From contig JAZNAU010000032.1 of assembly GCA_045586685.1 (NCBI GenBank), forward strand, positions 1 through 64,000: a stretch of DNA of 64,000 bases. The letters run 5' to 3'. The notes under the pieces were generated by a model. It was not told the origin of the DNA. It did no database searches and saw nothing but the letters and a program-made list of their open reading frames with translations. The position numbers and the translations under genes are program-made. How positions within the stretch are numbered: the stretch's first letter is position 1; each line of letters opens with the position of its first letter. The DNA is from Clostridia bacterium (GTDB lineage: Bacteria; Bacillota; Clostridia; HGM11514). This document shows positions 1 to 64,000 of this stretch, piece after piece.

Positions 1-25
1 TATTATTTCAAATATTTTATCATTA

Positions 26-283
26 TTATTTTCGGGTCAAAGAAACAAACAATTTTCCGGAATCAATACCGACAGTAACAAACAAGAATCGTTCGAACAG
101 ATATTGCAGTTCTTCCCTGTTAAGAGTTTCTTCTCTTCCTAAATGCAATATATATTCACCCAAATGCGGTTTATTTGAAGAATTATATTCCAATTCAACT
201 ATATCTCTGTTGAAATGTTTTTCCCATTCTCTGATAATTATTATGGATTCTTTTTCCATTTCTTTTCCAATTCCGTATTCCAT
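26..283 (-). CDS. hypothetical protein
   Basis: 85-aa ORF with ATG, downstream of the HicB-like ORF; no motif recognised. Confidence 0.5.
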   Translation of the reverse strand: MEYGIGKEMEKESIIIIREWEKHFNRDIVELEYNSSNKPHLGEYILHLGREETLNREELQYLFERFLFVTVGIDSGKLFVSLTRK

Positions 284-315
284 ATTTTAAGTTTACATAA
301 ATGTTTTCCCTACTG

Positions 316-513
316 TTATTCTCCTTTCTTCATCAATATGTAGCAATCCACATACCGATGGAAAGCATCAATGAATTCTCTCATACCTCTTCCTTCAAAG
401 CGTATGTTCTCTTCAATATCAAGAATTTCTCCCCAGAAAACCCATCTCTTCTTGTCCAATTTCACGGAACATCTATAACCATTGTATTCCAATGTTTCTT
501 CCTTTTCTTTCAT
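316..513 (-). CDS. HicB-like antitoxin N-terminal domain only
   Basis: LEYNGYRCSV...VFWGEILDI...FEG...AFHRYVDCY matches the HicB pattern (YKGY.GSV...F.G.I.....FEG....AF...VDDY); no C-terminal DNA-binding domain. Confidence 0.6.
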   Translation of the reverse strand: MKEKEETLEYNGYRCSVKLDKKRWVFWGEILDIEENIRFEGRGMREFIDAFHRYVDCYILMKKGE

Positions 514-627
514 AGGCTAAAAGTTTCTGCAAATATACGGAAATTATAGGGAAAGCTATTCCATTCGCATGTATAAGTTATGTTTTTTATTTGCCCGGTT
601 CATGATAATTTATTATTTTTGCAACAA

Positions 628-685
628 AAACTTGTAATTGCATAACAAAATAAACTTGTAACTACAAAACAATAAAAACTTGTAA
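628..685 (+). repeat. 3x AAACTTGTAA direct repeat at 24-bp period in the fic leader
   Basis: copies at 628, 652, 676, just downstream of TATTTTTG (-7 element, 614-621). Confidence 0.75.
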
Positions 686-698
686 TTCTATAATAATT

Positions 699-2210
699 AT
701 GGCAACGATAGCAGAAAAGATGGCAGAATCCCTTGAAATACTCCATCAATTACAGAAAGACAGCGAGCGGGTTGTATTGAGCGGTACTAAACAAATAAGT
801 AGAACACACCTTACCCGTTTACTGAATGCCGGCTATTTACAGGAAGTGATGAAAGGATGGTACATTTCATCTAAACCCGGAACGGAAGGTGATACAACCG
901 TTTGGTATACCTCCTATTGGTATTTCATTGCCAAATATGCTACTGAACGGTTCAATGATTCCTGGTGCTTGACAGCGGAACAGTCTCTGGATCTTTATTC
1001 GGGTAGAACTACTGTTCCTGTCCAAACCATAGTCCGTTCTCCAAACGGTAAAAATAACCTTGTCAATCTGATGTACGGGACTTCACTCTTTGATTTGAAG
1101 GCCGAACTTCCATCAATTATCCATAAGCATGAACTTTATGGATTGAACATGTACACTCTTGAAGAAGCGTTAATTTACGCTTCCCCAACCTACTTCCAGT
1201 CGAGTGAAATTTCTGCTCGGATATGTCTGTCCATGATAAAGGACGTTTCAGGTATAGTGAAAATATTGTCCGACAAAGGGGCTTCTTCCCGTGCCGGAAG
1301 ACTTGCCGGGGCGTTCCGTAATATGGGTAATGAAAAGGCCGCTGAAAGCATCCTGCAATTCATGAAGAAAATCGGATACACCGTAACGGAAGAAGATCCT
1401 TTCAATGTTGCCATGAAAACGGTTTTGCCAACCAATCTGTCACCTTATGCAAACCGTTTGCGTCTGATGTGGGAGAAAATGAAAGAGACGGTGAAAAATG
1501 TCTTTCCTTCCATTCCGGAACAAACGAAGTCTGTTGATGAATATTTGAAACTGGTTGATGAGAAATATTTGGAGGATGCATATCATTCCCTTTCGATAGA
1601 GGGCTACCGTATATCCCAGGAATTGATAGAGAAGGTACGTTCCGGAGATTGGAAGCCGGACAAGGAAGACAAGGAACACAAAAATGCATTGGTAGCACGT
1701 GGATATTACCAGGCTTTCCAAGCTGTGAAAAGAACTGTTGCTGACATCATCAATGGAGATAATGCAGGGGATGCCGTAGAAAAGGCACATGGTGACTGGT
1801 ATTTCGAAATGTGGTCTCCGTTCGTTGAAGCGAATCTGTTGAAGCCTTCAGATTTGGCGGGTTATCGGACTGGGCAGGTTTATATTAGGGGGTCTTTGCA
1901 TACCCCACTTCCTCCAACAGCCATCAATGATGCAATGGAAACGCTTTTTGACCTTCTGAAAAATGAAGAGGATTCAAGGGTACGGGCAGTATTGGGACAT
2001 TTTTTCTTTGTCTATATCCATCCTTATATGGACGGTAACGGACGCATGGGAAGATTTCTTCTGAATGCGATGCTTGCTTCAGGAGGTTATAACTGGACTA
2101 TTGTACCTGTTGAAAGGAGAAAGGAATATATGGCTGCCTTGGAAAAGGCAAGTGTCGACGAAGACATTTCGGACTTTACAAGGATTATCGCTGAGTTGGC
2201 GAGTTGTTAA
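699..2210 (+). CDS. Fic family protein
   Basis: HPYMDGNGRMGR Fic motif near the C-terminus; long N-terminal extension. Confidence 0.9.
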   Translation: MATIAEKMAESLEILHQLQKDSERVVLSGTKQISRTHLTRLLNAGYLQEVMKGWYISSKPGTEGDTTVWYTSYWYFIAKYATERFNDSWCLTAEQSLDLYSGRTTVPVQTIVRSPNGKNNLVNLMYGTSLFDLKAELPSIIHKHELYGLNMYTLEEALIYASPTYFQSSEISARICLSMIKDVSGIVKILSDKGASSRAGRLAGAFRNMGNEKAAESILQFMKKIGYTVTEEDPFNVAMKTVLPTNLSPYANRLRLMWEKMKETVKNVFPSIPEQTKSVDEYLKLVDEKYLEDAYHSLSIEGYRISQELIEKVRSGDWKPDKEDKEHKNALVARGYYQAFQAVKRTVADIINGDNAGDAVEKAHGDWYFEMWSPFVEANLLKPSDLAGYRTGQVYIRGSLHTPLPPTAINDAMETLFDLLKNEEDSRVRAVLGHFFFVYIHPYMDGNGRMGRFLLNAMLASGGYNWTIVPVERRKEYMAALEKASVDEDISDFTRIIAELASC

Positions 2211-2219
2211 GCAGATATC

Positions 2220-2251
2220 AATGAAGCCGCCCATAATTGAGCGGCTTCATT
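2220..2251. terminator. bidirectional hairpin between convergent fic and coupling-protein genes
   Basis: AATGAAGCCGC-N10-GCGGCTTCATT. Confidence 0.7.
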
Positions 2252-4411
2252 TCATTCTTCTTCCGTGTCGTCCTGATGAAGAATCTTGTCACATACATCC
2301 TGTACTTCCTGAACTATCCTGCGGTAATTGGCCGTAAGAAGTTCATTCTTTTTCTTCTCATTCCCGAACACATAGAATTTCGGAAGTTCCTTGTACATTT
2401 TCTCCTCGTTCTTGATGGCCTCCATGTCAAAGTTCGTCTTGGCAAAGAATTTGGAATGCCTGAATTCATCTTCACTTTCCACGTCCACCTTATTTCTCCT
2501 TCCCAATTTCAGTTTTCTGAAACTTCTTGCGGTCATTCCACATAACCAACCTGCCTGCATGTTGGCTATCTTGTCCGGTGGAACAAGTGGCATCATTTCC
2601 TCATTCATGGATATGGTTGTCTGGTCACGAGTGACCGAAACGCCCTTTTTAATTTGTTTGATTTTCCCGAACACGTCATTCGAAAGCCATTCTACGGTTT
2701 CCTTTCCGCTGGTGGCTGCAATAACTACATTACCGAATATATTCAGCAATGAATTGGACTGTTCCTTTCCATAGTCCTTTTCCAGCTGTTCCTTACTCTG
2801 GAATCCCAATGCCACCGATACTTTATTGGAACGTGCCGTACCTTGTAAACGGTCAATTCTATTGAAATAGAGTGTCGGAAGTTCGTCCACGATTATCGAA
2901 CAGGGATTGTTCTTTCCCTCACCTGTATTCACTTCCGAGACAAGACGGTTTAGAATGACTGCATTCAAGGCGGTAATGATTTCTTCCATTGCCGGGTCAT
3001 TGGCTATCAGCAGATATGAAGGTTGTTTCGGGTCGGAAATTTTCAGGTCAAACTCGTCACCTGAAAGGATCCAGTACGCTTCCTTGGTAATGAGACGCCC
3101 AAGATATACACGCAATGTACCCGCCATACCTTCAAGCTGGTCCATGGCCTTGTTTTTGAAGGCTGTGATATAAGGTGCCATCAACGGTGCTACATTCTCA
3201 TCCGTGTCAAGGACAGTAAAGATGGTCTCATACTGTTGAAGCAGAAAAGTAAGTACATGGGGGAGATCACCGTATCTTCCGTTCCATCTGTAGAGTTCCT
3301 TTTCCACATCATTTTCATCCGTATAATATATCTCTTCCTTTCCATCCACAACCCGTTTCTTTTCTGTCAGGATATTCCAATCCTTGTCATATGGCTGCAT
3401 GTCATAATGCACCCAAAAATAGATGGATGCCGCAAGAAAGTTTTCCGCTGCTTTTTTGAAGAAGTCATCCGCTCCTCCACCTCCGGGTTTTCCTCCTTTC
3501 ATAAGTGCCTGAATGAGAGTTACTGCAGTTTCCGAAGCCTTTCCGACAGAATCGATATATTTATGTTGGATGGGATTCACTCTTTTGGAAAATTCCACAT
3601 CGACGAAATTGATGACATTGAATGTTGCGTGTTCAGGTATTCTTTTCAATTTTTTGTTTTTTTCGAAATGATAGAAAAGTTTCCTCGCAAGTGTCGGGAA
3701 TTTATAGTCATAGACGCACATTGACCATCCTTTGGCCGCTTCCTGACGAATGAGGGGTTCAATGATGGAGAATGTCTTACCGGAACCGGGAACACCTACT
3801 ACCCATATACCTCTGAACGGCTGCTCAATATTTATCCAACCGTTGTTCATCTTTTTATTGTAGTAAAACAGGGTAGGAATGTTGATTGACTCCGGTGTTT
3901 CCACCTTCTTCCGTTCCTGTTCGAACGCTTCCCCATCCCAATTCATTCTGTCCTTCATCAGTCCGTGTTTAATTGCCTTGGAAATATTGTCCAGTGCCAC
4001 ATGTACCGCAATCGTTCCGACAAGGGAAAGAATCATGTAAAGTGTGTAATTTGTCCCAATTCCGAAGAGGGGGTAATCAATAACCATCCTGTACATCCAT
4101 ACGGACAGGATGGTAATGATAAGCCCGGATATGAACGGTACGGCCACATGCCGCTGTGGGTCAAATTCCAGATCCTTTTTTGCCTTAGTTCCAATACAAG
4201 TGACACACACCATAAGGATGATGGCCAGTCTGCTATATATGAGATTGTCGTATATACCGAATCTGGCTATCTTTCCGACAATGGTATGGAAGAGTGTTCC
4301 CGGTTCAATGAACGGGAACGGTACATACACAAGAAATTCCAAAATCAACATGATATAGACAGTAGTCCTGAATATCTTGTATATCTGCTGGATTTCCTTA
4401 CTCTCTTCCAT
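2252..4411 (-). CDS. type IV coupling protein (VirD4/TraD-like; Bacteroides MobC/YWFCY type)
   Basis: N-terminal TM helices, Walker A GVPGSGKT, YDYKFP, Walker B IIVDELPT, TARSNKV. Confidence 0.9.
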   Translation of the reverse strand: MEESKEIQQIYKIFRTTVYIMLILEFLVYVPFPFIEPGTLFHTIVGKIARFGIYDNLIYSRLAIILMVCVTCIGTKAKKDLEFDPQRHVAVPFISGLIITILSVWMYRMVIDYPLFGIGTNYTLYMILSLVGTIAVHVALDNISKAIKHGLMKDRMNWDGEAFEQERKKVETPESINIPTLFYYNKKMNNGWINIEQPFRGIWVVGVPGSGKTFSIIEPLIRQEAAKGWSMCVYDYKFPTLARKLFYHFEKNKKLKRIPEHATFNVINFVDVEFSKRVNPIQHKYIDSVGKASETAVTLIQALMKGGKPGGGGADDFFKKAAENFLAASIYFWVHYDMQPYDKDWNILTEKKRVVDGKEEIYYTDENDVEKELYRWNGRYGDLPHVLTFLLQQYETIFTVLDTDENVAPLMAPYITAFKNKAMDQLEGMAGTLRVYLGRLITKEAYWILSGDEFDLKISDPKQPSYLLIANDPAMEEIITALNAVILNRLVSEVNTGEGKNNPCSIIVDELPTLYFNRIDRLQGTARSNKVSVALGFQSKEQLEKDYGKEQSNSLLNIFGNVVIAATSGKETVEWLSNDVFGKIKQIKKGVSVTRDQTTISMNEEMMPLVPPDKIANMQAGWLCGMTARSFRKLKLGRRNKVDVESEDEFRHSKFFAKTNFDMEAIKNEEKMYKELPKFYVFGNEKKKNELLTANYRRIVQEVQDVCDKILHQDDTEEE

Positions 4412-4418
4412 TTCTTTT

Positions 4419-5084
4419 TCACTTGATGGTGATGAACGGTCTCACCGGATAGGATTCATTTTTCATGGCATATCTTACCCTTCCTTCCTGCATGGAAACA
4501 CAGTACATATAGAGAATCTTGGTGTTCTCGCTTGCCCCGTCCTGTGTGGATGATATGTACCATTCTTCTTCCATCGGTTGGCCGCCGATAAGTTCCAGTC
4601 CTTTCTTTATGACAAGTCCGCCCTTTGAAACTTGCAGAAGTTCTCCACATGATGGGAGGTGCCATCCTGTCACTCCAGCCGTTCTATATGATGAAGCAGC
4701 TTCTGCTGCCGGAACACCAATCATTTCTTCCATATAGAGGTTCATCAGAGCAGCCGTGTTCTCCTTCCCGTCCATTTTCGTTATATCGGACCCTACACCC
4801 GCAACATTCATCAATGAATCGCAATAGCAATGACTACCAATGTCTTCTTTTCCTACGGCTATTGCCTTGTATGCATCATTTTCCCCTCCGGTCATCACTA
4901 TAATCCCGATTCCGTTCATGCTGTTTCCGTCATAGGCATCCTGCGGTACTATCCTACCGTCCGCACATAATATGTTTCCCGTTTTCAGGGAGTAGTCAAT
5001 TTCCGGTACATGTTCCTCACAACTGCTGATGGCGAGTGCCATACATGCCGCTAATATTGCTGTAAATACTTTCCTCAATTCCAT
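4419..5084 (-). CDS. lipoprotein with DUF1566/CLec-like domain
   Basis: lipobox AISSC; DGKENT, GWHLPSCGEL, WYISST, VRPF motifs. Confidence 0.65.
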   Translation of the reverse strand: MELRKVFTAILAACMALAISSCEEHVPEIDYSLKTGNILCADGRIVPQDAYDGNSMNGIGIIVMTGGENDAYKAIAVGKEDIGSHCYCDSLMNVAGVGSDITKMDGKENTAALMNLYMEEMIGVPAAEAASSYRTAGVTGWHLPSCGELLQVSKGGLVIKKGLELIGGQPMEEEWYISSTQDGASENTKILYMYCVSMQEGRVRYAMKNESYPVRPFITIK

Positions 5085-5102
5085 ATTCTATATTTATTAA
5101 AT

Positions 5103-5609
5103 TTACAAGGGAAAGCGTATGCCTACAAGAAGCCCGTTCTTGAATGTCGGCTTTCCCCAAAAAGTAACTTCATTTTTCTGCTGGAGTACAAGCTGCACCC
5201 TGTTCTTCAGCGTCATCACATATTCAAACCCAAGTTCCACGCCCAAGGCGAAGTCCCTGTTGCATGAACCCAGGTCAACACCCATGCGGAATCTTCCTAC
5301 GCTGTTCTTTCCTCTCTTGAAAGCCGGTTTGTATGCCAGCCCGAAAGCATATGAATATCTCTCCTTCCAAAAGGAATCCATACATACTTTTTCACAATCC
5401 GGACATTCGTCCCATTGTGTGGCATAGTCAACATATGCCTCCCATGCATTGTGATATGCCGTTTCCAGTTCATAGGAAGCGGTTATGTTGAAAATTCTCG
5501 GATACATCACCCCTGTATGTATTCCAAGGTATCTGTCCTTTTCTCCTGCCTGTACCTGTATCAGTCCGAACAACAGGGAAAGGATGACAATCATTCCTTT
5601 CTTTCCCAT
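5103..5609 (-). CDS. traO: TraO-like outer-membrane conjugation protein
   Basis: signal peptide, beta-barrel-like, ends GIRFPL; follows traN. Confidence 0.6.
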   Translation of the reverse strand: MGKKGMIVILSLLFGLIQVQAGEKDRYLGIHTGVMYPRIFNITASYELETAYHNAWEAYVDYATQWDECPDCEKVCMDSFWKERYSYAFGLAYKPAFKRGKNSVGRFRMGVDLGSCNRDFALGVELGFEYVMTLKNRVQLVLQQKNEVTFWGKPTFKNGLLVGIRFPL

Positions 5610-5610
5610 A

Positions 5611-6459
5611 TCAGTACCTCCATTTTAAAGATTTGTCAAATCCGTCGGCGTTCAGTACGTCGCTGTAATCCACTTTCAGGGTTATCGTTCTTCCTGAGAT
5701 GGGCTTTTCACTCATGGTGAAGGTCAGCACCTTTTCATCGGGGAAGGTAAGCTTTTCCATTACGAAAATGTTTCTGTATCCTTTCTTGAATTTCTTGATG
5801 TTCTTCATCTCAAGAACCGGTTTCAGTTCTATTTCCTGGGAGCTTGTCGCCTTGGTCTGTTTCTTGTCACAAAGCTTGATCCGTATTTCCTCAATGTCAA
5901 ACTGTATTTTACTTCTGTTGTCCACGGACACGTCAAAGAAGAAGTAATTTCCGACGGTATAGAGATTGTTCAGACGGATGGAAAGTTTGTTTTCCGTATT
6001 CGATACGTCATAATACTTCTGTTTGGAATCCCAAATCATCCAACAGTATTGGAACATGCTCTTCATGTCCATGTCCACGGCCGGGTTGATATAGCTTTTC
6101 GTTTCCTCCTGTCTGATACGGTATTCCGTTGTGGCCATATTCTTGTTTGATGTATAAATGATATTGTACTGTACGATGCTCCTTTCACCTATAATGGTCA
6201 CTACGCCGAGTTTCTTTCCGTCTTCATGCTGTTTCACGGCTTTCATACGGACGATGTTATCCCCCGGTTGATTACCTACCACATCCGTTTCCTTTGCTGA
6301 AATGTCCATCATTTTTATGTTTTCTCCGGCAACGATAAATGTGGTTATTTCTTCATGTACATACATATCCCCTTTCGGGTAGATGTTCTGTGCCTTCACT
6401 GTAACTGTTCCTGCCAATGCAATCATGCACAGGAACGCTTTAACTAATGTTCCTTTCAT
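5611..6459 (-). CDS. traN: conjugative transfer protein TraN
   Basis: DISA, LNNLYTVGNYFFF, KLTFPDEKVL, EKPISGR motifs; follows traM. Confidence 0.85.
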   Translation of the reverse strand: MKGTLVKAFLCMIALAGTVTVKAQNIYPKGDMYVHEEITTFIVAGENIKMMDISAKETDVVGNQPGDNIVRMKAVKQHEDGKKLGVVTIIGERSIVQYNIIYTSNKNMATTEYRIRQEETKSYINPAVDMDMKSMFQYCWMIWDSKQKYYDVSNTENKLSIRLNNLYTVGNYFFFDVSVDNRSKIQFDIEEIRIKLCDKKQTKATSSQEIELKPVLEMKNIKKFKKGYRNIFVMEKLTFPDEKVLTFTMSEKPISGRTITLKVDYSDVLNADGFDKSLKWRY

Positions 6460-6472
6460 CTTTATATGATAT

Positions 6473-7618
6473 TTATTGTTTACTGATAAGATATACTTCC
6501 GTATTGTATTTTATCTTCGCCTTGTTTTTACGGATATTCTTTGATATGGCCGAAGTCGTGGCTTGGAAAGCCTGTTGGAGCGACTGCATGGCTACGCTTT
6601 CCAGGCTCTGGTCACCTGTAGAGTTCATGTTCAGGTTCATGTTCATGGCCCCGGCTCCTACATCCTTCGCCAAATCCCTGAAAGAACTGCTTGGAACAAA
6701 GAACCCTTCCTGACAGTCGAGGTCATAGACATTCAGTTCCACTTTGGTTATCTCTCCGCCCACCATCATGGACTTGACCTGAGCCTTTACTCGCTGTGCG
6801 GAGAATCCGGTTACATTGGCATATACATAAGTTCCTTTCGGAACAATCGTTCCGTCTATTTCCACATCATCGGAAAGACGTATCCTCAATCTGCTTCCGT
6901 CCTTGACTTTCACCATTTCATCCACTCTCGCCCTTATAAGCTGCGGTCTGTTGTTTCCTTCTTCTACCGTATTGAAGAATCGTTCGTTCGCCCTATCCAC
7001 TTTGGTAACTTCTGCCGGAGCATTGGCCGCCGCTATGCTGTCCGCTATCTGTTTCCTTAATTCAGCCAGTTCAGCCTTGCGTATTTCAGCCTGTTTTTCC
7101 TCTTCCGTCAGGATTTTTTCCCCGTTGGCCATCCGCTGTATAAGCTGCATCTGTTTGGTCAATGCATCCATTTCCCTGTTGTTGCTGATTTCCGGTGTAG
7201 CCACGTTCACTCTCTTTTCCCGTTGTCTCAGTCTCTCGTTCTCCCGAATCATTTCCTTCATCCGTTCTTCTTCAATCTTCCGGATCTGGTTCAATGAATC
7301 TATCAGAGCCATTTCCCTTTCATCATAGGAACTTTCCAGTTCCGTTTTCTTGTCCAGTTCCATTTCCACGCTTTCCACTCCGGTATAGTCCGTCACTTTT
7401 CCGTAGTCATCGAGCATTGACTGGTATTTGGACTTTATCTTCACCTTGTCCAACTGCACTTCCGGCAAAGAGGTGTTCACATCTTCCGTAATGACGGTAG
7501 TGTCTTCCTTTGCCGTAAAATCCATCATGGCGAAAACTTGATATGCGATGAACAATACCGGCAGTATGCTTGCCGCCGGAATGATATATTTCATCTTTCT
7601 GAAATTTATTTTCTTCAT
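6473..7618 (-). CDS. traM: conjugative transfer protein TraM (VirB10-like)
   Basis: N-terminal TM, coiled coil, FFNT, GSRLRIRL, VYDLDCQEGFFVP. Confidence 0.9.
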   Translation of the reverse strand: MKKINFRKMKYIIPAASILPVLFIAYQVFAMMDFTAKEDTTVITEDVNTSLPEVQLDKVKIKSKYQSMLDDYGKVTDYTGVESVEMELDKKTELESSYDEREMALIDSLNQIRKIEEERMKEMIRENERLRQREKRVNVATPEISNNREMDALTKQMQLIQRMANGEKILTEEEKQAEIRKAELAELRKQIADSIAAANAPAEVTKVDRANERFFNTVEEGNNRPQLIRARVDEMVKVKDGSRLRIRLSDDVEIDGTIVPKGTYVYANVTGFSAQRVKAQVKSMMVGGEITKVELNVYDLDCQEGFFVPSSSFRDLAKDVGAGAMNMNLNMNSTGDQSLESVAMQSLQQAFQATTSAISKNIRKNKAKIKYNTEVYLISKQ

Positions 7619-8289
7619 TTGTTTTCCTCCTTTCTTTCCATTTCTTTCGTATCAATGAGTTCCATAATCAGTTTCATCCTGCTTATGTAGGAATTCAGTT
7701 CGAGAGAATCCTTTCTTGTGAGTTCCTGTTTTCTCTTCAGTTCCTCCACCTTTGTTCCGAGTATTTCCATCTCTTCATAGAGGGAGATTTCTTCTTCTTC
7801 CTGTCTGACGGGATTTCTTTCTATCATAATCTGCTCCAGTCTTTCCATCTTTCCGCAAATTTCCATGATTTCAATGGAATCCTGTCTTGTCAGGCTATCC
7901 TTACTGAATTTTCTCTCCAGCTGCTTGTCAAGGCTCATGAATTCCTCATACAGTGCTTTCATTTCCTGGTTCAATGCGTCCTTGCTTGTATCTTTCGGCA
8001 TGGCCACGGTCTTGATGTCTTCGGCCGTATCGCTGAAGATGTTTCCAATGCCTGAAAATATGATATTCAAGGCCAAGCAACCAATGATGATACCGAACAG
8101 CAGGGTGAAGAATGTCTTCGGATAGTTGTTTGCGAACCGGTTGAGATTTCTAATCCTGTCATCGATGCGGATTTTTTCCCCGAATCGTTCCCCTGCCTCA
8201 CAGCATTTCTTCGCCCATTCCTGTTCTTTCCTCTGCTTTTCCTCCAGTTCTTCTGGAGTAAGCTTCTTCTTGAAATTGAATAATCCCAT
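7615..8289 (-). CDS. TraL-position membrane/coiled-coil protein
   Basis: one TM plus coiled coil between traK and traM. Confidence 0.55.
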   Translation of the reverse strand: MGLFNFKKKLTPEELEEKQRKEQEWAKKCCEAGERFGEKIRIDDRIRNLNRFANNYPKTFFTLLFGIIIGCLALNIIFSGIGNIFSDTAEDIKTVAMPKDTSKDALNQEMKALYEEFMSLDKQLERKFSKDSLTRQDSIEIMEICGKMERLEQIMIERNPVRQEEEEISLYEEMEILGTKVEELKRKQELTRKDSLELNSYISRMKLIMELIDTKEMERKEENK

Positions 8290-8291
8290 AA

Positions 8292-8909
8292 TTAGAATGC
8301 GTTTTTCGTTTTATACTCCAGATCCTTGTTCTGCAAGGTCCGGTAATTGATTATCATCAACCCGTGCGGATTATTTTCCGTTCTTGTTGACTTGCTGATT
8401 TTCCCGGTTGTAACCAGTTCTCGGTAGAGGATGGATGTTCTCCTCTCGATGCGTTGTTTCCCATAATAAATGAACGACATATCATCCTTGTTGAACTTGA
8501 TGGAATCCGTCATGATGGCGAATGTCGCTGATGCGGAAATGATGTTTGAATAGAATCCTTTTTCCTGTAAGGTATTCTTCTGTGCCAATCCGGATTCATC
8601 AATCAGATACATGGATTTTTCTATGTTGTGGTTGATATACTTGTCGTCCGGTGCAAGGGTGAAGAAAAGTTGATGGAAGAGGTTGATATGTGCTTTCGCT
8701 TCCACCTCTATTGTCAGTTCCTCATCCACTTGTTTGGCAAGAATGGGTGTATCCTCGTCCAATACATAGATTCTTTTTCTCTCCGCCTGTGCGAAGGAGA
8801 AGGCCTTCAGCACCACGAGCACACAGAATATGAATGCCCCTACGATTGTTCCGATGGTAACGTATGTGTTCCATCTCTTCATTTTGTCTAAGTCTTCAAT
8901 GAATGGCAT
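8292..8909 (-). CDS. traK: conjugative transfer protein TraK (VirB8-like)
   Basis: IYVLD, FHQLFFTLAPD, RTENNPHGLMI. Confidence 0.92.
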   Translation of the reverse strand: MPFIEDLDKMKRWNTYVTIGTIVGAFIFCVLVVLKAFSFAQAERKRIYVLDEDTPILAKQVDEELTIEVEAKAHINLFHQLFFTLAPDDKYINHNIEKSMYLIDESGLAQKNTLQEKGFYSNIISASATFAIMTDSIKFNKDDMSFIYYGKQRIERRTSILYRELVTTGKISKSTRTENNPHGLMIINYRTLQNKDLEYKTKNAF

Positions 8910-8926
8910 AATTGATATCTTTAAGT

Positions 8927-9976
8927 TTATAATGTTCCCTTACTAACTGTACCGGTAGCTTTGCTTGAAGTACCTTGTATGAAGTGATTGGCTGATTGTA
9001 TCGCTGTTGATGGTATTGCCCAACTTGCAATCTCCGGAACGGTTCTTAAAGCCCATGCACCGACCACCATACCGATAATAGTCTGTATGGTTGTTCCTAA
9101 TCCGGAACTCCAATAATTCCATATGCCGGATTCTCCTTCGCTTATTGCTGTAAGGGTAGCCGTATCAACCTGGATTCCGTATTTCATCAACTGCATGGAG
9201 AGTATCATGACGAGATACGCCATTGCTCCGTAGAGCGATACCGATACCATTTTCCCAACCCATTGTGTCCATGTATCTTTCCATGCGGGGAGGATGGAAC
9301 ATACGATATAAATAGGCCCGAACATTACAAGCACAGTTGTATAGATGGCTTTCAAGAGAAAGATGAAATACACATGACACTGCCAGAATAGTTCTCCTAT
9401 CCAAACGATTGCACTTTCAATGAGATTGGCGAAATATGCTTCTTTTGCCGCCAACCATCCAGTGATGTTATCTGTAATAGCTTCAAACCCATCGCTTATA
9501 TAATCACCTATTTGCGACATAAAACTCTTATCCTCACTACCTTCTGCAGCCCGTTCAGCTTCTGCTACGGCAGCTCTTTTCTCTCTTCTTGCTTCCGCTA
9601 CGTTGTCGGCAGCTTCTTTTCTTTCTTCCCTTAATTCCACAACCCTTGTCTTTTCCTGTTCAAATTTCTGTTGGAACCAGTCTTCTATCAGATTACCCGG
9701 AGTACAGACAATGGAAACGACACCGGTCCATTGGCTCAGAATAAAGGCAAACAGTATAGGTCTTGCGATGGTAAGTATCTCAAACTTACCGTTCAGTGTC
9801 ATCATCTTGTAGGCTTGTATGGCTGCAACTATCAAAGCGAAGATTGCACCCAAACCGGATGCAGCACTTATCAGTACGGTCATGTTTGAATTTGCAAAAG
9901 TCTCAAGGTAATTGGCCAGCTCTATCATATGGTCATTGATAAAGTCCAGACCTAATGTTGCGTCCAGTGGTGTCAT
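8927..9976 (-). CDS. traJ: TraJ (VirB6-like) membrane protein
   Basis: ARPILFAF, FGPI...SILPAW..TW..W, VP.IASWAI. Confidence 0.85.
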   Translation of the reverse strand: MTPLDATLGLDFINDHMIELANYLETFANSNMTVLISAASGLGAIFALIVAAIQAYKMMTLNGKFEILTIARPILFAFILSQWTGVVSIVCTPGNLIEDWFQQKFEQEKTRVVELREERKEAADNVAEARREKRAAVAEAERAAEGSEDKSFMSQIGDYISDGFEAITDNITGWLAAKEAYFANLIESAIVWIGELFWQCHVYFIFLLKAIYTTVLVMFGPIYIVCSILPAWKDTWTQWVGKMVSVSLYGAMAYLVMILSMQLMKYGIQVDTATLTAISEGESGIWNYWSSGLGTTIQTIIGMVVGAWALRTVPEIASWAIPSTAIQSANHFIQGTSSKATGTVSKGTL

Positions 9977-10650
9977 TCTTCAGTTCCTCCTCTAATAAAT
10001 TTGTCCATTATTTGAATCTTTGCAACCTTGCCGGTCAGTACCGCCAATTTTTCCAAAGACCTGTTTTCATTCTCATAAGCCACAATCTTCTTGGCATTGT
10101 CCATATGCGTGTTCCGTATATCGCTTACATTGTCAAGGATTCTGTTATATTCCATCCGGAAATTGCTTGCCGTCTCTCCGTCCATGGCTTCAAGATTGTC
10201 GGTAATCTGTTGTTTCAGTCTGTCCCTTGTATCTTTTGTGATGCTGTAGGAAACTTCCAGGCTCCTGTCCGCTATTGTAGCCAAATCCCCCTTGTAAACG
10301 GTGTTCCAATATTCATCCTCTTTCTTTGAATAGGAAGATTCAAGGATATGGGTAACGGTAGCTTCGCTACGGAGTCCGGTCATTTGTCTCCATTTCTCAT
10401 TCACATAGTTGTCTCCACCAATGCCTATACCTCCGGGACCGTTGTCATGCACACCCAATCCCGGTATAGGAATTTTGATTCCCAGAACACGCTTGTAATC
10501 CCAGGAGTAGTAATACGACCTTGGAGTGAATTTCCATTGTTTGTACTCCATTGAAGCCCATTGGTTGTAATTGTCCTTGTCATGTTGGGCGTACATGTGC
10601 TGCAACCCCAACGTTGCAGTCATAAGGACGAGGATCATTTTCCGTCTCAT
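9973..10650 (-). CDS. exported tra-region protein
   Basis: signal peptide; translationally coupled within the tra operon. Confidence 0.6.
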   Translation of the reverse strand: MRRKMILVLMTATLGLQHMYAQHDKDNYNQWASMEYKQWKFTPRSYYYSWDYKRVLGIKIPIPGLGVHDNGPGGIGIGGDNYVNEKWRQMTGLRSEATVTHILESSYSKKEDEYWNTVYKGDLATIADRSLEVSYSITKDTRDRLKQQITDNLEAMDGETASNFRMEYNRILDNVSDIRNTHMDNAKKIVAYENENRSLEKLAVLTGKVAKIQIMDKFIRGGTEE

Positions 10651-12218
10651 TATTTCTTTCTTTTCCTTTTTCTGTTTTCCAGTTCCTTTTCCAGTTTTTC
10701 CAGTTCTTCAGAAATATTCCTGTACGAACCGGTATCATATCCCTTTTCAATCATATATACATCCAAATATCCTTCTTCCATGGCCTTTTCATATTCCTCC
10801 AAGTCCTTCTTCAGCTTTTCTCTTCGCTTTTCCTGTTCCTCGTCATCCTTGAACCATGAAGGATTGTCTTCTTCCCTATCGTTACCATTCTTTTCCTCCT
10901 TGTCTTCTGAAAGCTTTTCCTTTGCGTCCTTTAATTCATCAGTATTCTTTTCCGTAGCATCTGAAGCAGCTGCCTTTCCATTTGATGTTCCTGTAGCGGC
11001 AGTAGTTCCCGCTGTCGTTCCGGTAGAAGCTCCGGCGGAAGTTCCGCTTGCTCCTGCAGCCGAACTTGCTCCGGCTGCTGCACCTGCTCCCATGGTAGCA
11101 ACGGCTACCGCTGTCTTTGCGGCCAGCTTGACACTTTCCTTATAAACTTTCAATCCACCCCCGATAAAGCTGTTGACGCTTCTTGCAACCGATGATGGTA
11201 TTGCCCATGTCGCTACCGACGGTACCATATACAAGGCGGCTGAACCGGTGAACAAGGCTATCAGATACAGTGAAAGCGTACCCAACAAATCACTTTTATA
11301 CTTGATGAAGGAATACAGGACCGTTTCTTCCCTTCCTGCCTGTTCCAATGTGGATATGTCTGTGACCAGTCCGAACTCAATCAGTTTCATGGCAATGGTC
11401 ATGATGAGATATGCCATTGCCCCGTACAGCGACACCGATATCATCCTGCCTACCCAAGTGGCCCATTCGTCTTTCCATACAGGAAGTATGCAACAGGCTA
11501 TCGTGACAGGTCCGAAGAATACCAGTACCGCAAGGTATATATTCTTGATAAGGAAGATGAAATAGCAGCTCACCTCCCATGTTATTTCCCCTATCCACAT
11601 GATCAGCCATTCCCAAAACTGTGAATCATAGGAATTGGTGATGATGAGTCCGCTTGCCGCCAGTTCCATCCCGTCGGGATAATACATATCCCCGAATTTC
11701 TCGGAAAGCGTGTTTGACACGTCATCATCACCGTCATCAATGTCCGTGTCCGCCGTATTCTGTGCTTCCACGCTCTCTTCCGTCCTGTTCATGACTTCCG
11801 CCTTTGCCGCTTCCGTTCTCAGTCTGCCGATGATGTCAAGAGATGCCGCACTCCTCTTGTCCCTTAACCTGCCCAGTTCATTCGCCTGGTATTCGTACAT
11901 GTATTTCATGCTGTCCTCTATGGGTTCCGTCAGTGAATGGAGGCAGGTTGTTACCCAGTACCAGTTTGCCAGTACGAAAGCTACCAAAACGGGCCGTAGC
12001 AGGGCAAGGATATCAATGCCCTCTTCCTGTATCATGGCACGATAGGCTATCCTTGCGACAATGACCAATGAGAAAACCGCTCCAAGTGCCAGTCCGGCAT
12101 CCTGAAGTGTCCCCCACAATCCACCGTCCAGACTCCAGATGTAGTTTTCCATTTCCTCGTCGAATTGCTGCATCGACGAGAATATCAGTTTGCTGTCAAC
12201 CTGCAATGGTAGTGTCAT
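10650..12218 (-). CDS. second TraJ/VirB6-like protein with Ala/Gly/Thr-rich and charged tail
   Basis: LLRPVLVAF, FGPVTIACCILPVW, VPSVATWAIP; clear paralogue of 8927-9976. Confidence 0.8.
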   Translation of the reverse strand: MTLPLQVDSKLIFSSMQQFDEEMENYIWSLDGGLWGTLQDAGLALGAVFSLVIVARIAYRAMIQEEGIDILALLRPVLVAFVLANWYWVTTCLHSLTEPIEDSMKYMYEYQANELGRLRDKRSAASLDIIGRLRTEAAKAEVMNRTEESVEAQNTADTDIDDGDDDVSNTLSEKFGDMYYPDGMELAASGLIITNSYDSQFWEWLIMWIGEITWEVSCYFIFLIKNIYLAVLVFFGPVTIACCILPVWKDEWATWVGRMISVSLYGAMAYLIMTIAMKLIEFGLVTDISTLEQAGREETVLYSFIKYKSDLLGTLSLYLIALFTGSAALYMVPSVATWAIPSSVARSVNSFIGGGLKVYKESVKLAAKTAVAVATMGAGAAAGASSAAGASGTSAGASTGTTAGTTAATGTSNGKAAASDATEKNTDELKDAKEKLSEDKEEKNGNDREEDNPSWFKDDEEQEKRREKLKKDLEEYEKAMEEGYLDVYMIEKGYDTGSYRNISEELEKLEKELENRKRKRKK

Positions 12219-12889
12219 AGTCCGCCAATCTCCCTTTTTATACCGTTCAAAATCCGTGTATCATCCACAAGTTCCCAAAAGAACTTCCCTCTCTCGAAAA
12301 GGTTGGCTTTGCCGAGGTGCATCATCGCCTTTGCATAGAAATTGAAATTGCTGAGTTTCCGTCTCATGGCACTCAGTTCCTTCTGGATGAAGTTGGTGAA
12401 GTCTTTTCTCTGCTGCATGGTTGCCATGGTAATGTCCAGTCCGGCACTGACTGTAAAGACACTCAAGGCCACTATCTTGCCGGTCATTTCCCCGAATTCC
12501 TTATGCAGTTCCAGTGCCTTCTTTGAAATTTTCGGGTAATCCAGCCCTGCCTTCAGCGAAAGTTCCACCGCTTTCGTTTCCATTTCCACCACTTCTTTCG
12601 TGAGTGCGGTGATATGTACCATATCCGCTGCGAAAGTGACATATGAATACACGTCCCCCATTCTCTTGCTTGTCTTTTTCACCAGTTCGCTGAATGAATT
12701 GGATTTTGCACTTTCATTCAGTGACGTGGAAGCTTTCAATCCGTCGTACTCCTCTCTTGTCCTTAGCTTGTTTGACAGCGACTTATGTGTGGAGATTAGC
12801 ATCTCCAGCAAAGTGTAGTCCGTGGCGTGTATCTCCTGCACCGAAAAGAGCATGAGAACTGCCGTCAATATGTATAGCTTTCCTTTCAT
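12215..12889 (-). CDS. exported helical tra protein (TraI/VirB5-like position)
   Basis: probable start MKGKLY followed by a signal peptide; helical. Confidence 0.5.
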   Translation of the reverse strand: MKGKLYILTAVLMLFSVQEIHATDYTLLEMLISTHKSLSNKLRTREEYDGLKASTSLNESAKSNSFSELVKKTSKRMGDVYSYVTFAADMVHITALTKEVVEMETKAVELSLKAGLDYPKISKKALELHKEFGEMTGKIVALSVFTVSAGLDITMATMQQRKDFTNFIQKELSAMRRKLSNFNFYAKAMMHLGKANLFERGKFFWELVDDTRILNGIKREIGGL

Positions 12890-12909
12890 GATAATCCTTG
12901 GCTTTATCG

Positions 12910-13674
12910 TTATTTCCATGGTGGGTTGTCGATGCTGTACTTGAGCTGCTGCAGTTTGCTCTGCATCCCCATTGCCCAATAATAGTCATATCCCAGTGAA
13001 GAGTTCCTTATCAGATCCCTCCATGTATAGTTACAGTTCAGCTTGAACGCTATGATATCCACTGCCCTTCTAAGGCGGCGAAGTCCGTAGAAGGTATTGT
13101 TGCATATCCTTATCCTTTCATCGGCCAGTATAAGGTTCGTTCCGTCCTTCGTGTCGAATGCTTCCGGATTCACCACCTTACCCTGAAGCAAGTCCTCTAT
13201 GCTTGTCTTGAATGGGTTCGGTACCTTCCCGTTCATGGCGATGACCACCATCTGTTCGACCAGTCCTGTAGCTTCCGCAACCACCTCCGCCCCTTTCCGG
13301 TAGCAGAAGGCGGCATTCTCCGGATGATGCCTTGCATTGTCTATCATTCTGTTTATCGACCTCATGAGTCTGCCGATTTCAACACACACCGCCTTATAGG
13401 CCGCCCCTTCCCTCTTCAGGTTTCCCAGGCTTTCCCTTGCCAGCATGTCCGCTGACTTCATCACGTTCCGGACAGTCACTTTACTGAGGAGTTTCTGTCT
13501 GTTGTTTCTTGTGGAATCCACCTGTGCCGTATAAAGGATTTCATTCCCTTCCGCCACACCGGTATTGCTGATGACCTGTTCGGTTGTCTTCTTGTCGTAG
13601 ACGACCTTGTATTGTCCGTACATTGTTCCGCATCCGGCACAAAGAATGAATGCCATAATATAAAATAGTTTCAT
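12910..13674 (-). CDS. exported helical tra protein (TraI-like)
   Basis: signal peptide then QYKVVYD; directly after traG. Confidence 0.5.
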   Translation of the reverse strand: MKLFYIMAFILCAGCGTMYGQYKVVYDKKTTEQVISNTGVAEGNEILYTAQVDSTRNNRQKLLSKVTVRNVMKSADMLARESLGNLKREGAAYKAVCVEIGRLMRSINRMIDNARHHPENAAFCYRKGAEVVAEATGLVEQMVVIAMNGKVPNPFKTSIEDLLQGKVVNPEAFDTKDGTNLILADERIRICNNTFYGLRRLRRAVDIIAFKLNCNYTWRDLIRNSSLGYDYYWAMGMQSKLQQLKYSIDNPPWK

Positions 13675-13688
13675 ACTACCTCCTTCCC

Positions 13689-16586
13689 CTATTGTTTAAG
13701 CACCCTTTCGTCCCGTACAATCCGGTATGCGAACACGCCCTTTTCATGTTCACCGTAATATTCCCAGTCTTCATAATACTTTTTTGTCCCGGTCTTCTCG
13801 TCACCGTAATGGGAAGCATATATTTCGATGGCCCGGTTCATTATGCGGGCATATTTCTCCGCCTTGGACTTTTCCCCGCAACAGGCAATCCAATCTTCAC
13901 AGAAACGGCTGATGGCCGTCTCGTAATCCCTGTATTTCTTCAGGTATCGTTTCAACGCATCCTTTTCTATGCGTTCGGTGGTATATGCCATATACGACTG
14001 AGGAGATTCCTCCACACCGAACACGTCACCCTTGTTCCCGCGTCTGATATAGACTTCCTTGAAGAATCCTCTACCTGCCTTGTTGTCAAGCGTGTTTATA
14101 GTCCATATCTTCCGCTGTTCCACTTCCGACAGTCCGAGCATCCTTGCAATTTCTTCGTATCTTTCCTTGAACTTGGACTGGTCAAGCAAGATGGTAATGT
14201 CCGAGTTGTTGACGATGGCTTCCTTCACGGTCGGGTTTGAAATGATGTCGTTGACTTCCTGCGTGACCACTCCCACGATACCCCAGAATTTTCTCACTGT
14301 CTTGTACAGGTAGAGGATATATCCTGCCATCATTGGCGAGGATATCGCTTTCCAGGCTTCTTCGATGATGAGTGCCTTACGGTTGCTTTTCAGTCTCATC
14401 TTCTGGATGAACACGTCCATGATAATCAAGGTCACGATAGGGAAAAGGATGGGGTCATCCTTTATCGCATCGATTTCAAAAACAATAAAGGACTGGTCGA
14501 ACAGTGAGCCTTCCATATCCTTGTTCAGTGTCTTCTCGAACTTTCCACCCTTGTAGAACGCTCCCAGTAGATAGGAGAATTCCTTCATATTGAAGCTGAT
14601 GCCTTTCGTATCGCAAAGGATCGGGATGTACCGGATGGAGAAGTCATAGAATGAGTTGAAGGACAGTTCCGTTACCTTGATGCTTTTCAGCCTGTCTTCA
14701 AGGATCTGTATCTGCCTGTCAATTTTCTGGTCTATCTTCTTCAGCTTGGCTTCTTTCGGGTCATCCAGTTCCGCACGGGTAAAGCCGTTTTCCGAGAGGA
14801 TACGCTGTATCGCTGTAGTGGCGTTTATCTTTTCCCCTCCTTCCCCTTTTACTGCGAGCTGTTCCAGCTTCTTGACCTTATCGGCTATCTTCTTCCTTTC
14901 GGAGAGTTCCTCCTCCGACAATTCATAGCTTTCGTTGGAAAGCTGTAGGCTCATGAGTTCCTTCATCTCCTTGCGTTTCTCTTCGGTGTATCCTTGGAAC
15001 GGAGTGAAGTAGAAGTCATAGTAAACCTTGATGGTCTCATCAATGATGCTGTCCTCCAGTTTGCTTACCGCACCGTTTGAACCTTTCCATATCAGGAGTA
15101 TCAATGATTTCAGGAAGTTCTGCTTCTCGATGTTGTATTCCTCCCTGTTGATGTAGAAAGGATTCATCGTTATCGGGTTTTCTTCCGAGTAGGATATGTA
15201 TGTACCCTTGAAATATTGGCACAGTGCCTCGTAGGAATTACCGGTGTCAATCATGACTACATCCGTCTTCTGCTCATGCATCTGTCTTACGACTGAATTC
15301 ATATGGAATGACTTTCCGCTTCCGGAAGGTCCGAAACATACGAAGTTGGAGTTCTGTGTAAGCTTCAGTTCTCCTTCCTTCCCGGTGATGTCAATGAAGA
15401 TGGGTACGCCCTGCCGGTCCGTATAGCTGATTTTAAGAGGTGTGTTTTCGGAAACCTTCATTCTTTCCTTGGTGAGAAAGCACACTGCTGCATCGTGCAG
15501 GCAAAGGAACTTGCTGTACGATTCAAGTGAAAAGGCGTTTCCGGGGAAATTGTTGATGAACAGTTCCAGTTGGTTGTAGGCGTTCTTGTTGATTGTAATG
15601 CCCTGGTCATAGAACTGTTTCTCCAGATAATTGAATGCCTTTTCCATATGATGTTCATCGTTGTCTGTCACTATCATGACAGTAAAGTTCGTATAGACAA
15701 GCAGACGGTTCTCCACAGCGATGTCATGGATGACGTTCTCGATATCCTTTGCGGCCAGCAGGTTTGCAGGATCCGGAAAATTCTTCTTGCGGTTCATGTT
15801 GGCATTCAGTTTGCCGTTCTCTTTCCGTTGGTTGGGAATGATGATGTTCTGCGTATATACGACGCATTCCGCTTCCGGTACCGTCCCCATAAATGAGAAC
15901 AGGTCAACCGGCAGTCCCTTGTTCATGGAGAAAGGTTTTATCTGCGGTGGGAGCAGCACTTCGTCAATGTCCACCAAATCAATCATCTTGATAATCTTTT
16001 CTCCGCATTTCACATGGTTGTCCATGTGCTTGAAATTGTTCAGTGAGAATTTTCCTTTCTTGAAGGAAACACCCAGGTATCTTTTGAGGTATTCCGTAAT
16101 CTCCCTTGAGTCGAGGATATGGAAGGAAACCTTTTCCCCGATAAGTATATCCTGTATCTTCTGGAGTTTGTTCCAGAACTCGCCCCATTTCTTCTTGTCA
16201 AAGAGGTAGAAGGAGGAACGTTTCAGTTCCTGTGTGATGATGATGTAGCTTGTCAGTGCCGTATATTCCCTGCCTTCAAAATAGCTCATGTATGACCGGC
16301 TGAGGAACGGAGTGTTTTCAGGAAGTTCCGTGTGGAAACTCTGCTTGCAGAATATGTCCTGTTTCTGCAAGGCATAACCGTCGCCGAGTGTCTTCAGCAG
16401 ACTGGTGTAAATTTCGCAAGCCTTGTAGTACGCATCAATATCCGCACAATACTGTTCTACCGGGTTGTCAATCCTGATAATGACGGAGAAATTGCCTTTG
16501 CGGGTATAGGCTACCCCTACTCCCGGCATTTCGTCCTTTACTGCCTGGTACAGTCCGTCAAATTGTGTCTTCTTGTTCTTAGCCAT
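13689..16586 (-). CDS. traG: TraG VirB4-like ATPase
   Basis: GPSGSGKSF, IDTGNSY, IIEEAWKAI, KTVRKFWG. Confidence 0.95.
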   Translation of the reverse strand: MAKNKKTQFDGLYQAVKDEMPGVGVAYTRKGNFSVIIRIDNPVEQYCADIDAYYKACEIYTSLLKTLGDGYALQKQDIFCKQSFHTELPENTPFLSRSYMSYFEGREYTALTSYIIITQELKRSSFYLFDKKKWGEFWNKLQKIQDILIGEKVSFHILDSREITEYLKRYLGVSFKKGKFSLNNFKHMDNHVKCGEKIIKMIDLVDIDEVLLPPQIKPFSMNKGLPVDLFSFMGTVPEAECVVYTQNIIIPNQRKENGKLNANMNRKKNFPDPANLLAAKDIENVIHDIAVENRLLVYTNFTVMIVTDNDEHHMEKAFNYLEKQFYDQGITINKNAYNQLELFINNFPGNAFSLESYSKFLCLHDAAVCFLTKERMKVSENTPLKISYTDRQGVPIFIDITGKEGELKLTQNSNFVCFGPSGSGKSFHMNSVVRQMHEQKTDVVMIDTGNSYEALCQYFKGTYISYSEENPITMNPFYINREEYNIEKQNFLKSLILLIWKGSNGAVSKLEDSIIDETIKVYYDFYFTPFQGYTEEKRKEMKELMSLQLSNESYELSEEELSERKKIADKVKKLEQLAVKGEGGEKINATTAIQRILSENGFTRAELDDPKEAKLKKIDQKIDRQIQILEDRLKSIKVTELSFNSFYDFSIRYIPILCDTKGISFNMKEFSYLLGAFYKGGKFEKTLNKDMEGSLFDQSFIVFEIDAIKDDPILFPIVTLIIMDVFIQKMRLKSNRKALIIEEAWKAISSPMMAGYILYLYKTVRKFWGIVGVVTQEVNDIISNPTVKEAIVNNSDITILLDQSKFKERYEEIARMLGLSEVEQRKIWTINTLDNKAGRGFFKEVYIRRGNKGDVFGVEESPQSYMAYTTERIEKDALKRYLKKYRDYETAISRFCEDWIACCGEKSKAEKYARIMNRAIEIYASHYGDEKTGTKKYYEDWEYYGEHEKGVFAYRIVRDERVLKQ

Positions 16587-16726
16587 TATAATCTCCTTTT
16601 CTTTTTTGTATATTTCCGGTAACTGTCCACTGTATAGCTTATTTCCATGATAATTCTTGCCATACCCTCCTTTGTCCTATGGACGGAACTTGTCCGGATC
16701 TTGACTTCCACTTTATTTTTTTTCAT
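16586..16726 (-). CDS. small basic ORF (46 aa) coupled to traG
   Basis: MKKNKVEVKIRTSS...KKRRL; its TAA overlaps the traG ATG; lies directly after a family-1 promoter motif. Confidence 0.5.
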   Translation of the reverse strand: MKKNKVEVKIRTSSVHRTKEGMARIIMEISYTVDSYRKYTKKKRRL

Positions 16727-16746
16727 CTTCTTATATCATTATAGCC

Positions 16747-16832
16747 GCAAATTTCGTTTGTGTTGTTATCAAAAAATTCACTTTTGGGAAAAAGGTGTAA
16801 AAAAAGTCCCGTGATTCACATCACAGGACTTT
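16747..16832 (-). promoter_or_regulatory. family-1 motif plus upstream hairpin (copy A)
   Basis: minus strand AAGTGAATTTTTTGATAAC-N13-TTTGC, preceded by hairpin AAGTCCTGTGATGTGAATCACGGGACTTTTT. Confidence 0.75.
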
Positions 16833-16881
16833 TCGATTACTATTTTTCATACATGTTATGAAAAAGCATTTCTATTCTTCC

Positions 16882-16919
16882 GCAAAACAAATTCATCTCG
16901 TTATCAAAAAAGTAACTTT
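16882..16919 (-). promoter_or_regulatory. family-1 motif (copy A2)
   Basis: AAAGTTACTTTTTTGATAAC-N13-TTTGC, same spacing. Confidence 0.6.
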
Positions 16920-17109
16920 TAGAAAATAATTATAAAATTATAAATGGATATATTTATATAATTATATATCTATAAAAGTATATAAATAAGAAACCCCGTG
17001 TTTCACAACACAGGATTCCAATGTTTAACTAATGTCTTATATGTAAATTTCCACTCATTTATTCAACTCACCTTTTTTATTTATTTCTATTCATTTCATC
17101 TACTATTTT

Positions 17110-17679
17110 TTATATGTCACCTAAATCTTTTTGGATTTTGGTTTCTACATTCTGAGAATCAAGATAGCGAATTACTACTACACCTTCATAAATATCAGTA
17201 GTTTTGTCTATGGATAACATTATTATACCACCTGTAACTTCCCATACACTAATCCATTCAACAGTTCCTTGATGGACTTCCCGCATTAAAGCTGTATTGG
17301 AATCTGAAAGAGCTGGATTCTTTTCTTTTGAATTTGTTGGTTCTCCGTATTTTTTTGAATATAATTTTTTATAATAATCATAATTATCAACGAGTTTATT
17401 CCATTCTCCACTTGGATCAAACAAAACACTTACCCCATAAACATTCTTTTTATCTACTGTAGCTTCAACTGCTATTATAGCATTCTGTCCAGTAAAGTCA
17501 CCTAAAAACAATCTAATATTGTTTTTTTGGCCAATAGTCTTAAATCCTATTGTATTTAATTTCTGGCAAAATTCTGTAACACTACCTTTAATCGGAATAC
17601 CTTTAAAAGAAAGATGTTCTTCTGCCATTAAGTTAATGACAGAAATAACCAACAATAAAGTAAAAATTAGTTTTTTCAT
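17110..17679 (-). CDS. exported hypothetical protein, AT-rich
   Basis: signal peptide, HLSFKGIPIKG; visibly lower GC than neighbours. Confidence 0.7.
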   Translation of the reverse strand: MKKLIFTLLLVISVINLMAEEHLSFKGIPIKGSVTEFCQKLNTIGFKTIGQKNNIRLFLGDFTGQNAIIAVEATVDKKNVYGVSVLFDPSGEWNKLVDNYDYYKKLYSKKYGEPTNSKEKNPALSDSNTALMREVHQGTVEWISVWEVTGGIIMLSIDKTTDIYEGVVVIRYLDSQNVETKIQKDLGDI

Positions 17680-17688
17680 AATAGCATT

Positions 17689-18606
17689 TTACTGTATTAC
17701 CAACGGAATTTCCTCCAGTGTCCAATCCTTGATGGAAACGTTCTCAACACTGATTTCCTCTCCGTTGAAGATAATGTTTATATCACTTAGTTTTCCCTGT
17801 TCCCAGTAATTGGCTTCTTCAGGAAGAACCAATGAATACTGCCGTCCGCTGATGGAAAGAATGATGCTGACCGGTGTAGCTTCATTCTTTCCTCCCTTGG
17901 TCGTTATGAGCATCGGCATGACAACCATACTTGTATAGCTGTCATCGTCATATTCATTATCAAGAACGATACCGATATTGTCCTTTCCGTATTCACCGAA
18001 ACTGGTATTCGCAATTTTACCCGTAATGAGGTCAATCACCCCGGCTACAGGAAGATCCTTTTCCTTTCCCTTGATGGAAATGCTTTCGAGTACCCTTTCA
18101 TCCGGCATGTTCTGTTTGCGGATGTTGAATCTCAACAGACTGAGTGCCGGCTTCATGAACACATCGATGCGGTTATAGGAGGCGTTGAAGAAATATTTTG
18201 ACTTTCCATACAGATAGCTTACATCCGTATTTCCTTCTACCGGAACTTTCCTTATATCCGCTATTGAACTGTAGGGGAAGTAGGCATATGCCTCCATATT
18301 CTCCTTACCTGCCATCACACCAGTTGACATCTTCCATTCTCCTCTTGCATAATATGCCTTGATGTTGGAATTGAGCGTATCATTTTCTTCACTACAATTC
18401 TTGATGAACAATCCGATGCAGTCATTGTCGTTGAATCCATGGTTGAACACATTGTCAACGCTGACAAGAAGTTCCATTTCAGTTTCCACCCTTTCATTCT
18501 TGCCGAGTCCCGGAACCGGATCGACAGGATAGTCATTCTCACCGCCCTTGTTGCAGGATGTGAGGACAGCCAGTCCGAATATCCAATATAATATGTTCCT
18601 TTTCAT
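17689..18606 (-). CDS. fimbrillin-family lipoprotein (type V pilin)
   Basis: lipobox LTSC, IGLF, AYAYFPYS, SYLYG, C-terminal VSIKDW strand. Confidence 0.8.
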   Translation of the reverse strand: MKRNILYWIFGLAVLTSCNKGGENDYPVDPVPGLGKNERVETEMELLVSVDNVFNHGFNDNDCIGLFIKNCSEENDTLNSNIKAYYARGEWKMSTGVMAGKENMEAYAYFPYSSIADIRKVPVEGNTDVSYLYGKSKYFFNASYNRIDVFMKPALSLLRFNIRKQNMPDERVLESISIKGKEKDLPVAGVIDLITGKIANTSFGEYGKDNIGIVLDNEYDDDSYTSMVVMPMLITTKGGKNEATPVSIILSISGRQYSLVLPEEANYWEQGKLSDINIIFNGEEISVENVSIKDWTLEEIPLVIQ

Positions 18607-18617
18607 AAACCGTCCTT

Positions 18618-19514
18618 TTAATTGTCTATAGTTACATCTGAAGAATCATTGCTCCACTTGTCCAGTCTGATGGTACCGGCTACAGCATCCACGAAAATAT
18701 ATACGGTAACTTCTTCCGTATTCCAATAATGGAGCCGTGCCGAAATGTCAAGATTCAGTTTCCTTTCAACACCCTGTGAATCCGTGAATGTGAAGTACAG
18801 GATATTCGTACCTGTCACACCGAGGAAATTGGCATAACCGGCATAGACGGTCTGATAACCGCCTTCACAAGCCGTTGCCCTGCCCTGTTTCCGGATAGGG
18901 AAAGCGAGTACCGCTTCTTCTCCAGGAGTGATGGAAAAGTTATGGAGATTCATTTCAACCGCCAGTCCGGAGATGTCGATGATACATTTCTCCACCAGTT
19001 CCCCGCTGTCCCGGATATTGGCAATGAAGTTAATCTTCTTCAGTACCCGCTCCATGGGAATGTACTGTTCCTGTCTTTCGTCCCCGTCAATGCTGATGTT
19101 CTGTACCCTTGCAGTATAGATCATCTCCTGCGGATTGTCCTTTATTTCCCTTTCCCCCCTTTCATTGTAGGTTGTGGGGATTTCAATCTTAGCAGTCTCG
19201 AATCTCTGACCGATTCCTTTCAGATACTTCAGGTCATGAAGGACCAGTGCATCATATTTCCCTTCGGGAATGTCCATTTCCTCCTTCTCTTCGTCTATCT
19301 TGTAACAGTAGAAAGGTATGTTACCTTCCTGCGGAAACATATATAGCCAACAGTCCTGCAATCCAACCGGGATGCGTCCTGTTTCCGGTTCAGCCGCCGT
19401 CCATTGCGTGTTGATGATGCTGTTATTTGTCCAGCTGTCTTCCTCAAACGGTTCGCATGATGCGAACATGGAGGCTATTGCAACGACAGTCAAATACTTG
19501 AAACCTCTCATCAT
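18618..19514 (-). CDS. FimB/Mfa2-like pilus anchor lipoprotein
   Basis: lipobox FASC, IPEGKYDALV, within pilus cluster. Confidence 0.65.
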   Translation of the reverse strand: MMRGFKYLTVVAIASMFASCEPFEEDSWTNNSIINTQWTAAEPETGRIPVGLQDCWLYMFPQEGNIPFYCYKIDEEKEEMDIPEGKYDALVLHDLKYLKGIGQRFETAKIEIPTTYNERGEREIKDNPQEMIYTARVQNISIDGDERQEQYIPMERVLKKINFIANIRDSGELVEKCIIDISGLAVEMNLHNFSITPGEEAVLAFPIRKQGRATACEGGYQTVYAGYANFLGVTGTNILYFTFTDSQGVERKLNLDISARLHYWNTEEVTVYIFVDAVAGTIRLDKWSNDSSDVTIDN

Positions 19515-19518
19515 CCTA

Positions 19519-20439
19519 TTATTTTACAGGTGAAACGACCACATTACCCTTGTCTGTAATTTCCCATTCGTTTACCGAAACGGTAGATACGGACATTTCC
19601 GTAGCGTTCATGGTCAGTGTGAAGTTATATATATAGCCTTGCTTGAACTCTTCGCTCATAGTACCCGATGCGGTGTATTCCTTACCGTCAACGGTAAGCG
19701 TAAAGGCAACACCCTTCTCTTTCAGACCGTTCGGAACGACCATCAGTTCCGTGATGTTGCCCTCGCCTGTCATCGTATAATTTCCGCTCCATGATACGGA
19801 AGAACCGGCATTCTTCACACCCGCCAATGCTCCCGTTCCTACATTCATGGTTGCCTCGGTACCGAAGCCGTCCGAAGCTATGCTGATGGCGGTTACTTTC
19901 CCTGTACCGGTATATGTTCCCATAACGGTAGTCACACTTACGGCAGAAAGTGCATGTTTCATGCTGAAGTTCACGGTTGCTTCTGCATTGGAAAGACCTT
20001 CCACCCATCCGCTGTACATATAGTCTGTCTGAGTGTCAGTTTCAACCGGAATGGCTGAAATGTCTGTTACACCCGTTGAATACGGATAATATGCGGCTGC
20101 TTTACCTTCTGTGGATGAAAGGAGTATCTTTCCACCGTCCCATTCCTGTGATTCCTCTTCCCCTGTTGCGGTAAACTTCACATTCTTGTAATCGAAACCG
20201 TCATAACTGTTGCCGTCGGCATCGGTAACGGTAACTCCGATGGTTGAACCGTCGGGAAGATAGGTTCCTTTCTGGATGCTCCTTGAACCGTTGACCCATC
20301 CGATTGTCGTACCGATGGTAAGGTCCTTCACATGTGCATTGTTGACTTCCAGCATTTCAGTGTCCTCGTTTGTACAGGATACTGCCATCAATGAAGCTGC
20401 CATTGCGGCAACATACATCATAAAATTCTTCTTTTCCAT
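19519..20439 (-). CDS. fimbrillin-family lipoprotein
   Basis: lipobox AVSC, putative processing Arg (GSR), AYYPY, TDYMY, MKHALS, VSVNEW. Confidence 0.85.
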   Translation of the reverse strand: MEKKNFMMYVAAMAASLMAVSCTNEDTEMLEVNNAHVKDLTIGTTIGWVNGSRSIQKGTYLPDGSTIGVTVTDADGNSYDGFDYKNVKFTATGEEESQEWDGGKILLSSTEGKAAAYYPYSTGVTDISAIPVETDTQTDYMYSGWVEGLSNAEATVNFSMKHALSAVSVTTVMGTYTGTGKVTAISIASDGFGTEATMNVGTGALAGVKNAGSSVSWSGNYTMTGEGNITELMVVPNGLKEKGVAFTLTVDGKEYTASGTMSEEFKQGYIYNFTLTMNATEMSVSTVSVNEWEITDKGNVVVSPVK

Positions 20440-20451
20440 ATCGTAATATTA

Positions 20452-22224
20452 TTAGTTATACAGTTGGTTATAGAGATTGTTCTCCTTTATCAGTTCCGCT
20501 ATTTCCGGGTCAAGTTCCCCCCGTTCAATCTTGCTTTCGTCCATCTTGCAGCTTTTCAGGAAAAGCTGTACCGCCAACTCGTCCATATTGAGCCTTGCGT
20601 AAAGGACTGCAAGCAGATATTCCCTGTCTGCCGTTTCCGGCTGTTCAAGAAGTATGTTCACTGCCGTACCGTTATATCCCAATGACATGTAGCATATGGC
20701 GGTGTTCATGTCCCTGTACTCCAGCAGTTTCGGCATTGCTTCCTTATATTTCCTTTCATCCATCAACTTTATCGCTTCAGCATATTCAGTATCAATTACA
20801 TCGGTGTACATCACGTCTTCCACCATACCTCTGCGTGAGAGATGGAATACAAAGTCCACCGTTCTGAGCTTCGGATAATATTCCATTTTCAGTTTCTTGT
20901 AAACGGCAGGGAAAGCCACGGATATTTTCCGTTCCCGTTCATCAGGATCCTGTGTTTTTTTAATCAAGGCCAATATGTCTTCCTTCTGCTCGATATCGCT
21001 TTCAGACAGCATCTGCATCAATTTGTCCCAATTTTCAGCCTTATACTGTACCTTCACCAAATCAACGGTTTCGGCATTGCTCTGTAGTGCCGGTTCAAGA
21101 TATTTCTTGAGTGATACGGCACGTTTTTCGGCCAGTATTTTGTTCGCCTGGAACGATCCTTCCGGTGAGCATGCCGGTATGAGTACGATGGAGTCCACGA
21201 TAAATTCGTTACCCTCGTTGATTTCCTTCATTTTCCGGTAGACTTTCTCTATCTCTTCCCTGTTGTTGTGCAGTGTATCATCCACAACTGTACTTCCTGC
21301 CGGGAAGTGGATATATGCACTTGTTGTTTCAGTTACTTTTCTTTCCACCGTTTCACGGATATATCTCGGTTTCCTGTCAAGGAACTGTGTCATGGATGAA
21401 ATGAAATAGTTCAGTGTATCACCGCTACGAAGGTGGTAGGTTGCCATTCCCAAGTCTTCCACTTTCGCAGTGAAGTACAGTTTCAGTTTCCGTCTCATCT
21501 CTTCCGTCCGGAAATCCTGTTTGTAGTAATATTCCAGATTTTTCCGGTTCTTTACGATGGTATCAAGAACCCATGATCGGTTGTACCGTTCGTTACCTTC
21601 CGCCCAATGGTCAAGTTCCCTTACCAATACATCCGTGGTACTGTCATTCCTGTAGAAATATGGGTAGAAATCCTTTCTTCTTTCCACCCTCTTCTTGTTT
21701 TTATTGATTCTTCTGTTCAGTTTCCTTTCTTCATACCATTTCCTTCTTCCGTCCATATTCCGGAATTGTTCACCGGCCACCACGACGGATTTCAGTTCAT
21801 GTTTCTCTCCTTCATTGTCAAGAGTAGGATGTATTGTCACCCTCCAGTCCTTTTTAGTATATGTTTCCGGAACGCTAACCATGAAGGCGATGGTAATGTT
21901 CCCGTTCCGTTCCGGGACGGTCTTGGACTTTGCCGTTACAGTCACCTCGTCAAGCTGCGAGGTAAGCATGTATTCCCCGTTCGTGCTGTCACGCACTGAT
22001 GTCATTACGGTCTTCTCCTGTCCGTCCTTATCCTTGAATGTTATATGTTTTCCCGTTTCCACCTTGTTTTCTTCCGTCTTTTTTTCGGCGTTTGCAGGTT
22101 GTCGTACATTGACCAGTCCGCTCACCATATAGGCTTCCTCCAGTCTGCGTTGTGTAGAACATCCGGATAGGATGGAAAAGGCGATGACCGGCATCAATAT
22201 CGGTAAGGCATGTATCTTTTTCAT
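20452..22224 (-). CDS. DUF3868/OmpA-like lipoprotein of fimbrial loci
   Basis: lipobox LSGC, IHFPAGS, CSPEGS..NKILAEKRA, AENWD, YPKLR, TPR-like tail. Confidence 0.8.
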   Translation of the reverse strand: MKKIHALPILMPVIAFSILSGCSTQRRLEEAYMVSGLVNVRQPANAEKKTEENKVETGKHITFKDKDGQEKTVMTSVRDSTNGEYMLTSQLDEVTVTAKSKTVPERNGNITIAFMVSVPETYTKKDWRVTIHPTLDNEGEKHELKSVVVAGEQFRNMDGRRKWYEERKLNRRINKNKKRVERRKDFYPYFYRNDSTTDVLVRELDHWAEGNERYNRSWVLDTIVKNRKNLEYYYKQDFRTEEMRRKLKLYFTAKVEDLGMATYHLRSGDTLNYFISSMTQFLDRKPRYIRETVERKVTETTSAYIHFPAGSTVVDDTLHNNREEIEKVYRKMKEINEGNEFIVDSIVLIPACSPEGSFQANKILAEKRAVSLKKYLEPALQSNAETVDLVKVQYKAENWDKLMQMLSESDIEQKEDILALIKKTQDPDERERKISVAFPAVYKKLKMEYYPKLRTVDFVFHLSRRGMVEDVMYTDVIDTEYAEAIKLMDERKYKEAMPKLLEYRDMNTAICYMSLGYNGTAVNILLEQPETADREYLLAVLYARLNMDELAVQLFLKSCKMDESKIERGELDPEIAELIKENNLYNQLYN

Positions 22225-22472
22225 GATTCTTCCGTTTCCTCTTCAAATGAGATTGTCAGTTCCCATTTGAAATTGTTCGTATAATAGTAACTGTTCATAA
22301 TCTTGTCGAACTTGACGATAGCACCGAGTTCCTCCAGTTCGTATAGTTTCTTGGACAGGGTTACAGGGTTCACCTTCATTTCCTTGGCCAGTTGTGCCCG
22401 TCCTCCGGTCCGACCTTTCTCAATCCTTTTGTGAAGCTTGTACAGTCGCTTCATGTTGCTCATAAAATCCAT
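22221..22472 (-). CDS. small winged-HTH protein
   Basis: RTGGRAQLAKEMKVNPVTLSKKLYELEELGA...SYYY. Confidence 0.7.
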   Translation of the reverse strand: MDFMSNMKRLYKLHKRIEKGRTGGRAQLAKEMKVNPVTLSKKLYELEELGAIVKFDKIMNSYYYTNNFKWELTISFEEETEES

Positions 22473-22486
22473 ACCCTCCTTGTTTT

Positions 22487-23032
22487 TTAAAATAGATAAT
22501 TGAAGCTAACGTCAAACTTTGCGGGAAAAATTCTGAATCCACGTTCATTTCCGTAGTTCCGTGAATTGCTTTTCCATCCGCATTTGTCATAGTCCGCATA
22601 TCCGGCACCTACACCCACTTCCATTTCCACGTTTATCCTTTTGCCGAGAATCCAGCTGTAACCACCTCCGATACCGCCACCGAAACATCTGCCGTCATAA
22701 CGATATTTATGATTCATCCATCCACCTACATGAAATCTTGAAGCAATACCATAGGCAGAGATGAACCAGTTTGTATGTGGAGATAGCAACCAGTATCTTG
22801 CTCCAGGCATGACCGTCAGTTGCTGGAATCTTGAATTGTCATTGAACTTGAAAGGGTTGTATAACACCGGAAGATGTAGGGAAACTCTTTTGCCTACAAC
22901 ACAGTTTATTTCCACATTGGGCGTTGCTGTCAGCCACATTGTACCGCTTGTCCTTACACCGATGGACTGTGCAAAAGTTATTGCGGTAAAGGCTATAGAC
23001 ATTATATGAATACAAAACAATCTCTTATTCAT
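22487..23032 (-). CDS. DUF3575-like beta-barrel protein
   Basis: ATPNVE, YNPF, VMPGARYW, GYSWIL, C-terminal NYLF. Confidence 0.8.
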   Translation of the reverse strand: MNKRLFCIHIMSIAFTAITFAQSIGVRTSGTMWLTATPNVEINCVVGKRVSLHLPVLYNPFKFNDNSRFQQLTVMPGARYWLLSPHTNWFISAYGIASRFHVGGWMNHKYRYDGRCFGGGIGGGYSWILGKRINVEMEVGVGAGYADYDKCGWKSNSRNYGNERGFRIFPAKFDVSFNYLF

Positions 23033-23097
23033 AGGGCTTCACTGATTATGGGAAGAGGGGAAACGGTACATCTCCCCTCCTCTTAAAAAAAATACAA

Positions 23098-24117
23098 TTA
23101 GTTGTTGTCCGGAGTCTGGATGTCACCACCTGTCTGTTCAACCTTGATCCATGGCTTAATTGAAACTTCAGTCACGTCCAAACCTGTACCCTTCAAAGTG
23201 AAAGTATATTCGTAATTCTTACCTGCTACATATCCATCTTGAACAGCAGGGATAGGAAGAGTATAGGCTTTGCCGTCCACTGTAACTGTCACTTCAGCAT
23301 CACCTTCAGCAACTGTACCCGGATAAAGGAGCAAGCGAGGGAGCTTTGCTGCATCTTCTACATCCATCAAAGTTGCTGATGCATCCGGAGTCAAAGAAAT
23401 ACCACTTGCAGAAGTAGTACCACCAGTGATTGCACCAGTACCGATATGCAAGGTTGCTTCACCAGTCTTGATTGCTTCCTTACCTTGCTTGTTCTTCAGT
23501 ACGATTGAAGAAACCTTACCTTCACCCGGATAAAGTACTGTAACATCAGTTGTCTGCTTGAATTTGAATGATACCATTGCAAGAGCATGGTTCATATTCA
23601 AAGCTACGGTGTTTGAAGCATTTGAAATGTTGTCAACAGGGTCTGCCCACATATAATCTGTCTGATCCTGGTCTACTGTACCGTCAGACTGACCGGTACC
23701 CTGTGCATCAGCAACAGTCATAGGAATGGCAGAACCGTCTTGTGATGCATTACCAGCTGCATAAGGATAGTAAGCGTAAACCTTACCTACAGTTGATGAA
23801 AGGATAATTGCTTGTGAAGTTGCATTCCAATCACCATCAGCTTCATTATATGAAACGTTGGTTGTAGCGATGTTGCTGCTTGCATCATTGTAGGCAGTAC
23901 CGAAAGCAGTGTTACGGTAGATGTAAAGACCGAGTGCTTCACCATTTGTGAAAGATGTTGCGGTGATACCGGCACGTGACTGAATACTTTCCAAGCCTAC
24001 CGCTGTAACCTGTAATTGGTTCGGTGTACTGTTGTTTACTACATCGTCATCATTGTTACATGATGTCATTCCTACGAAAGCTGCTGCGAAAGCAGCTATT
24101 ACATAAAACTTTTTCAT
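23098..24117 (-). CDS. fimbrillin-family lipoprotein, probable major pilin
   Basis: lipobox MTSC, QSR, VYAYYPY, TDYMW, MNHALA; followed by a GC stem-loop at ~23054-23084. Confidence 0.85.
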   Translation of the reverse strand: MKKFYVIAAFAAAFVGMTSCNNDDDVVNNSTPNQLQVTAVGLESIQSRAGITATSFTNGEALGLYIYRNTAFGTAYNDASSNIATTNVSYNEADGDWNATSQAIILSSTVGKVYAYYPYAAGNASQDGSAIPMTVADAQGTGQSDGTVDQDQTDYMWADPVDNISNASNTVALNMNHALAMVSFKFKQTTDVTVLYPGEGKVSSIVLKNKQGKEAIKTGEATLHIGTGAITGGTTSASGISLTPDASATLMDVEDAAKLPRLLLYPGTVAEGDAEVTVTVDGKAYTLPIPAVQDGYVAGKNYEYTFTLKGTGLDVTEVSIKPWIKVEQTGGDIQTPDNN

Positions 24118-24163
24118 TTGATTTGAATTTTGAATTTAATGATTATAAAATTGATAAGACCTA

Positions 24164-24457
24164 TCAGGTCGTTTTGATTAAGTTGGTCACGATCCAAGTA
24201 CCTTTATATTCCTTTCGGTTATGCAGTCCTTTCTTTATATTCTTGTTGATTCGATATATTCCGAATCCGAGAACGGACGCACCTACCAACAGTGCTATGA
24301 AGAAGCCGAAGAAAGAAAGGCATATTCCGACAGATACCAGGATAGCAAAGAAAGTCCCTGCCCCCCAAAGTATGTTCTGTCCTTTCAGACCGAACATGAT
24401 AAGTGGTTTTTGCAAGCCTCTGTAGACGTTATATGACTGGTATTCTTCCGCTTCCAT
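24164..24457 (-). CDS. TraF-like (DUF4133, VirB3-like)
   Basis: YNVYRGLQKPLIMFGLKGQ plus two TM segments. Confidence 0.8.
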   Translation of the reverse strand: MEAEEYQSYNVYRGLQKPLIMFGLKGQNILWGAGTFFAILVSVGICLSFFGFFIALLVGASVLGFGIYRINKNIKKGLHNRKEYKGTWIVTNLIKTT

Positions 24458-24487
24458 TTCTCTGGTTATTGAATTGTTACCATTGGA

Positions 24488-24844
24488 TTATTCGAAGAAC
24501 AACGGCAATGCTTGAGCTGCTGCAATGAGGAATATACATGAACCGACAATCAGCATGATTGACTTCTTTACGTCCTGTTCCTCGTTGTTCATCTTGATAA
24601 ACACACTTATCGCACCACCAAGTACGACTACCCCTGCAATGGCATAGATAAGATTCTGCACCATCGGGATATAAGCCTTGATTTCGGTTGTCACCTGTGC
24701 GATTGCACCTTGTCCTGCTGCCCCGTTCTGTGCGAAAGCAACAAAGGACATCATCATAGTCAAGAGGAACATACATGCTCTTTTAGCTATACTTTTCATC
24801 CCCTTGACTGCGTTCGTTACGAACTTTCTGATTCCTGTTCTCAT
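24488..24844 (-). CDS. TraE-like pilin (DUF4134, VirB2-like)
   Basis: YAIAGVVVLGGAISVFIKMNNEEQDVKKSIMLIVGSCIFL. Confidence 0.85.
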   Translation of the reverse strand: MRTGIRKFVTNAVKGMKSIAKRACMFLLTMMMSFVAFAQNGAAGQGAIAQVTTEIKAYIPMVQNLIYAIAGVVVLGGAISVFIKMNNEEQDVKKSIMLIVGSCIFLIAAAQALPLFFE

Positions 24845-24874
24845 TTCTTTTAAATTAGTTAATATTATTGTTGA

Positions 24875-25243
24875 TTACGCCGTAGCCGGTATTATGCCTC
24901 TGAAGAAATTCTCACCTGTTTCCTCTTCAAAAATTTTCTTGAGTTCCAATGAAGAGAATCCCCCGCAATAGTTTACTTCTATTGTTTCTTTTTGATTTTC
25001 TTCTTCGTTTTCTTCAGCCGGTAGAGGATTGTCCTGTTCCTGTTCTCCACCTGCCTTATACCCGGTGAGGATTTCCGCATCTTTAGGGACATAGCTGTCC
25101 ACGGAGTCGGAAATGTCAATATCCTCCCCTCTATCTTCATTATTACTTGTCTTGCCGGACATATAAAGGTCGTATCCTATCATACCGGCGAAGTACAATG
25201 TATATACGCCCATTACCCCTGCTGCAAATTCATAAAAGCCCAT
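24875..25243 (-). CDS. membrane-anchored acidic protein, first gene of tra/pilus operon (TraD-like position)
   Basis: N-terminal TM (YTLYFAGMIGYDLY), acidic tail; ATG 8 bp from the left inverted repeat. Confidence 0.65.
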   Translation of the reverse strand: MGFYEFAAGVMGVYTLYFAGMIGYDLYMSGKTSNNEDRGEDIDISDSVDSYVPKDAEILTGYKAGGEQEQDNPLPAEENEEENQKETIEVNYCGGFSSLELKKIFEEETGENFFRGIIPATA

Positions 25244-25250
25244 ATCTTAA

Positions 25251-25285
25251 TCTTCTCATTAAACGGTCGATTTGTGAAACAATTA
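25251..25285 (+). repeat. left inverted repeat (serine-invertase crossover site)
   Basis: TCTTCTCATTAAACGGTCGATTTGTGAAACAATTA; 34/35 identical to the reverse complement of 32123-32157. Confidence 0.9.
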
Positions 25286-25329
25286 AATTGCTGGGGCTAT
25301 CTTTGCAGTCGATTTTAAGAAATTAGGAT

Positions 25330-25929
25330 ATGAAAATTGGATACGCACGAGTTAGTACAAAGGATCAAAATTTTGATTTGCAAATTTCAGCCTTAGAAAA
25401 GGCTGGATGTGAGATTATCTATAAAGAAAAAAGAAGTGCCGTAAAGGATAGACCAGAATTAGAAAGAATGATGGAGTATCTTAGAAGTGGAGATATAGTC
25501 GTCGTTTGGAAACTTGATCGTTTGGCACGTTCATTGCAACATATTTTGTTCTTAATAGAAGAGTTGAAACGAAGAGATATAAGAATAATTAGTTTGTCTG
25601 AAGGAGTTGATACGGATACTCCTACAGGAAAATTCTTTTTGTCAATTACGGGTGCTTTTGCTGAATTAGAACGTAATTTGATTGTAGAGAGGACGCAGGC
25701 AGGATTACAGGCGGCCAGAGAGAGAGGGGTGAAATTAGGACGGAGAGAAGGTATTAGTGAAGAAAGAAAGGTTATAATGGAGGCAGCTTGTAATCTTTAC
25801 AGGGATAGTGAAATGACTACACCGGATATATGTGCATCATTGGGTATGTCTTCGGCAACTCTATATCGTTACCTTAAACTTTATGGGATAGCCAAAAAAA
25901 ACAATCCGGGGAGAAGGAAAAAAAATTAA
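25330..25929 (+). CDS. serine DNA invertase/resolvase (Hin/Mpi/Fin-like)
   Basis: GYARVST catalytic Ser, VWKLDRLARS, AELERNLIVERT, C-terminal HTH SSATLYRYL; -7 element TATCTTTG at 25298-25305. Confidence 0.92.
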   Translation: MKIGYARVSTKDQNFDLQISALEKAGCEIIYKEKRSAVKDRPELERMMEYLRSGDIVVVWKLDRLARSLQHILFLIEELKRRDIRIISLSEGVDTDTPTGKFFLSITGAFAELERNLIVERTQAGLQAARERGVKLGRREGISEERKVIMEAACNLYRDSEMTTPDICASLGMSSATLYRYLKLYGIAKKNNPGRRKKN

Positions 25930-27074
25930 ACTTCTTCAAGGAATAGAATAGATGTTTGCGACATATCTTTTACAAGATTCTTAATGGTTGAATATACATA
26001 TTTCCCCTTGTGAATAACATTGCAATCAGGCTTTGCAAAGAATTCTACAAGTTGTGATATTTTTTCAAGTACAGGCAAATGGTTTTCTATTGTTATCAAA
26101 TTGCTTATTTCAGTGGCCATCTTTTCATCCATTAAAATATAGCTACCTCGGAGAAGGTCGTTTACTTGGCGTTTCTTCAGTTCTAAGCCACCTTGCATTT
26201 GGCTACTTAAAGAATATGTATTTATGATTTTAAAAACCAAGTTGTCAGGTTCACCTGCTTTACGTTTGCCTGGAGCATATTGTTTGTCATATTCAAAGTA
26301 GAAATCGGCTTTTCCGTTATGAGCCATTTCTTTCATCTCCTTTTGGGCTGGAACTATAACACGTTTAACAAAATCCTTAAATTCTGAATATGAATTTTCC
26401 AATCTTAGATACCTCCTTAATGATTCCATTTTTACAGTACAACCTCCTTCCTCTGCAAAAGCAGAAAGGTACAGACAGAATCGAGGAGTATATGCGTTAG
26501 TGGCTGATAAAATAGTATATTGTAAGAATTTGGTAAAACCGAATTCCATATTCAATAACATTGTAGCTGTTGTCTTTTTTATCTTTATGTAAACGTTATC
26601 TACACGCCCACTTTCTGGCAAGCGAACACTACATAAATTGTCAAATTCTCGCCATATTTTCTGATTTTTATCTCTTACAGGTATTTCCACCGGAATCGTT
26701 ACTAACATTTTAAGAGCTTCTTTTAATTGTCTGTATTGATTCCTATGAACTCCAAAACTATTCATTGGTATCTTTAGCAAGATGGAACTTGGATCACTTT
26801 CATCAAGAAAGTCTGAAGAAGAGAATAATGTATTTTCAGTTGAGATTTTATTATAATGGTTGTATATAGCTTCCTGTATGTTTTCTTGTAATGCACCGAT
26901 AATTCGGACAAAAATTTTTGATTGAATAAGGGTGTAATTATACCGCATAAAAGTTACAGCGGTTGGTTGAACCAACCATACCAGTTCATTTTTATCTTGA
27001 GAAGGAAGCGGAACAGGTAATGTCTGTCTTGATATTCTTCTTTTATTGCTATTATTACTGTTCAAGGAAGTCAT
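25926..27074 (-). CDS. plasmid replication initiator (Rep_3 family)
   Basis: VQPTAVTFMRYNYTLIQSKI, GFTKF, YT.R.....S, YSEFKDFVKRVIVPAQKE; adjacent iterons. Confidence 0.85.
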   Translation of the reverse strand: MTSLNSNNSNKRRISRQTLPVPLPSQDKNELVWLVQPTAVTFMRYNYTLIQSKIFVRIIGALQENIQEAIYNHYNKISTENTLFSSSDFLDESDPSSILLKIPMNSFGVHRNQYRQLKEALKMLVTIPVEIPVRDKNQKIWREFDNLCSVRLPESGRVDNVYIKIKKTTATMLLNMEFGFTKFLQYTILSATNAYTPRFCLYLSAFAEEGGCTVKMESLRRYLRLENSYSEFKDFVKRVIVPAQKEMKEMAHNGKADFYFEYDKQYAPGKRKAGEPDNLVFKIINTYSLSSQMQGGLELKKRQVNDLLRGSYILMDEKMATEISNLITIENHLPVLEKISQLVEFFAKPDCNVIHKGKYVYSTIKNLVKDMSQTSILFLEEV

Positions 27075-27477
27075 ATTTAGGCTTGAGATTGAATTCTATA
27101 TTTTTTTGCAAAGCAGATAGGTACGACAATAAAGTGTCACGTCTATACCCTCTTCCTTTTTCAATGCTGATAATTCTACTTGGTGTTATCGATGCTTTTA
27201 CTTGAATATCGAATTGTGTCATCTGACATTCTTTACGGATGGACGTTAATTCGTTTCCTAAATCTTCAAGTGTCTTTATTTCTTTATTGTTCAAAATGAA
27301 TTGATAACCTAAAGCTTGGATGTATATAAGTAAACTGATTACATTATAGTTGGAACCAGTTTCTATATTATTCAATACAACTTTTTGGAGAGGAGTTATC
27401 CCCTCAGGAAAAACAACCTTTAATTGTTTTTCATTTCGTAAATACTGTATTTTCTTTTCGATTTCCTGAAGAGTCAT
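27055..27477 (-). CDS. XRE-type HTH regulator (two HTH-like units)
   Basis: probable start MTLQEIE; LNNIETGSNY and IRKECQMTQ...ISIEKGRGY. Confidence 0.7.
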   Translation of the reverse strand: MTLQEIEKKIQYLRNEKQLKVVFPEGITPLQKVVLNNIETGSNYNVISLLIYIQALGYQFILNNKEIKTLEDLGNELTSIRKECQMTQFDIQVKASITPSRIISIEKGRGYRRDTLLSYLSALQKNIEFNLKPKYDFLEQ

Positions 27478-27495
27478 ATAGTTTATATTTTGCCA

Positions 27496-27528
27496 CAAAA
27501 ATAGCAATAATAAACGATACTACCAAAT
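27496..27528 (-). promoter_or_regulatory. family-2 promoter (copy 1)
   Basis: TTTGGTAGTATCGTTTATTA-N4-TATTTTTG: Bacteroides -33/-7 with conserved spacer. Confidence 0.75.
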
Positions 27529-27587
27529 TATAAACAAGTTATTTGCTTATGGTATAAAAGTTTATATTTGTCCGTTTTCTTTACCTT

Positions 27588-27895
27588 GTGTGTAATCTGT
27601 CCCATTTGAGTGTGTATTTTGCAGTAGGATGAAGTGTGTAATCTGTCCCATTTGTCGTACACAATCTTTGAGAGAGGGTTTGCAGATGTAAAAAAAACGA
27701 GAAAATCGACTCTTAAAATCTTTCTATAAACCCTTAATTTATCGCTATTTTGAGCCAAATTTCCTTATTTTGTAAATATAAACGAAAATAGTGTGTAATC
27801 TGTCCCATTTGCGATTTTGGAAGTGTGTAATCTGTCCCATTTGCAAAAAATGTGTGTGTAATCTGTCCCAATTAAGTGTGTAATCTGTCCCATTT
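27588..27895 (+). repeat. six 20-bp iterons GTGTGTAATCTGTCCCATTT (replication origin)
   Basis: copies at 27588, 27634, 27791, 27823, 27854 (1 mismatch), 27876; followed by an AT-rich tract. Confidence 0.9.
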
Positions 27896-28219
27896 GTAGT
27901 ATATAAATATACTGATTTTCAATAAGTTACAGAACCCTAATACTTCTTAATATATAATTAATATATATCTAATACCTTTTTTCAATTTTCATTTTCGACG
28001 ATTATAGACATAAAGCGGAGCCTTAAAACAATCTAACAATCCATGCGGCATATAAAAAACAAATGTTCTGCTTATGCAAAGATAATAAAAACAACAATAG
28101 GGAAGAAATTAAGTCTGTCATGTTTTAAAGTGTTTCTAAATGTTAAAATTCGTTTTTACTTTCCCTGCCGTATAGTTTCTTATTAGGAAAAGAAGTATAT
28201 TTGCTTGCGGAAATAAATA

Positions 28220-28258
28220 GCAAGATGTGTTTTTGTGTACACAAAAACCTTATCTTGC
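28220..28258. other. probable oriT
   Basis: perfect 20-bp palindrome GTTTTTGTGTACACAAAAAC (28229-28248) flanked by GCAAGAT/ATCTTGC, resembling the MOBP nic motif; upstream of mobC/relaxase. Confidence 0.7.
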
Positions 28259-28309
28259 CGGATAAACCGGGACAAATTATTTCGCAACTCAATAATTTTC
28301 TAATGTTAT

Positions 28310-28696
28310 ATGACGGAGAAAAAGAACAAAACCAGGCAGTTACATATAAGACTTACGGAAGAACAGGAAAAGCTTATAAAATCGAAGGCTGTTAATTATC
28401 CCACTCTATCAGGATATATATTGGATGCAGCTCTTCATTTTGATGATAAGAATGGAATACGAAAATTAGAGGTTATAGAATCTTGGGCTTCAGAATATCA
28501 AAAATGGAAAAATGACATCTCTCATTTGGCTTCCAATATCAATCAGTTGGCTCATTATTGTAACCAATGTAAAGCTAATGGTATTTTAAACAATTCCGTT
28601 GTCGAGGAAAACAATAAGTTGATGAAGGAGTGGAATAATATTTCCGGTAAGATAGTTGAATTTCAAAAATGGCTTGTTAGGTTTGCTAAAAAATAA
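28310..28696 (+). CDS. MobC/MobA-type RHH relaxosome accessory protein
   Basis: LHIRLTEEQ RHH; LASNINQLAHYCN. Confidence 0.85.
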   Translation: MTEKKNKTRQLHIRLTEEQEKLIKSKAVNYPTLSGYILDAALHFDDKNGIRKLEVIESWASEYQKWKNDISHLASNINQLAHYCNQCKANGILNNSVVEENNKLMKEWNNISGKIVEFQKWLVRFAKK

Positions 28697-28815
28697 TTTT
28701 ATATATTTATGATTATATAAGTATAGATATTTATGGATATATAGTTTTATAATTATAGAAATATATAATTATATATATTTTTAAATGTATATAGAAATAA
28801 TTATATAAGTATAAA

Positions 28816-30366
28816 ATGATTGTTCGAATTCTGAAGGGTTCAAGTTCTTTTTCTGCCGTGGGTTATAATGAAGAGCGGGTTAAGAATGGTGAAGGACAGT
28901 TGCTATGTTCCAATAATTTTGGTTCAACTGCAGATGTTCTATTTACTAAACCGTCAGATTATAAAAATTACTTAAAGGATTGGAGTAGCAGAAATAGTAG
29001 GATAAAATCACCACAGTTACATGTTACAATATCATGTAAAGACAAATCTTATAATCCTGAAGAACTTAAAGAAATTGGGATAAAGTGGTTAGAAAAAATG
29101 GGGTATGGTTCTAATCCTTATATGATTTATTTTCATTCTAACACAAAGAATAACCATATTCACATCATAACTTCAAGAATAGATGGACAGGGAAGAAAAA
29201 TCAATGATAGTTATGAAAAAGAAAGATCAGTGAGAATACTGGATAGCATTATTGGTTTGGATAGATATGATTTGCTTAGGAAGGAAATAGCTAAAGCTTT
29301 AAAATATTCGTATACATCAGAAAAACAATTTTGTCTTATTCTTGAAAGTAGAGGATTCCGTGTATTTGATAGTGGTAAGAGTCTTAAAATATTATCTGGC
29401 GGAGAAAATGTAGAAATTGATAAAGAGTTAATAAATTTCTGCATGAACAAATACAGACATGAACTTACGAAACAGGAAAAGAGTAAATTATATGCTTTGA
29501 TAAAGAAATACTCAACAATTCTTCCCAAAGATGAATTTTCTGAATTTATGAAAATGAAATTTGGACTTAATTTCATATATATGGGTAAGAAAGACAGTCC
29601 TTATGGTTATTGTATCGTTGATGACGCTAATAAGCGAGTCTATAAAGGAAGTGAAATCTGTTCTTTAAAATTATTGCTTTCCAATCTTGAACGCAATAAG
29701 GAAATCGATGTGGAAATAGAAGTGTTGCTTAAAGATTATTTTTACAGAAACAGATATGCAAATTCAAAGGAACTAAATCATATGTTAGGCAAATATAGAA
29801 TGAAATATTATGATGGGAAGATTATCAATAAATATACTAAGGAAACTAAACTGGTAATGCCAAGAGCTTTCAATGAATTTATAGCTTATAATAATAAACT
29901 GCGTTATGTTAGTAATGTATATAATCCTCAAACAAATGGTGAATATGAATATTTGAGTAAAAGATTTGTTATCAAAATAGAAGATTTAAAAAGAATTGGT
30001 TGTAAATCTTCTGTTAATGATAACTCTTATTATAAAGAATTGATTGAGGAAATATTAAAACTAAATGGAAATCTAAGAGATGAATTGAACTCTTTAGGTA
30101 TTAGTGTCAGAAAAATCGGGCAGGAATTTATTTTTATCGACGATGATAGGGATGTTGTTTACAGCAATGAAAGAATAGGTCTTAATTATTCTTTGTTAGA
30201 AGAATCGATGACTTTAGATGTGCCTGTAAGATTCTACGATAACGATGAATTTGCTACCAATAATAATGAAGAACTCATAGGTGTAATAGATTCATTGAGT
30301 GATATGATATATGTTAATACATCAATGGGTGGTGGTGATAATCCTAAAAAACGACGGAGGAGATAA
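28816..30366 (+). CDS. MOBP-type relaxase
   Basis: AVGYNE catalytic Tyr, HVTIS, YFHSNTKNNHIHIITSRI HUH motif. Confidence 0.9.
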   Translation: MIVRILKGSSSFSAVGYNEERVKNGEGQLLCSNNFGSTADVLFTKPSDYKNYLKDWSSRNSRIKSPQLHVTISCKDKSYNPEELKEIGIKWLEKMGYGSNPYMIYFHSNTKNNHIHIITSRIDGQGRKINDSYEKERSVRILDSIIGLDRYDLLRKEIAKALKYSYTSEKQFCLILESRGFRVFDSGKSLKILSGGENVEIDKELINFCMNKYRHELTKQEKSKLYALIKKYSTILPKDEFSEFMKMKFGLNFIYMGKKDSPYGYCIVDDANKRVYKGSEICSLKLLLSNLERNKEIDVEIEVLLKDYFYRNRYANSKELNHMLGKYRMKYYDGKIINKYTKETKLVMPRAFNEFIAYNNKLRYVSNVYNPQTNGEYEYLSKRFVIKIEDLKRIGCKSSVNDNSYYKELIEEILKLNGNLRDELNSLGISVRKIGQEFIFIDDDRDVVYSNERIGLNYSLLEESMTLDVPVRFYDNDEFATNNNEELIGVIDSLSDMIYVNTSMGGGDNPKKRRRR

Positions 30367-30438
30367 TTATAAATGTTTATAAATATATAGTTTTAGATTT
30401 ATATATTGATATGTTTATAGAAATTTATTTTCATTATT

Positions 30439-30471
30439 ATTTGGTAGTATTATTTATTATCCTTACATTTG
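30439..30471 (+). promoter_or_regulatory. family-2 promoter (copy 2) driving lipoprotein-traA-traB
   Basis: TTTGGTAGTATTATTTATTATCCTTACATTTG. Confidence 0.75.
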
Positions 30472-30510
30472 CAAAAAATAATAATTGTTTCACTTATTAA
30501 ATGTAGATTT

Positions 30511-30975
30511 ATGAAAAAATTAATTTGGGTAGTAATGGCTGCCATTTTAAGTTTTGGTGTTGTGTCTTGTTCCAGTTCTGATGATGACCCCACAGAACAA
30601 GTTTCCAAAAACAAGGGAATCTTTAAAGTTGTGGTAACTCAAACAGGTGAATTGGATAAATTTGTTTTTTCTTCTTCTGTGAATGGGGGGGATGCTGCAA
30701 AAACGGGAATTTTTGAAAGTGGTACTTCTAAGGATTTAGGAATGGCTTATCAGTTAACCGATGCTGAAGCTTGTAGAAATACCTATTCTTATCAAACAGA
30801 CAAAAATGGAATGTTGCTGATGGCAACAGTTGGTGTCTATGCAAAAGATGGATATGAGGATAAAAAGATAACTATAAATATGAAATTGTATCTTGACAAT
30901 AAAATGTTGGGTGAAAAGGAAGAAACTTTTTCAGAAGGAGTTATCCAGATAAATTCTCATGATTATGTAAACTAA
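30511..30975 (+). CDS. lipoprotein
   Basis: probable start MKKLIW; lipobox VVSC followed by SSSDDD. Confidence 0.75.
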   Translation: MKKLIWVVMAAILSFGVVSCSSSDDDPTEQVSKNKGIFKVVVTQTGELDKFVFSSSVNGGDAAKTGIFESGTSKDLGMAYQLTDAEACRNTYSYQTDKNGMLLMATVGVYAKDGYEDKKITINMKLYLDNKMLGEKEETFSEGVIQINSHDYVN

Positions 30976-30986
30976 ATAATAGAATT

Positions 30987-31664
30987 ATGCCTGTCATTGT
31001 ATTTGCTAATCAAAAAGGAGGGGTAGGAAAATCTACTCTTGCTATAATGTATGCCAATCATCTTTCTGGTGTCAAAAATAAAAGGGTGACTGTTTGGGAA
31101 ACTGATGTCCAGAAGAGTATTTATGAACAAAGGAAGGATGATGAATTGACTTGGGGAAAGGAAAATATGAAATATGACGTTCATTACATACAATTAGATA
31201 CTCTTCAAAATTCTGAAGCAATGATGGTAGAAGCCAAAGAGGTCTATAAAGATGATATTGTCATTATTGATGTTCCTGGTAATATAACTGATAATTATAT
31301 TGCTCCTTTGTTGATTTATGCGGATTTTATTATTTGCCCATATATGTATGAAACAAAAGTTCTTCAAAGTACAACAACATTTATTAAAGTTTTGAAGAAA
31401 TTGAAGAAGATGTTTCCAGAAGTGATGAATCCTAAGATTCTTTATGTTCCTAATAATATCGATCCGAGAGAAGGTACAACAAAAGAACTTGAACAGCGAA
31501 TGCAGGTTGATGATATATTCAGAAAGAATGGTGGTGGAGAAGTTTTGCCTAAAATTCATCAGCGTGCCGATGTTAAGAGATTAAATACATATATGAATAC
31601 TCAAAAGCAGGAATACATAAGTTCTGCATGCTTTTCTCAACTCGATAAACATATTTTAGAATAA
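30987..31664 (+). CDS. ParA-family ATPase (TraA-like)
   Basis: NQKGGVGKST deviant Walker A, IIDVPG. Confidence 0.9.
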   Translation: MPVIVFANQKGGVGKSTLAIMYANHLSGVKNKRVTVWETDVQKSIYEQRKDDELTWGKENMKYDVHYIQLDTLQNSEAMMVEAKEVYKDDIVIIDVPGNITDNYIAPLLIYADFIICPYMYETKVLQSTTTFIKVLKKLKKMFPEVMNPKILYVPNNIDPREGTTKELEQRMQVDDIFRKNGGGEVLPKIHQRADVKRLNTYMNTQKQEYISSACFSQLDKHILE

Positions 31665-31723
31665 TTTTAATAATTTTATTATCATTTTATTTCTCTGTAA
31701 CAAATTAAAGCCATAATTTTGCC

Positions 31724-32125
31724 ATGTCAAATGAAAAAAATAAAAAAGGTGCTGTTTCTGCAAAGTTGCCAGGCGGCATAAGATCTTTGATATCAGATGA
31801 TGATGATACTCCTATCTTGGAACCAAAATTGAGTTCTTCTACAAAAGAAGAGAAAAAAAATTCTCTTAAAAAAGGGAATTCAATATTTGAGAAAGGAATG
31901 AGTATTGAAGAAAGAATCAAATTCTACAAGCAAAAGAGAATTGAAAAAGAATCTTTGTATGTGGATGAAGAAGTGAAACAAGTGTTAAAAGCTTATTGTT
32001 CAGCTAAAAAGGCTAATAAATGTAAGCTTACAGAGCTTGTTTCAGCAGCATTAAGTGAATTTATTGCAAACCATAACGATATGATTAAAGAGGCTATTCA
32101 AGAGAATAAAAATTTACTTGAATAA
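31724..32125 (+). CDS. ParA partner / TraB-like RHH protein
   Basis: basic N-terminus, SLYVDEEVKQ...LTELVSAAL; its stop codon lies within the right inverted repeat. Confidence 0.6.
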   Translation: MSNEKNKKGAVSAKLPGGIRSLISDDDDTPILEPKLSSSTKEEKKNSLKKGNSIFEKGMSIEERIKFYKQKRIEKESLYVDEEVKQVLKAYCSAKKANKCKLTELVSAALSEFIANHNDMIKEAIQENKNLLE

Positions 32126-32157
32126 TTGTTTCACAAATCGAACGTTTAATGAGAAGA
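32123..32157 (-). repeat. right inverted repeat
   Basis: TAATTGTTTCACAAATCGAACGTTTAATGAGAAGA. Confidence 0.9.
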
Positions 32158-32165
32158 AATAATTA

Positions 32166-32196
32166 AAAAAGGAACACTTTTATAGGTGTTCCTTTT
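32166..32196. terminator. bidirectional terminator just outside the right IR
   Basis: AAAAAGGAACAC-N8-GTGTTCCTTTTT; the same stem recurs at ~35224-35255. Confidence 0.75.
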
Positions 32197-32216
32197 TGCA
32201 TATAACGTAATTCAGT

Positions 32217-32462
32217 TTATAGTTGTTTCGAAAAAAAACTTCTTATTATTTCTTGTCTTGTCATCATCCTCCCTTCTGAGATAAGACATTCATAAGCATC
32301 TTTTCCACGCAATGGGAATAGGGTATGGTTAGTACTGTCAATCGTTTCGTCGGGTCTATTGGCCACAAATACATGGGTTGAGAAATCTTTCCTGTTGAAT
32401 ACCCAAGTATTGATATGATAATTGTCCAATGTAACAAGTTGTTGATGCAGCATGTATCTCAA
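32217..32462 (-). CDS. hypothetical protein
   Basis: 81 aa, coupled to the upstream ORF. Confidence 0.55.
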   Translation of the reverse strand: MRYMLHQQLVTLDNYHINTWVFNRKDFSTHVFVANRPDETIDSTNHTLFPLRGKDAYECLISEGRMMTRQEIIRSFFSKQL

Positions 32463-32722
32463 GCTTTGATTGGAGTATCGAAAACAGCCGGAAGTTCTTT
32501 CACTTTTACGATGATGGTCTTCATTGATTCTTTAACAATGGACTTGATGAAGTCTTTGCATAGCAACAGTTCCCGCTTATATACAATGGACAATACCTTT
32601 CCTAATAGGAACGGAGCGGCAAACAAAACAATCATACAATACAATGATTTGTCCAATAAATAGATGAACATTAGGGAAGTGAACAGTAATGCTACTGCAA
32701 ACATTTGAATGATACTTTTCAT
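32459..32722 (-). CDS. small membrane protein
   Basis: two hydrophobic segments; follows the structured leader. Confidence 0.6.
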   Translation of the reverse strand: MKSIIQMFAVALLFTSLMFIYLLDKSLYCMIVLFAAPFLLGKVLSIVYKRELLLCKDFIKSIVKESMKTIIVKVKELPAVFDTPIKA

Positions 32723-32735
32723 GTTATTCTTTATA

Positions 32736-32791
32736 TTTTGGCTGTAAGGCTCAGCCGGGTTACTATTACAACAGGATAGCCTTCATATCCC
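32736..32791 (-). ncRNA. structured 5' leader, copy 1
   Basis: 55/56 identical to 44957-45012; three hairpins; immediately after the family-2 promoter at 32796-32828. Confidence 0.6.
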
Positions 32792-32876
32792 ACTGCAAAT
32801 ATATAAATAATAAATGATAGTATCAAATAATAATAAATAAATATTCTGATATATATTTATTTATCTAAATTTAAAT

Positions 32877-33293
32877 CTAAATATTTCCTCTTAATTGGTA
32901 GTTTTCGATAGTAAGTTGCTTGTTTTTCTCTTTTTCCTTTTCTAATTCTTCGACCAAGAATTTGATTCTTTCGTCTCTTTTGAATTCCTTGAATTCACTT
33001 TTTGAGAGGTTACTGACGGTAGCGACGGTATTCTTTAACTTGGTATTCTCTTCTTTCAGCTTATCCATTCGGGCCAGTTCCTTGTCTGCCGTTTCCAGTT
33101 GTCTTTGTAAGCAGCTTATTCTTTGTTCCTGTGTGACATATTCATTGAGTCTTGTCTCTTCCTGGTTTGATTCTATATAATCCTGAAGACACGTCATGCC
33201 CTCAAGGAATGCCTTCAATTCTTTCTCATTCCTTTTCCCTGTTGTTTCATACTCCTTCAGGAGTATTGTTTTTATATGGTTGAAATCAGTCAT
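32877..33293 (-). CDS. coiled-coil hypothetical protein
   Basis: 138 aa, overlaps the resolvase stop. Confidence 0.6.
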   Translation of the reverse strand: MTDFNHIKTILLKEYETTGKRNEKELKAFLEGMTCLQDYIESNQEETRLNEYVTQEQRISCLQRQLETADKELARMDKLKEENTKLKNTVATVSNLSKSEFKEFKRDERIKFLVEELEKEKEKNKQLTIENYQLRGNI

Positions 33294-33936
33294 TTTTTCT
33301 GTTGTTCTTATCCACCAATTCCTTCTTTATCCGTTGGATGGTGGAAACGGATTTGTTTACCAGTTTGGCCACATTTCTAATGGAATATCCTCTATTGAGT
33401 AGGGTAATGGCTTCCCTGTATTCTTCCAGTTTCTTTTCCTTCGACTTTCTGCTTCCCGTTTTTCTCCCTAATTTCCCGCCTTTTTCTATATAGAGTTTTC
33501 TTCCGCTTTGTAGCCGGTCAACAATACCTTGCCATTCGATATTGGACAATTCAGCGAGTATGGTCGTGATGATCGAAGTAATGGGATTTATCCTTCCATC
33601 AGGAAGTAGCGTTTCCACATTGATATTTTGGATATAGACATTGATTCTGTTTTTATGCAGTTCTTCGATTGTCTTCAGAACTTCAAGTGTAGTTCTTCCC
33701 AATCTTGATATTTCCGTTACCAGTAACATGTCTGCCTGTTGCTCGATGCAGAAGGTTATACAGTTCTGAAGAACCTCCCTTTCTGAATTTCTCTTTTTCC
33801 CGGATATGTGTTCTTCAAAGCTGCCGATAATGGCATATCCCCGGCTGATGGCGAATCGTTCAAGTTCTGCCACCTGCCGTTGTGTAGATTGCCTGTTCCC
33901 TTGGGAACTGACACGGGAATATAGGACTACATTCAT
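33286..33936 (-). CDS. serine resolvase
   Basis: YSRVSS, TEISRLGR, LGRKTG, HTH YSIRNVAKL..KSVSTIQRIK. Confidence 0.9.
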   Translation of the reverse strand: MNVVLYSRVSSQGNRQSTQRQVAELERFAISRGYAIIGSFEEHISGKKRNSEREVLQNCITFCIEQQADMLLVTEISRLGRTTLEVLKTIEELHKNRINVYIQNINVETLLPDGRINPITSIITTILAELSNIEWQGIVDRLQSGRKLYIEKGGKLGRKTGSRKSKEKKLEEYREAITLLNRGYSIRNVAKLVNKSVSTIQRIKKELVDKNNRKND

Positions 33937-33938
33937 TT

Positions 33939-34610
33939 TCAGAGATACTTTGCTATTGTATCCACCACTTTGTCTATTGTAGATAAAGAATCAGGAAGGT
34001 CTTCATCTATCCAGTTTAACAATTCCATTATTTTATCGTGCATTCCTGAAGCATAAGATAAATTCTTTCTACCATTGACAAAGCAGATGGGTTCATTATG
34101 ATTTATTCTATTTCTGAATTCTCTAATCTCAATTATCCTTTTGTTGATATCGGTACGATCAATGTTTGCAGGTTTATTCTTAAATATGGATAAAGGAATA
34201 CCGGATAAGACGGCATATGGTTTCTTCTCAAACATGCTATTCCAGAATCCAAGATTCTGTTCTGCAATTATTCTTCCATGAGTGATTGCTATACCATTGT
34301 CTGTAAGTTTCTTTTCCGCCTTTGTTACTTCTCCTTTCATCCAATATTTGCTTCCAAGCCTACGGTCTTGCATGAACCCGTTCTTTTGATTGATAATCCA
34401 TTCCTTATCATTAAAGTGAGCTGCTAAAGCATAGTGAAGTTGATTTCTCAAAATAACTTCAAATGAACCGAGGAGAGGATGAAAAGCCTGTGCCAATTCT
34501 AAATTGGCCTGATATAATTCCATAGCTCTTTGTTTGTTTTTTCCTACAGCCCGGAAATATTTGTTTATTCTTTGATAAGAATAAAATCTTATAAATTTTC
34601 TGTAATTCAT
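33939..34610 (-). CDS. Abi-like (AbiD/AbiF, Abi_2-type) HEPN protein
   Basis: probable start MNYRKF; LYQAN, FEVILRN, NLGFW, RNRINH (RxxxxH) EPI. Confidence 0.8.
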   Translation of the reverse strand: MNYRKFIRFYSYQRINKYFRAVGKNKQRAMELYQANLELAQAFHPLLGSFEVILRNQLHYALAAHFNDKEWIINQKNGFMQDRRLGSKYWMKGEVTKAEKKLTDNGIAITHGRIIAEQNLGFWNSMFEKKPYAVLSGIPLSIFKNKPANIDRTDINKRIIEIREFRNRINHNEPICFVNGRKNLSYASGMHDKIMELLNWIDEDLPDSLSTIDKVVDTIAKYL

Positions 34611-34642
34611 TGTTTTTCCAAAAAATATTCCTACCTTTGTAC

Positions 34643-34724
34643 CGTAATGCTTGGTTCCTCCTCTGTTATCAAGACATGAAACCAAGTTCAGGATATACCC
34701 ATTCCATCAAGGAGTGGGTTTTTT
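34643..34724 (+). ncRNA. putative ~80-nt sRNA antisense to the abi leader
   Basis: -7 TACCTTTG at 34632-34639; stem CTTGGTT/AACCAAG; terminator ACCCATTCC-ATCAA-GGAGTGGGT-TTTTT. Confidence 0.6.
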
Positions 34725-35915
34725 ATTTACTGCAAAGATACTCTTTTTTGTTTATTCAGATGTTATTATTCCTTCTATTTCTATACATTCTTGTATCAAA
34801 TTGTAAGTCAGATAGTTATTTGATTATTTAATATTTATGATAAAAATATGCTAATAATATTTGTTTTTGTCATTTATTATATTTAATTTTGTAGAAGATA
34901 GTAATAAAAAGAAAATATAAGAAACAGAAATGAATAATAGATTATAAAAACATATTAAAAACGTAGCCTAAATGTCCTTATTGATGTGGGGATTTTAGTA
35001 TAGGAAGGGACTATACCATTCGGCTATTCGAATGACAGTCTCTTTTTTTGTACCTAAAATTTTAGTTCTTAAAACATATAATATTATGGATGTTCTCATG
35101 GTTATGATTGGCATAATACAGATATGGATTATGCTGAAGAAGAATGAAAAGAAGGATTGACAATAACTTTGGGTATAATATATTCCGCCGCTATTTTTAT
35201 GGAATTCCAAAGTTTGCAGATTTAAAAAGGAACACCTGCCAGTGTTCCTTTTTTTATATATAAAAATAATAAGAGTTATAATATAACTCCACCGCTATTT
35301 GAGCCCATTTATCTACAGCCAAATCCCGCAAAAATTACGGGCTTTCAAATATAGGGAAAATAATTTGATTGACGAAATAATAATAGAAAAAAATACAACC
35401 AAAATAAAAAATATTCCCTATTCTCTTGAAAATAACTTTCCATTTATCTATATTTTATATAGACATTGATAGTGTCTTTAAAAATAATTTAAAAAACAAT
35501 ATTTGTAATGATTAAACTCTCATTGAAATGTTTGGATTTATTGGAAGTTAATTTCGAGTGTTCCGCGAATAACAGTAACGGAAACTCACAGGTTGTACCT
35601 GGTTCTTTTATAGACAGGATTGTTTCATGGTCTCTCGCCATAGGAACCTTAATAGGAATATGGAAATGTATGATTATTCCAATGTTATAATTGATAATTT
35701 CTTTCCCTATTGTTGAAATGATTCCCGGTCGATGCGAAATATGAGTTGGAGAATTATGTATTATAGAATAGAGTGGGGGAGGAACGTTCTCCTCCCTTAC
35801 CTTTTGTACCTATAAAAGTCAAAGATTAAAAATACAACAACAGGGAAGTGTATTTATTATATGTTTATAGATTTATTTGAATACACTTGTTTTTTGAATA
35901 CAAATTGTAACATTT

Positions 35916-36338
35916 TCATTTCTTCTCTGCCATTTTTCGGGTTGCCTCTTTGACTTTCTCTGCTGCAGCTTTCATTTCATCCAAGAAGAAGTCAGGATTG
36001 AACCGAACTTTCCTGATTGAATCTTCCTCCGTTATCATTATGAATCTTTTTATGATTTCCATGTCAACGGGAATTCCTGAAGGAGTTACAAGCATTTCTT
36101 TCACATCTTCCGCTATGGTTTCCTGATTGTTCTTCAGATGTTCAATAACATTGTTCCACCTTCTGCTTATTTCCTGGCTGGTAGAGCTGTTACCGGAAAA
36201 TTCCACACGATCGAGGAGGGGAAGTATTGACTTGTACATTCTTTCCACCGTTCCTGGAATGCTGTCTCTTTTCTGGTTCTGTGAGTAAGCTGTTCCAAAA
36301 TTCAGTACCAATATAATAAAGGGTATAACTATTTTCAT
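35916..36338 (-). CDS. exported hypothetical protein
   Basis: signal peptide. Confidence 0.6.
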   Translation of the reverse strand: MKIVIPFIILVLNFGTAYSQNQKRDSIPGTVERMYKSILPLLDRVEFSGNSSTSQEISRRWNNVIEHLKNNQETIAEDVKEMLVTPSGIPVDMEIIKRFIMITEEDSIRKVRFNPDFFLDEMKAAAEKVKEATRKMAEKK

Positions 36339-36664
36339 TTAAATGTCCTCCACATTTTAATTTGTAGTTCATCAACTTGTGCTTGAATCTCTACCCAATT
36401 ATTAGTTCTGATAGCAGGCATAAAATGTAATTTTAATAAATCCCTGGTATATTCATATTTCATGAGTTTAGGTATGGTATTCTTTATATCGTCGCAAACT
36501 ATCTTGGCTATTTCTTTTTCATTTATACTGATATTCATAAATGATAAATAATGTATTACTGCCTTCAAGAATGATATATGACTCATTTTCCAAAAGCCGG
36601 ACATTCCAAGTGACTGATAGAATTCAATCAGTGAGTCATCTTTTATTATAAATTTATTCTCCAT
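36335..36664 (-). CDS. hypothetical protein
   Basis: probable start MENKFII downstream of topB. Confidence 0.55.
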   Translation of the reverse strand: MENKFIIKDDSLIEFYQSLGMSGFWKMSHISFLKAVIHYLSFMNISINEKEIAKIVCDDIKNTIPKLMKYEYTRDLLKLHFMPAIRTNNWVEIQAQVDELQIKMWRTFK

Positions 36665-36683
36665 ATATATTTTTTCCCTATTG

Positions 36684-38798
36684 TTAATTCCATTTGAATG
36701 TAAATTTCCCATCCTTACCCAATATCAGTTTTGCTTCAAAGAAATTTCCATCCTTATTCTTCAGTTTTACTTTTCCTTTGGTCTCTCCATTTTCAAGGAT
36801 TTCCTTTAGATCCTTTTCGGTCAGTTTTCTCTGACATACTGTTCTCCAGAAGAAGAATCCACAATTTTCTTTGTCCTCACATCTGCACACCTTATCTGTG
36901 ACAATAATTTTTCCTCCACATTTAGGGCACTCAAGCAGTAAGTCTTTTCCCTTTTCTTGTTTTACCATGGTGGATGTGATGCGGATGGCCAGCAGTTCTT
37001 CCGTACATTTTCTGGTGTAGTTCCTAATTTCTTCATTGAATCTTTCTACACCGATTTTGCCGGATTCAATCTTACCCAATGCGTTTTCCCACTTTCCGGT
37101 CAGTTCTACATTGGCAATCTGCATATCCTTTACTTTTTCATAAAGGGCCAGTCCTTTTTCTGTTGGCAAAAGAGTTTTCTTTTCCCGGACAACATATTTT
37201 GTGCGGAGAAGTTTTTCGATTGTTTCCGCTCTTGTAGCTGGTGTACCTATTCCTATATTTTTCAATGCTTCCCGTTCTTCTTCGTTCTCCAGTTCTTTCC
37301 CTGCCGTTTCCATCAATGCAAGGAGGGAGCTTTCTGTAAGCAAAGCCGGTGCTTTTGTCTTCTTATCCAAGACTTCCAGTTTCTCCAGTGGAATGATTTC
37401 ATCCGTCTTCAATGAGGGTAATTGTGTATTCTCGTCTTCAGGAACATTGTTTTTCTCATTGAATACAGCTTTCCATCCGGGAACCTTTATAACACTACCT
37501 TTGGCTATAAAAACGAAGTTATCCATTCCATCAGCGATGATATGGACGGTTGTAATGTCCTTTTCTTCTTTCGGTGATACCGTTTCAAGCATTCTTCCGA
37601 GAATCATTTCGTATAATTTCCTTTCTCCTTCCGTCATTTCACCTTCTTTTGGTATGTTTTCCGTTGGTAACAGAGCGTGATGGTCGGTCACTTTGGATGC
37701 ATTTACGGATATTTTTCCAAGAGATTTTCCATTCATGGACTTTGCATATACCGAAAATTTAGGATACAGTTCTGCATTCCTTATAAGTTCCGGCAAGGTA
37801 TCATATACATCATCAGGAATGTATCTTGAACCTGTACGGGGATATGTTACCAATTTCTTTTCATAGAGAGATTGACAGAGTTTCAGCGTCATTTCAGCGG
37901 AGAATCCGTATTTGCTGTTCGCCTCTTTCTGAAGTGCTGTCAAGTCATACAATAGCGGTGGTATAGAATAGCCCGGTTTCTTCTCCACTTTGCAAACTTT
38001 GATATATGCCGCTTCTCCTATTGTTTTTAGCATCTCCAGTGCATCTTCCTTCAGTTTGAATTTGGTCTGGTTGAATGCACAGAATCGTATTCCAGTCTTG
38101 CTGCTTGTCAGCTTCAAAGTATGGAACGGTTCAGGAACGAAATTTCTGTTTTCAATGAACCTTCTGCATATCATGGAAAGGGTAGGGGTCTGTACCCTGC
38201 CCACTGACCATACACTACCGTCATTCACATTGATGGTGGTTGCCCTTGTCCCGTTCATTCCGATAAGCCAGTCCGCTTCGGATCGTGCTTTACCTGCTGC
38301 GAAGAGATTGTCGTATTCCGATATTGGTCTGAGATTTTCCATACCTTCCCGGATGGACTTGTCTGTTAGCGAAGAAATCCACAATCTTTTTACAGTGGCT
38401 TGTATTTTCGCTTGTTCCTGAACATATTCAAATATATATCTGAATATTAGTTCCCCTTCTCTTCCGGCATCAGTCGCAACGATTATCGTATCAGATTTTC
38501 TAAAAAGAGACGTGATGGTTTTCAACTGCTTTTTATAGAGTGATTCAGTTTTCTTGTCTCTGCTTTCAATCGTTCTTGTTCTGAACTTGTCCGGCAAGAT
38601 GGGTAGTTTTTCTTTTTCCCATTTACCTCCGTACCCATATACGTCCGGTGGAGCCAGTTCTATCAGATGACCGAATGCCCAAGTTATACAATACCCGTTT
38701 CCGGAAATGAATCCGTCTTCCCTTTTCCTTGCACCTACTACAGCGGCTATTCCTGCTGCTACGGAAGGTTTTTCTGCTATTATAGTTATCATAGTCAT
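36684..38798 (-). CDS. topB: DNA topoisomerase III (type IA)
   Basis: IAEKPSVA, ATDAGREGELI, GRVQTPTL, TYPRT, GIGTPATRA, C-terminal Zn ribbon. Confidence 0.95.
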   Translation of the reverse strand: MTMITIIAEKPSVAAGIAAVVGARKREDGFISGNGYCITWAFGHLIELAPPDVYGYGGKWEKEKLPILPDKFRTRTIESRDKKTESLYKKQLKTITSLFRKSDTIIVATDAGREGELIFRYIFEYVQEQAKIQATVKRLWISSLTDKSIREGMENLRPISEYDNLFAAGKARSEADWLIGMNGTRATTINVNDGSVWSVGRVQTPTLSMICRRFIENRNFVPEPFHTLKLTSSKTGIRFCAFNQTKFKLKEDALEMLKTIGEAAYIKVCKVEKKPGYSIPPLLYDLTALQKEANSKYGFSAEMTLKLCQSLYEKKLVTYPRTGSRYIPDDVYDTLPELIRNAELYPKFSVYAKSMNGKSLGKISVNASKVTDHHALLPTENIPKEGEMTEGERKLYEMILGRMLETVSPKEEKDITTVHIIADGMDNFVFIAKGSVIKVPGWKAVFNEKNNVPEDENTQLPSLKTDEIIPLEKLEVLDKKTKAPALLTESSLLALMETAGKELENEEEREALKNIGIGTPATRAETIEKLLRTKYVVREKKTLLPTEKGLALYEKVKDMQIANVELTGKWENALGKIESGKIGVERFNEEIRNYTRKCTEELLAIRITSTMVKQEKGKDLLLECPKCGGKIIVTDKVCRCEDKENCGFFFWRTVCQRKLTEKDLKEILENGETKGKVKLKNKDGNFFEAKLILGKDGKFTFKWN

Positions 38799-39235
38799 TA
38801 TTGCTTGTAGAAATATACGTCCATTAAGGCAGTTTCATTGCATGATGCTATGATATAGTCTGCCATGCTTCCTTTCATGTTATCTTCCAGTTTCTTTACT
38901 GAATCCTTGAAGTCCACTGCCTGTACAAGAACCATACATGGAGTTTTCTTTTCCTTACCGCTCTTTTCATCAAGAACAATGAACTGTAGTTTGAATTTGA
39001 ACCACCTGTCCGCATTAGTGTCTGCCGATTGGATGACCTCCGAATAATTGGCTCTTTTTATATCGGTCACATTGAATTCCCCTTTGATGAAAGGTGTTAT
39101 TTCTTCGATGATTCTTCCTTCCGCTTCCGTAAAGCTGAAAGCGTCGACAAGATACGGTTCCGTCACTTTTTTTTCCACTCCGTTTTCCATTGTCTTTTCA
39201 TATCGAATCTTACATTCGAACCAATTCTTTGCCAT
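38798..39235 (-). CDS. DUF4494-like protein
   Basis: WFECKIRYEK...YLVDAFSFTEAE, DEKSGKEK. Confidence 0.8.
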   Translation of the reverse strand: MAKNWFECKIRYEKTMENGVEKKVTEPYLVDAFSFTEAEGRIIEEITPFIKGEFNVTDIKRANYSEVIQSADTNADRWFKFKLQFIVLDEKSGKEKKTPCMVLVQAVDFKDSVKKLEDNMKGSMADYIIASCNETALMDVYFYKQ

Positions 39236-39356
39236 AATAGATAATATTTAATACTGAAAAGCCCTCTTGATATCCCATCAAAAGGGCTATTATAGTTTTT
39301 AAGTTTATAAATAATCCTTTGCCGCTGCTGATAAATGACAAAGGAAATGCTCATTT

Positions 39357-39442
39357 GCAAATTTCGTTTGTGTTGTTATCAAAAAATTCACTTTTGGAAG
39401 AAAGGTGCAAAAAAAAGTCCTGTGATTCACATCACAGGACTT
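39357..39442 (-). promoter_or_regulatory. family-1 motif plus hairpin (copy B)
   Basis: near-identical to 16747-16832. Confidence 0.8.
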
Positions 39443-39485
39443 CCTTAACACCATGAAAAACATTATTTTTACAATAGGGAAAGGA

Positions 39486-39887
39486 CTATTTATGTGCTTC
39501 CCATTCAATCGTAATTACCGCATCGAGTTTACCTGTCCCTTTACATATCTCACAACCGGCCCCATGACATGAACTGCACTGATGGTTCATAATGGTTATT
39601 TGTTCCTTATTGTTGTATTCAAGGAACATTGGTGGTGATATGACTATTATCGAATTGTTTCTTGACTTTCTATCTTTCCTCCTTATACCTTTGAATTTCA
39701 TTTCCTTTTTTAAGAACAAAAGCATTTTTTCGGTTTCATGTCCGCTACGATGTTGTGCCTTAAGACACTGACTTTTATCCAATCCGGCTTCATGTATCAG
39801 ATCGGCTGCCATCGCCGGTCTGTCCTGCACCAATACAAGATGTTGTACTGTAAACCATATTCCGTCAATAAACCGTTCCTTTTCCAT
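39486..39887 (-). CDS. hypothetical protein with CxxCxGxG zinc motif
   Basis: CSSCHGAGCEICKGTG. Confidence 0.6.
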   Translation of the reverse strand: MEKERFIDGIWFTVQHLVLVQDRPAMAADLIHEAGLDKSQCLKAQHRSGHETEKMLLFLKKEMKFKGIRRKDRKSRNNSIIVISPPMFLEYNNKEQITIMNHQCSSCHGAGCEICKGTGKLDAVITIEWEAHK

Positions 39888-39909
39888 TAGAAAGTTCCTT
39901 TCCCTATTG

Positions 39910-40377
39910 TTATAAGTTGTGGTTTTGGCAGTGCATGGCCATATTATCCCTAAAATTCAAGAATGCTGTTGCTGTTTCCTCATTTTTAATGAATGAATTG
40001 TCTTCAAGCCATTCCTTCCATTCTTCAGAGAGTTCCTCCTGTCTTTCTATAAATTCGACGGTACTTATTTCTCCGTCCTGTAGCTGTTGTACAAGATTAT
40101 CATATTCATCCATATCATCATCTGTTCCTTTTTTCCCATATTGGTTGACATAGATGAATTTTTCAATATCATCTCCACAATCTATTATACCCTTGTCCAT
40201 AATCCAATCATTCCTGTTTTGGAAGCTTCTGTATATTTTCCCGTCAGGGAATGACTCTATACAGTTCTGTAAGGTATTCACTAAATAACCGGCATCTTGT
40301 CCGCCTGTTTTGGCAAGGATTCTTTCAAAGACATCGATGTCAAAACATTTCTTGTTGAAGCATACTGCATGTACCAT
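39910..40377 (-). CDS. hypothetical protein
   Basis: 155-aa acidic ORF in operon. Confidence 0.6.
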   Translation of the reverse strand: MVHAVCFNKKCFDIDVFERILAKTGGQDAGYLVNTLQNCIESFPDGKIYRSFQNRNDWIMDKGIIDCGDDIEKFIYVNQYGKKGTDDDMDEYDNLVQQLQDGEISTVEFIERQEELSEEWKEWLEDNSFIKNEETATAFLNFRDNMAMHCQNHNL

Positions 40378-40397
40378 AATTCCTATTTTATAATATA

Positions 40398-40958
40398 CTA
40401 CAAAGATATGGAATTTGTTCCGAATCCGTAGATGGCTATATCCATTCCGAAGGACAAATCCATTTTTTTGAGCAAAGTTTCTATTTCCACTATTGATTTA
40501 TCTCCTATATTCCTTGCCTTTTCCATTTCCCTTTTCCTGTATTTGACAATATCCGCCAATCTTTGTACACCAAGAGCTTTCAAAGAATTGTAGGTTCTTG
40601 TGGATAACACATCTTCAGGAAGTTCTTTTTCGAGAATTTTTCTTATCTTGTGACGGCTATTGTCTGCTTCGTGAATATTCCCGATTATATGACATTCTTC
40701 CCATACAGTGATTGAACCACATTCAAAGGACAGTCTTTCCTTGTTCCATCCGACAACATGACAATTACCATGGATATTTTCTATAATGTCCCCTTCATAA
40801 ATACAGTTCTGACTGGCATCTTTTTTCCCTATATATCTACCTACTGTATTGAGGTCGATATCTTTCATGTCTACTGTTACCGGGGTGGTTCCAGTTATAT
40901 GCCAATAGTTCCATTCCCCGGTTTCGATATTTCTTCCCCTTAGTCTTATTTCTTCCAT
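40398..40958 (-). CDS. YopX domain fused to RNA polymerase alpha-CTD-like domain
   Basis: TVGRYIGKKD...IYEGDI...IIGNIHE (YopX); LSTRTYNSLK..GV..LADIV...RNIGDKSIVEIETLL..LSFGM (alpha-CTD). Confidence 0.75.
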   Translation of the reverse strand: MEEIRLRGRNIETGEWNYWHITGTTPVTVDMKDIDLNTVGRYIGKKDASQNCIYEGDIIENIHGNCHVVGWNKERLSFECGSITVWEECHIIGNIHEADNSRHKIRKILEKELPEDVLSTRTYNSLKALGVQRLADIVKYRKREMEKARNIGDKSIVEIETLLKKMDLSFGMDIAIYGFGTNSISL

Positions 40959-42625
40959 TACGCCGCCTCCTTCTTTCTTCTTTCGATAAGAATTTTAGCC
41001 AGGGCTTCACAAAGGGATTTTGCCATTGTAACCTCTACGGCATTTCCTATGAATTTCTTTTGGTCGGCCTGTGTTCCGACAAGAATATAGCCTTCGGGAA
41101 ATCCCATTATCTTCTTCAGTTCCGGAACACTTAGCATTCTCATTGAAATATCAACGATGGAATATATAGCCATAAATTCCTTGATATTTTTCATCATGGG
41201 GCTGTCTGATTCATAAATACAATACATATAACCTTCTTCAGTCGGAATGATGAAATCCGGCAGTTCGTTACCTTCCGTCTTTGTTTCAATGAGATATGGA
41301 GGCATTTTATCCATTCTGGCAATAAGAGTGAAACAAGGGCTGTCCATGGATCCCCCTGCTGAGTTATATTGAGGATTCATCAGGAATCTCTTTACTGTAA
41401 CCACTTTTTGTTTGGGAGTTGTAAGAATGGCAGGACAGGGAGTTTCAACGTCAGACAGCTGTCCACCTCCGGAATATTCATTGGCTATGAAACGGCAGGA
41501 AACTAAGGAATATCTGTCTTTAGTCAACAAAGTTGGACTGGGCAGGTTTATGTCTTTTCCACCATCCTTATAATTATAGGAACAAAGGAAGCGTAGGCCG
41601 ACAAATGCATGATGGTCCTTGCATGTTATTGTTCCAGCCGGTGTATCAACAGATACATTCTTGCTCATCGGGTCACCACTGAACTGTTTTGAAAGGAATG
41701 ATACCTTTGCAACCCCAAGCCGGTTCTGTGTAGCGATTGTTGGACATGGTTCTTCAATGGACGGAGGTATATGTTTCCCCGTCCTTGAATTAACGGAATT
41801 GTATTTGACTATGAAAGATTCCTTCCCGTCTGCTATGAACTTGATAAGTCCGGCATATATCCTTTCCAGCGTGGATTCTGCAAGCTGCTTTTTTCGTTTG
41901 AAGATACTTGTTCCTTCATCTTCAAAGTTAAGGCATTCGCTGACCGGTTTCCATTTCTTCGTCTTACCGAATATATCATTGTGTCCGTACTTACTATGTG
42001 TGGCTTCCGGGAATGCTATCGGACAGCCCTTCCTTGCGAATACTCCGAAATATCTTTTTCGTGAAGTGTACGCCCCGTAATCCGCTGCATTCAATATACG
42101 GAAGTCAAAGTCATATCCATATCCTTTCACTTTATTTACCCACCGGAGGTAACATTTCCCCTTGTCCATAGATATAGGTTTCCCGTTACAGTCCACATCT
42201 CCCCACGCCATGAACTCCTTCACGTTCTCAATCTGGATATAATCCGGTTCAATCGCTTCTATATAACGGAATAGATGTTCAGCTAATGTACGGCTATCCG
42301 CATCCCTTGGAAGCCCTCCTTTCGCCTTGCTGAAATTTGTGCATTCAAGGGAAGCCCAAAGAACAACCAATGCATCCGGATATTCATTTCTGCATTTTTC
42401 AAGATGTAAGACAAGCGGAGACAGTTCCAATGTCCGAATGTCTTCCGTGAAGTGCAGTGTTTCGGGATGGTTAGCCTTGTGGCTGGCAATGGCTTTGGCG
42501 TCATGGTTTACACAAGCGATAACTTTTGCACATTTATCACCTTCATAAAGGGCGTGTTCAACACCGGTTGAAGTGCCACCAGCACCACAAAACAAGTCTA
42601 TATATAGCAGTCTTATATTATTCAT
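40958..42625 (-). CDS. DNA cytosine-C5 methyltransferase
   Basis: DLFCGAGG, ECTNFS, IENV, R.R.F, KFIGNAV. Confidence 0.9.
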   Translation of the reverse strand: MNNIRLLYIDLFCGAGGTSTGVEHALYEGDKCAKVIACVNHDAKAIASHKANHPETLHFTEDIRTLELSPLVLHLEKCRNEYPDALVVLWASLECTNFSKAKGGLPRDADSRTLAEHLFRYIEAIEPDYIQIENVKEFMAWGDVDCNGKPISMDKGKCYLRWVNKVKGYGYDFDFRILNAADYGAYTSRKRYFGVFARKGCPIAFPEATHSKYGHNDIFGKTKKWKPVSECLNFEDEGTSIFKRKKQLAESTLERIYAGLIKFIADGKESFIVKYNSVNSRTGKHIPPSIEEPCPTIATQNRLGVAKVSFLSKQFSGDPMSKNVSVDTPAGTITCKDHHAFVGLRFLCSYNYKDGGKDINLPSPTLLTKDRYSLVSCRFIANEYSGGGQLSDVETPCPAILTTPKQKVVTVKRFLMNPQYNSAGGSMDSPCFTLIARMDKMPPYLIETKTEGNELPDFIIPTEEGYMYCIYESDSPMMKNIKEFMAIYSIVDISMRMLSVPELKKIMGFPEGYILVGTQADQKKFIGNAVEVTMAKSLCEALAKILIERRKKEAA

Positions 42626-42654
42626 AATGCCTTTTCATATTAGGAATGTGAAAC

Positions 42655-43575
42655 TTATTCCATATCGTATTCTCCGGTGAAGTTGGGTTCAATGGAAACA
42701 TTGAATGTAACTTGTGTCGTGAGGAAAGTTCCCGTGATATCGGTAGCGAACGACCTTCTGACCGGAACATTGTTCAATAAAATTTCTATTGGGGATATAA
42801 CTTCGTTATACAGGACAGCCATTGTGTTTACAAGTTCCTTGTCCTGCACGAGAAAAGACGCACTTCCGAGTAGGGTATATCCTTTCCGGTCCTTGAAAAA
42901 ATTATGATCTTGTCTGCAAATGGAGGATATTTCTACCATATTTCTATTCATGCAGGAAACCTCTCCGGATAACGGGTGATATGTATCAGCCACAGCATCC
43001 ATCATGAAGCTGCATGTGCATTTGGAAATATCCACTCCGGCTTTTCTTGCATCTTCCGCATCTTTTTTTTCAGTAAACAGATTTATTACTGAAAATGGAC
43101 TTCTTAAAAGAATGTCTTTTGTATCATTATCTTCAGCAGAATAATTTTTCAGTACACCGTAATATGCCTCTTTCCGGTTGGCATTTGAATAGTCCACCTT
43201 TATATTCTTCAGATCCGTAATATCATATCCGGTTTCATCCTTTCCCTGTAACCAAAAGATAATGTCATATTTGTTGTCATTACCAATCTCAATATTTATC
43301 TGTCCCGGATTTTTCCCTTCTATGGGAACGATACCGTAATTGTAGCTTCTGCTGTCAAAACCTGTTTCGATTTTCTTACCGGTGTCGGAATCGTATATGG
43401 CAAAGAAGAGGTTCATACCGTCCGGATCCGACGACAAAGCGTTTCGGGTATCTACCGTTGTCGTAAAGTTGACGGTTTTCACTCTCATTTCATTACTGTT
43501 CATGTCATTTTCAGAACAACTGTATATAAATGTTGTCAATGAAAGTATGGCTGTTTTCAAATAGATTCTTTTCAT
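42655..43575 (-). CDS. pilin-like lipoprotein
   Basis: lipobox IYSC, DTR, YDIIFW, LRSPFSVIN, NVPVRR..T.ITG. Confidence 0.65.
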   Translation of the reverse strand: MKRIYLKTAILSLTTFIYSCSENDMNSNEMRVKTVNFTTTVDTRNALSSDPDGMNLFFAIYDSDTGKKIETGFDSRSYNYGIVPIEGKNPGQINIEIGNDNKYDIIFWLQGKDETGYDITDLKNIKVDYSNANRKEAYYGVLKNYSAEDNDTKDILLRSPFSVINLFTEKKDAEDARKAGVDISKCTCSFMMDAVADTYHPLSGEVSCMNRNMVEISSICRQDHNFFKDRKGYTLLGSASFLVQDKELVNTMAVLYNEVISPIEILLNNVPVRRSFATDITGTFLTTQVTFNVSIEPNFTGEYDME

Positions 43576-43603
43576 GTGTATTCCTTATTTATCTGTTAGA
43601 CAT

Positions 43604-44584
43604 TCAATTATCTTTCCAGTCTTCGACTGTTGCATCAAAAATTATGGGTTGTAGAATTCTTGTCGGTATCAAACCGTTTATATTATACCAGTCACATCCA
43701 TGTTCAAGAGTTATATTTATCTCATGAGTGCAATCCATAAGCCATTTGTCCTGGAAGGGTATGGCAACATAAGCGAAACCGCTGTCATTGCCACACCATA
43801 TTGGGACATCATAATTTTCTTGATAGCCTTTTGATGCATCACAAATATTGAATATCCTGCATCCTAACAGGATATAGCTTCCGTTCCCTTTATGTGGTAT
43901 TGATTCCGGATTCCAAGAAATTAGTGACTGGGGTATGATCGGAACGGGATTATCAAGACTAATTTTTATGGAATCTTGCGGATGTACCCCGATTGTATCC
44001 GTATTGACGGATATAAAATCTCCTTGTCCGGTATATTTCCACTCGGCGTCGATGCCATTGAACGGGAACAAGAACTTGCCTTTCTTTGCAATGTTGAATA
44101 TATTGATTTCCCTTATTTCAAGAAACAGATTTTCCATTCTGTTTCTGACGGTAAAAGTAAGATTGGCAAAAGCATCATGGAATGTTATGGAAGAACAATC
44201 TGTCTTGTTGCTTTCGATTACTGCATAATTGAATCTATCGGTATAGATATCGTCCTTATTCTGTGAGTATCTGATTGATGGTCTGTTTCCATCAAGAAAA
44301 AAAGTTCCACCACTACCATCATATACATAGGCAGTATAGTTTTTTTTATCAGTAGTATAATCGGCTAAAGGATTGTCTTCATTGTGTTCCAAATCTATAT
44401 ATTCATAGAAGTCATTACCTGATGAATCAAGAATGACCACATTTGATGTTCTCGATTGTACATTGCCTTGATTGAGTTCAATAATCTCATGGGATGGAAT
44501 TATCTGATCCAAAGTTTCATCAAAGACACAGGAAGACATCATCAATGGAATGCATACAAGTACGTTGGAATATAACTTTTTCAT
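43604..44584 (-). CDS. fimbrillin-like lipoprotein
   Basis: lipobox MSSC, QSR, PIIPQ, C-terminal PIIFDATVEDW. Confidence 0.65.
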   Translation of the reverse strand: MKKLYSNVLVCIPLMMSSCVFDETLDQIIPSHEIIELNQGNVQSRTSNVVILDSSGNDFYEYIDLEHNEDNPLADYTTDKKNYTAYVYDGSGGTFFLDGNRPSIRYSQNKDDIYTDRFNYAVIESNKTDCSSITFHDAFANLTFTVRNRMENLFLEIREINIFNIAKKGKFLFPFNGIDAEWKYTGQGDFISVNTDTIGVHPQDSIKISLDNPVPIIPQSLISWNPESIPHKGNGSYILLGCRIFNICDASKGYQENYDVPIWCGNDSGFAYVAIPFQDKWLMDCTHEINITLEHGCDWYNINGLIPTRILQPIIFDATVEDWKDN

Positions 44585-44617
44585 AAATGTAAGTTTTAAT
44601 ATTAAACCTGATAAAGC

Positions 44618-44941
44618 TTATGCTGCAAAATTTCCGATATTGTCAACCGCGAACATCCCGGCATTGACATGGATATATTTGCCTTCATTTTTGTTCCAAC
44701 CTGTATGGAACCATTGTTTCCATACAGGAAGGTTCTTTTGAGGTTCCATTTCCTTGTACAGTTCCCAGAAATCATTGAAATCCTTTACATATACAACCAT
44801 TCCTCCATTAAGGAGAACGGTTCTCAGATAAAACGCATAAAGTTCTGCGTTCTCTTTCTTCTCAAAAACGGTTTTCTTCACATTGAAGAATGTCCGTCCG
44901 TCTTGGATGAAATTCTTGATTAAACAACCTTTGATAGCCAT
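44618..44941 (-). CDS. hypothetical protein
   Basis: 107 aa after structured leader copy 2. Confidence 0.6.
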   Translation of the reverse strand: MAIKGCLIKNFIQDGRTFFNVKKTVFEKKENAELYAFYLRTVLLNGGMVVYVKDFNDFWELYKEMEPQKNLPVWKQWFHTGWNKNEGKYIHVNAGMFAVDNIGNFAA

Positions 44942-44956
44942 AATAAAGTTTTTTAG

Positions 44957-45012
44957 TTTTGGCTGTAAGGCTCAGCCGGGTTACTATTATAACAGGATAG
45001 CCTTCATATCCC
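44957..45012 (-). ncRNA. structured 5' leader, copy 2
   Basis: repeat of 32736-32791; family-2 promoter at 45017-45049. Confidence 0.6.
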
Positions 45013-45358
45013 GCAACAAAGGTATGAATAATAAACGATACTACCAAATAATAATATAAATAAAAATAGATAAATAAATAGATATTTAATTATAAATATA
45101 AAAATATATATAATTATATATTTGAAAATAAGGGATGTACCCTTTCGAATACATCCCTGCCAAAAAGATACGGAGGGTAGGTATTTAATATCCCATATCT
45201 TTGATTGAGCTTCTTCCGGTACAGTTTTCGTATTTTTTCTTCAGTTTCATTTCGTAGGCAAGGGAATACTTTTCCTTCTTGACGAAAACGACTGTATATC
45301 TGTTTATTCTTACTGGTATTCTTGAATCATCCTTATTTCCCATGTCATGTGTATTAAG

Positions 45359-45637
45359 TTATCCTTTCATTGAATATACCCTGAATTTGGCATGAGCCTT
45401 GAATTTGACTTTTTCCCCTGCAGGAATGGTTATCTTTTCTTTCCGGTGCATGTCATACCCCATCTTTTCTTTCGTTTCAATGATTGTAAAAGTACCGAAG
45501 TCCTTCAACACTACATTTTCCTTATTGTTGATGGCATTGCTGATCTCACATAATATGGCTTCCATGGCCTGTCCAATCACTTTCTGTGATAACCCGGTTT
45601 TTTCCGAGACATTTTTTATAATTTCAGACTTTATCAT
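45359..45637 (-). CDS. HU family DNA-binding protein
   Basis: probable start MIKSEII; VVLKDFGTF, ITIPA..KVKFKA; family-1 motif at 45660-45698. Confidence 0.85.
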   Translation of the reverse strand: MIKSEIIKNVSEKTGLSQKVIGQAMEAILCEISNAINNKENVVLKDFGTFTIIETKEKMGYDMHRKEKITIPAGEKVKFKAHAKFRVYSMKG

Positions 45638-45720
45638 ACTCTTTTTTTTATTTGTTTTTGCAAAGGAAATCCGTGTTGTTATCAAAAAATTCACTTTTGG
45701 AAAAAAACCGAATAAATAAT

Positions 45721-48700
45721 TTATCGACATAATCCTTTTTGGCTTTTAATTTCTTCTTGAATGACTGATACATATCTTTCCGCATATCCTACGGAAACAG
45801 GATTATCCTTTCCTTCAATGAACAAATGTATATTGTTCTCATCCTTTTTAACGGCTACCACCTTCCCTGTTGTTATTTCCGGTATATCTATGGTCTTTCC
45901 CAAGAATTGGGAATAATACAGTTCCATTTCATCAACAGTGGCATCTGACTCTAAATATTCAGGATTTCTTGAAACAAACATTTCATAAGCCAGTTCTTCA
46001 ATTCTTTCTCCGCTGTCAAGACGTTTCCGGTCCTTTTCCTCCAACGGTAGGGAAAGATATTCCCCATTGACAATGGCAGAGATGAATGTATCCGATCCTT
46101 CTTTGAATCCTTTATTTGTCTTTATATGTATATCTTCTATGGTTACATTTTTCTTTTCCTGTTCCTTATCTATTTCTTTCAGGGCATTCTTTATTTTTTG
46201 TTCCAATTCCTTTGCTTCCCGTTTCATTTCTGCAAGCAGTTTTTCCTTTCCCCATACCTTTCCTTGCAGTCCTTCAGTCATTTCCAGGATATTCTTCTTG
46301 TTTTTGGCAATTTCATCTTCCATATATTCCGCCCTTTTCCCCAGGGAATTTCCTATGTCCTCCAGCCAACCAATGGTATCCGCATGGCTTAACGGAATTT
46401 TTCCACTGTTTGTACTGTACATCCTACCGCTTTCCTTTCCTATTATGCCGAATCCGTAATATCCGAAGTCATCCTTTTTCATATATACATCATGTCCATT
46501 ATAGGAACCTACTATGATATTGTTAATGTTACTGCCTGTATGTTTGAGTTCATTCAAATATTTTCCCACTTCCTTTCCGTAGAGACTGTTTCCTTCCCTA
46601 TCCTTGAATCCGTTCTTTTCTGAAGCAAGGAAGGAGTTATAATCTTTGTGCATGTCATTTGATGCTTTTGTCAGTGATTCATTCTTTTCCTTAAGATACT
46701 GGCATTTTCTTTCTGTATAGAGAATGTCTTTCTGAAAGAGCATCCGTTCCTTTTCCAACTGCTTGATTTTCTTGTCAAGCTTCGCTTTTTCAAGGAGGTC
46801 AGTATTACCGGATAATATGGCCACATATTCCGCAAAGTTCATTCCGCTATTTTCGTCCATAGAACCTTCATCCATGGAACGGCTTCCAAGCTGTTGACTT
46901 TTCAGTTGGGTAATGAACTGCTGTTTATTCTGCAATAGATTGAACTTGTAGGCATCCAAGGACATTTCCGTTGCATAAGTGATTATTTTTACTTTGTTTC
47001 CTGCAAATTCCTTTGCGACAATGTTACCTTTTCTGATGGCCCTTCCGTTCCTTTGTTCCAAATCGGACGGGACCCAGGGAGTATCAAGATGATGTACGGC
47101 AACTGCTCTTTTCTGTGCATTTACTCCAGTTCCGAGCATGGATGTACTTCCGAATGCAATTCTTACTTTGCCTTCCTGCATGTCTTCTATCAATTTCTTC
47201 TTCTGTTTTTCCGTCTTGCATTCCTGAATGAACCTTATTTCTGATTCCGGGATGTCGCAGTCTCTCACTAACTGCTCCTTTATTTCGGAATACACGTTCC
47301 ATTCACCTTCCTTATATGTTCCCAAGTCGGAAAATACGAACTGTGTTCCCTTGCAATGGTCGAAATCACAATATAGTTTATACAGTTCTTTCACACAATA
47401 GTCCACTTTCCCGTCTATTTCATCTGCATATTTGTAAGGATCAATCATTCGCATGTCAAGAGCCATCTTTCGTGCATAATCCGTTGCAATCAGCATCTTC
47501 GCCTTTTCTTCCGTTTCGGATAGTTTTCCCCTGCCGAGTAACTCCCCTTTTCCGGTTTTCGCAAATTCAATCAAGGTCTTGTTGAACTCCTGTTGTGCTG
47601 GAGTGGGAGGTATATTTATAAAAATATGTTCAGCTTCAGGTCTGTCTATACCTATCATGTCGGCTGTTCTGTAATCCGTAATTTGATTATAAAATATGGC
47701 CAGTTCCGGAACTTTGACGAAATAACGGAACCGTTCTTTCTGTATGATGCTATTTGTAACGGAGAATTCGAAGTCTGTTGATTTTCGTGTATAGATGGCC
47801 GCCCATGCATCGAAACATGTTATACCTTGTTTATCCAAGGCTTTTGGCCGTAGATATTTGAAAAGGGCATAAAGTTCCGTCAAGGAATTGCTTATTGTTG
47901 TTCCGGAAAGGAATGTTGCTCCCAAATCCTTTCCCGTCCGTTTCTGTATGTCTCTGATAGCAAAGAAAAGGTTCAGTGCCTTTCCGCTACCGGTCGTATT
48001 CCCTATACCTGCTACACGCTGGTGTCTGGTATTGAAAGTGAGGTTCTTGAACTTGTGGCTTTCATCGACGAAAATATGGTCAATGCCCATGCTTCTGAAA
48101 TCAATGTTGTCATCTGTATTCTCGTTTATTTTATTGATAACCATATTCAGTTTGGCTGCAAGATTTTCTTTTCTTGTTTCCATTCCTTTTATGAGCTTCT
48201 TGCTTATGGAAGTGCCTGATTTTCCCAATACTTCCAGAGATTCTTCTATGTCATTGATTTCTTCGAGGAATATTTCCTTTTGGATTTCCAATGCCTGGGG
48301 TATTTTCTTGAACTGCTCATGGGTAAGGATAATGCAGTCCCAGTTGTTGTTCTTGATATCCTTGAACAAGGCTGCCCTTTTCTTGGGAGTGAAATCATCC
48401 TTTTGTGGATAAAGGATTTTTGCGTTCGGGTACGCTTTTTGAAAAGTATCCGCTATTTCGTGTACATTGGCCTTCAGAGCAATGATCATCGGTTTGTGTA
48501 TCATTCCTATCCGTTTCATTTCATAAGCGGCCACACACATAATCATGGTTTTCCCAGAACCTACCTGATGGTCACATATACCTCCTCCGTTCTGTTTAAT
48601 CATCCATATCGCATCTTTCTGTGACGGATAAAGTTCCTTGTAGTCAAATTTGTCAAAGGACAGACCGGGGAAAGTCTGGCAGGAACCGTCATAATGTGGC

Positions 48701-51225
48701 CTGACAAAACAGTTGAACCTTTCGTTGTATGTATCTGCCAAAGCGTCCTTTGTCCTTACATCCCTTGCATCAAGCCATTCTATGAACCTTTCCTGCATAT
48801 CCTGTATCTTGCTTGCCGCCAGTTGCGTAGCTTCCGCATCCACTTCCTTTGTTTTTTCATTTCCCTTATAGACTGTTTTCGTTATTTGCGGGAATGTATT
48901 GTACATGGCATTCAGCATTATGTCTTCCGCCGCCAGTTTCCATTCCACACCCCAAAGAGATTGGGCAGCGGATGAATATTCTTTCATCTTCACTGTAAAC
49001 GTGTCCTGTCCGGTAAAATATTCTATTTTTGTCGGCACCTTGAATATTTCCGTTGCAAAATCAGAATAGATGTCACATGAAATCCATCTTTCGCCAAAAT
49101 TGAAGTCCAGTTCCTCGAAGGGGATTTTTTCAGGCTTCCCTTCTTCCAGTGCTTTCAAAGAGTTTTCTATGTCTTCCTTATAATTTTCGCAGTATTCATC
49201 CATCAGGAAAGGTTTGAACTGATTTATCTTTTCATAGACATTCCCTGCAATCATTCTGCTTCTGATTTCCCATTCATCTTCTACCGGATTATATAGAATC
49301 CTGTCTTTTAATGCATTGAGAATTTCTTCTTCGCTTTTCTTTGAATAATGTCCTATATATGTCAAATCAACTTTTCCGTTGAAGTTTAGCGAAGCTGCCA
49401 ACGCTTCTTCAACGGTCATGGTTTCTTCTTCCTTGTTTTTACGGAATGAGACTGGTTCAGAAAAGATATCTGCCTTTATTCTCTTTCCGTTTTCGTATCT
49501 CTCAAGTGCAAGAATTTCATCCGCCGCTGGATCCATCATGATAACAGGAGCAGCCTGTTTCTCTCTGAGACCACCGTATCTTTCCACAAAAGAATCATAG
49601 GCATCATTCAGCATATGACGGAATCCCTCGTTTTCTATCTGATGTTCATGTTCAAAATCGAAAAGTTCCCAGTATTTGTTCCGGATGGCAATATAGGATG
49701 AAAGGATATTTCTCTCGATAAGTGATATTCTTTCATGTGGGTTAAACATATATTTCCCGTTTTCGATGGAAAGTGTACCGACCTGTCCTTCATAATTTAC
49801 GGTTATGCCGGTTTGATAATGGTTACTCCACCATGTGCCGTTGAATTCTCTTTTTCCTGTATTGCTTTGTAAAGGTACAGTATTCTGTTTCCTTTTCCTC
49901 TTTCCTGTTCCCTTAATCTGTGTTCTTTCTTCCGCTGTCAGTCCGAAAAGGTCAAAAAGAGACAGGATTTCCCCTCCAAGCACGTTCTTTGTGTCATCTT
50001 CTTTCCTTTCATTGCTTACCTTAACCCGATTCAGTAATTCTTTCTTGTATTTTTCCTTGAAGTCCCTATCAACAATATCTTTCAATTCATCAGCAATAAT
50101 CACATCACAAGGGTCAAACTTAACAGTTATTTTTCCGAATCTGTCTGTAGTTTCATAAGGGTCACCTATATAGTTCGGGTAGTCCACCGGTGAAAACAGA
50201 TAATCACCATTGATATATCTGTTTTGTGAAATCATACCGTAAATTCCTTCCTGCCCGTTTTCAAATTTCCGTACGTCCCATTCCCTTGTTTCCGTGAACA
50301 TTCTCTCCTTTTCTGACATTCCATTTTTCCGGCTGTTCTTCTGAAGAATAATCAGGTCACTTCCTACTTCCACACCTGCTTCGGATTCAAACAGATTATC
50401 AGGTAGTCTGACAGCGGAAACAAGATTGGAATTTTGCATGAGATATTCCCTTATGGGTTTGTTCATCTTTGCATCCGCCAAACCTCTTGATGTTATGAAT
50501 ACAATCAGACCTCCTTCCTTTACGGCGTCCAGAGCTTTAACAAAAAAATAGTTGTGTATTTTAAGGGTAGAAGATTTCTTCACCTTGTCCTTTGAATTGG
50601 ATAGTATCGGATCAAACACCCGGAAATCTCCGAAAGGGATATTTGATATGGCGAGGTCATATTTACCCATATCTGCAGCAGGTATAGTCTCGAACCCGGC
50701 TATATTAACTTTTGTTTCCGGTTCAAGGGATGTAAGTATGAGTCCTGTCAGTATATCTTTTTCATAAGCAGTCTTTTCCAACTTGTCCGCCGTTTCGGTT
50801 CCATCGAACGCATGAAGGAATCTTCCTGTTCCTGATGATGGATCTATCATGGTCTGTATTGCTCCAGGTGCTGCCTTTGATAGAATTTCTCCCAAAGTCT
50901 TGATGAAATATTCAGGAGTATAGAAAGCTGTAAGAACGGATGATTTTACACTTTCCATATATTCTTTTCTTTCTCTGTCGTCCTTCGTGTTTACTCCAAT
51001 GATACGATTCAGCTCCACAACGGCAGGGTAAAGGGATTGGTCTTCTTTGCTCCAGTCTTTCACAGGTCTGGTGTCTATGACACATTTCAGCCCACCGAAT
51101 CCGGTATATTTCTTTAGGATCTCCCGTTCCTCTTCATTTGCTTTCCTATTTTCCGCTTTAAGTTCAAAAGCTTTCTGTATAGCATGTATGTTAGCTATGA
51201 GTGCGGTTTTCTTATTGTAGGCCAT
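45721..51225 (-). CDS. N6-adenine methyltransferase/SNF2 helicase fusion (DarB-like)
   Basis: [55 protein letters not shown]. Confidence 0.9.
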
Positions 51226-51634
51226 ATTTTTCCAGATAAAGTTTGATAGAACCGGTAATGAGATAATAAAGTTTCATGTAATTGACACTATCCTGAAATT
51301 CGTCATCAATGTCCGGAAACTTCTTGAATTCCTCTTTGGTATATTCCATCATCTGCATGATGAATTCATGTTTCTCGTAGTCATTTATATCAAATTCTTC
51401 TTCTACAATTTCCTTCACCAAATCATAGGCTGAGAATTTCAAGTCTTTATAAAGGACAATTAAGGCTTCACGCTTCGCTTCATTAACATTCATGCCCATG
51501 TGCGAACAACGCTCGAATTCATCTTCAGCCAGTCCGCTTCTTGCATTGATGAATTCCGTGTCTTCAATTTTATCCGGGTGGTGCTGCACCATAAAATCCG
51601 TCAATACCAGTTTGAAATAAGATAGATGTTCCAT
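51212..51634 (-). CDS. DUF1896-like protein
   Basis: probable start MEHLSYF; LSYF...HHPD..FI..RS..A, LKFSAYD; usual partner of the methylase/helicase. Confidence 0.75.
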
Positions 51635-53087
51635 TTGATTTTCTTTTTTTGTTTCTCCGCACAAAGAAAGCCCGGTTGGTTATCAAAAAAGGCACTTCTT
51701 CCTTTAATTTTTGATGTTCCAATGACGGCATGATTCCGTAAAGTTCAAAATACACAAAATCATACAGTCTTTTCCTGCTAAGGAAAGGCTTGTATTCGTT
51801 TCTTTTCCGGAACTGTTCATGATACCTTCTCATGGTTATCTTCCAAGCGTACTGATGTTGTTTTTCCATTATCTTTCGGATGGAAGTGACTTTGGACAGG
51901 TCTTCTTCTATATGGAAGAAGAATTTCACTCTCGGATGCCGTTCTATCATGTTCCGGATATACTTCCTTGCGTTGAAGTGCTTGAGCATACCGAGATAAG
52001 AGTTTATCCTGCTTACATAATCCTCTATCTTGTGGGTGTGCTTCATATAGTCGGGAAGCTCGTCAATATCCCGTAATACCCGACGGAACCCGCCACGAAT
52101 TCTTTTTCCTGGTAATAACGCCTTTCCCTTGATGATTGCACCCAAGAACGGGATTCCCTGTTTGTAATGCAACACCCTAATCTTGTCGGGATGGAGTACA
52201 AGACCCATTGATTTGAGGAATTCCTTTAACACCTTTACGATGTTCAGAAGAAATTCCTTGCTCTCATGAACGATGTAGAAATCATCCACATATCTGCCAT
52301 AGAATCTTAACATGCTCTTGCAGAAATGGTCGAAAGGAGAGAGGTAGAAGTTACCGAGCATCTGTGAAGGCAATGCACCGATGGTAAGACCTTTCTTGTT
52401 GACATCCATATCCGCTGTATATTCACCGTCATAATCGCATGGTTTGGGTGCTCCGCAACACGAGAATACGGATTTGTTGTCAGGGAGCTCCCTCCATAAT
52501 TTCCTGTTTCCACGAATCACTACATTGTTCAGCGGTGAATTGAACAGGAACACATGAAGCTGCCATAGCAACTTTTCCTTGTCATTATTGTGGTACTTTT
52601 CTTCCACGAACGCTTTCAGTTTCTCCCAAAGATTTCCACGGACTATACTCATGAAATAACCTTTGATGTCACCAAGAAGGATATAACAATCCTTTGTGAA
52701 ATTGGCGGAGCATTGGGCAATGAACCTCTGCAATCGTTTGATACCGAAAAGGGTTCCCTTCCCCTTACGGCAGGAATAGCAGTCGTATATGAATTCCTTT
52801 TCAAAGAGAGGTTCCAACTTTTCAGATACGAAATGCTGGTCCACACGGTCCTTGAAATCCGGTGCGAAAATTTCACGAAGTACGGGTTTTGTAATAAGAA
52901 AGGTACGTGCCGGTAATGGGGCGTATGTTTCTGTTAGCAGTTCATTCCTCAGTTTTGGTAGAGCGGTCGTTATATGGAATGAAAATTCCTGTTCCTGTAG
53001 GGTGTTGCGTTTCCGCTTCCTGCAAGAACAATATCCATGATACAGTTCACCCATATCAACATCTGACTTCCGGATAGATTTAGCCAT
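51570..53087 (-). CDS. DGR reverse transcriptase
   Basis: KPVLREIFAPDFKDRV, YSCRKGKGT, DIKGYF, GLTIG..SQ..GNFYL, RYVDDF; next to TR and avd. Confidence 0.95.
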   Translation of the reverse strand: MAKSIRKSDVDMGELYHGYCSCRKRKRNTLQEQEFSFHITTALPKLRNELLTETYAPLPARTFLITKPVLREIFAPDFKDRVDQHFVSEKLEPLFEKEFIYDCYSCRKGKGTLFGIKRLQRFIAQCSANFTKDCYILLGDIKGYFMSIVRGNLWEKLKAFVEEKYHNNDKEKLLWQLHVFLFNSPLNNVVIRGNRKLWRELPDNKSVFSCCGAPKPCDYDGEYTADMDVNKKGLTIGALPSQMLGNFYLSPFDHFCKSMLRFYGRYVDDFYIVHESKEFLLNIVKVLKEFLKSMGLVLHPDKIRVLHYKQGIPFLGAIIKGKALLPGKRIRGGFRRVLRDIDELPDYMKHTHKIEDYVSRINSYLGMLKHFNARKYIRNMIERHPRVKFFFHIEEDLSKVTSIRKIMEKQHQYAWKITMRRYHEQFRKRNEYKPFLSRKRLYDFVYFELYGIMPSLEHQKLKEEVPFLITNRAFFVRRNKKRKSNGTSILFQTGIDGFYGAAPPG

Positions 53088-53111
53088 ATTGTCATTGATA
53101 GTATCTCCATA

Positions 53112-53236
53112 TCCCGCACGAACCGAACCCGATTGTTGTTGTTCTTATTGTTGTTGTTCACGTTGCCATTGTTGAAGTTCACGTTCCAGCCGTTGTTGGA
53201 AGAGTACTCTGAACTACTCCAATAGTTGTTGGACGC
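53112..53236 (-). repeat. DGR template repeat (TR)
   Basis: 125 bp rich in AAC codons; identical to VR except at 21 adenines. Confidence 0.97.
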
Positions 53237-53361
53237 CAACCTTATCCTTTTATCCCGTGGGAAGGCTTCTTCCCAATCGTCTGTTAACCGGTCATCAGAC
53301 CGGTAGATAAGCGACATAAAGATACTAATTATCTTATTATTTACCTTTCGCTCTTTACCAG

Positions 53362-53733
53362 TTACCCTTCTGTAACCGGCACTTTAGCGGTCTTGTTTCT
53401 GAATCCGTTAATTTGTCTCTCTACGGAATCCAGTCTTTCCAATATGGCAGGGAAATCCTTATGCTGGAATAGTCCGAGTTGATGAGCTACATCCACCAAT
53501 GTTTTCAACTCCGTCAGGTGTTCCATGAATACATCGAAAAAAGCCATTTTCTTTTCATAAATATCTTCTGTATATATATGGTAAAAATCCATAGGTAGAT
53601 GGAGTGCTGAAGATGTGATTCTTTCACCGAAAGTATATCGGTACTGGCGTGATGTCTTACCCATTGCTCTTTCTATCTCTGCTGTCAGTTCCACGGTCTG
53701 ACGGTATAGAGGAAGTGAATTATATTGTCCCAT
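53362..53733 (-). CDS. avd: DGR accessory variability determinant (four-helix bundle)
   Basis: LPLYR...RQYRYTFGERI...VERQINGF; located upstream of TR. Confidence 0.85.
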   Translation of the reverse strand: MGQYNSLPLYRQTVELTAEIERAMGKTSRQYRYTFGERITSSALHLPMDFYHIYTEDIYEKKMAFFDVFMEHLTELKTLVDVAHQLGLFQHKDFPAILERLDSVERQINGFRNKTAKVPVTEG

Positions 53734-53734
53734 A

Positions 53735-54208
53735 TCATTTCAACATATTCTGCCAATCGTTAATAAGCGTAATTGCTGCAACTGGTGTGAGTGTACCCAA
53801 ATTCAGTTTCTTTAGCTGTTCGATAACTTCCTTTTCCCTATTGTTATTGGAAACGGTTATCACTTCATTCTTTCTCTTTCCTCCGCTTTTTTTGATGACA
53901 TGGACATTCGTAATATCTTCAAGAGTTGTTTTTATTTCGTCACATTCAATCTCGATGTATTTTTTGAATTCTCCATTTTCATCTTTCAATGTAATGTTTT
54001 CAAGCATGGACGAATTCTGAACGATACCGATACGGAGATACCAATCTCCGTTTTTCAGTTCATGTTTGAGAAAAACGACACTGCCGTTTATAAAATGACT
54101 GAAGCGTACAGCGGAATGGTTGTACGCTACATAGAAGATACCTTCTCTATAAAGTCGGATGATCTTTTCACCCGACTTTTCTAATGCTAATTTTTCTTTG
54201 ACTTCCAT
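53735..54208 (-). CDS. MutS-like (MSL) DGR accessory protein
   Basis: IRLYREGIFYVAYNHSA resembles MutS domain I; LNLGTLTPVAAITLI resembles the MutS C-terminal helix. Confidence 0.7.
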   Translation of the reverse strand: MEVKEKLALEKSGEKIIRLYREGIFYVAYNHSAVRFSHFINGSVVFLKHELKNGDWYLRIGIVQNSSMLENITLKDENGEFKKYIEIECDEIKTTLEDITNVHVIKKSGGKRKNEVITVSNNNREKEVIEQLKKLNLGTLTPVAAITLINDWQNMLK

Positions 54209-54269
54209 TGTTTTTTGCTGTTTGACAGCCTATATTTATTTTCTGACAATCATATTGCTTTTCTGACGA

Positions 54270-54293
54270 ACCCTGCCCCGAAAAGGGCAGGGT
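54270..54293. other. GC-rich hairpin downstream of VR (DGR target-recognition hairpin and/or terminator)
   Basis: ACCCTGCCC-CGAAAA-GGGCAGGGT, 21 bp past the target stop codon. Confidence 0.7.
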
Positions 54294-54314
54294 ATTTATA
54301 AAGAAACTAAAGAT

Positions 54315-56432
54315 TTAAAAGTCCCGCACGAACCGAACCCGATTGGTGTCGAGCTTACAGTAGCCGTCCACGCGGCCACTGCCGAAGCTCACGCGCCAGC
54401 CGTCGTCGGAAGAGTACTCTGAACTACTCCAATAGTAGTTGGACGCTATTGTCTGACCTCCAATGGCAGTGAGAGCAGTGTTGATGGCAGTCATGTTAAG
54501 GAACATTAGGGAAAGCTGACCACACGCAGGGATGTACCAGTCTGTGTAACCTCCATTTTCTTCATTGTTAGCATCATTGAATTTATTCAGGAGGATACCC
54601 ATTGGTGCATAACTCTTGTTGCTGCTTGTACCATTGGTAGTAATTGTTTTTATGACATCAGAATTTGCCTTGCCATTAAAGTCTGACAATGCTCCGCTTG
54701 TCCATGTTGTGTAGTCCCCGGAAAGGTTTGGTGTAGAACTATAGCTACCATTAGCCTGTGGCAAGTAACCATAAGAATTAGAAGCATCTGCTTTATTATA
54801 TGTTGGAATACCGGTCTGGTCTGTGCCGTAACCGCCCCAATAAAGATAAGTGTAACCAGTATTTGTTGCACCGAATTCATTGTAAGCAGCCTTATATGTC
54901 TCTGTATTCTTCGTCTCGTTCTTTTCAATCCAGAACTTATGTTCACCGACAACCAATGCCACTGCAATGCACGATTCATCAGCATTGGCAACATCAATCA
55001 ACGCTCCTGAAGATGAAACTGCGTAAACTCCTGCTGTCGCAACTACCGGAATATCTTCTACACCGTCAAATGTTACAGTATAAGCTGTTGTTTGATTTTT
55101 GATTGTGATTGTTCTGACACCAGTCTCACTGTTCAATGATTGGGTCATTGTTGCAGAACCGCTACCGCTAACTTCTTTTACTCGTTTTCCTTCAACAGTA
55201 GGGGTAGCAGTGATTGTTACCGTACCGTCTGCCGCTACGGATTTAGTTACGGTCATACCGGATTGGTCACCAGCTAATACGAGTTGGTAACTTGTACCTG
55301 CAAAGTTTACGGTTACGTTGGACTGAAGGCTACTTACTGTAACTGTTCGGATTCCGCTTGTTGCATCGATGGATTGTGAAACGGTTGCAGTACCTTCATA
55401 GCTGACTTCATTTACGGGTTTGCCATAGACGAATGGCACAGCTTTGATCGTTAATGTTGTACCGCTGACAGTATTGGCCAAAGCTATATCTGTAAGGTTT
55501 CCGGCAATGGTCACTTTATATCCGAGATCAATTACCGGATTACCTGATTCGTTGTAACCCCAATCGCCTACGGTTACACCTGACAATTCAAGGCTTGTTG
55601 AATTGACGGTAACAGTGTATTTATAGATATTGCTTTTGGATAGTGTCAGGGCATCGGTCGTAACGGAATATGTCTTTCCATCAATAACTACTTTCAGAGT
55701 CAGAGCTGCGTTTGTTCCTGTTGGAACCACAATAACATCGGCATTCTGTTCGGTTGTTGTAAGCGAAATGCCTTTGGTCACAGATATTTCATTTCCACTG
55801 CCGGTAAAATTACTGAGTGTCCCGGTCTTGGAATTCATGGTAGCTCCTGTAGCTGCAGCTGTACTTGTTACGGATACGGAAGTAACTGTACCTGTTCCTG
55901 TATATGTTCCTTTCTTCAAGGCGAAACGGATGGCAGAAAGAGCATGATTCATGGTTATATCCACTTCTGATTCCGCATCATATACACCGGTTACTTCTGT
56001 AGCATACATATAGTCAGTCTGTGTGCCAGTTTCAACCGGAACTGCTGTAATGTCGGTTACGCTTGAAGAGTATGGATAATATGCATATACATTACCCGGA
56101 GTGGCTGAAAGTAGGATATTACTGCTCCCTGTCCAAGTCTGAGAGGTTGTACCATCAGCTGTAAACTTGATGTTAGAATAAGTCTTCCCGTCATAATCGT
56201 TGCCGTCAGAGGCAAGTAAGGTTACCCCTATTTCGCTGTTGTCCGGTAAGTAGGTTTCTTCAATCAATGCCCTCGAAGCCGTAATTGCGGATGTATTGAC
56301 ATTGAGTTTCAACTGGTTTTGGGAACTGGTCAGTTCATTCAACTGTCCCTCCTGGTCTGAAGTGCAAGCCGTAAAAGTATAATTCACGACAGTCATTGCC
56401 ATAATAAAGGCATAGAAAAATAACTTTCTCAT
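54315..56432 (-). CDS. DGR target: fimbrillin lipoprotein with two Ig-like repeats and C-terminal CLec/DUF1566 variable domain
   Basis: lipobox FTAC, SR, AYYPY, TDYMY, MNHALS; two ~75-aa repeats; DWYIPACGQL, YWSSSE, VRFVRDF containing the VR. Confidence 0.92.
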   Translation of the reverse strand: MRKLFFYAFIMAMTVVNYTFTACTSDQEGQLNELTSSQNQLKLNVNTSAITASRALIEETYLPDNSEIGVTLLASDGNDYDGKTYSNIKFTADGTTSQTWTGSSNILLSATPGNVYAYYPYSSSVTDITAVPVETGTQTDYMYATEVTGVYDAESEVDITMNHALSAIRFALKKGTYTGTGTVTSVSVTSTAAATGATMNSKTGTLSNFTGSGNEISVTKGISLTTTEQNADVIVVPTGTNAALTLKVVIDGKTYSVTTDALTLSKSNIYKYTVTVNSTSLELSGVTVGDWGYNESGNPVIDLGYKVTIAGNLTDIALANTVSGTTLTIKAVPFVYGKPVNEVSYEGTATVSQSIDATSGIRTVTVSSLQSNVTVNFAGTSYQLVLAGDQSGMTVTKSVAADGTVTITATPTVEGKRVKEVSGSGSATMTQSLNSETGVRTITIKNQTTAYTVTFDGVEDIPVVATAGVYAVSSSGALIDVANADESCIAVALVVGEHKFWIEKNETKNTETYKAAYNEFGATNTGYTYLYWGGYGTDQTGIPTYNKADASNSYGYLPQANGSYSSTPNLSGDYTTWTSGALSDFNGKANSDVIKTITTNGTSSNKSYAPMGILLNKFNDANNEENGGYTDWYIPACGQLSLMFLNMTAINTALTAIGGQTIASNYYWSSSEYSSDDGWRVSFGSGRVDGYCKLDTNRVRFVRDF
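54322..54446 (-). repeat. DGR variable repeat (VR)
   Basis: versus TR: 13 A>G, 4 A>C, 4 A>T, no other differences. Confidence 0.97.
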
Positions 56433-56466
56433 CTTACATAATTTTAATTGATTAAAATAATTTGTC

Positions 56467-56552
56467 GCAAATTAAATGTGGCGTGTTATCAAAAAACTCA
56501 CTTCTGGTAAAAAGGTGCAAAAAAAGTCCCGTGATTCACATCACAGGACTTT
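56467..56552 (-). promoter_or_regulatory. family-1 motif plus hairpin (copy E) upstream of the DGR target
   Basis: same module as at 16747 and 39357. Confidence 0.8.
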
Positions 56553-56562
56553 CATTCTCTTA

Positions 56563-56820
56563 TCATCTATATTGTTGCAATTCATCTTGTATGCTTAAAA
56601 TTGATTTTATGGCGTTTCTCAAATGCTCGTTCTCTTTTTTCAGTTGGTTCCTTTCTTCCATCATTTCCTTATAAAGTTTCACGATTCTTGAGTATCCTTT
56701 ACATACAGCCAACATGGCCTTTGAAGCTTGCTTATATCCGGTTTCTCTGATGGCAGTCTGTATAGCCTCCCTATCATCATCTGTAAGATTTCGTATAAGG
56801 ACATTCTTTATCTGTAACAT
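56563..56820 (-). CDS. hypothetical protein (possible RHH plus coiled coil)
   Basis: VLIRNLTDDD...; coiled coil. Confidence 0.55.
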   Translation of the reverse strand: MLQIKNVLIRNLTDDDREAIQTAIRETGYKQASKAMLAVCKGYSRIVKLYKEMMEERNQLKKENEHLRNAIKSILSIQDELQQYR

Positions 56821-56830
56821 GACTTCTTCC

Positions 56831-57331
56831 CTATTGTTGTTCTGATAACAAATGACATAATTCTTTGGATTCCTTCCATGTGTTTGGCTTTATTGATAAC
56901 AAAGTTTCCAATTCTTTTCTTGTCAAGTTCCGGCATATCTTCTGGCAAATACGCTGTATATTCTTTTCCTCTTCAAGAGAACGGGTTGGTTCCGTTCCTT
57001 CTGTGATGACAGCCCATAATTGAAAGGATTCATCTTCAAAACATTTGTCCTTCTTACCGGACTTATATTCCTTTATAGCCCAGCCAACCGTGAATAACGT
57101 CATTATCAATGATATAATGACATATTTCAAATCTCCGTTCTCTATCAATCCATTATAAATCCAAACTCCTGTCGAGATTATGGCCACAATAGTTCCAATA
57201 GGAATAATGACCATCCATCCGTCCAGTTTTTTATTTATTATCACAGAACCGGCTGACAACATTACGATACCCAGACTTCCGTAAAAAGCCCCTTTAATTA
57301 CATCCAAAAAAGTTATAGCATCCATAATCAA
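56831..57331 (-). CDS. membrane protein
   Basis: three TM segments. Confidence 0.6.
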   Translation of the reverse strand: MIMDAITFLDVIKGAFYGSLGIVMLSAGSVIINKKLDGWMVIIPIGTIVAIISTGVWIYNGLIENGDLKYVIISLIMTLFTVGWAIKEYKSGKKDKCFEDESFQLWAVITEGTEPTRSLEEEKNIQRICQKICRNLTRKELETLLSIKPNTWKESKELCHLLSEQQ

Positions 57332-57350
57332 ATGTTATTAGAAACAGACC

Positions 57351-57494
57351 TTATTCATTTTTTGGAATATCACCACGTCTGCGGTGATATTCGTCCAACA
57401 TCTCCTTGTTCCGCTTGTATATACCCCATCCTCTCGCTGCGAGTATACCTCCTATCAAAGCTAACACTAATGGTAAAAATTTGATCAATTCCAT
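57351..57494 (-). CDS. small single-TM protein (47 aa)
   Basis: MELIKFLPLVLALIGGILAARGWG..., below the ORF-track cutoff. Confidence 0.45.
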   Translation of the reverse strand: MELIKFLPLVLALIGGILAARGWGIYKRNKEMLDEYHRRRGDIPKNE

Positions 57495-57519
57495 ATTATT
57501 ATAAATATTACGTTTATAG

Positions 57520-57591
57520 TACTCCGAAGGGGAATCGAACCCCTATTGAGCGTTTAGGAAACGCTTGTTCTATCCGTTGAACTATCGGAGC
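57520..57591 (-). tRNA. tRNA-Arg(CCT)
   Basis: GCTCCGA acceptor, D arm GTTCAACGGATAGAAC, anticodon arm AGCGT-TTCCTAA-ACGCT, GGTTCGATTCC; CCA not encoded. Confidence 0.92.
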
Positions 57592-57603
57592 TTAAATTTA
57601 AAC

Positions 57604-57903
57604 TTATTTTATAGAGTTTTTGATATTATATAATGAATTATTCTCATCATTCGTTTTCCTGTACTTTATGATTTCTTCCGGTGAGATGTTCAGTTCTTCC
57701 AGGATGGAAGACATCAGTTCTTTCTTGAAGAAATGCTTGTCCTCGTCCGAATATGTAAAGGTATTGTCAACACCCATGTGTATAAGCATAAGCACCGCCT
57801 GTCCCAACCATATTTGGGTATCCCCGTTCATTTCAGGCATTTTAATGATGCTTTTTGAAATTTCTTCCTTTCGTTTTTTCTTTATGGTCAATGATTTATC
57901 CAT
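57604..57903 (-). CDS. hypothetical protein
   Basis: ORF in minus-strand operon. Confidence 0.55.
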   Translation of the reverse strand: MDKSLTIKKKRKEEISKSIIKMPEMNGDTQIWLGQAVLMLIHMGVDNTFTYSDEDKHFFKKELMSSILEELNISPEEIIKYRKTNDENNSLYNIKNSIK

Positions 57904-57949
57904 GATGTCAATGAATATTTTTGAGAATACAATTCGAAAAGACTAAATC

Positions 57950-58303
57950 TTATTTTATTTTATGGTCTAATTGATGATTGTTATCCAATGACAATTCATC
58001 ATTTATCTTTTCAACAACAGTCATCAATCCGTCCACAGTTGCAACGGAACACTCGTAAAGAGTTTTTCGTGGGCCTTCGAAATAAAGATGTATGTCAATT
58101 CTTTTCAACCCCTTGAAATGAATTTTACGTTCCTCCCCGCAAATCTGTGTTGGTACACTTATAGGTTTCTTGAAACGACTGAAACCTTTTTCTTCCATTT
58201 TGCTGAGTTCAGCAATAATATCATCTTTCAGATTATTGTATTTTTGTGTCAACGAGTTTTTTGATTGTCTTGCCAATCTCTTTATTTCTTTTCCAGTTTC
58301 CAT
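57950..58303 (-). CDS. hypothetical protein
   Basis: ORF in minus-strand operon. Confidence 0.55.
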   Translation of the reverse strand: METGKEIKRLARQSKNSLTQKYNNLKDDIIAELSKMEEKGFSRFKKPISVPTQICGEERKIHFKGLKRIDIHLYFEGPRKTLYECSVATVDGLMTVVEKINDELSLDNNHQLDHKIK

Positions 58304-58323
58304 TGTTTCTTAATTTAATTATA

Positions 58324-58686
58324 CTATTTTAGTTGAATTTTCTTCCAAATGTCTTTAAATTGAGTTACCGCATATTGCACTAACTCTGGTGACTTCAACT
58401 GAAGACGACTTCCGTGTCCACCCACAGCACTATGCAGACCATATTTTGTGCCGAACCAAGTGAATTCTCCTGTAACCATGTAGAACCAGGGATAATACTT
58501 TCTTCCATCATTGTCCCAGTTTGGTTTCCAACCTTCATTAAGAGCTTCGATGATAACATACATCTTATACAAAGCCTCGAAGTGCTCTTGCATATCTTCA
58601 GGAAAGATGGAAAAGTCCGGTGTTTCTGTCCGTCCTGTTGCAGCTTGAGCGTCTTCAAACGTTTTTATTCTGTCTCTGATATCCAT
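58324..58686 (-). CDS. hypothetical protein of a Bacteroides phage/MGE-type family
   Basis: IKTFEDA...ALNEGWKPNW...KYYPWF...GSRL. Confidence 0.65.
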   Translation of the reverse strand: MDIRDRIKTFEDAQAATGRTETPDFSIFPEDMQEHFEALYKMYVIIEALNEGWKPNWDNDGRKYYPWFYMVTGEFTWFGTKYGLHSAVGGHGSRLQLKSPELVQYAVTQFKDIWKKIQLK

Positions 58687-58726
58687 AATTTACTAATTAA
58701 TCATTTTTAGGTGACATGTATGAAAT

Positions 58727-58963
58727 TTAATCCGGAAGTTTCACCTTTTCCGATTCTTCTTTTTGGAATGCACGGAAATCCGGAATGACATTTCCTTCAA
58801 GGTCTTTAATGAACTCGCTTCTACACCCCAAACTGCGGGCTTCAGCTGCATAAGCCATAAGTGCAGTCATTGCACAGGCATCCGTACCTGTAAGGACGAA
58901 TACCGGTATTTCATTTTCAACGCATCGGTTGAGCAGTTTTCTTTGGTCTTTTGTTGCTGCCAT
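58727..58963 (-). CDS. hypothetical protein
   Basis: IPVFVL...D...AL.AY, ends KLPD. Confidence 0.6.
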   Translation of the reverse strand: MAATKDQRKLLNRCVENEIPVFVLTGTDACAMTALMAYAAEARSLGCRSEFIKDLEGNVIPDFRAFQKEESEKVKLPD

Positions 58964-58972
58964 ATTACAATA

Positions 58973-59143
58973 CTAATTATGTCCAACATTAGGGAAGTTG
59001 TTATTCCTCTGTCCCTTCAATTCTGCTATGATATGTTCCAAACGCTCATATTCAAGTCTTCCACTTTCATAGCTTGTATCAATGCAATCCCTACAGAATT
59101 CCATTCTCCTGATTTTTTCTTCCAATGTTTCCTTCATGGTCAT
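58973..59143 (-). CDS. small hypothetical protein
   Basis: probable start MTMKETL coupled to the upstream stop. Confidence 0.45.
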   Translation of the reverse strand: MTMKETLEEKIRRMEFCRDCIDTSYESGRLEYERLEHIIAELKGQRNNNFPNVGHN

Positions 59144-59337
59144 TATGGTATAAGTTTCATTTGGTTTTCCGGAACTCCGATCATTGTCCAGTTCTTTCCG
59201 TCCTTCCCTTTGTAATCTACGGAATATTCTCTCTCGAATGTACACAAGTTGTAATCCCAATCCTTAACTGTACCGGTTATCACTTTGCCCCTGCATTTTA
59301 CAGTAACCTTCTGTCCTTTGCTGAATAATGGTTTCAT
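59143..59337 (-). CDS. small SH3/KOW-like hypothetical protein
   Basis: FSKGQKVTV...GTV..; first gene after the family-2 promoter at 59366-59398. Confidence 0.6.
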   Translation of the reverse strand: MKPLFSKGQKVTVKCRGKVITGTVKDWDYNLCTFEREYSVDYKGKDGKNWTMIGVPENQMKLIP

Positions 59338-59454
59338 ATAATTTCATTTCTTTATTATCACAGCACAAAGGTATATATAATAAACGATACTACCAAATAA
59401 TAATATATAAATAATTAAATAAAGATAAAAATAAAAGTGTATATATCTATATAA

Positions 59455-60291
59455 TTATATAAGTTTTACTTGGAAATCTTCATTAAGAAGCATGGCTCTC
59501 TGGATTGTATGCCCGTCTTTGGTATGGAATTCCTTTATTCCGGTTTTCCTCTGCGAACAAAGCATCTTCACATCTTCCACTGTTGTTTTTCGTCCGAAGA
59601 TGTTCCTCCATATTACGAAATCACATTTGACGAGCATATTACGGAAATTACTGCAATTATATCCCTTTACTCCGGCATATATGAAACCTCCGCATTTAGG
59701 ACACTTGCATATTTTCCCGTCAAGGGTGAAGTTACCGTTCTCCTGTAACACCAGACAGGATGAAAATTCTTTTCCGTTGGCAATAAAGCCGTCAAGTACT
59801 TCTGTCCTCCCGTATTCGAGGCATTCTTCCGCTTCGGGTATGGATATTTCCCTTCCGCAAATTTCTTTCGGAATCCATACACCACAATGTTCATTCTCTT
59901 CCTTGAAGAAATTTTCACAAGCATACCCTTTCTGCATTTCCTTCACTTTACCTCCACATTTGGGACATCTGACGCTCAGAATGGCATTTTCACCCACGAC
60001 CTTTATCTTATTGCCGACAAGTTTCAGTATGGCGGTAAAGGGTTTCCCGTCCAAGGTATGAAAATTACGCTTCCCTGTTTTCCCTGCTGTTATAAGTTCC
60101 ACAGCATCGTCTTCTGTTAGTACATATCCGTCGTATGACTGGAAAATTGTGAATGTACATTTGTCCTGAAGGTTCTTGAAATAGTCACAAGTCCATCCTG
60201 CCGAACCTTGCAGCATCTGTCCTTTATGGCATACCGGGCATTCTCCGATTCGGTGAAGGACAACTTCCAAAGGCAAATCGTTCTGGTTCAT
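59455..60291 (-). CDS. stand-alone topoisomerase C-terminal Zn-ribbon repeat protein
   Basis: three CPxC...C...C.F.I repeats like the TopB C-terminus. Confidence 0.8.
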   Translation of the reverse strand: MNQNDLPLEVVLHRIGECPVCHKGQMLQGSAGWTCDYFKNLQDKCTFTIFQSYDGYVLTEDDAVELITAGKTGKRNFHTLDGKPFTAILKLVGNKIKVVGENAILSVRCPKCGGKVKEMQKGYACENFFKEENEHCGVWIPKEICGREISIPEAEECLEYGRTEVLDGFIANGKEFSSCLVLQENGNFTLDGKICKCPKCGGFIYAGVKGYNCSNFRNMLVKCDFVIWRNIFGRKTTVEDVKMLCSQRKTGIKEFHTKDGHTIQRAMLLNEDFQVKLI

Positions 60292-60295
60292 AATA

Positions 60296-60982
60296 TCATC
60301 GGCTCATTCTGTCAATATCCCTCTTTATCTGATTCTTGATGTTTTCACAGTTGACAAGCATATAATATTCCTTCGGTGCGAGATGACGGGCTATGTCCGC
60401 CCATCGGTACACCCTTATTTGATATTTCAAGGCTGTCAGGTTGCGGTTGATGGTGGAAAGTCTTCTGGTCACTTGTGTAAGGATCATGTTTCTTTCCGCA
60501 GAATTAAGTAGAACGGTTCCGTCGCTTTTAGTTACCAGTCCGGAGATATAGCCATAAAGGGCACTTGTTTCCTGTGTTATTTTTGAATATTGTTTGGAAA
60601 CCACGGTAGAAACGATAGCACCCTGTGGATGTCCGACAATGGCGTCCGTACATCCTCTAAGATTGTTGTATATCTGAGTTATCAGATCTCCGCAACGGTA
60701 GATATCATATGCGTTTCTGATAATGCTCTGTGTTTCCTTCAGATAATTGTACATCTTTTCTTCATATTGTCGGATTTCATCCAACTGGACAGATATGCCG
60801 GTATTGATACCGATAATCTGCAGCTGTTTGTCGTTTTCCTTCTTCAACTGGTTTTCCAGTGTTGTCTTCTCAAGTGCGACCGCTGCCGTCAGTGCCGGGT
60901 CAGTCTGTATCTGTGCCTTTGTCGTTTGTCCTATTGCCGCCAACAGAAAAAGGCATAATAATTTAGCGATTGGTGATTTCAT
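60296..60982 (-). CDS. exported helical protein (TraI-like)
   Basis: probable start MKSPIAK, signal peptide, QIQTDPALTAAV, LNSAER. Confidence 0.55.
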   Translation of the reverse strand: MKSPIAKLLCLFLLAAIGQTTKAQIQTDPALTAAVALEKTTLENQLKKENDKQLQIIGINTGISVQLDEIRQYEEKMYNYLKETQSIIRNAYDIYRCGDLITQIYNNLRGCTDAIVGHPQGAIVSTVVSKQYSKITQETSALYGYISGLVTKSDGTVLLNSAERNMILTQVTRRLSTINRNLTALKYQIRVYRWADIARHLAPKEYYMLVNCENIKNQIKRDIDRMSR

Positions 60983-61433
60983 AGATTTTCTTCTTCTCTT
61001 TACATTGTTCGACATGGGTACTGAGGAATTCCACAATTCTTACGTTTTCCTGTATACCGAAAATTATCAGAATCGGATGGCTCTTGTCACCGGATGTTAT
61101 GACCACTTCCTTTATCCCGAATATTTGTTGGATAAAGTTCTGCTGTTCTCTATAGTCTATTATCCGGTACAGTTCCATATAATCCGTTGTACGTTGGAAA
61201 ATGCCTCTTGCAAACTTTATCTGTGTTTCCGAGATTGACCAGGTGATGGTATTCAGGTAATACAGTCTGCCAAGCAGATATGCGAAGCATCCTAATGATA
61301 CTGCCAATCCGCATAGCATGAAGAATTTGTCCGGTAATCCTATGCATATTGTGGATACCGCCCATAGCAGCAAGCATCTGAATCCGTCAACGAACAGTTG
61401 CTTCATGGAAGGTTTCAGAATTATTTGGTTCAT
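60963..61433 (-). CDS. bacterial PH-domain (bPH_2) membrane protein
   Basis: 2 TM; RGIF..TTDYMELYRIIDY...QQIFG. Confidence 0.8.
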   Translation of the reverse strand: MNQIILKPSMKQLFVDGFRCLLLWAVSTICIGLPDKFFMLCGLAVSLGCFAYLLGRLYYLNTITWSISETQIKFARGIFQRTTDYMELYRIIDYREQQNFIQQIFGIKEVVITSGDKSHPILIIFGIQENVRIVEFLSTHVEQCKEKKKIYEITNR

Positions 61434-62671
61434 AATTTCCGTCCTCCCCGTCTTTGTTCCGATTCATATTCCATTTTCCTGTTCGCTTCCTCCTTTTCCT
61501 TTTCCCTGTTTCCTTCCTTTACCATCAGTACATCGTTCCAGTCCTTCATCGGCTCCGGAGCTTTCCATACCGTGAGTTTTTCCCTCAATCCGCTTCTTTC
61601 CCTGAAAGAATCATAAGAAAGCTTTTCCAATGGGACGGTAAATGCCTTTTCTCCTAAAGTAAAGCAAACATGTTGTCCGTCTGAAAATTCCTTTATCTGA
61701 CATTTCAAGTCTTTTCCCGCCATGATTGAGGCTGTTCTGCAATCATAGATGATACCGTTCAGGTCATTGTCGAAATGTAGGACAGGTTCTGCACCGGGAA
61801 AAGTTTCAAGCAGCTTCTTCATTTGTCCGTCTGCGAATGTTCCTCCGAATGAAACGAAAATACATTCATCCAGTTTGAGTCTAAGTCTGTTCACTTGTAC
61901 AAACGCCATTATATCCAATGCACTTTCTGCAATATGGATTTCATGAATCAATCCGGCATGCGGATGTGTTCCGAGGTATGCCATCCAACACGCATTGCTT
62001 GAGTTCGTCCCCTTTGCCTTTGACTTGAAGTTGTTGTATCCTCTCAGCTCATAACCTGCTATATCATCATTTCCTGGAATACGATAGGGAAAGGCAAGGT
62101 TCTTGAAATGGTACTTGCTTTGCTTGTCATGTACCATCTCTATGGAATTTCGGAACAACTCTGCCGTTTCTCTGCTGATACCTCTTTGGGAAAGGAATTT
62201 CATGGCACTTTCCACATTACCCTGTTCCCTGTCATATCTGTCGATGTCGAAGTCATCCGTCATGTCTTCTTCTTCCTTGTATTTACCCAGGAAATTTTCA
62301 ATTTTGTAGTCCGGGTCTTCCACCACATTGGCCAGACTTGCCAATACTTTGTTGATGGCATCTATTTCATTTCTTGCTCCAGCTGCCTGTGTAAAGGATG
62401 CAAGGTTTTCCCTGACAAAACTGATAAGGTCCCCGGAATCAACTTTCCCGGAGAGACTTCTTCTCCAATAACCCTGTGTTGCATTGTCATGAGGGTTTTT
62501 TATATAGATACTGTCCAACTCACCGCCTTTCCCGTCCGGAAGAATGAAATGGGGCTGTGTCTTGCTTCCTTTCTTCAATCTGCCTTTCGACGGATCATAC
62601 TTGTATCCGATATGTATTGCGGCATCAATGACACCGACACGTTCCTTGTAATATGCATAGTCATACTTCAT
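61430..62671 (-). CDS. TraP-like toprim/primase protein
   Basis: GDLISFV, FLSQRGIS, IAESALD, HFDND..G, KDWND. Confidence 0.8.
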   Translation of the reverse strand: MKYDYAYYKERVGVIDAAIHIGYKYDPSKGRLKKGSKTQPHFILPDGKGGELDSIYIKNPHDNATQGYWRRSLSGKVDSGDLISFVRENLASFTQAAGARNEIDAINKVLASLANVVEDPDYKIENFLGKYKEEEDMTDDFDIDRYDREQGNVESAMKFLSQRGISRETAELFRNSIEMVHDKQSKYHFKNLAFPYRIPGNDDIAGYELRGYNNFKSKAKGTNSSNACWMAYLGTHPHAGLIHEIHIAESALDIMAFVQVNRLRLKLDECIFVSFGGTFADGQMKKLLETFPGAEPVLHFDNDLNGIIYDCRTASIMAGKDLKCQIKEFSDGQHVCFTLGEKAFTVPLEKLSYDSFRERSGLREKLTVWKAPEPMKDWNDVLMVKEGNREKEKEEANRKMEYESEQRRGGRKL

Positions 62672-62982
62672 ATACCCATTCCTTTCTTGTTTTCTTTGTT
62701 TATGCGGAGAATCGCTTCATCCGCCTTTTCCTTTATTTTTCCGTTGGTTTCTGTGAGTTCCTTCATTATCTCCTCTTTCCTTTCTTGTTTTCCTTGTAGC
62801 TGAAATTCTTTCGAGCGGAAGTCCGTGTAAAGATTCTTGAGGTCATATTTGCTCAGGAATGTATCACGCTCCAAATTTAGGGTTTTATTTCCATATATAT
62901 CGGAAATGCCTTGAAAACCTTTCCTTGCAATCCATTCCAGTTTTTCCCTGTCCGGAGAAGTTTTTGTAGGAACCTTTTTCAT
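62668..62982 (-). CDS. hypothetical protein
   Basis: ORF coupled to the primase gene. Confidence 0.5.
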   Translation of the reverse strand: MKKVPTKTSPDREKLEWIARKGFQGISDIYGNKTLNLERDTFLSKYDLKNLYTDFRSKEFQLQGKQERKEEIMKELTETNGKIKEKADEAILRINKENKKGMGI

Positions 62983-63064
62983 TTCCCTGTCATTTTTCCG
63001 TTCCTCATTACTATCTCGATGAGACGGTTTTCAAATTTTTCATCCATAAGCCCAAATATTATAA

Positions 63065-64000
63065 TTATCTCTTCAATCCTCTTTCGGTCAGTTCATTTAT
63101 ACCTTTCGGGAAGTATTTCTCCGCCAGTTCCTCCTTTGACAGCTTTCCTTCAATGAATTTCTTCATTTCATTCTTCCTGAGTCTCTCTGCCGGTAGATAG
63201 TTCCCGTCCATCTTCACCCGTATCAAAGCCGTCCCGTCTGCAGTCGGTATGATGTCTATTTTCTGCCAGACTTTCCTGTTGTCCTCATACCCGATGAACG
63301 GTCTACGTTCATTGTTTTCAAGTATTCCTTCGTCGGATGCGGATTTCCATCCGATACCGTCCGATATGACACAGTCAGCAAGTTTGACGGTTCTTCCGCT
63401 TGCCCTGTTAACAAGTTCGTTCAGGTAGCTTGCACTCATCATCATCCTGTTCTCCGTATCTTTTCCGTAGATGATGGCAGCACATCCTCCGGCTGTGATG
63501 GTAGTATCCGCCATATAGTCAGCAATCCTTTCAAGGTTGCTTTTTGACAGTTCGCTGACCGGTATATGAAAGTTTCCGAGCACTTTCATGTTTGCGTTTA
63601 GAACAAGGAATGCATATTTTTCCCTTTCTCCGAACCGTTGGGAAGAAAGGAACATGGCCACGTCCCTGCTGCATGTTATCTGCATCATGTCAAGCAGTTT
63701 GTATTCCTTATTGAATACCATCCGGTCGAAGGAGAATACTGGAATTTCCACCATATCCTCATTCTTCTGTCTTTCATCAAATACAAAGCAGTCCTGTATG
63801 CTGTCGCTGAATATTCCGTATGCACCGGTATCACTGTTTAGAATGATACCCGGTTGCAGCTTGTTCCCGAAAGATTCCTTCATCCGCATCCAAAGTTCCT
63901 TGTCTTCCATGGACGCAAGTACTCTTCCCGACGGATGGTTGTGAACCAGATATATTTTCTCCGGTTTGAATTTCTTGTTTGCTTTCACTGCAGCCGCTAC
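63065..64000 (-). CDS. RadC/JAB-domain protein, 5'-partial
   Basis: YLVHNHPSG...SMED JAB motif followed by a degenerate second RadC-like unit; runs off the window. Confidence 0.7.
   Translation of the reverse strand, partial: VAAAVKANKKFKPEKIYLVHNHPSGRVLASMEDKELWMRMKESFGNKLQPGIILNSDTGAYGIFSDSIQDCFVFDERQKNEDMVEIPVFSFDRMVFNKEYKLLDMMQITCSRDVAMFLSSQRFGEREKYAFLVLNANMKVLGNFHIPVSELSKSNLERIADYMADTTITAGGCAAIIYGKDTENRMMMSASYLNELVNRASGRTVKLADCVISDGIGWKSASDEGILENNERRPFIGYEDNRKVWQKIDIIPTADGTALIRVKMDGNYLPAERLRKNEMKKFIEGKLSKEELAEKYFPKGINELTERGLKR

What the first reader, a model, noticed from the sequence alone, without database searches (positions are those of the whole stretch)
25251..32157. Invertible 6.9-kb replicon/oriT module as a candidate ON/OFF switch for conjugation
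Seen: 35-bp inverted repeats (34/35 identical) with internal dyad symmetry and an AAACGTTCG core, with a serine invertase just inside. The segment contains rep, iterons, oriT, relaxase and the lipoprotein-traA-traB operon. The traB-like stop codon lies in the right IR and is followed by a terminator outside it. The tra/pilus operon starts 8 bp outside the left IR with no visible promoter. Established: Bacteroides Mpi-type invertases flip DNA between ARACGTTCGT-type sites, and CTn gene order is traA-B-C-D-E-F-G. Inference: inversion puts traB about 40 bp upstream of the 25243 ATG, restoring that order (ON); the assembled state is OFF. I know of no description of a whole replicon and oriT being the flipped unit, but cannot verify novelty.
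Basis: partly seen in the sequence, partly recalled or inferred. Interest (0 to 1): 0.92.

Follow-up and report, generated by a model that had tools for sequence, protein, structure and literature searches.

The report
Invertible replicon–transfer module on Bacteroidales plasmid
A 6.9-kb block carrying a plasmid's replication and DNA-mobilisation genes sits between two recombination sites with its own flipping enzyme, and related gut Bacteroides plasmids are found in both orientations, one of which joins this block directly to the mating-machinery genes.

Summary
Two 35-nt inverted repeats (34/35) at 25251-25285 and 32123-32157 bracket a Gin/Hin-like serine invertase, a Rep3 initiator, six iterons, a relaxase operon, a ParA-like gene and a small traB-like gene. 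The traB-like stop codon lies in the right repeat. A Bacteroidota-type T4SS operon starts 8 nt outside the left repeat.

The same architecture occurs in distant plasmids: pBACSA01 and the pBF9343 family, whose invertases are 50% identical. In PLSDB, 3 of 31 pBF9343-family records carry the predicted flipped junction (traB-like, 43 nt, first tra gene). One record holds both junctions.

Three things remain open or weaken the reading:
- The effect on tra expression was not tested.
- Both assemblies of this plasmid lineage show only the uncoupled orientation.
- The window's two crossover dinucleotides (GT, TT) differ from each other and from the AC seen in all relatives. This copy may be slow or locked.

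The invertase misses the Mpi family cut-off. My searches found no description of this arrangement. I rate it a new variant of a known kind of DNA-invertase switch.

The parts
25251..25285 (.). Left recombination site (hix-like, dyad-symmetric). Its central dinucleotide is GT at 25266-25267.
32123..32157 (.). Right recombination site in inverted orientation. Its central dinucleotide is at 32141-32142 (AA on the + strand, TT when read like the left site). Its first 3 bases are the stop codon of the traB-like gene.
25330..25929 (+). Small serine DNA invertase (199 aa, catalytic Ser9 in YARVST). It is Gin/Hin-like and 50% identical to the pBF9343 recombinase.
25298..25305 (+). TATCTTTG, a match to the Bacteroides -7 promoter box, facing the invertase gene.
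   Evidence: The consensus is recalled.
25926..27074 (-). Rep3-family replication initiator.
27055..27507 (-). 150-aa protein with weak HTH matches. Its position next to rep is conserved in L006.
27587..27909 (.). Six iterons (GTGTGTAATCTGTCCCATTTG), the likely oriV. The presumed oriT lies between here and 28310 (inferred).
28310..28696 (+). NikA/MobC-like relaxosome accessory protein.
28816..30366 (+). MobA/VirD2-type relaxase.
30469..30975 (+). PLCC-family lipoprotein.
30987..31664 (+).
31724..32125 (+). 133-aa 'traB-like' protein. Its C-terminal 56 aa are 36% identical to the protein at the same position in pBF9343.
32166..32197 (.). 12-pair hairpin flanked by A and T runs (terminator-like), just outside the right site.
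24875..25243 (-). First gene of the T4SS operon (122 aa). Its N-terminal segment resembles the first tra gene of pBF9343.
24488..24844 (-). TraE-type pilin-like protein (DUF4134 / TrbC-VirB2).
24164..24457 (-). 97-aa protein at the traF position. It has no Pfam hit but has homologues next to traE in L006, L008 and L009.
17110..24117 (-). Mfa-type fimbrial gene block (fimbrillin-like x3, DUF3575, Mfa2-like) lying inside the tra operon.
2252..16586 (-). Rest of the Bacteroidota-type T4SS: TraG/VirB4 13689-16586, VirB6-like 8927-9976, TraM 6473-7618, TraN 5611-6459 and coupling protein 2252-4411.
33286..33936 (-). Second serine recombinase outside the module (29% identical to the invertase). It is a candidate multimer resolvase.

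Best explanation
The 6.9-kb segment is one copy of a conserved invertible module of Bacteroidales conjugative plasmids. A Gin/Hin-like serine invertase encoded just inside the left site recombines two hix-like sites at their central dinucleotide.

**The two states.** Because the plasmid is a circle, what changes is only the two junctions.
- In the assembled state the T4SS (tra) operon abuts the divergent invertase gene and has no recognisable promoter. The relaxase-lipoprotein-ParA-traB-like unit ends at a terminator.
- In the flipped state that unit runs with no terminator into the first tra gene, 39 nt downstream. The order then resembles that of conjugative transposons.

**What is shown.** The sites, the enzyme class, conservation of the architecture, and both orientations in the pBF9343 family.

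**What is inferred.** That the flip couples transcription of the T4SS operon to the relaxosome/partition operon, so that only a minority of cells build the mating apparatus. In this copy the two crossover dinucleotides (GT and TT) do not match, so switching is probably rare or blocked.
For: **Sites and enzyme in the window.**

**The same architecture in other plasmids.** In each case there are two inverted sites, one between the invertase and the first tra gene and the other overlapping the stop codon of the small gene after ParA.
- pBACSA01: 31-nt inverted repeat, 30/31.
- pBF9343.
- L001, 97-99% identical to the window: 35/35.

**Invertase-tra synteny further afield.** The invertase lies next to traE-traF-traG in L006, L008 and L009, where the invertases are 55-66% identical.

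**Both orientations occur.** In PLSDB, 3 of 31 records hold the contiguous traB-like to first-tra-gene junction. The other 28 break at the end of the site.

**Junction-level evidence.**
- In CP103278.1 the traB-side site carries the tra-side outer half-site. This is the reciprocal product expected for exchange at the core. All 9 of 9 uncoupled records examined carry the other half-site there.
- The Q1F2-p2 record repeats the plasmid 1.75 times and holds both tra|traB-like and tra|recombinase junctions, with flanks 99.7% identical.
- Two plasmids with a 100% identical module (12,292 nt) differ in orientation.

**Conserved core.** The core is AC, read from the outer to the inner half, in every relative examined.

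**Promoter boxes.** The number of TAnnTTTG boxes facing the tra operon in the uncoupled state is 0 in 800 nt (window), 0 in 813 nt (pBACSA01) and 1 in 800 nt (pBtheCL11T00-1).

**Terminator.** A terminator-like hairpin lies just beyond the right site.
Against: - No expression or transfer data were seen, so ON and OFF are labels only. The common orientation (28 of 31 records) could be the transfer-competent one, driven by a promoter that the consensus scan misses.
- Both assemblies of the window's own lineage have the uncoupled orientation. Neither genome holds an alternative junction contig.
- The window's cores are GT and TT, against AC/AC in L001. By recalled Hin/Gin work, unequal cores block productive inversion.
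- One flipped record (NZ_CP072214.1) is not a simple core crossover. Its outer half-sites are not exchanged, and it carries a 170-175-nt inverted duplication of the tra flank. The methods of the paper that cites that strain say invertible-region ambiguities were fixed by hand (passages).
- L008 and L009 show only one site within the DNA held. L006 shows none of this type.
Confidence: 0.55

Rival explanations
1. The inversion is real but has no regulatory role. The recombinase and its sites serve plasmid maintenance (multimer resolution or stability), or act in trans on chromosomal invertible promoters. Flipping of the module is then a tolerated by-product.
For: - The invertase gene lies next to rep and ParA, which are maintenance functions.
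- Small serine recombinases on plasmids are commonly resolvases. More than 5000 PLSDB records match.
- From recall only: the pBF9343 enzyme (FinB) was reported to bind chromosomal polysaccharide-promoter repeats.
- No expression data were seen.
Against: - The best solved relative is an invertase, not a resolvase: E 4e-42 against about 1e-24.
- A second serine recombinase outside the module could serve resolution.
- In three lineages whose small proteins are barely alignable, the second site overlaps the stop codon of the last gene of the ParA unit, and the first site lies directly before the first tra gene. Chance placement is unlikely to be kept that way.
Confidence: 0.2
2. In this particular plasmid the arrangement is fixed. 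The sites are relics whose crossover dinucleotides have mutated (GT and TT), so the module no longer flips. The T4SS operon is expressed, or silent, independently of it.
For: - Four of the 4 core positions differ from the 97-99% identical L001, while the other 66 repeat positions are identical.
- Only one orientation appears in the 2 of 2 assemblies of this lineage.
- Neither genome holds an alternative junction contig.
Against: - The invertase ORF is intact and 99.5% identical to that of L001.
- The half-sites are perfectly kept.
- L001 has matched cores.
- A metagenome consensus could mix variants at just these positions.
Confidence: 0.2
3. The sites are module-exchange points. Site-specific recombination between different plasmids at both sites swaps whole replicon/mobilisation cassettes between T4SS backbones.
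For: - G+C is 0.29-0.32 inside the module against 0.43-0.47 in the tra region.
- In CP103278.1, homology to pBF9343 on the recombinase side begins 2 nt before the core, with a different outer half-site and different neighbouring genes.
Against: - The low G+C continues into the right flank.
- No pair of plasmids was seen with the same backbone and a different module.
- This explanation does not exclude the switch.
Confidence: 0.08
4. The repeats are a chance match or an assembly artefact.
For: The contig comes from a metagenome bin. No reads were seen.
Against: - 0 of 100 shuffles reach two matches.
- The same repeats occur in an independent assembly.
- Homologous sites occur in complete plasmids from isolates.
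Confidence: 0.01

Closest known systems
Hin/Gin/Cin/Pin DNA-invertase switches (Salmonella flagellar phase variation, phage Mu G segment)
   Same: - A small serine invertase of about 190-200 aa is encoded at one end of the invertible segment.
- Two dyad-symmetric sites lie in inverted orientation around a 2-nt core.
- The half-site (G)TTTCAyWAAWCG resembles the recalled hix half-site TTATCAAAAACC.
- Gin is the best solved relative.
   Different: - The flipped unit holds no promoter cassette or alternative tail-fibre exons. It holds a plasmid's replicon, relaxase operon and ParA unit.
- The proposed output is operon fusion with a T4SS operon.
- Any dependence on Fis or an enhancer is unknown.
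- The window's two cores are unequal.
pBF9343 / pBFY46-type Bacteroides plasmids and their Hin-like recombinase (FinB; name and binding data recalled from Patrick et al. 2003, not seen)
   Same: - The module order is homologous: recombinase, Rep, MobC, relaxase, ParA, small protein.
- The two sites are in the same places, and the core is AC.
- The T4SS operon is of the same type.
- The recombinases are 50% identical.
   Different: - The relaxase is only 30% identical.
- The window's module is shorter: 6.9 kb against about 11.7 kb, with no ArdC.
- It has an extra lipoprotein gene.
- Rep is on the opposite strand.
- The tra operon carries a fimbrial block.
- My searches found no paper that describes inversion of this module.
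Mpi master invertase of Bacteroides fragilis and its ARACGTWCGT promoter repeats (consensus recalled)
   Same: It is a serine recombinase in Bacteroidales. The window's right site reads AAACGTTCGA, close to that consensus.
   Different: - The NCBIfam Mpi model scores 65.9 bits against a cut-off of 272.
- Mpi flips promoter segments of about 200 bp at many loci.
- Here one pair of sites 6.9 kb apart lies on a plasmid.
Tn916-type coupling of transfer-gene transcription to a DNA rearrangement (recalled: Celli and Trieu-Cuot 1998)
   Same: A site-specific rearrangement places transfer genes downstream of promoters from which they are otherwise separated. Transfer functions are therefore made only after the rearrangement.
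   Different: That case uses tyrosine-recombinase excision and circularisation of an integrated element. It is not a reversible serine-invertase flip within a plasmid.
R64 shufflon (Rci) of IncI1 plasmids (recalled)
   Same: It is a plasmid-borne programmed inversion that affects conjugation.
   Different: It uses a tyrosine recombinase and many sfx sites. It shuffles the C-terminal exons of the PilV adhesin and so changes recipient specificity. It does not change operon connectivity.

Membership tests
Serine DNA invertases (Hin/Gin type) | Small serine recombinase with an N-terminal catalytic domain and a C-terminal HTH. | tested here: met
   Pfam Resolvase scores 156.9 bits over residues 3-134. 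There are weak HTH_7/HTH_23 matches at 137-185. The catalytic serine context is YARVST (alignment).
Serine DNA invertases (Hin/Gin type) | Closer to known invertases than to resolvases. | tested here: met
   Gin (4m6f, 3uj3) scores E 4e-42 and 1e-41. Tn3 and gamma-delta resolvases score about 1e-24 to 1e-25.
Serine DNA invertases (Hin/Gin type) | Two dyad-symmetric crossover sites in inverted orientation, with the invertase gene adjacent. | tested here: met
   The invertase start lies 45 nt inside the left site.
Serine DNA invertases (Hin/Gin type) | Identical 2-nt core in both sites (required for productive inversion; recalled). | tested here: not met
   The window has GT against TT. The feature is met in L001 (AC/AC), pBACSA01, pBF9343 and Q1F2-p2.
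Serine DNA invertases (Hin/Gin type) | Enhancer and a host bending protein (Fis) needed for inversion. | not testable with these tools
   No enhancer model was available. Not examined.
Serine DNA invertases (Hin/Gin type) | Both orientations observed in nature. | tested here: inconclusive
For the homologous pBF9343 family, 3 of 31 records are flipped and one record holds both junctions.
Mpi family (NCBIfam NF009949) | Score at or above the curated cut-off. | tested here: not met
   65.9 bits against a cut-off of 272.
Bacteroidota-type (CTnDOT-like) T4SS | Presence of TraE (DUF4134), TraG (VirB4-like), TraM and TraN (DUF4138) in one operon. | tested here: met
   DUF4134 6.2e-28, P-loop_TraG 1.1e-123, Transposon_TraM 6.8e-38 and DUF4138 3.1e-60.
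Bacteroidota-type (CTnDOT-like) T4SS | The ParA-like traA and traB directly precede the operon (order recalled). | tested here: not met
   In the assembled orientation they are 6.9 kb away on the other strand. They would precede the operon only after inversion.
Rep3/iteron theta replicon | Rep3 initiator with nearby iterons. | tested here: met
   Rep3_N and Rep3_C score above their cut-offs. There are six 22-nt direct repeats at 27587-27909.
Type Ib ParA/small-protein partition pair | Small ParA followed by a small DNA-binding protein. | tested here: inconclusive
   The ParA_partition model scores 59.8 bits against a cut-off of 180. The 133-aa protein has no family hit. A ribbon-helix-helix reading of its C-terminus is my inference only.

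The most novel reading that the evidence does not exclude
Gut Bacteroidales conjugative plasmids, including pBF9343 of the B. fragilis type strain, use a Gin-like invertase to flip their whole replicon/relaxosome/partition module. The flip reversibly fuses that module's transcription unit to the T4SS operon, which would make conjugation itself phase-variable. This would give the long-known plasmid invertase a native function. The crossover dinucleotide is a mutational hot spot that can lock a plasmid in one state, as in this window.
Probability: 0.4. Interest if true: 0.85.

Novelty: new variant of a known kind. Interest (0 to 1): 0.74.

Why it matters
If the flip gates expression of the mating apparatus, plasmid transfer in the densest known site of gene exchange, the gut Bacteroidales, would be a bet-hedged, heritable on/off trait. 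It would not be a purely signal-regulated one.

The system is easy to test. The sites, the enzyme and natural variants in both states are in hand, in cultured strains: 31 PLSDB records, among them the B. fragilis type-strain plasmid.

It would also explain two things. One is why complete assemblies of these plasmids disagree in structure. The other is why a Hin-like invertase is carried by otherwise cryptic plasmids.

Some family members carry resistance genes in their annotation. The state of the switch may therefore bear on how often those plasmids move.

Tried and rejected
- **Read evidence.** Within-sample orientation for the window is therefore unknown.
- **Window DNA against PLSDB.** Megablast of the region found no match. 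Blastn found only short gene-level matches.
- **traB-like protein against PLSDB.** tblastn found no match.
- **Collection scans.**
  - Genome contigs with the relaxase gave one close relative, L001.
  - Metagenome contigs with the invertase gave no near-identical plasmid; the best hit was 66% identical.
  - Viral contigs with the repeat pattern gave 0 hits.
- **Relatives of the genome bin.** 0 of 11 other genomes of its family and order carry the site.
- **Records behind L008 and L009.** They are not held, so a second site further away could not be sought.
- **Other Bacteroidota plasmids with the closest invertases.** Pedobacter pA27BH1 and a Chryseobacterium plasmid have unrelated contexts, a Tn3 transposase and restriction genes respectively. 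The architecture is therefore not general to these enzymes.
- **Sigma-70 promoter scan.** 43 sites were found against 39.6 expected, which is uninformative.
- **Literature.** Nine searches and passages of six papers gave no description of this inversion. PMC522005 is not held. The 2003 and 2005 B. fragilis inversion papers, and all supplements, could not be seen and may bear on novelty.

Full report
**1. The observation**

The two 35-nt inverted repeats are real. They lie at 25251-25285 and 32123-32157, are 34/35 complementary, and have 6837 nt between them. A 20-nt core of the repeat, allowing 3 mismatches, occurs only at these two places in the window. The chance expectation is 0.12, and 0 of 100 shuffles reached two matches. 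It occurs nowhere else in the 56 contigs of the genome bin.

Each repeat is internally dyad-symmetric: TCAnnAAnCG-NN-CGnTTnnTGA. The one mismatch between the arms is the first base of the central NN. Read from outside to inside, the left site has GT and the right site TT.

**2. What lies inside and beside the repeats**

Inside, in order:
- A 199-aa serine recombinase at 25330-25929 (Pfam Resolvase 4.9e-46).
- A Rep3 initiator and a weak-HTH protein on the other strand.
- Six 22-nt iterons at 27587-27909.
- A NikA/MobC-like gene, a MobA/VirD2 relaxase, a PLCC lipoprotein, a ParA-like ATPase and a 133-aa protein.

The stop codon of the 133-aa protein is the first three bases of the right repeat. 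Nine bases beyond the repeat lies a 12-pair hairpin between A and T runs.

Outside the left repeat, after 7 bases, starts a long leftward operon. It encodes a 122-aa protein, TraE (DUF4134), a 97-aa protein, an Mfa-type fimbrial block, TraG/VirB4, a VirB6-like protein, TraM, TraN and a coupling protein. This is a Bacteroidota-type T4SS. Nearly all genes of the window outside the module are on the minus strand.

The window is the first 64 kb of a 77-kb contig with no terminal overlap.

**3. The enzyme**

Its best solved relative is the Gin invertase (E 4e-42). That is far ahead of the Tn3 and gamma-delta resolvases (about 1e-24), and the catalytic serine context is conserved. It does not reach the NCBIfam cut-off for the Mpi family (65.9 bits against 272). 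'Mpi-type' is therefore not supported. 'Gin/Hin-like invertase' is.

**4. Relatives of the same lineage**

A goat-colon genome bin holds a contig (L001) that is 96-99% identical and collinear across 18.8-40.4 kb of the window. It has the same orientation. Its repeats are 35/35, with core AC in both.

The window and L001 thus differ at all 4 core positions and at none of the other 66 repeat positions. Neither genome contains an extra contig with the alternative junction.

No near-identical plasmid turned up in PLSDB, in the metagenome collection or in IMG/VR.

**5. Distant relatives share the architecture**

Metagenome contigs L006, L008 and L009 have invertases 55-66% identical. They keep the invertase divergent from a traE-traF-traG operon.
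- L008 and L009 have one homologous site between the two (GTTTCACAAAACG-AC-CGATTAATGAAAC), but no second copy within the DNA held.
- L006 has no such site.

Two complete plasmids from isolates show the whole design.
- **pBACSA01 of Phocaeicola salanitronis.** The recombinase is divergent from the tra operon. A 31-nt inverted repeat (30/31) has one arm between them. The other arm overlaps the stop codon of the small gene that follows mobC-relaxase-ParA, 12.6 kb away.
- **pBF9343 of B. fragilis NCTC 9343.** The layout is the same. Its recombinase is 50% identical to the window's. Its small protein shares a 56-aa C-terminal stretch with the window's (36% identity).

In every relative the core reads AC from outside to inside.

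**6. Both orientations exist in the pBF9343 family**

I used the natural joined junction of one record as a query. Of the 31 PLSDB records with a match:
- 3 are contiguous across traB-like, site and first tra gene: NZ_CP018939.1, NZ_CP072214.1 and CP103278.1 (the last at 88% coverage).
- 28 break at the outer end of the site.

Annotation of 12 records examined singly agrees with this. Ten have a convergent TetR, HTH or hypothetical gene after the small gene, and two have the tra genes.

The three flipped records differ in how clean they are.

- **CP103278.1.** The traB-side site carries the outer half-site GTTTCATTAATCG with the tra flank. That is the reciprocal product expected for exchange at the core. 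All 9 of 9 uncoupled records examined have GTTTCACAAAACG there. In this plasmid the first tra gene is cut short after 64 codons by an inserted element that carries cfxA.

- **Q1F2-p2.** The record repeats the plasmid 1.75 times. Positions 1-19919 equal 42176-62118, and 19941-31815 equal 73970-62090 inverted, both at 99.7%. One record from one isolate therefore holds both the tra|traB-like junction and the tra|recombinase junction.

- **NZ_CP072214.1 and NZ_CP072225.1.** These two plasmids have a 100% identical module (5782 + 6510 nt) and 99.9% identical flanks, yet differ in orientation. The flipped one is not a simple core crossover. The outer half-sites are not exchanged, and a 170-175-nt inverted duplication of the tra flank sits beside the recombinase. 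That duplication accounts exactly for the 175-nt length difference. The methods of the paper that cites that strain say invertible-region ambiguities were fixed by hand (passages). I give this record less weight.

**7. How it most likely works**

Shown:
- A Gin-like invertase with two hix-like sites.
- Conserved placement of one site directly before the first tra gene and the other on the stop codon of the last gene of the relaxase/ParA unit.
- Natural molecules in both states in the sister family.

Inferred: the flip removes the terminator and the divergent invertase gene from between the two units. Transcription from the relaxase/ParA unit then reads into the T4SS operon, 39 nt downstream in the window and 43 nt in the pBF9343 family. 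The commoner state is uncoupled.

The promoter scan gives weak support. TAnnTTTG boxes facing the tra operon in the uncoupled state number 0 in 800 nt (window), 0 in 813 nt (pBACSA01) and 1 in 800 nt (pBtheCL11T00-1). The consensus is recalled and the scan is crude.

The opposite assignment is not excluded: the common state could be transfer-competent.

Because the plasmid is circular, 'the replicon is the flipped unit' is a matter of viewpoint. Only the junctions change.

**8. This copy**

The window's unequal cores (GT and TT) should hinder productive inversion, by recalled Hin/Gin biochemistry. The concentration of all differences from L001 in the core is far beyond the 1-4% background divergence. 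Possible explanations are scars of abortive cleavage, selection for a locked state, or a consensus artefact in a mixed sample. I could not tell which, because no reads could be laid.

**9. Comparison with known systems, and novelty**

It works like a Hin/Gin switch. It meets that family's features except the matched core, and the enhancer could not be tested. It is homologous to the pBF9343 module. Functionally it recalls two cases, both from memory: Tn916, where a rearrangement couples promoters to transfer genes, and the R64 shufflon, a plasmid inversion that affects mating.

Nine full-text searches and passages of six papers gave no description of inversion of this module. The key 2003-2005 B. 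fragilis papers and all supplements could not be seen.

**Verdict:** a real feature and a new variant of a known kind. The regulatory meaning is still to be tested.

**10. Host**

The bin is 97% complete at 1.55 Mb. It has no SusD homologue and belongs to an order with only 12 genomes held. L001 was binned as Lachnospiraceae. The T4SS and the type V pilus genes point to a Bacteroidota host. The binning is doubtful and the host unknown.

Noticed in passing
window 17110-24117: An Mfa-type (type V) fimbrial gene block lies inside the T4SS operon, between the traF-position gene and traG. It holds three fimbrillin-like genes, DUF3575 and an Mfa2-like gene. The fimbrillin at 23098-24117 is only 67% identical in L001, while its neighbours are 99-100% identical. 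It looks like a variable adhesin co-transcribed with the mating genes.
   Followed up: partly
window 25266-25267 and 32141-32142; L001 6409-6410 and 13326-13327: All four crossover-core positions differ between the window (GT, TT) and the 97-99% identical L001 (AC, AC). The other 66 repeat positions are identical. The window's left core is the reverse complement of the family-wide AC. This is unexplained.
   Followed up: partly
whole genome G000; L001: The plasmid contig is probably mis-binned. The 1.55-Mb, 97%-complete bin has no SusD homologue, and its order holds 12 genomes. The near-identical contig was binned as Lachnospiraceae. Yet the T4SS and pilus genes are Bacteroidota types.
   Followed up: partly
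L094 + L111 (NZ_CP018939.1): The 73,970-bp 'complete circular' record is about 1.75 copies of a plasmid of roughly 42.2 kb. The module is in opposite orientations in the two passes. Its gene table is sparse, which suggests many frameshifts.
   Followed up: yes
L104 3652-3830 and L103 5783-5960 (NZ_CP072214.1): A 170-175-nt inverted duplication covers the start of the first tra gene and its leader. It flanks the module only in the flipped plasmid. It is joined to the TetR flank at a 4-nt microhomology. It is either a non-conservative inversion or an assembly effect.
   Followed up: partly
L008 10774-10795, 12496-12517, 16069-16088: Three copies of a 20-22-nt repeat (TAAGGTAGTAACTTTGTTTGCA and its inverse) lie just downstream of the invertase gene. 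This may be a second invertible or shufflon-like region in that relative.
   Followed up: no
window 33286-34685: A second serine recombinase lies just outside the right repeat, next to an Abi_2-family gene. It scores 60.5 bits on the Mpi model, below the cut-off.
   Followed up: no
window 26001-32000 against 10001-24000: G+C is 0.29-0.32 in the module and 0.43-0.47 in the T4SS and fimbrial region. This suggests a mosaic origin for the two parts.
   Followed up: no
L102 14414-24349 (CP103278.1): In this flipped relative the first tra gene is interrupted after 64 codons by an inserted element with integrase, mobilisation genes and cfxA. Part of the tra operon is also rearranged. This is described only.
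   Followed up: partly
window 699-2210: A 503-aa Fic-domain protein is the only large plus-strand gene outside the module in the first 25 kb.
   Followed up: no

Follow-up and report, generated by a model that had tools for sequence, protein, structure and literature searches.

DGR-diversified tips of type V pili are established on ICEs of gut Bacteroides. In the available text of Macadangdang et al. (10.1101/2024.11.15.621889), BfrT, BthT and BunT are described as DGR-diversified type V tip adhesins carried by Bacteroides ICEs; BfrT is surface-exposed and cleaved at R43, and two of five variable proteins are periplasmic and not pilus-borne. Because of this precedent, the core of the finding reported here is not new.

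Two further systems invite comparison. The 98-kb conjugative Bacteroidales plasmid pMMCAT (10.1101/2024.04.29.590671) encodes its own type V (Mfa-like) fimbriae, as does our element, and, according to the accessible text of that paper, in which "retroelement" and "DGR" have 0 occurrences, its fimbrial locus is a hotspot of variation among plasmid copies, arising by ordinary mutation and by allele replacement in the stalk gene; the function shown for these fimbriae is biofilm formation and aggregation. In the R64/IncI shufflon, as described in the available part of PMC5430464, the Rci tyrosine recombinase and sfx inversions select among seven fixed C-termini of PilV, a type IVb pilus protein that acts in liquid mating, where its recognition of recipient LPS has been shown.

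Here we describe a 77-kb contig, of which we analysed a stretch of 64,000 nucleotides (the window). We consider it probable that an active DGR on a Bacteroidales conjugative plasmid diversifies a target that is most likely a hypervariable type V pilus tip adhesin. What the element adds to the known cases is that the hypervariable gene for this putative tip, a pilus operon and the transfer machinery are found together on one small autonomous replicon, that the pilus operon lies inside the transfer operon, and that the target gene and traG have a common control-like module.

A conjugative plasmid of Bacteroidota type

The element had initially been taken for a plasmid, and its gene content agrees. 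The maintenance and mobilisation region (25926-31664, mixed strands) holds a Rep3 initiator (25926-27074, minus strand), iteron-like repeats (27587-27906; repeat families D11 and D12), a relaxase (28816-30366, plus strand; 3.8e-21) and ParA (30987-31664, plus strand). No integrase was found among the ORFs of the 77-kb contig, which carries two serine resolvases (PF00239) and Arg(CCT) as its sole tRNA and, after circular permutation, is collinear with a 79-kb sister.

The transfer genes lie on the minus strand. They include traE (24488-24844; VirB2-like, DUF4134 6.2e-28), traF (24164-24457) and traG (13689-16586), which encodes a VirB4-type ATPase of the Bacteroidota T4SS (PF19044 1.1e-123, TIGR03783 9e-123). 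The TraF protein is DUF4133-like, with a score for that family of only 0.49 in Pfam and 36% identity to the DUF4133 proteins of pBF9343 (E 1e-12) and pE2-28 (4e-15). The rest of the transfer operon (2252-13674) comprises two TraJ-like genes, traK, traM, traN and a 168-aa ORF, together with a DUF1566 lipoprotein (4419-5084), whose domain family is that of the target's head, and a coupling protein (2252-4411; T4CP 5.3e-20). Profile matches are strong for TraK (4.7e-70), TraM (6.8e-38) and TraN (DUF4138, 3.1e-60), and that for TraJ is weak (8.8e-12, under its cut-off). The whole is a Bacteroidota-type conjugative plasmid of about 77 kb, equipped with a conjugative T4SS of that type, a coupling protein and a relaxase. 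It resembles the DGR-ICEs, by their description, in being a conjugative Bacteroidales element whose cassette lies near topoisomerase and helicase-type backbone genes; unlike them, as they are described as integrated at tRNA-Lys, it is a Rep3/ParA plasmid with iterons.

The DGR cassette

The target gene (54315-56432, minus strand, 705 aa) ends in the variable repeat (VR; 54322-54446), which encodes residues 663-704. Beyond it, on the same strand, come a 157-aa accessory ORF that is weakly MutS-like (Msl-like; 53735-54208, between target and Avd), an Avd-like four-helix-bundle accessory of 123 aa (53362-53733), the template repeat (TR; 53112-53236) and a DGR reverse transcriptase (RT) of 505 aa (51570-53087; PF00078 3.8e-18). 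By description, the cassette of the Bacteroides DGR-ICEs consists of target, MutS-like gene, Avd, TR and RT, which ours would match if its Avd-like and Msl-like genes are what they resemble, and the 43 adenines of our TR compare with a range of 30-45 in those elements (10.1101/2024.11.15.621889, available text).

That the gene is a DGR target, as had been proposed, is confirmed by the 125-nt TR/VR pair, which is 83% identical and in which all 21 of 21 mismatches fall at TR adenines. The TR has 17 AAY codons and a coding potential of roughly 10^24 peptides; the final 24 nt of the two repeats are identical and GC-rich, and the flanks beyond diverge. The window contains only one VR and no third TR-like copy. 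Two candidates for further components were rejected: the DUF1566 lipoprotein at 4419-5084 has no TR-like match that would make it the site of a second VR, and the ORF at 52970-53317 is not a second Lcl_C gene, its Lcl_C match being the TR read in frame.

The RT, which starts 25 nt past the TR, has YVDD at residue 266 and IGALPSQ at residues 236-242, an instance of the IGxxxSQ motif that we take to be the mark of DGR RTs. The Avd-like ORF matches PF22296 (bAvd, 1.9e-4), PF05635 (5.2e-5) and NF033474 (DivGenRetAVD, 8.9e-5), all under curated cut-offs, and passes TIGR02436 (24.9 against a cut-off of 24). For the Msl-like ORF, a profile of 16 relatives leads to MutS in six of seven PDB matches, which are weak (best E 0.0098); in Pfam, it has no passing family and no MutS family even at E up to 5, and its BLASTP comparison with the MutS_I-bearing polyvalent protein of the contig gives E 0.16. 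A 51%-identical copy of this ORF occupies the matching position in a related metagenome locus, L010. That both Avd and Msl were assigned from scores below threshold counts against the tip-adhesin view.

The VR and the stop codon are followed, after about 30 nt, by a GC-rich hairpin (54270-54293, minus strand) with a 10-bp stem, CCCUGCCCUU/GGGGCAGGG. The fold of the surrounding 76 nt (54255-54330, minus strand) has -24 kcal/mol and a z of only -2.7. The hairpin may be a DGR target-recognition hairpin or a terminator.

Architecture of the target protein

The preliminary description had likened the N-terminus of the target to a pilin encoded at 19519-20439 (306 aa, minus strand). This likeness is real: BLASTP aligns target residues 1-301 with that pilin at 121/304 identities (40%, E 1e-63), the four motif strings quoted at the time are all found in the alignment, both proteins match PF13149 Mfa_like_1 (6.5e-35 for the target, 2.3e-31 for the pilin), and the DNA is alike too, with 77% identity across the 116 nt of 20015-20130 and 56005-56120 (repeat family D9). 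The claim that the two are close paralogues stands insofar as this pilin is the nearest of the window's four Mfa-like pilins, the target being 28% identical to that at 23098-24117 and 33% identical, over only 112 aa, to that at 17689-18606; within the assembly, moreover, all six matches of the target are on this contig, and the operon pilin is the closest. It does not extend to a recent duplication on the plasmid. In a rough FastTree tree of the pilin module, which we read coarsely and for this point only, the target falls inside a large clade of adhesin-fused pilins, with short pilins of the 19519 type as sister.

The target has a lipoprotein signal ending at Cys23 (lipobox ...FTAC23) and a conserved Arg54 (...TASR54|A), both read from the sequence; the latter corresponds to R53 of the paralogue in the alignment and is kept in the consensus of 85 relatives. 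There follow a pilin module (about 55-300), two beta-sandwich repeats as probable spacers (about 300-460) and, last, a globular head (about 466-705) whose C-terminus contains the VR. This arrangement of type V pilin module, connecting domain and diversified globular head is, by description, that of BfrT, BthT and BunT. The predicted full-length model has a pLDDT of 88.7. In Foldseek searches, the pilin module matches solved type V pilins such as 4k4k (E 4.7e-15, TMt 0.75), and the target model also matches 3t2l, 3ufi, 3sy6, 4eps and 4qb7, as well as FimA (6jzk), Mfa2 (5nfi) and Mfa3 (5nf4).

The head was modelled with a pLDDT of 95.4, and its top structural match is the tip pilin BovFim1C (BACOVA_04982, PDB 4eps; E 1.2e-5, TMq 0.54), which is thus matched by both the head and the full-length model. 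The two proteins differ in that the 4eps head is not diversified, the sequence identity is only 16%, and the target carries two additional beta-sandwich repeats that separate its pilin module from the head. The second structural match is the C-terminal domain of Legionella Lcl (8q4e, E 9e-4), which is also the sole match of the head to the PDB by sequence (E 0.0011); C-type lectin and FGE folds appear in the head fold search only at E > 1. As modelled, the target is a type V (Mfa-like) pilin with a C-terminal head in place of the free donor strand. Residues 285-305 or so are homologous to the C-terminal strand region of the paralogue and are followed by further domains; because this strand-like segment, which may still serve as a donor, is retained ahead of them, the place of the target in a pilus may be the tip or stalk-like.

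The target gene forms a transcription unit of its own. It lies 30 kb away from the pilus operon and about as far from the nearest pilin gene, with an 85-aa ORF, a 166-aa ORF and a tRNA as upstream neighbours. In the available description of the ICEs, in contrast, 38 of 41 DGR targets lie directly downstream of anchor and stalk genes.

Natural variation and relatives

Variation among natural relatives is concentrated where a DGR would place it. We compared three clusters of near-identical proteins (at least 90% identity) from other assemblies, with 15 of 21, 15 of 15 and 11 of 12 members aligned, and found that every hypervariable column, defined as one with at least four residue types, lies in the VR (17/17, 18/18 and 16/16). 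In a sister plasmid contig, the break coincides exactly with the VR.

Seventy-eight metagenome loci were fetched, and the 41 of at least 9 kb were screened with the window's proteins. Most of them share just the head domain of the target and have little tra or pilus context, and in only one (L010) is a full-length relative accompanied by RT, Avd and Msl-like genes. A search of 11 loci for a TR found one in L002 and L010, whose mismatches to their own TRs fall at adenines in 14 of 14 and 16 of 17 cases. Four other loci (L011, L013, L014 and L085) encode full-length relatives of 38-49% identity and have neither TR nor RT, and the window's pilins are not found within 8-10 kb of the target relative. 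In PLSDB, megablast with 51000-57000 gave no match, and tblastn with the target matched eight records in the pilin part alone; since none of the eight covers at least 80% of the query, no PLSDB plasmid has a full-length relative of the target.

A pilus operon within the transfer operon

The preliminary description placed the pilin paralogue in the tra operon. It does belong to a type V pilus operon (17110-24117, minus strand; identified by Pfam, with lipoboxes and Arg sites read from the sequence) that sits in the block of transfer genes, between traE/traF and traG. In order of transcription, the operon encodes a 339-aa pilin (23098-24117), a DUF3575 barrel (22487-23032), an 83-aa ORF, a 590-aa lipoprotein (20452-22224), the target's paralogue (19519-20439), an Mfa2/DUF5119-like anchor (18618-19514), a 305-aa pilin (17689-18606) and, as its last gene, a 189-aa ORF, all on the minus strand. 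Gaps from traE through the last pilus gene are at most 65 nt, and the sole strong terminator-like hairpin on that strand (17019-16990) follows the last pilus gene, which suggests that the pilus genes are co-transcribed with traE and traF.

The closest T4SS backbones we found are those of a pBF9343-type plasmid (NZ_CP036556.1) and of Prevotella pE2-28 (NZ_CP091789.1), with TraG proteins 52% and 45% identical to ours. Their gene order is the one seen here (traE-traF-traG...traJ-traK-traM-traN, 168-aa ORF, DUF1566 lipoprotein), their traF and traG are 5 and 60 nt apart, and neither pilus operon nor DGR occurs in the 17.8 and 22.8 kb examined. Because traF and traG are adjacent in these two backbones, we regard the pilus operon as an insertion into the transfer operon, an arrangement that distinguishes the plasmid from the DGR-ICEs as described in the available text.

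In a complex prediction, the target's mature pilin module (55-305) was combined with residues 49-339 of the 339-aa pilin and 54-306 of the paralogue, with scores of 0.77, 0.72 and 0.70; the scores fell to 0.00 and 0.00 when the target module was replaced, and replacement of the 339-aa pilin still gave 0.69. The prediction thus bears neither way on binding.

A module common to the target gene and traG

The preliminary description also noted a motif ("family 1") that the target gene has in common with traG. This motif is real: it is an 87-nt module, 87% identical between the two genes, that combines a terminator hairpin with promoter-like sequence. One copy (56466-56552, minus strand) is directly 5' of the target and ends 34 nt upstream of its ATG, with a hairpin of -20.3 kcal/mol (z -5.5) followed by U7; the other (16746-16832, minus strand) is upstream of traG and has a hairpin of -23.5 kcal/mol (z -6.9). 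These two are the most similar pair, but other genes have copies too: there is a further full copy at 39356-39442, and partial ones occur at 16879-16941 (upstream of traG), 45657 and 51644. Since the module also precedes the topoisomerase and DUF1896-helicase/methylase operons, it is not specific to tra. The blocks AAGTG..TTTTTTGATAAC and TTTG are invariant in five copies, and the module may well act as a promoter. Scans with a sigma-70 promoter model, which is unsuited to Bacteroidota, gave chance-level results around it.

Discussion

We propose that the RT would copy TR RNA with errors at adenines and that the resulting cDNA would overwrite the target gene's final 125 nt. Such retrohoming would recode about 17-23 surface residues of a head predicted to fold like the head of the static tip pilin BovFim1C. 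Two beta-sandwich spacers would join this head to a complete type V pilin module, which has both a lipoprotein signal and the conserved Arg. The protein would most likely be exported as a lipoprotein, cleaved after Arg54 and used to cap a type V pilus. The obvious candidate for that pilus would be the product of the plasmid's own operon (17.1-24.1 kb), which holds the target's nearest paralogue. The target is thus presumably displayed at the surface, incorporated in the plasmid's own pilus and adhesive; plausible ligands are glycans or surfaces belonging to other bacteria or to the host.

It is also possible, though with a clearly smaller probability, that the target works outside the plasmid's own pilus, either capping chromosomal pili of the host or as a free, lectin-like lipoprotein of the surface or periplasm. 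The location of its transcription unit 30 kb from the operon would fit such a role, as would the four full-length relatives that lack a TR, an RT and nearby pilins, the 22 pilus operons of B. fragilis 638R and the two periplasmic DGR variable proteins reported in the available text of 10.1101/2024.11.15.621889. Those periplasmic proteins, however, are described there as having no pilin module, and our target keeps the module complete, together with lipobox and conserved Arg; within the assembly, moreover, no paralogue is closer to it than the operon pilin, and six of six target matches are on the contig, which also speaks against a role outside the plasmid's own pilus. A quite different role was suggested in the preliminary description, in which the nested pilus is a mating-pair adhesin and the DGR re-tunes the recipients or surfaces that it binds, as a counterpart of the R64 shufflon and PilV. 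We know of no adhesive mating pilus in Bacteroidota conjugation. The position of the pilus operon between traE/traF and traG, with its short gaps and its single strong terminator at the end, speaks for this idea, as do its apparent insertion between genes that are adjacent in the two closest TraG backbones and the module pair of target and traG. In three of three other Bacteroides plasmid lineages (one plasmid each), a homologous operon, recognised by DUF3575 and a lipoprotein homologous to the 590-aa one, lies directly beside T4SS genes, with the junction differing from one lineage to the next, and the transfer operon ends with a conserved static DUF1566 lipoprotein of the same domain family as the target's head. 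On the other side, those three cases came from pilus-gene searches and not from an unbiased survey, the two closest T4SS relatives function without an adjacent pilus operon, and copies of the module also stand ahead of the topoisomerase and DUF1896-helicase operons. According to the available texts, deletion of the DGR-diversified tip pilin of a B. fragilis ICE left transfer efficiency unchanged, although in filter matings of isogenic strains, conditions that are hardly informative about an adhesin for liquid mating (10.1101/2024.11.15.621889), and the pMMCAT fimbriae lead to aggregation and biofilm, with no transfer detected in biofilm culture (10.1101/2024.04.29.590671). We judge a mating-pair adhesin to be rather unlikely. 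A similarly low probability attaches to the broader proposal that plasmids of Bacteroidales have more than once taken up type V pilus operons, within their T4SS clusters or next to them, as mating-pair adhesins, and that a DGR here lets the tip of the mating pilus sample about 10^24 binding specificities, so that the range of recipients would be widened or re-tuned under liquid or gut conditions.

The comparison with a shufflon holds in outcome only. Like R64/IncI plasmids, this conjugative plasmid devotes a DNA-diversifying machine to what is probably the ligand-binding C-terminus of a protein at the pilus tip, but it lacks every part of a shufflon: in Pfam scans of the large ORFs in the window, neither a tyrosine recombinase (Rci) nor type IV pilus genes turned up, and no sfx-type segments were seen in the window. 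In their place are an RT, a TR and adenine mutagenesis, which can give a type V pilin head about 10^24 forms, and the mating role, shown for PilV, is conjectural here. If the pilus helped donors to find recipients, the missing adhesive step of Bacteroidota conjugation would be identified, and a plasmid would be hypermutating its own recipient-recognition device, which bears on the spread of genes among gut species. If it does not, the element would still be a compact model for what DGR-varied pili bind.

The contig comes from a Firmicute MAG, into which it was probably mis-binned, and the true host is uncertain for this reason. That the plasmid truly resides in its Firmicute bin, where the "pilus" genes would serve another function, seems to us highly improbable. 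The contig's GC (0.399) is similar to that of the remainder of the bin, and the same plasmid family occurs in MAGs titled Clostridia, Lachnospiraceae and Alphaproteobacteria; the fact that one plasmid bears three different phylum labels, however, itself points to a binning artefact. The remaining assembly has Spo0A and lacks SusD, and all four Mfa-like genes are on this contig. GGAG or GAGG precedes 10 of 62 ORF starts on the contig, as against 595 of 1192 elsewhere. An outer membrane is needed for the T4SS (TraE/F/G/J/K/M/N), the type V pili and DUF3575, all of them systems of Bacteroidota, and among relatives with a name the nearest belong to Bacteroides, Parabacteroides and Prevotella. Host assignments for this plasmid family, which public data place in Firmicute and Alphaproteobacteria MAGs, are thus unreliable.

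A DGR diversifies the head of a pilin-like protein

We show that the 705-aa ORF at 54315–56432 (minus strand; the target) is diversified by a DGR, as the preliminary description had proposed: its 125-nt variable repeat (VR, 54322–54446, minus strand) is paired with a 125-nt template repeat (TR, 53112–53236, minus strand), and 21 of the 21 differences between them fall at TR adenines. No further copy of either repeat was found within the window. With 43 adenines and 17 AAY codons, the TR allows roughly 10^24 possible peptides. The target is followed, on the same strand, by a 157-aa ORF (53735–54208), a 123-aa Avd-like four-helix-bundle protein (53362–53733), the TR and a 505-aa reverse transcriptase (RT, 51570–53087) that contains YVDD and IGALPSQ, the latter presumably a mark of DGR RTs. 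The family profile of the 157-aa ORF found MutS in 6 of 7 PDB matches, with a best E value of just 0.0098, and Pfam gave no MutS match; the ORF probably encodes a MutS-like 'Msl' factor, a component described for Bacteroides DGRs (10.1101/2024.11.15.621889). A second MutS-like piece lies elsewhere on the plasmid, in an 867-aa polyvalent protein combining ArdC-N, a zincin metallopeptidase, MutS domain I and LPD11 (L001:3586–6189, in the later part of the contig, C32 66586–69189, minus strand).

The DGR is active in nature. In three clusters of near-identical targets from the protein collection, all columns with at least four residue types lay within the VR (17/17, 18/18 and 16/16), in alignments that covered 15 of 21, 15 of 15 and 11 of 12 members after one 178-aa fragment was dropped. 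A 79,332-bp sister contig (G001:C120; L088–L091) starts and stops inside the target's VR, leaving C32 54342–54441 uncovered, where VR heterogeneity or the TR/VR repeat could have interrupted assembly. One cluster 1 protein of 750 aa (P0118) has an all-Asn, TR-like stretch in place of the VR and reads through into post-TR sequence; it is probably a VR/TR assembly chimera. Two related metagenome loci carry their own TRs, with 14 of 14 (L002) and 16 of 17 (L010) mismatches at adenines. The latter, whose target is 52% identical, keeps the same order (85-aa ORF, target, Msl-like gene, Avd, TR, RT, DUF1896-helicase) and has an additional pilin related to the 19519–20439 product after the RT. Static versions of this pilin-spacer-head architecture also appear to exist, as four loci with full-length target relatives (L011, L013, L014 and L085; 38–49% identical) had no TR or RT in the 8–10 kb downstream.

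The target belongs to a type V pilin subfamily

The target's N-terminus had been described as closely similar to a pilin of the tra operon, and this paralogy is confirmed by an alignment containing every motif quoted for it and by Mfa_like_1 matches in both proteins (6.5e-35 in the target, 2.3e-31 in the pilin). Residues 1–301 of the target share 121 of 304 positions (40%, E 1e-63) with the 306-aa pilin encoded at 19519–20439 (minus strand). Among the window's four Mfa-like pilins the others reach 28%, or 33% over just 112 aa. In a rough FastTree tree, read irrespective of branch support, the target's pilin module falls within a large clade of adhesin-fused pilins whose sister group is short pilins of the 19519 type. 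The two proteins are members of one subfamily and not recent duplicates. The target has a lipobox Cys23, and its Arg54, aligned with Arg53 of the paralogue, is part of the consensus of 85 relatives.

Between plasmid variants (P0249/P0250 versus P0132/P0143, paired only by their equal-sized contigs of 79,782 and 75,194 bp), the 19519-type operon pilins are 74% and 70% identical and the targets about 88% and 85%. Evolution of the static operon pilin may be more rapid than that of the target outside its VR; comparably fast evolution is reported for the stalk gene of pMMCAT (10.1101/2024.04.29.590671).

The full-length target model (pLDDT 88.7, pTM 0.53) consists of a pilin module, two beta-sandwich repeats (about residues 300–460) and a globular head. 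In a structure search, the pilin module matched solved Bacteroides type V pilins, with 4k4k at E 4.7e-15 (TMt 0.75) and further matches to 3t2l, 3ufi, 3sy6, the tip pilin 4eps, the stalk pilin 4qb7, FimA, Mfa2 and Mfa3. Modelled alone, the head (pLDDT 95.4) best matched tip pilin 4eps (E 1.2e-5), followed by the Legionella Lcl C-terminal domain (E 9e-4); the target's C-terminus also matched Lcl_C/DUF1566 at 3.8e-8, slightly below the gathering score. We do not claim a C-type-lectin fold for the head, since C-type lectins and FGE appeared in the fold search only at E values above 1.

A pilus operon lies within the transfer operon

By position, the paralogue is indeed a pilin in the tra operon. 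On the minus strand, a 122-aa ORF, traE (DUF4134, 6.2e-28) and traF (weak in Pfam, 36% identical to DUF4133 proteins at E 1e-12 and 4e-15) are followed by the pilus operon (17110–24117), which encodes a 339-aa pilin, a DUF3575 barrel, an 83-aa ORF, a 590-aa lipoprotein, the paralogue, an Mfa2/DUF5119-like anchor, a 305-aa pilin and a 189-aa ORF. Gaps of at most 65 nt separate the genes from traE to the 189-aa ORF, and the pilus operon may share a transcript with traE and traF. Within the 523 nt from the 189-aa ORF to traG lie two copies, one of them partial, of an 87-nt repeat module, preceded by a strong terminator-like hairpin; traG and the remaining T4SS follow. In the two closest TraG backbones examined, chosen from 107 matching records, pBF9343 (TraG 52% identical) and Prevotella pE2-28 (45%), traE, traF and traG are contiguous, with traF–traG gaps of 5 and 60 nt, and the gene order downstream of traG is the same as here. 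On this comparison, the 7.6-kb traF–traG stretch was inserted into the transfer operon and consists of a type V pilus operon accompanied by a terminator and promoter-like modules.

In PLSDB, 7 records representing three lineages encode homologues of the 590-aa lipoprotein (coverage at least 74%). In one plasmid from each lineage, found with pilus genes as bait, the pilus operon again abuts T4SS genes (3/3), with differing junctions: it follows the coupling protein in a B. ovatus plasmid, precedes small ORFs and a VirB4-like gene in pBFS01_1 of B. fragilis, and is in the same position in pBuniCL06T06-1 of B. uniformis. No pilus operon was found in pBF9343 or pE2-28, the two closest T4SS relatives examined, and the association of pilus operon and T4SS is suggestive. 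A 221-aa lipoprotein with an Lcl_C/DUF1566 domain is encoded between traN and the coupling protein (4419–5084, minus strand), with no TR-like match inside. Since pBF9343 and pE2-28 have homologues in the corresponding position (33% and 24% identical, the latter annotated DUF1566), T4SSs of this type seem to conserve a gene for a static relative of the target's head domain.

The 87-nt module combines a strong hairpin and U-run (-20 to -26 kcal/mol, z -5.5 to -6.9) with a conserved segment bearing the invariant blocks AAGTG..TTTTTTGATAAC and TTTG, the latter of which would fit the Bacteroides -7 element TAnnTTTG. The motif said to be common to the target and traG is present, and the copies upstream of traG (16746–16832) and of the target (56466–56552) are the most similar pair (87%). 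It is not confined to them, however: the six full or partial copies, all at operon boundaries, include 16879–16941, 39356–39442 upstream of the topoisomerase region, a partial copy at 45657–45719, and 51644–51697 before DUF1896-helicase/methylase genes. The module looks like a general operon boundary of the plasmid rather than a tra-specific signal, and may be a plasmid-wide regulatory unit with a putative binding factor. Two lipoprotein genes, one matching DUF6562, follow the partial copy (42655–44584, minus strand); BLAST found no similarity between them and the window's pilins.

Relation to published systems

At its core this system, in which a conjugative element carries a DGR that varies a type V pilus tip, is of an already published kind. 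According to Macadangdang et al. (10.1101/2024.11.15.621889), Bacteroides has more than 1,100 DGRs, 41 of them on ICEs, and in 38 of these 41 the varied gene directly follows anchor and stalk genes and is predicted to encode a type V tip adhesin; BfrT and BthT share the target's layout of pilin module, connecting domain and DGR-varied head, and BfrT is on the cell surface and cleaved at R43. The system here is a variant of that kind: a plasmid carries it, the tip gene is not linked to the pilin genes and has a boundary module in common with traG, and the pilus operon sits inside the transfer operon.

The preliminary description proposed a retroelement analogue of the R64 shufflon, tuning recipient or surface binding. 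The likeness holds for the possible outcome and not for the mechanism, and no shufflon part was seen in the window. PilV variants of R64 recognize recipient LPS in liquid mating (PMC5430464). Macadangdang et al. report wild-type-level transfer of a bfrT deletion in filter matings, with liquid and in-gut matings outside the scope of that result, and their discussion notes that ICE-borne stalk and anchor homologues could assist tip display. A 2025 review (PMC12632263) repeats the point. pMMCAT is a conjugative Bacteroidales plasmid whose Mfa-like fimbriae drive biofilm (10.1101/2024.04.29.590671). Our literature search, of partial coverage, found no paper tying type V pili to mating-pair formation. 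We consider it unlikely that the diversified pilus serves as a mating adhesin.

The replicon and its host

The window is bases 1–64000 of a 77,114-bp contig encoding a Rep3 initiator with iteron-like repeats, ParA, a relaxase, a coupling protein and a Bacteroidota-type T4SS; the contig has two serine resolvases and no integrase. Its collinearity, as a circular permutation, with the 79,332-bp contig of another assembly and the imperfect overlap of its own ends (86% over 535 nt) lead us to infer a circular plasmid of about 76–79 kb.

This contig most likely represents a Bacteroidales plasmid that was binned incorrectly. The remaining assembly is Firmicute, with Spo0A present and SusD not found, and every pilin match in the assembly is on C32. 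An upstream GGAG/GAGG motif precedes 10 of 62 ORF starts on C32 (16%) versus 595 of 1192 elsewhere (50%; 42–63% in each of the 11 further contigs longer than 50 kb). The closest named relatives of the plasmid genes are from Bacteroides, Parabacteroides and Prevotella. MAGs with the titles Clostridia, Lachnospiraceae and Alphaproteobacteria contain near-identical members of the plasmid family, a distribution suggestive of a binning artefact that recurs.

A 20–22-nt repeat with core GTGTGTAATCTGTCCCATTTG occurs about seven times at 27587–27906, immediately upstream of the Rep3 gene region; the copies look like iterons. AT-rich tracts with 8-nt periodicity, located near the relaxase gene and in several intergenic regions (28669–28828, 30363–30464, 45038–45123, 59387–59466 and 16926–16997), could be an oriT/origin region or bent DNA. 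The plasmid also carries a tRNA-Arg (anticodon CCT; 57519–57591, minus strand) about 1.1 kb upstream of the target, a HipA/HTH toxin-antitoxin-like pair (L001:8626–10540), a Fic-domain protein (699–2210) and an Abi_2 protein (33939–34685).
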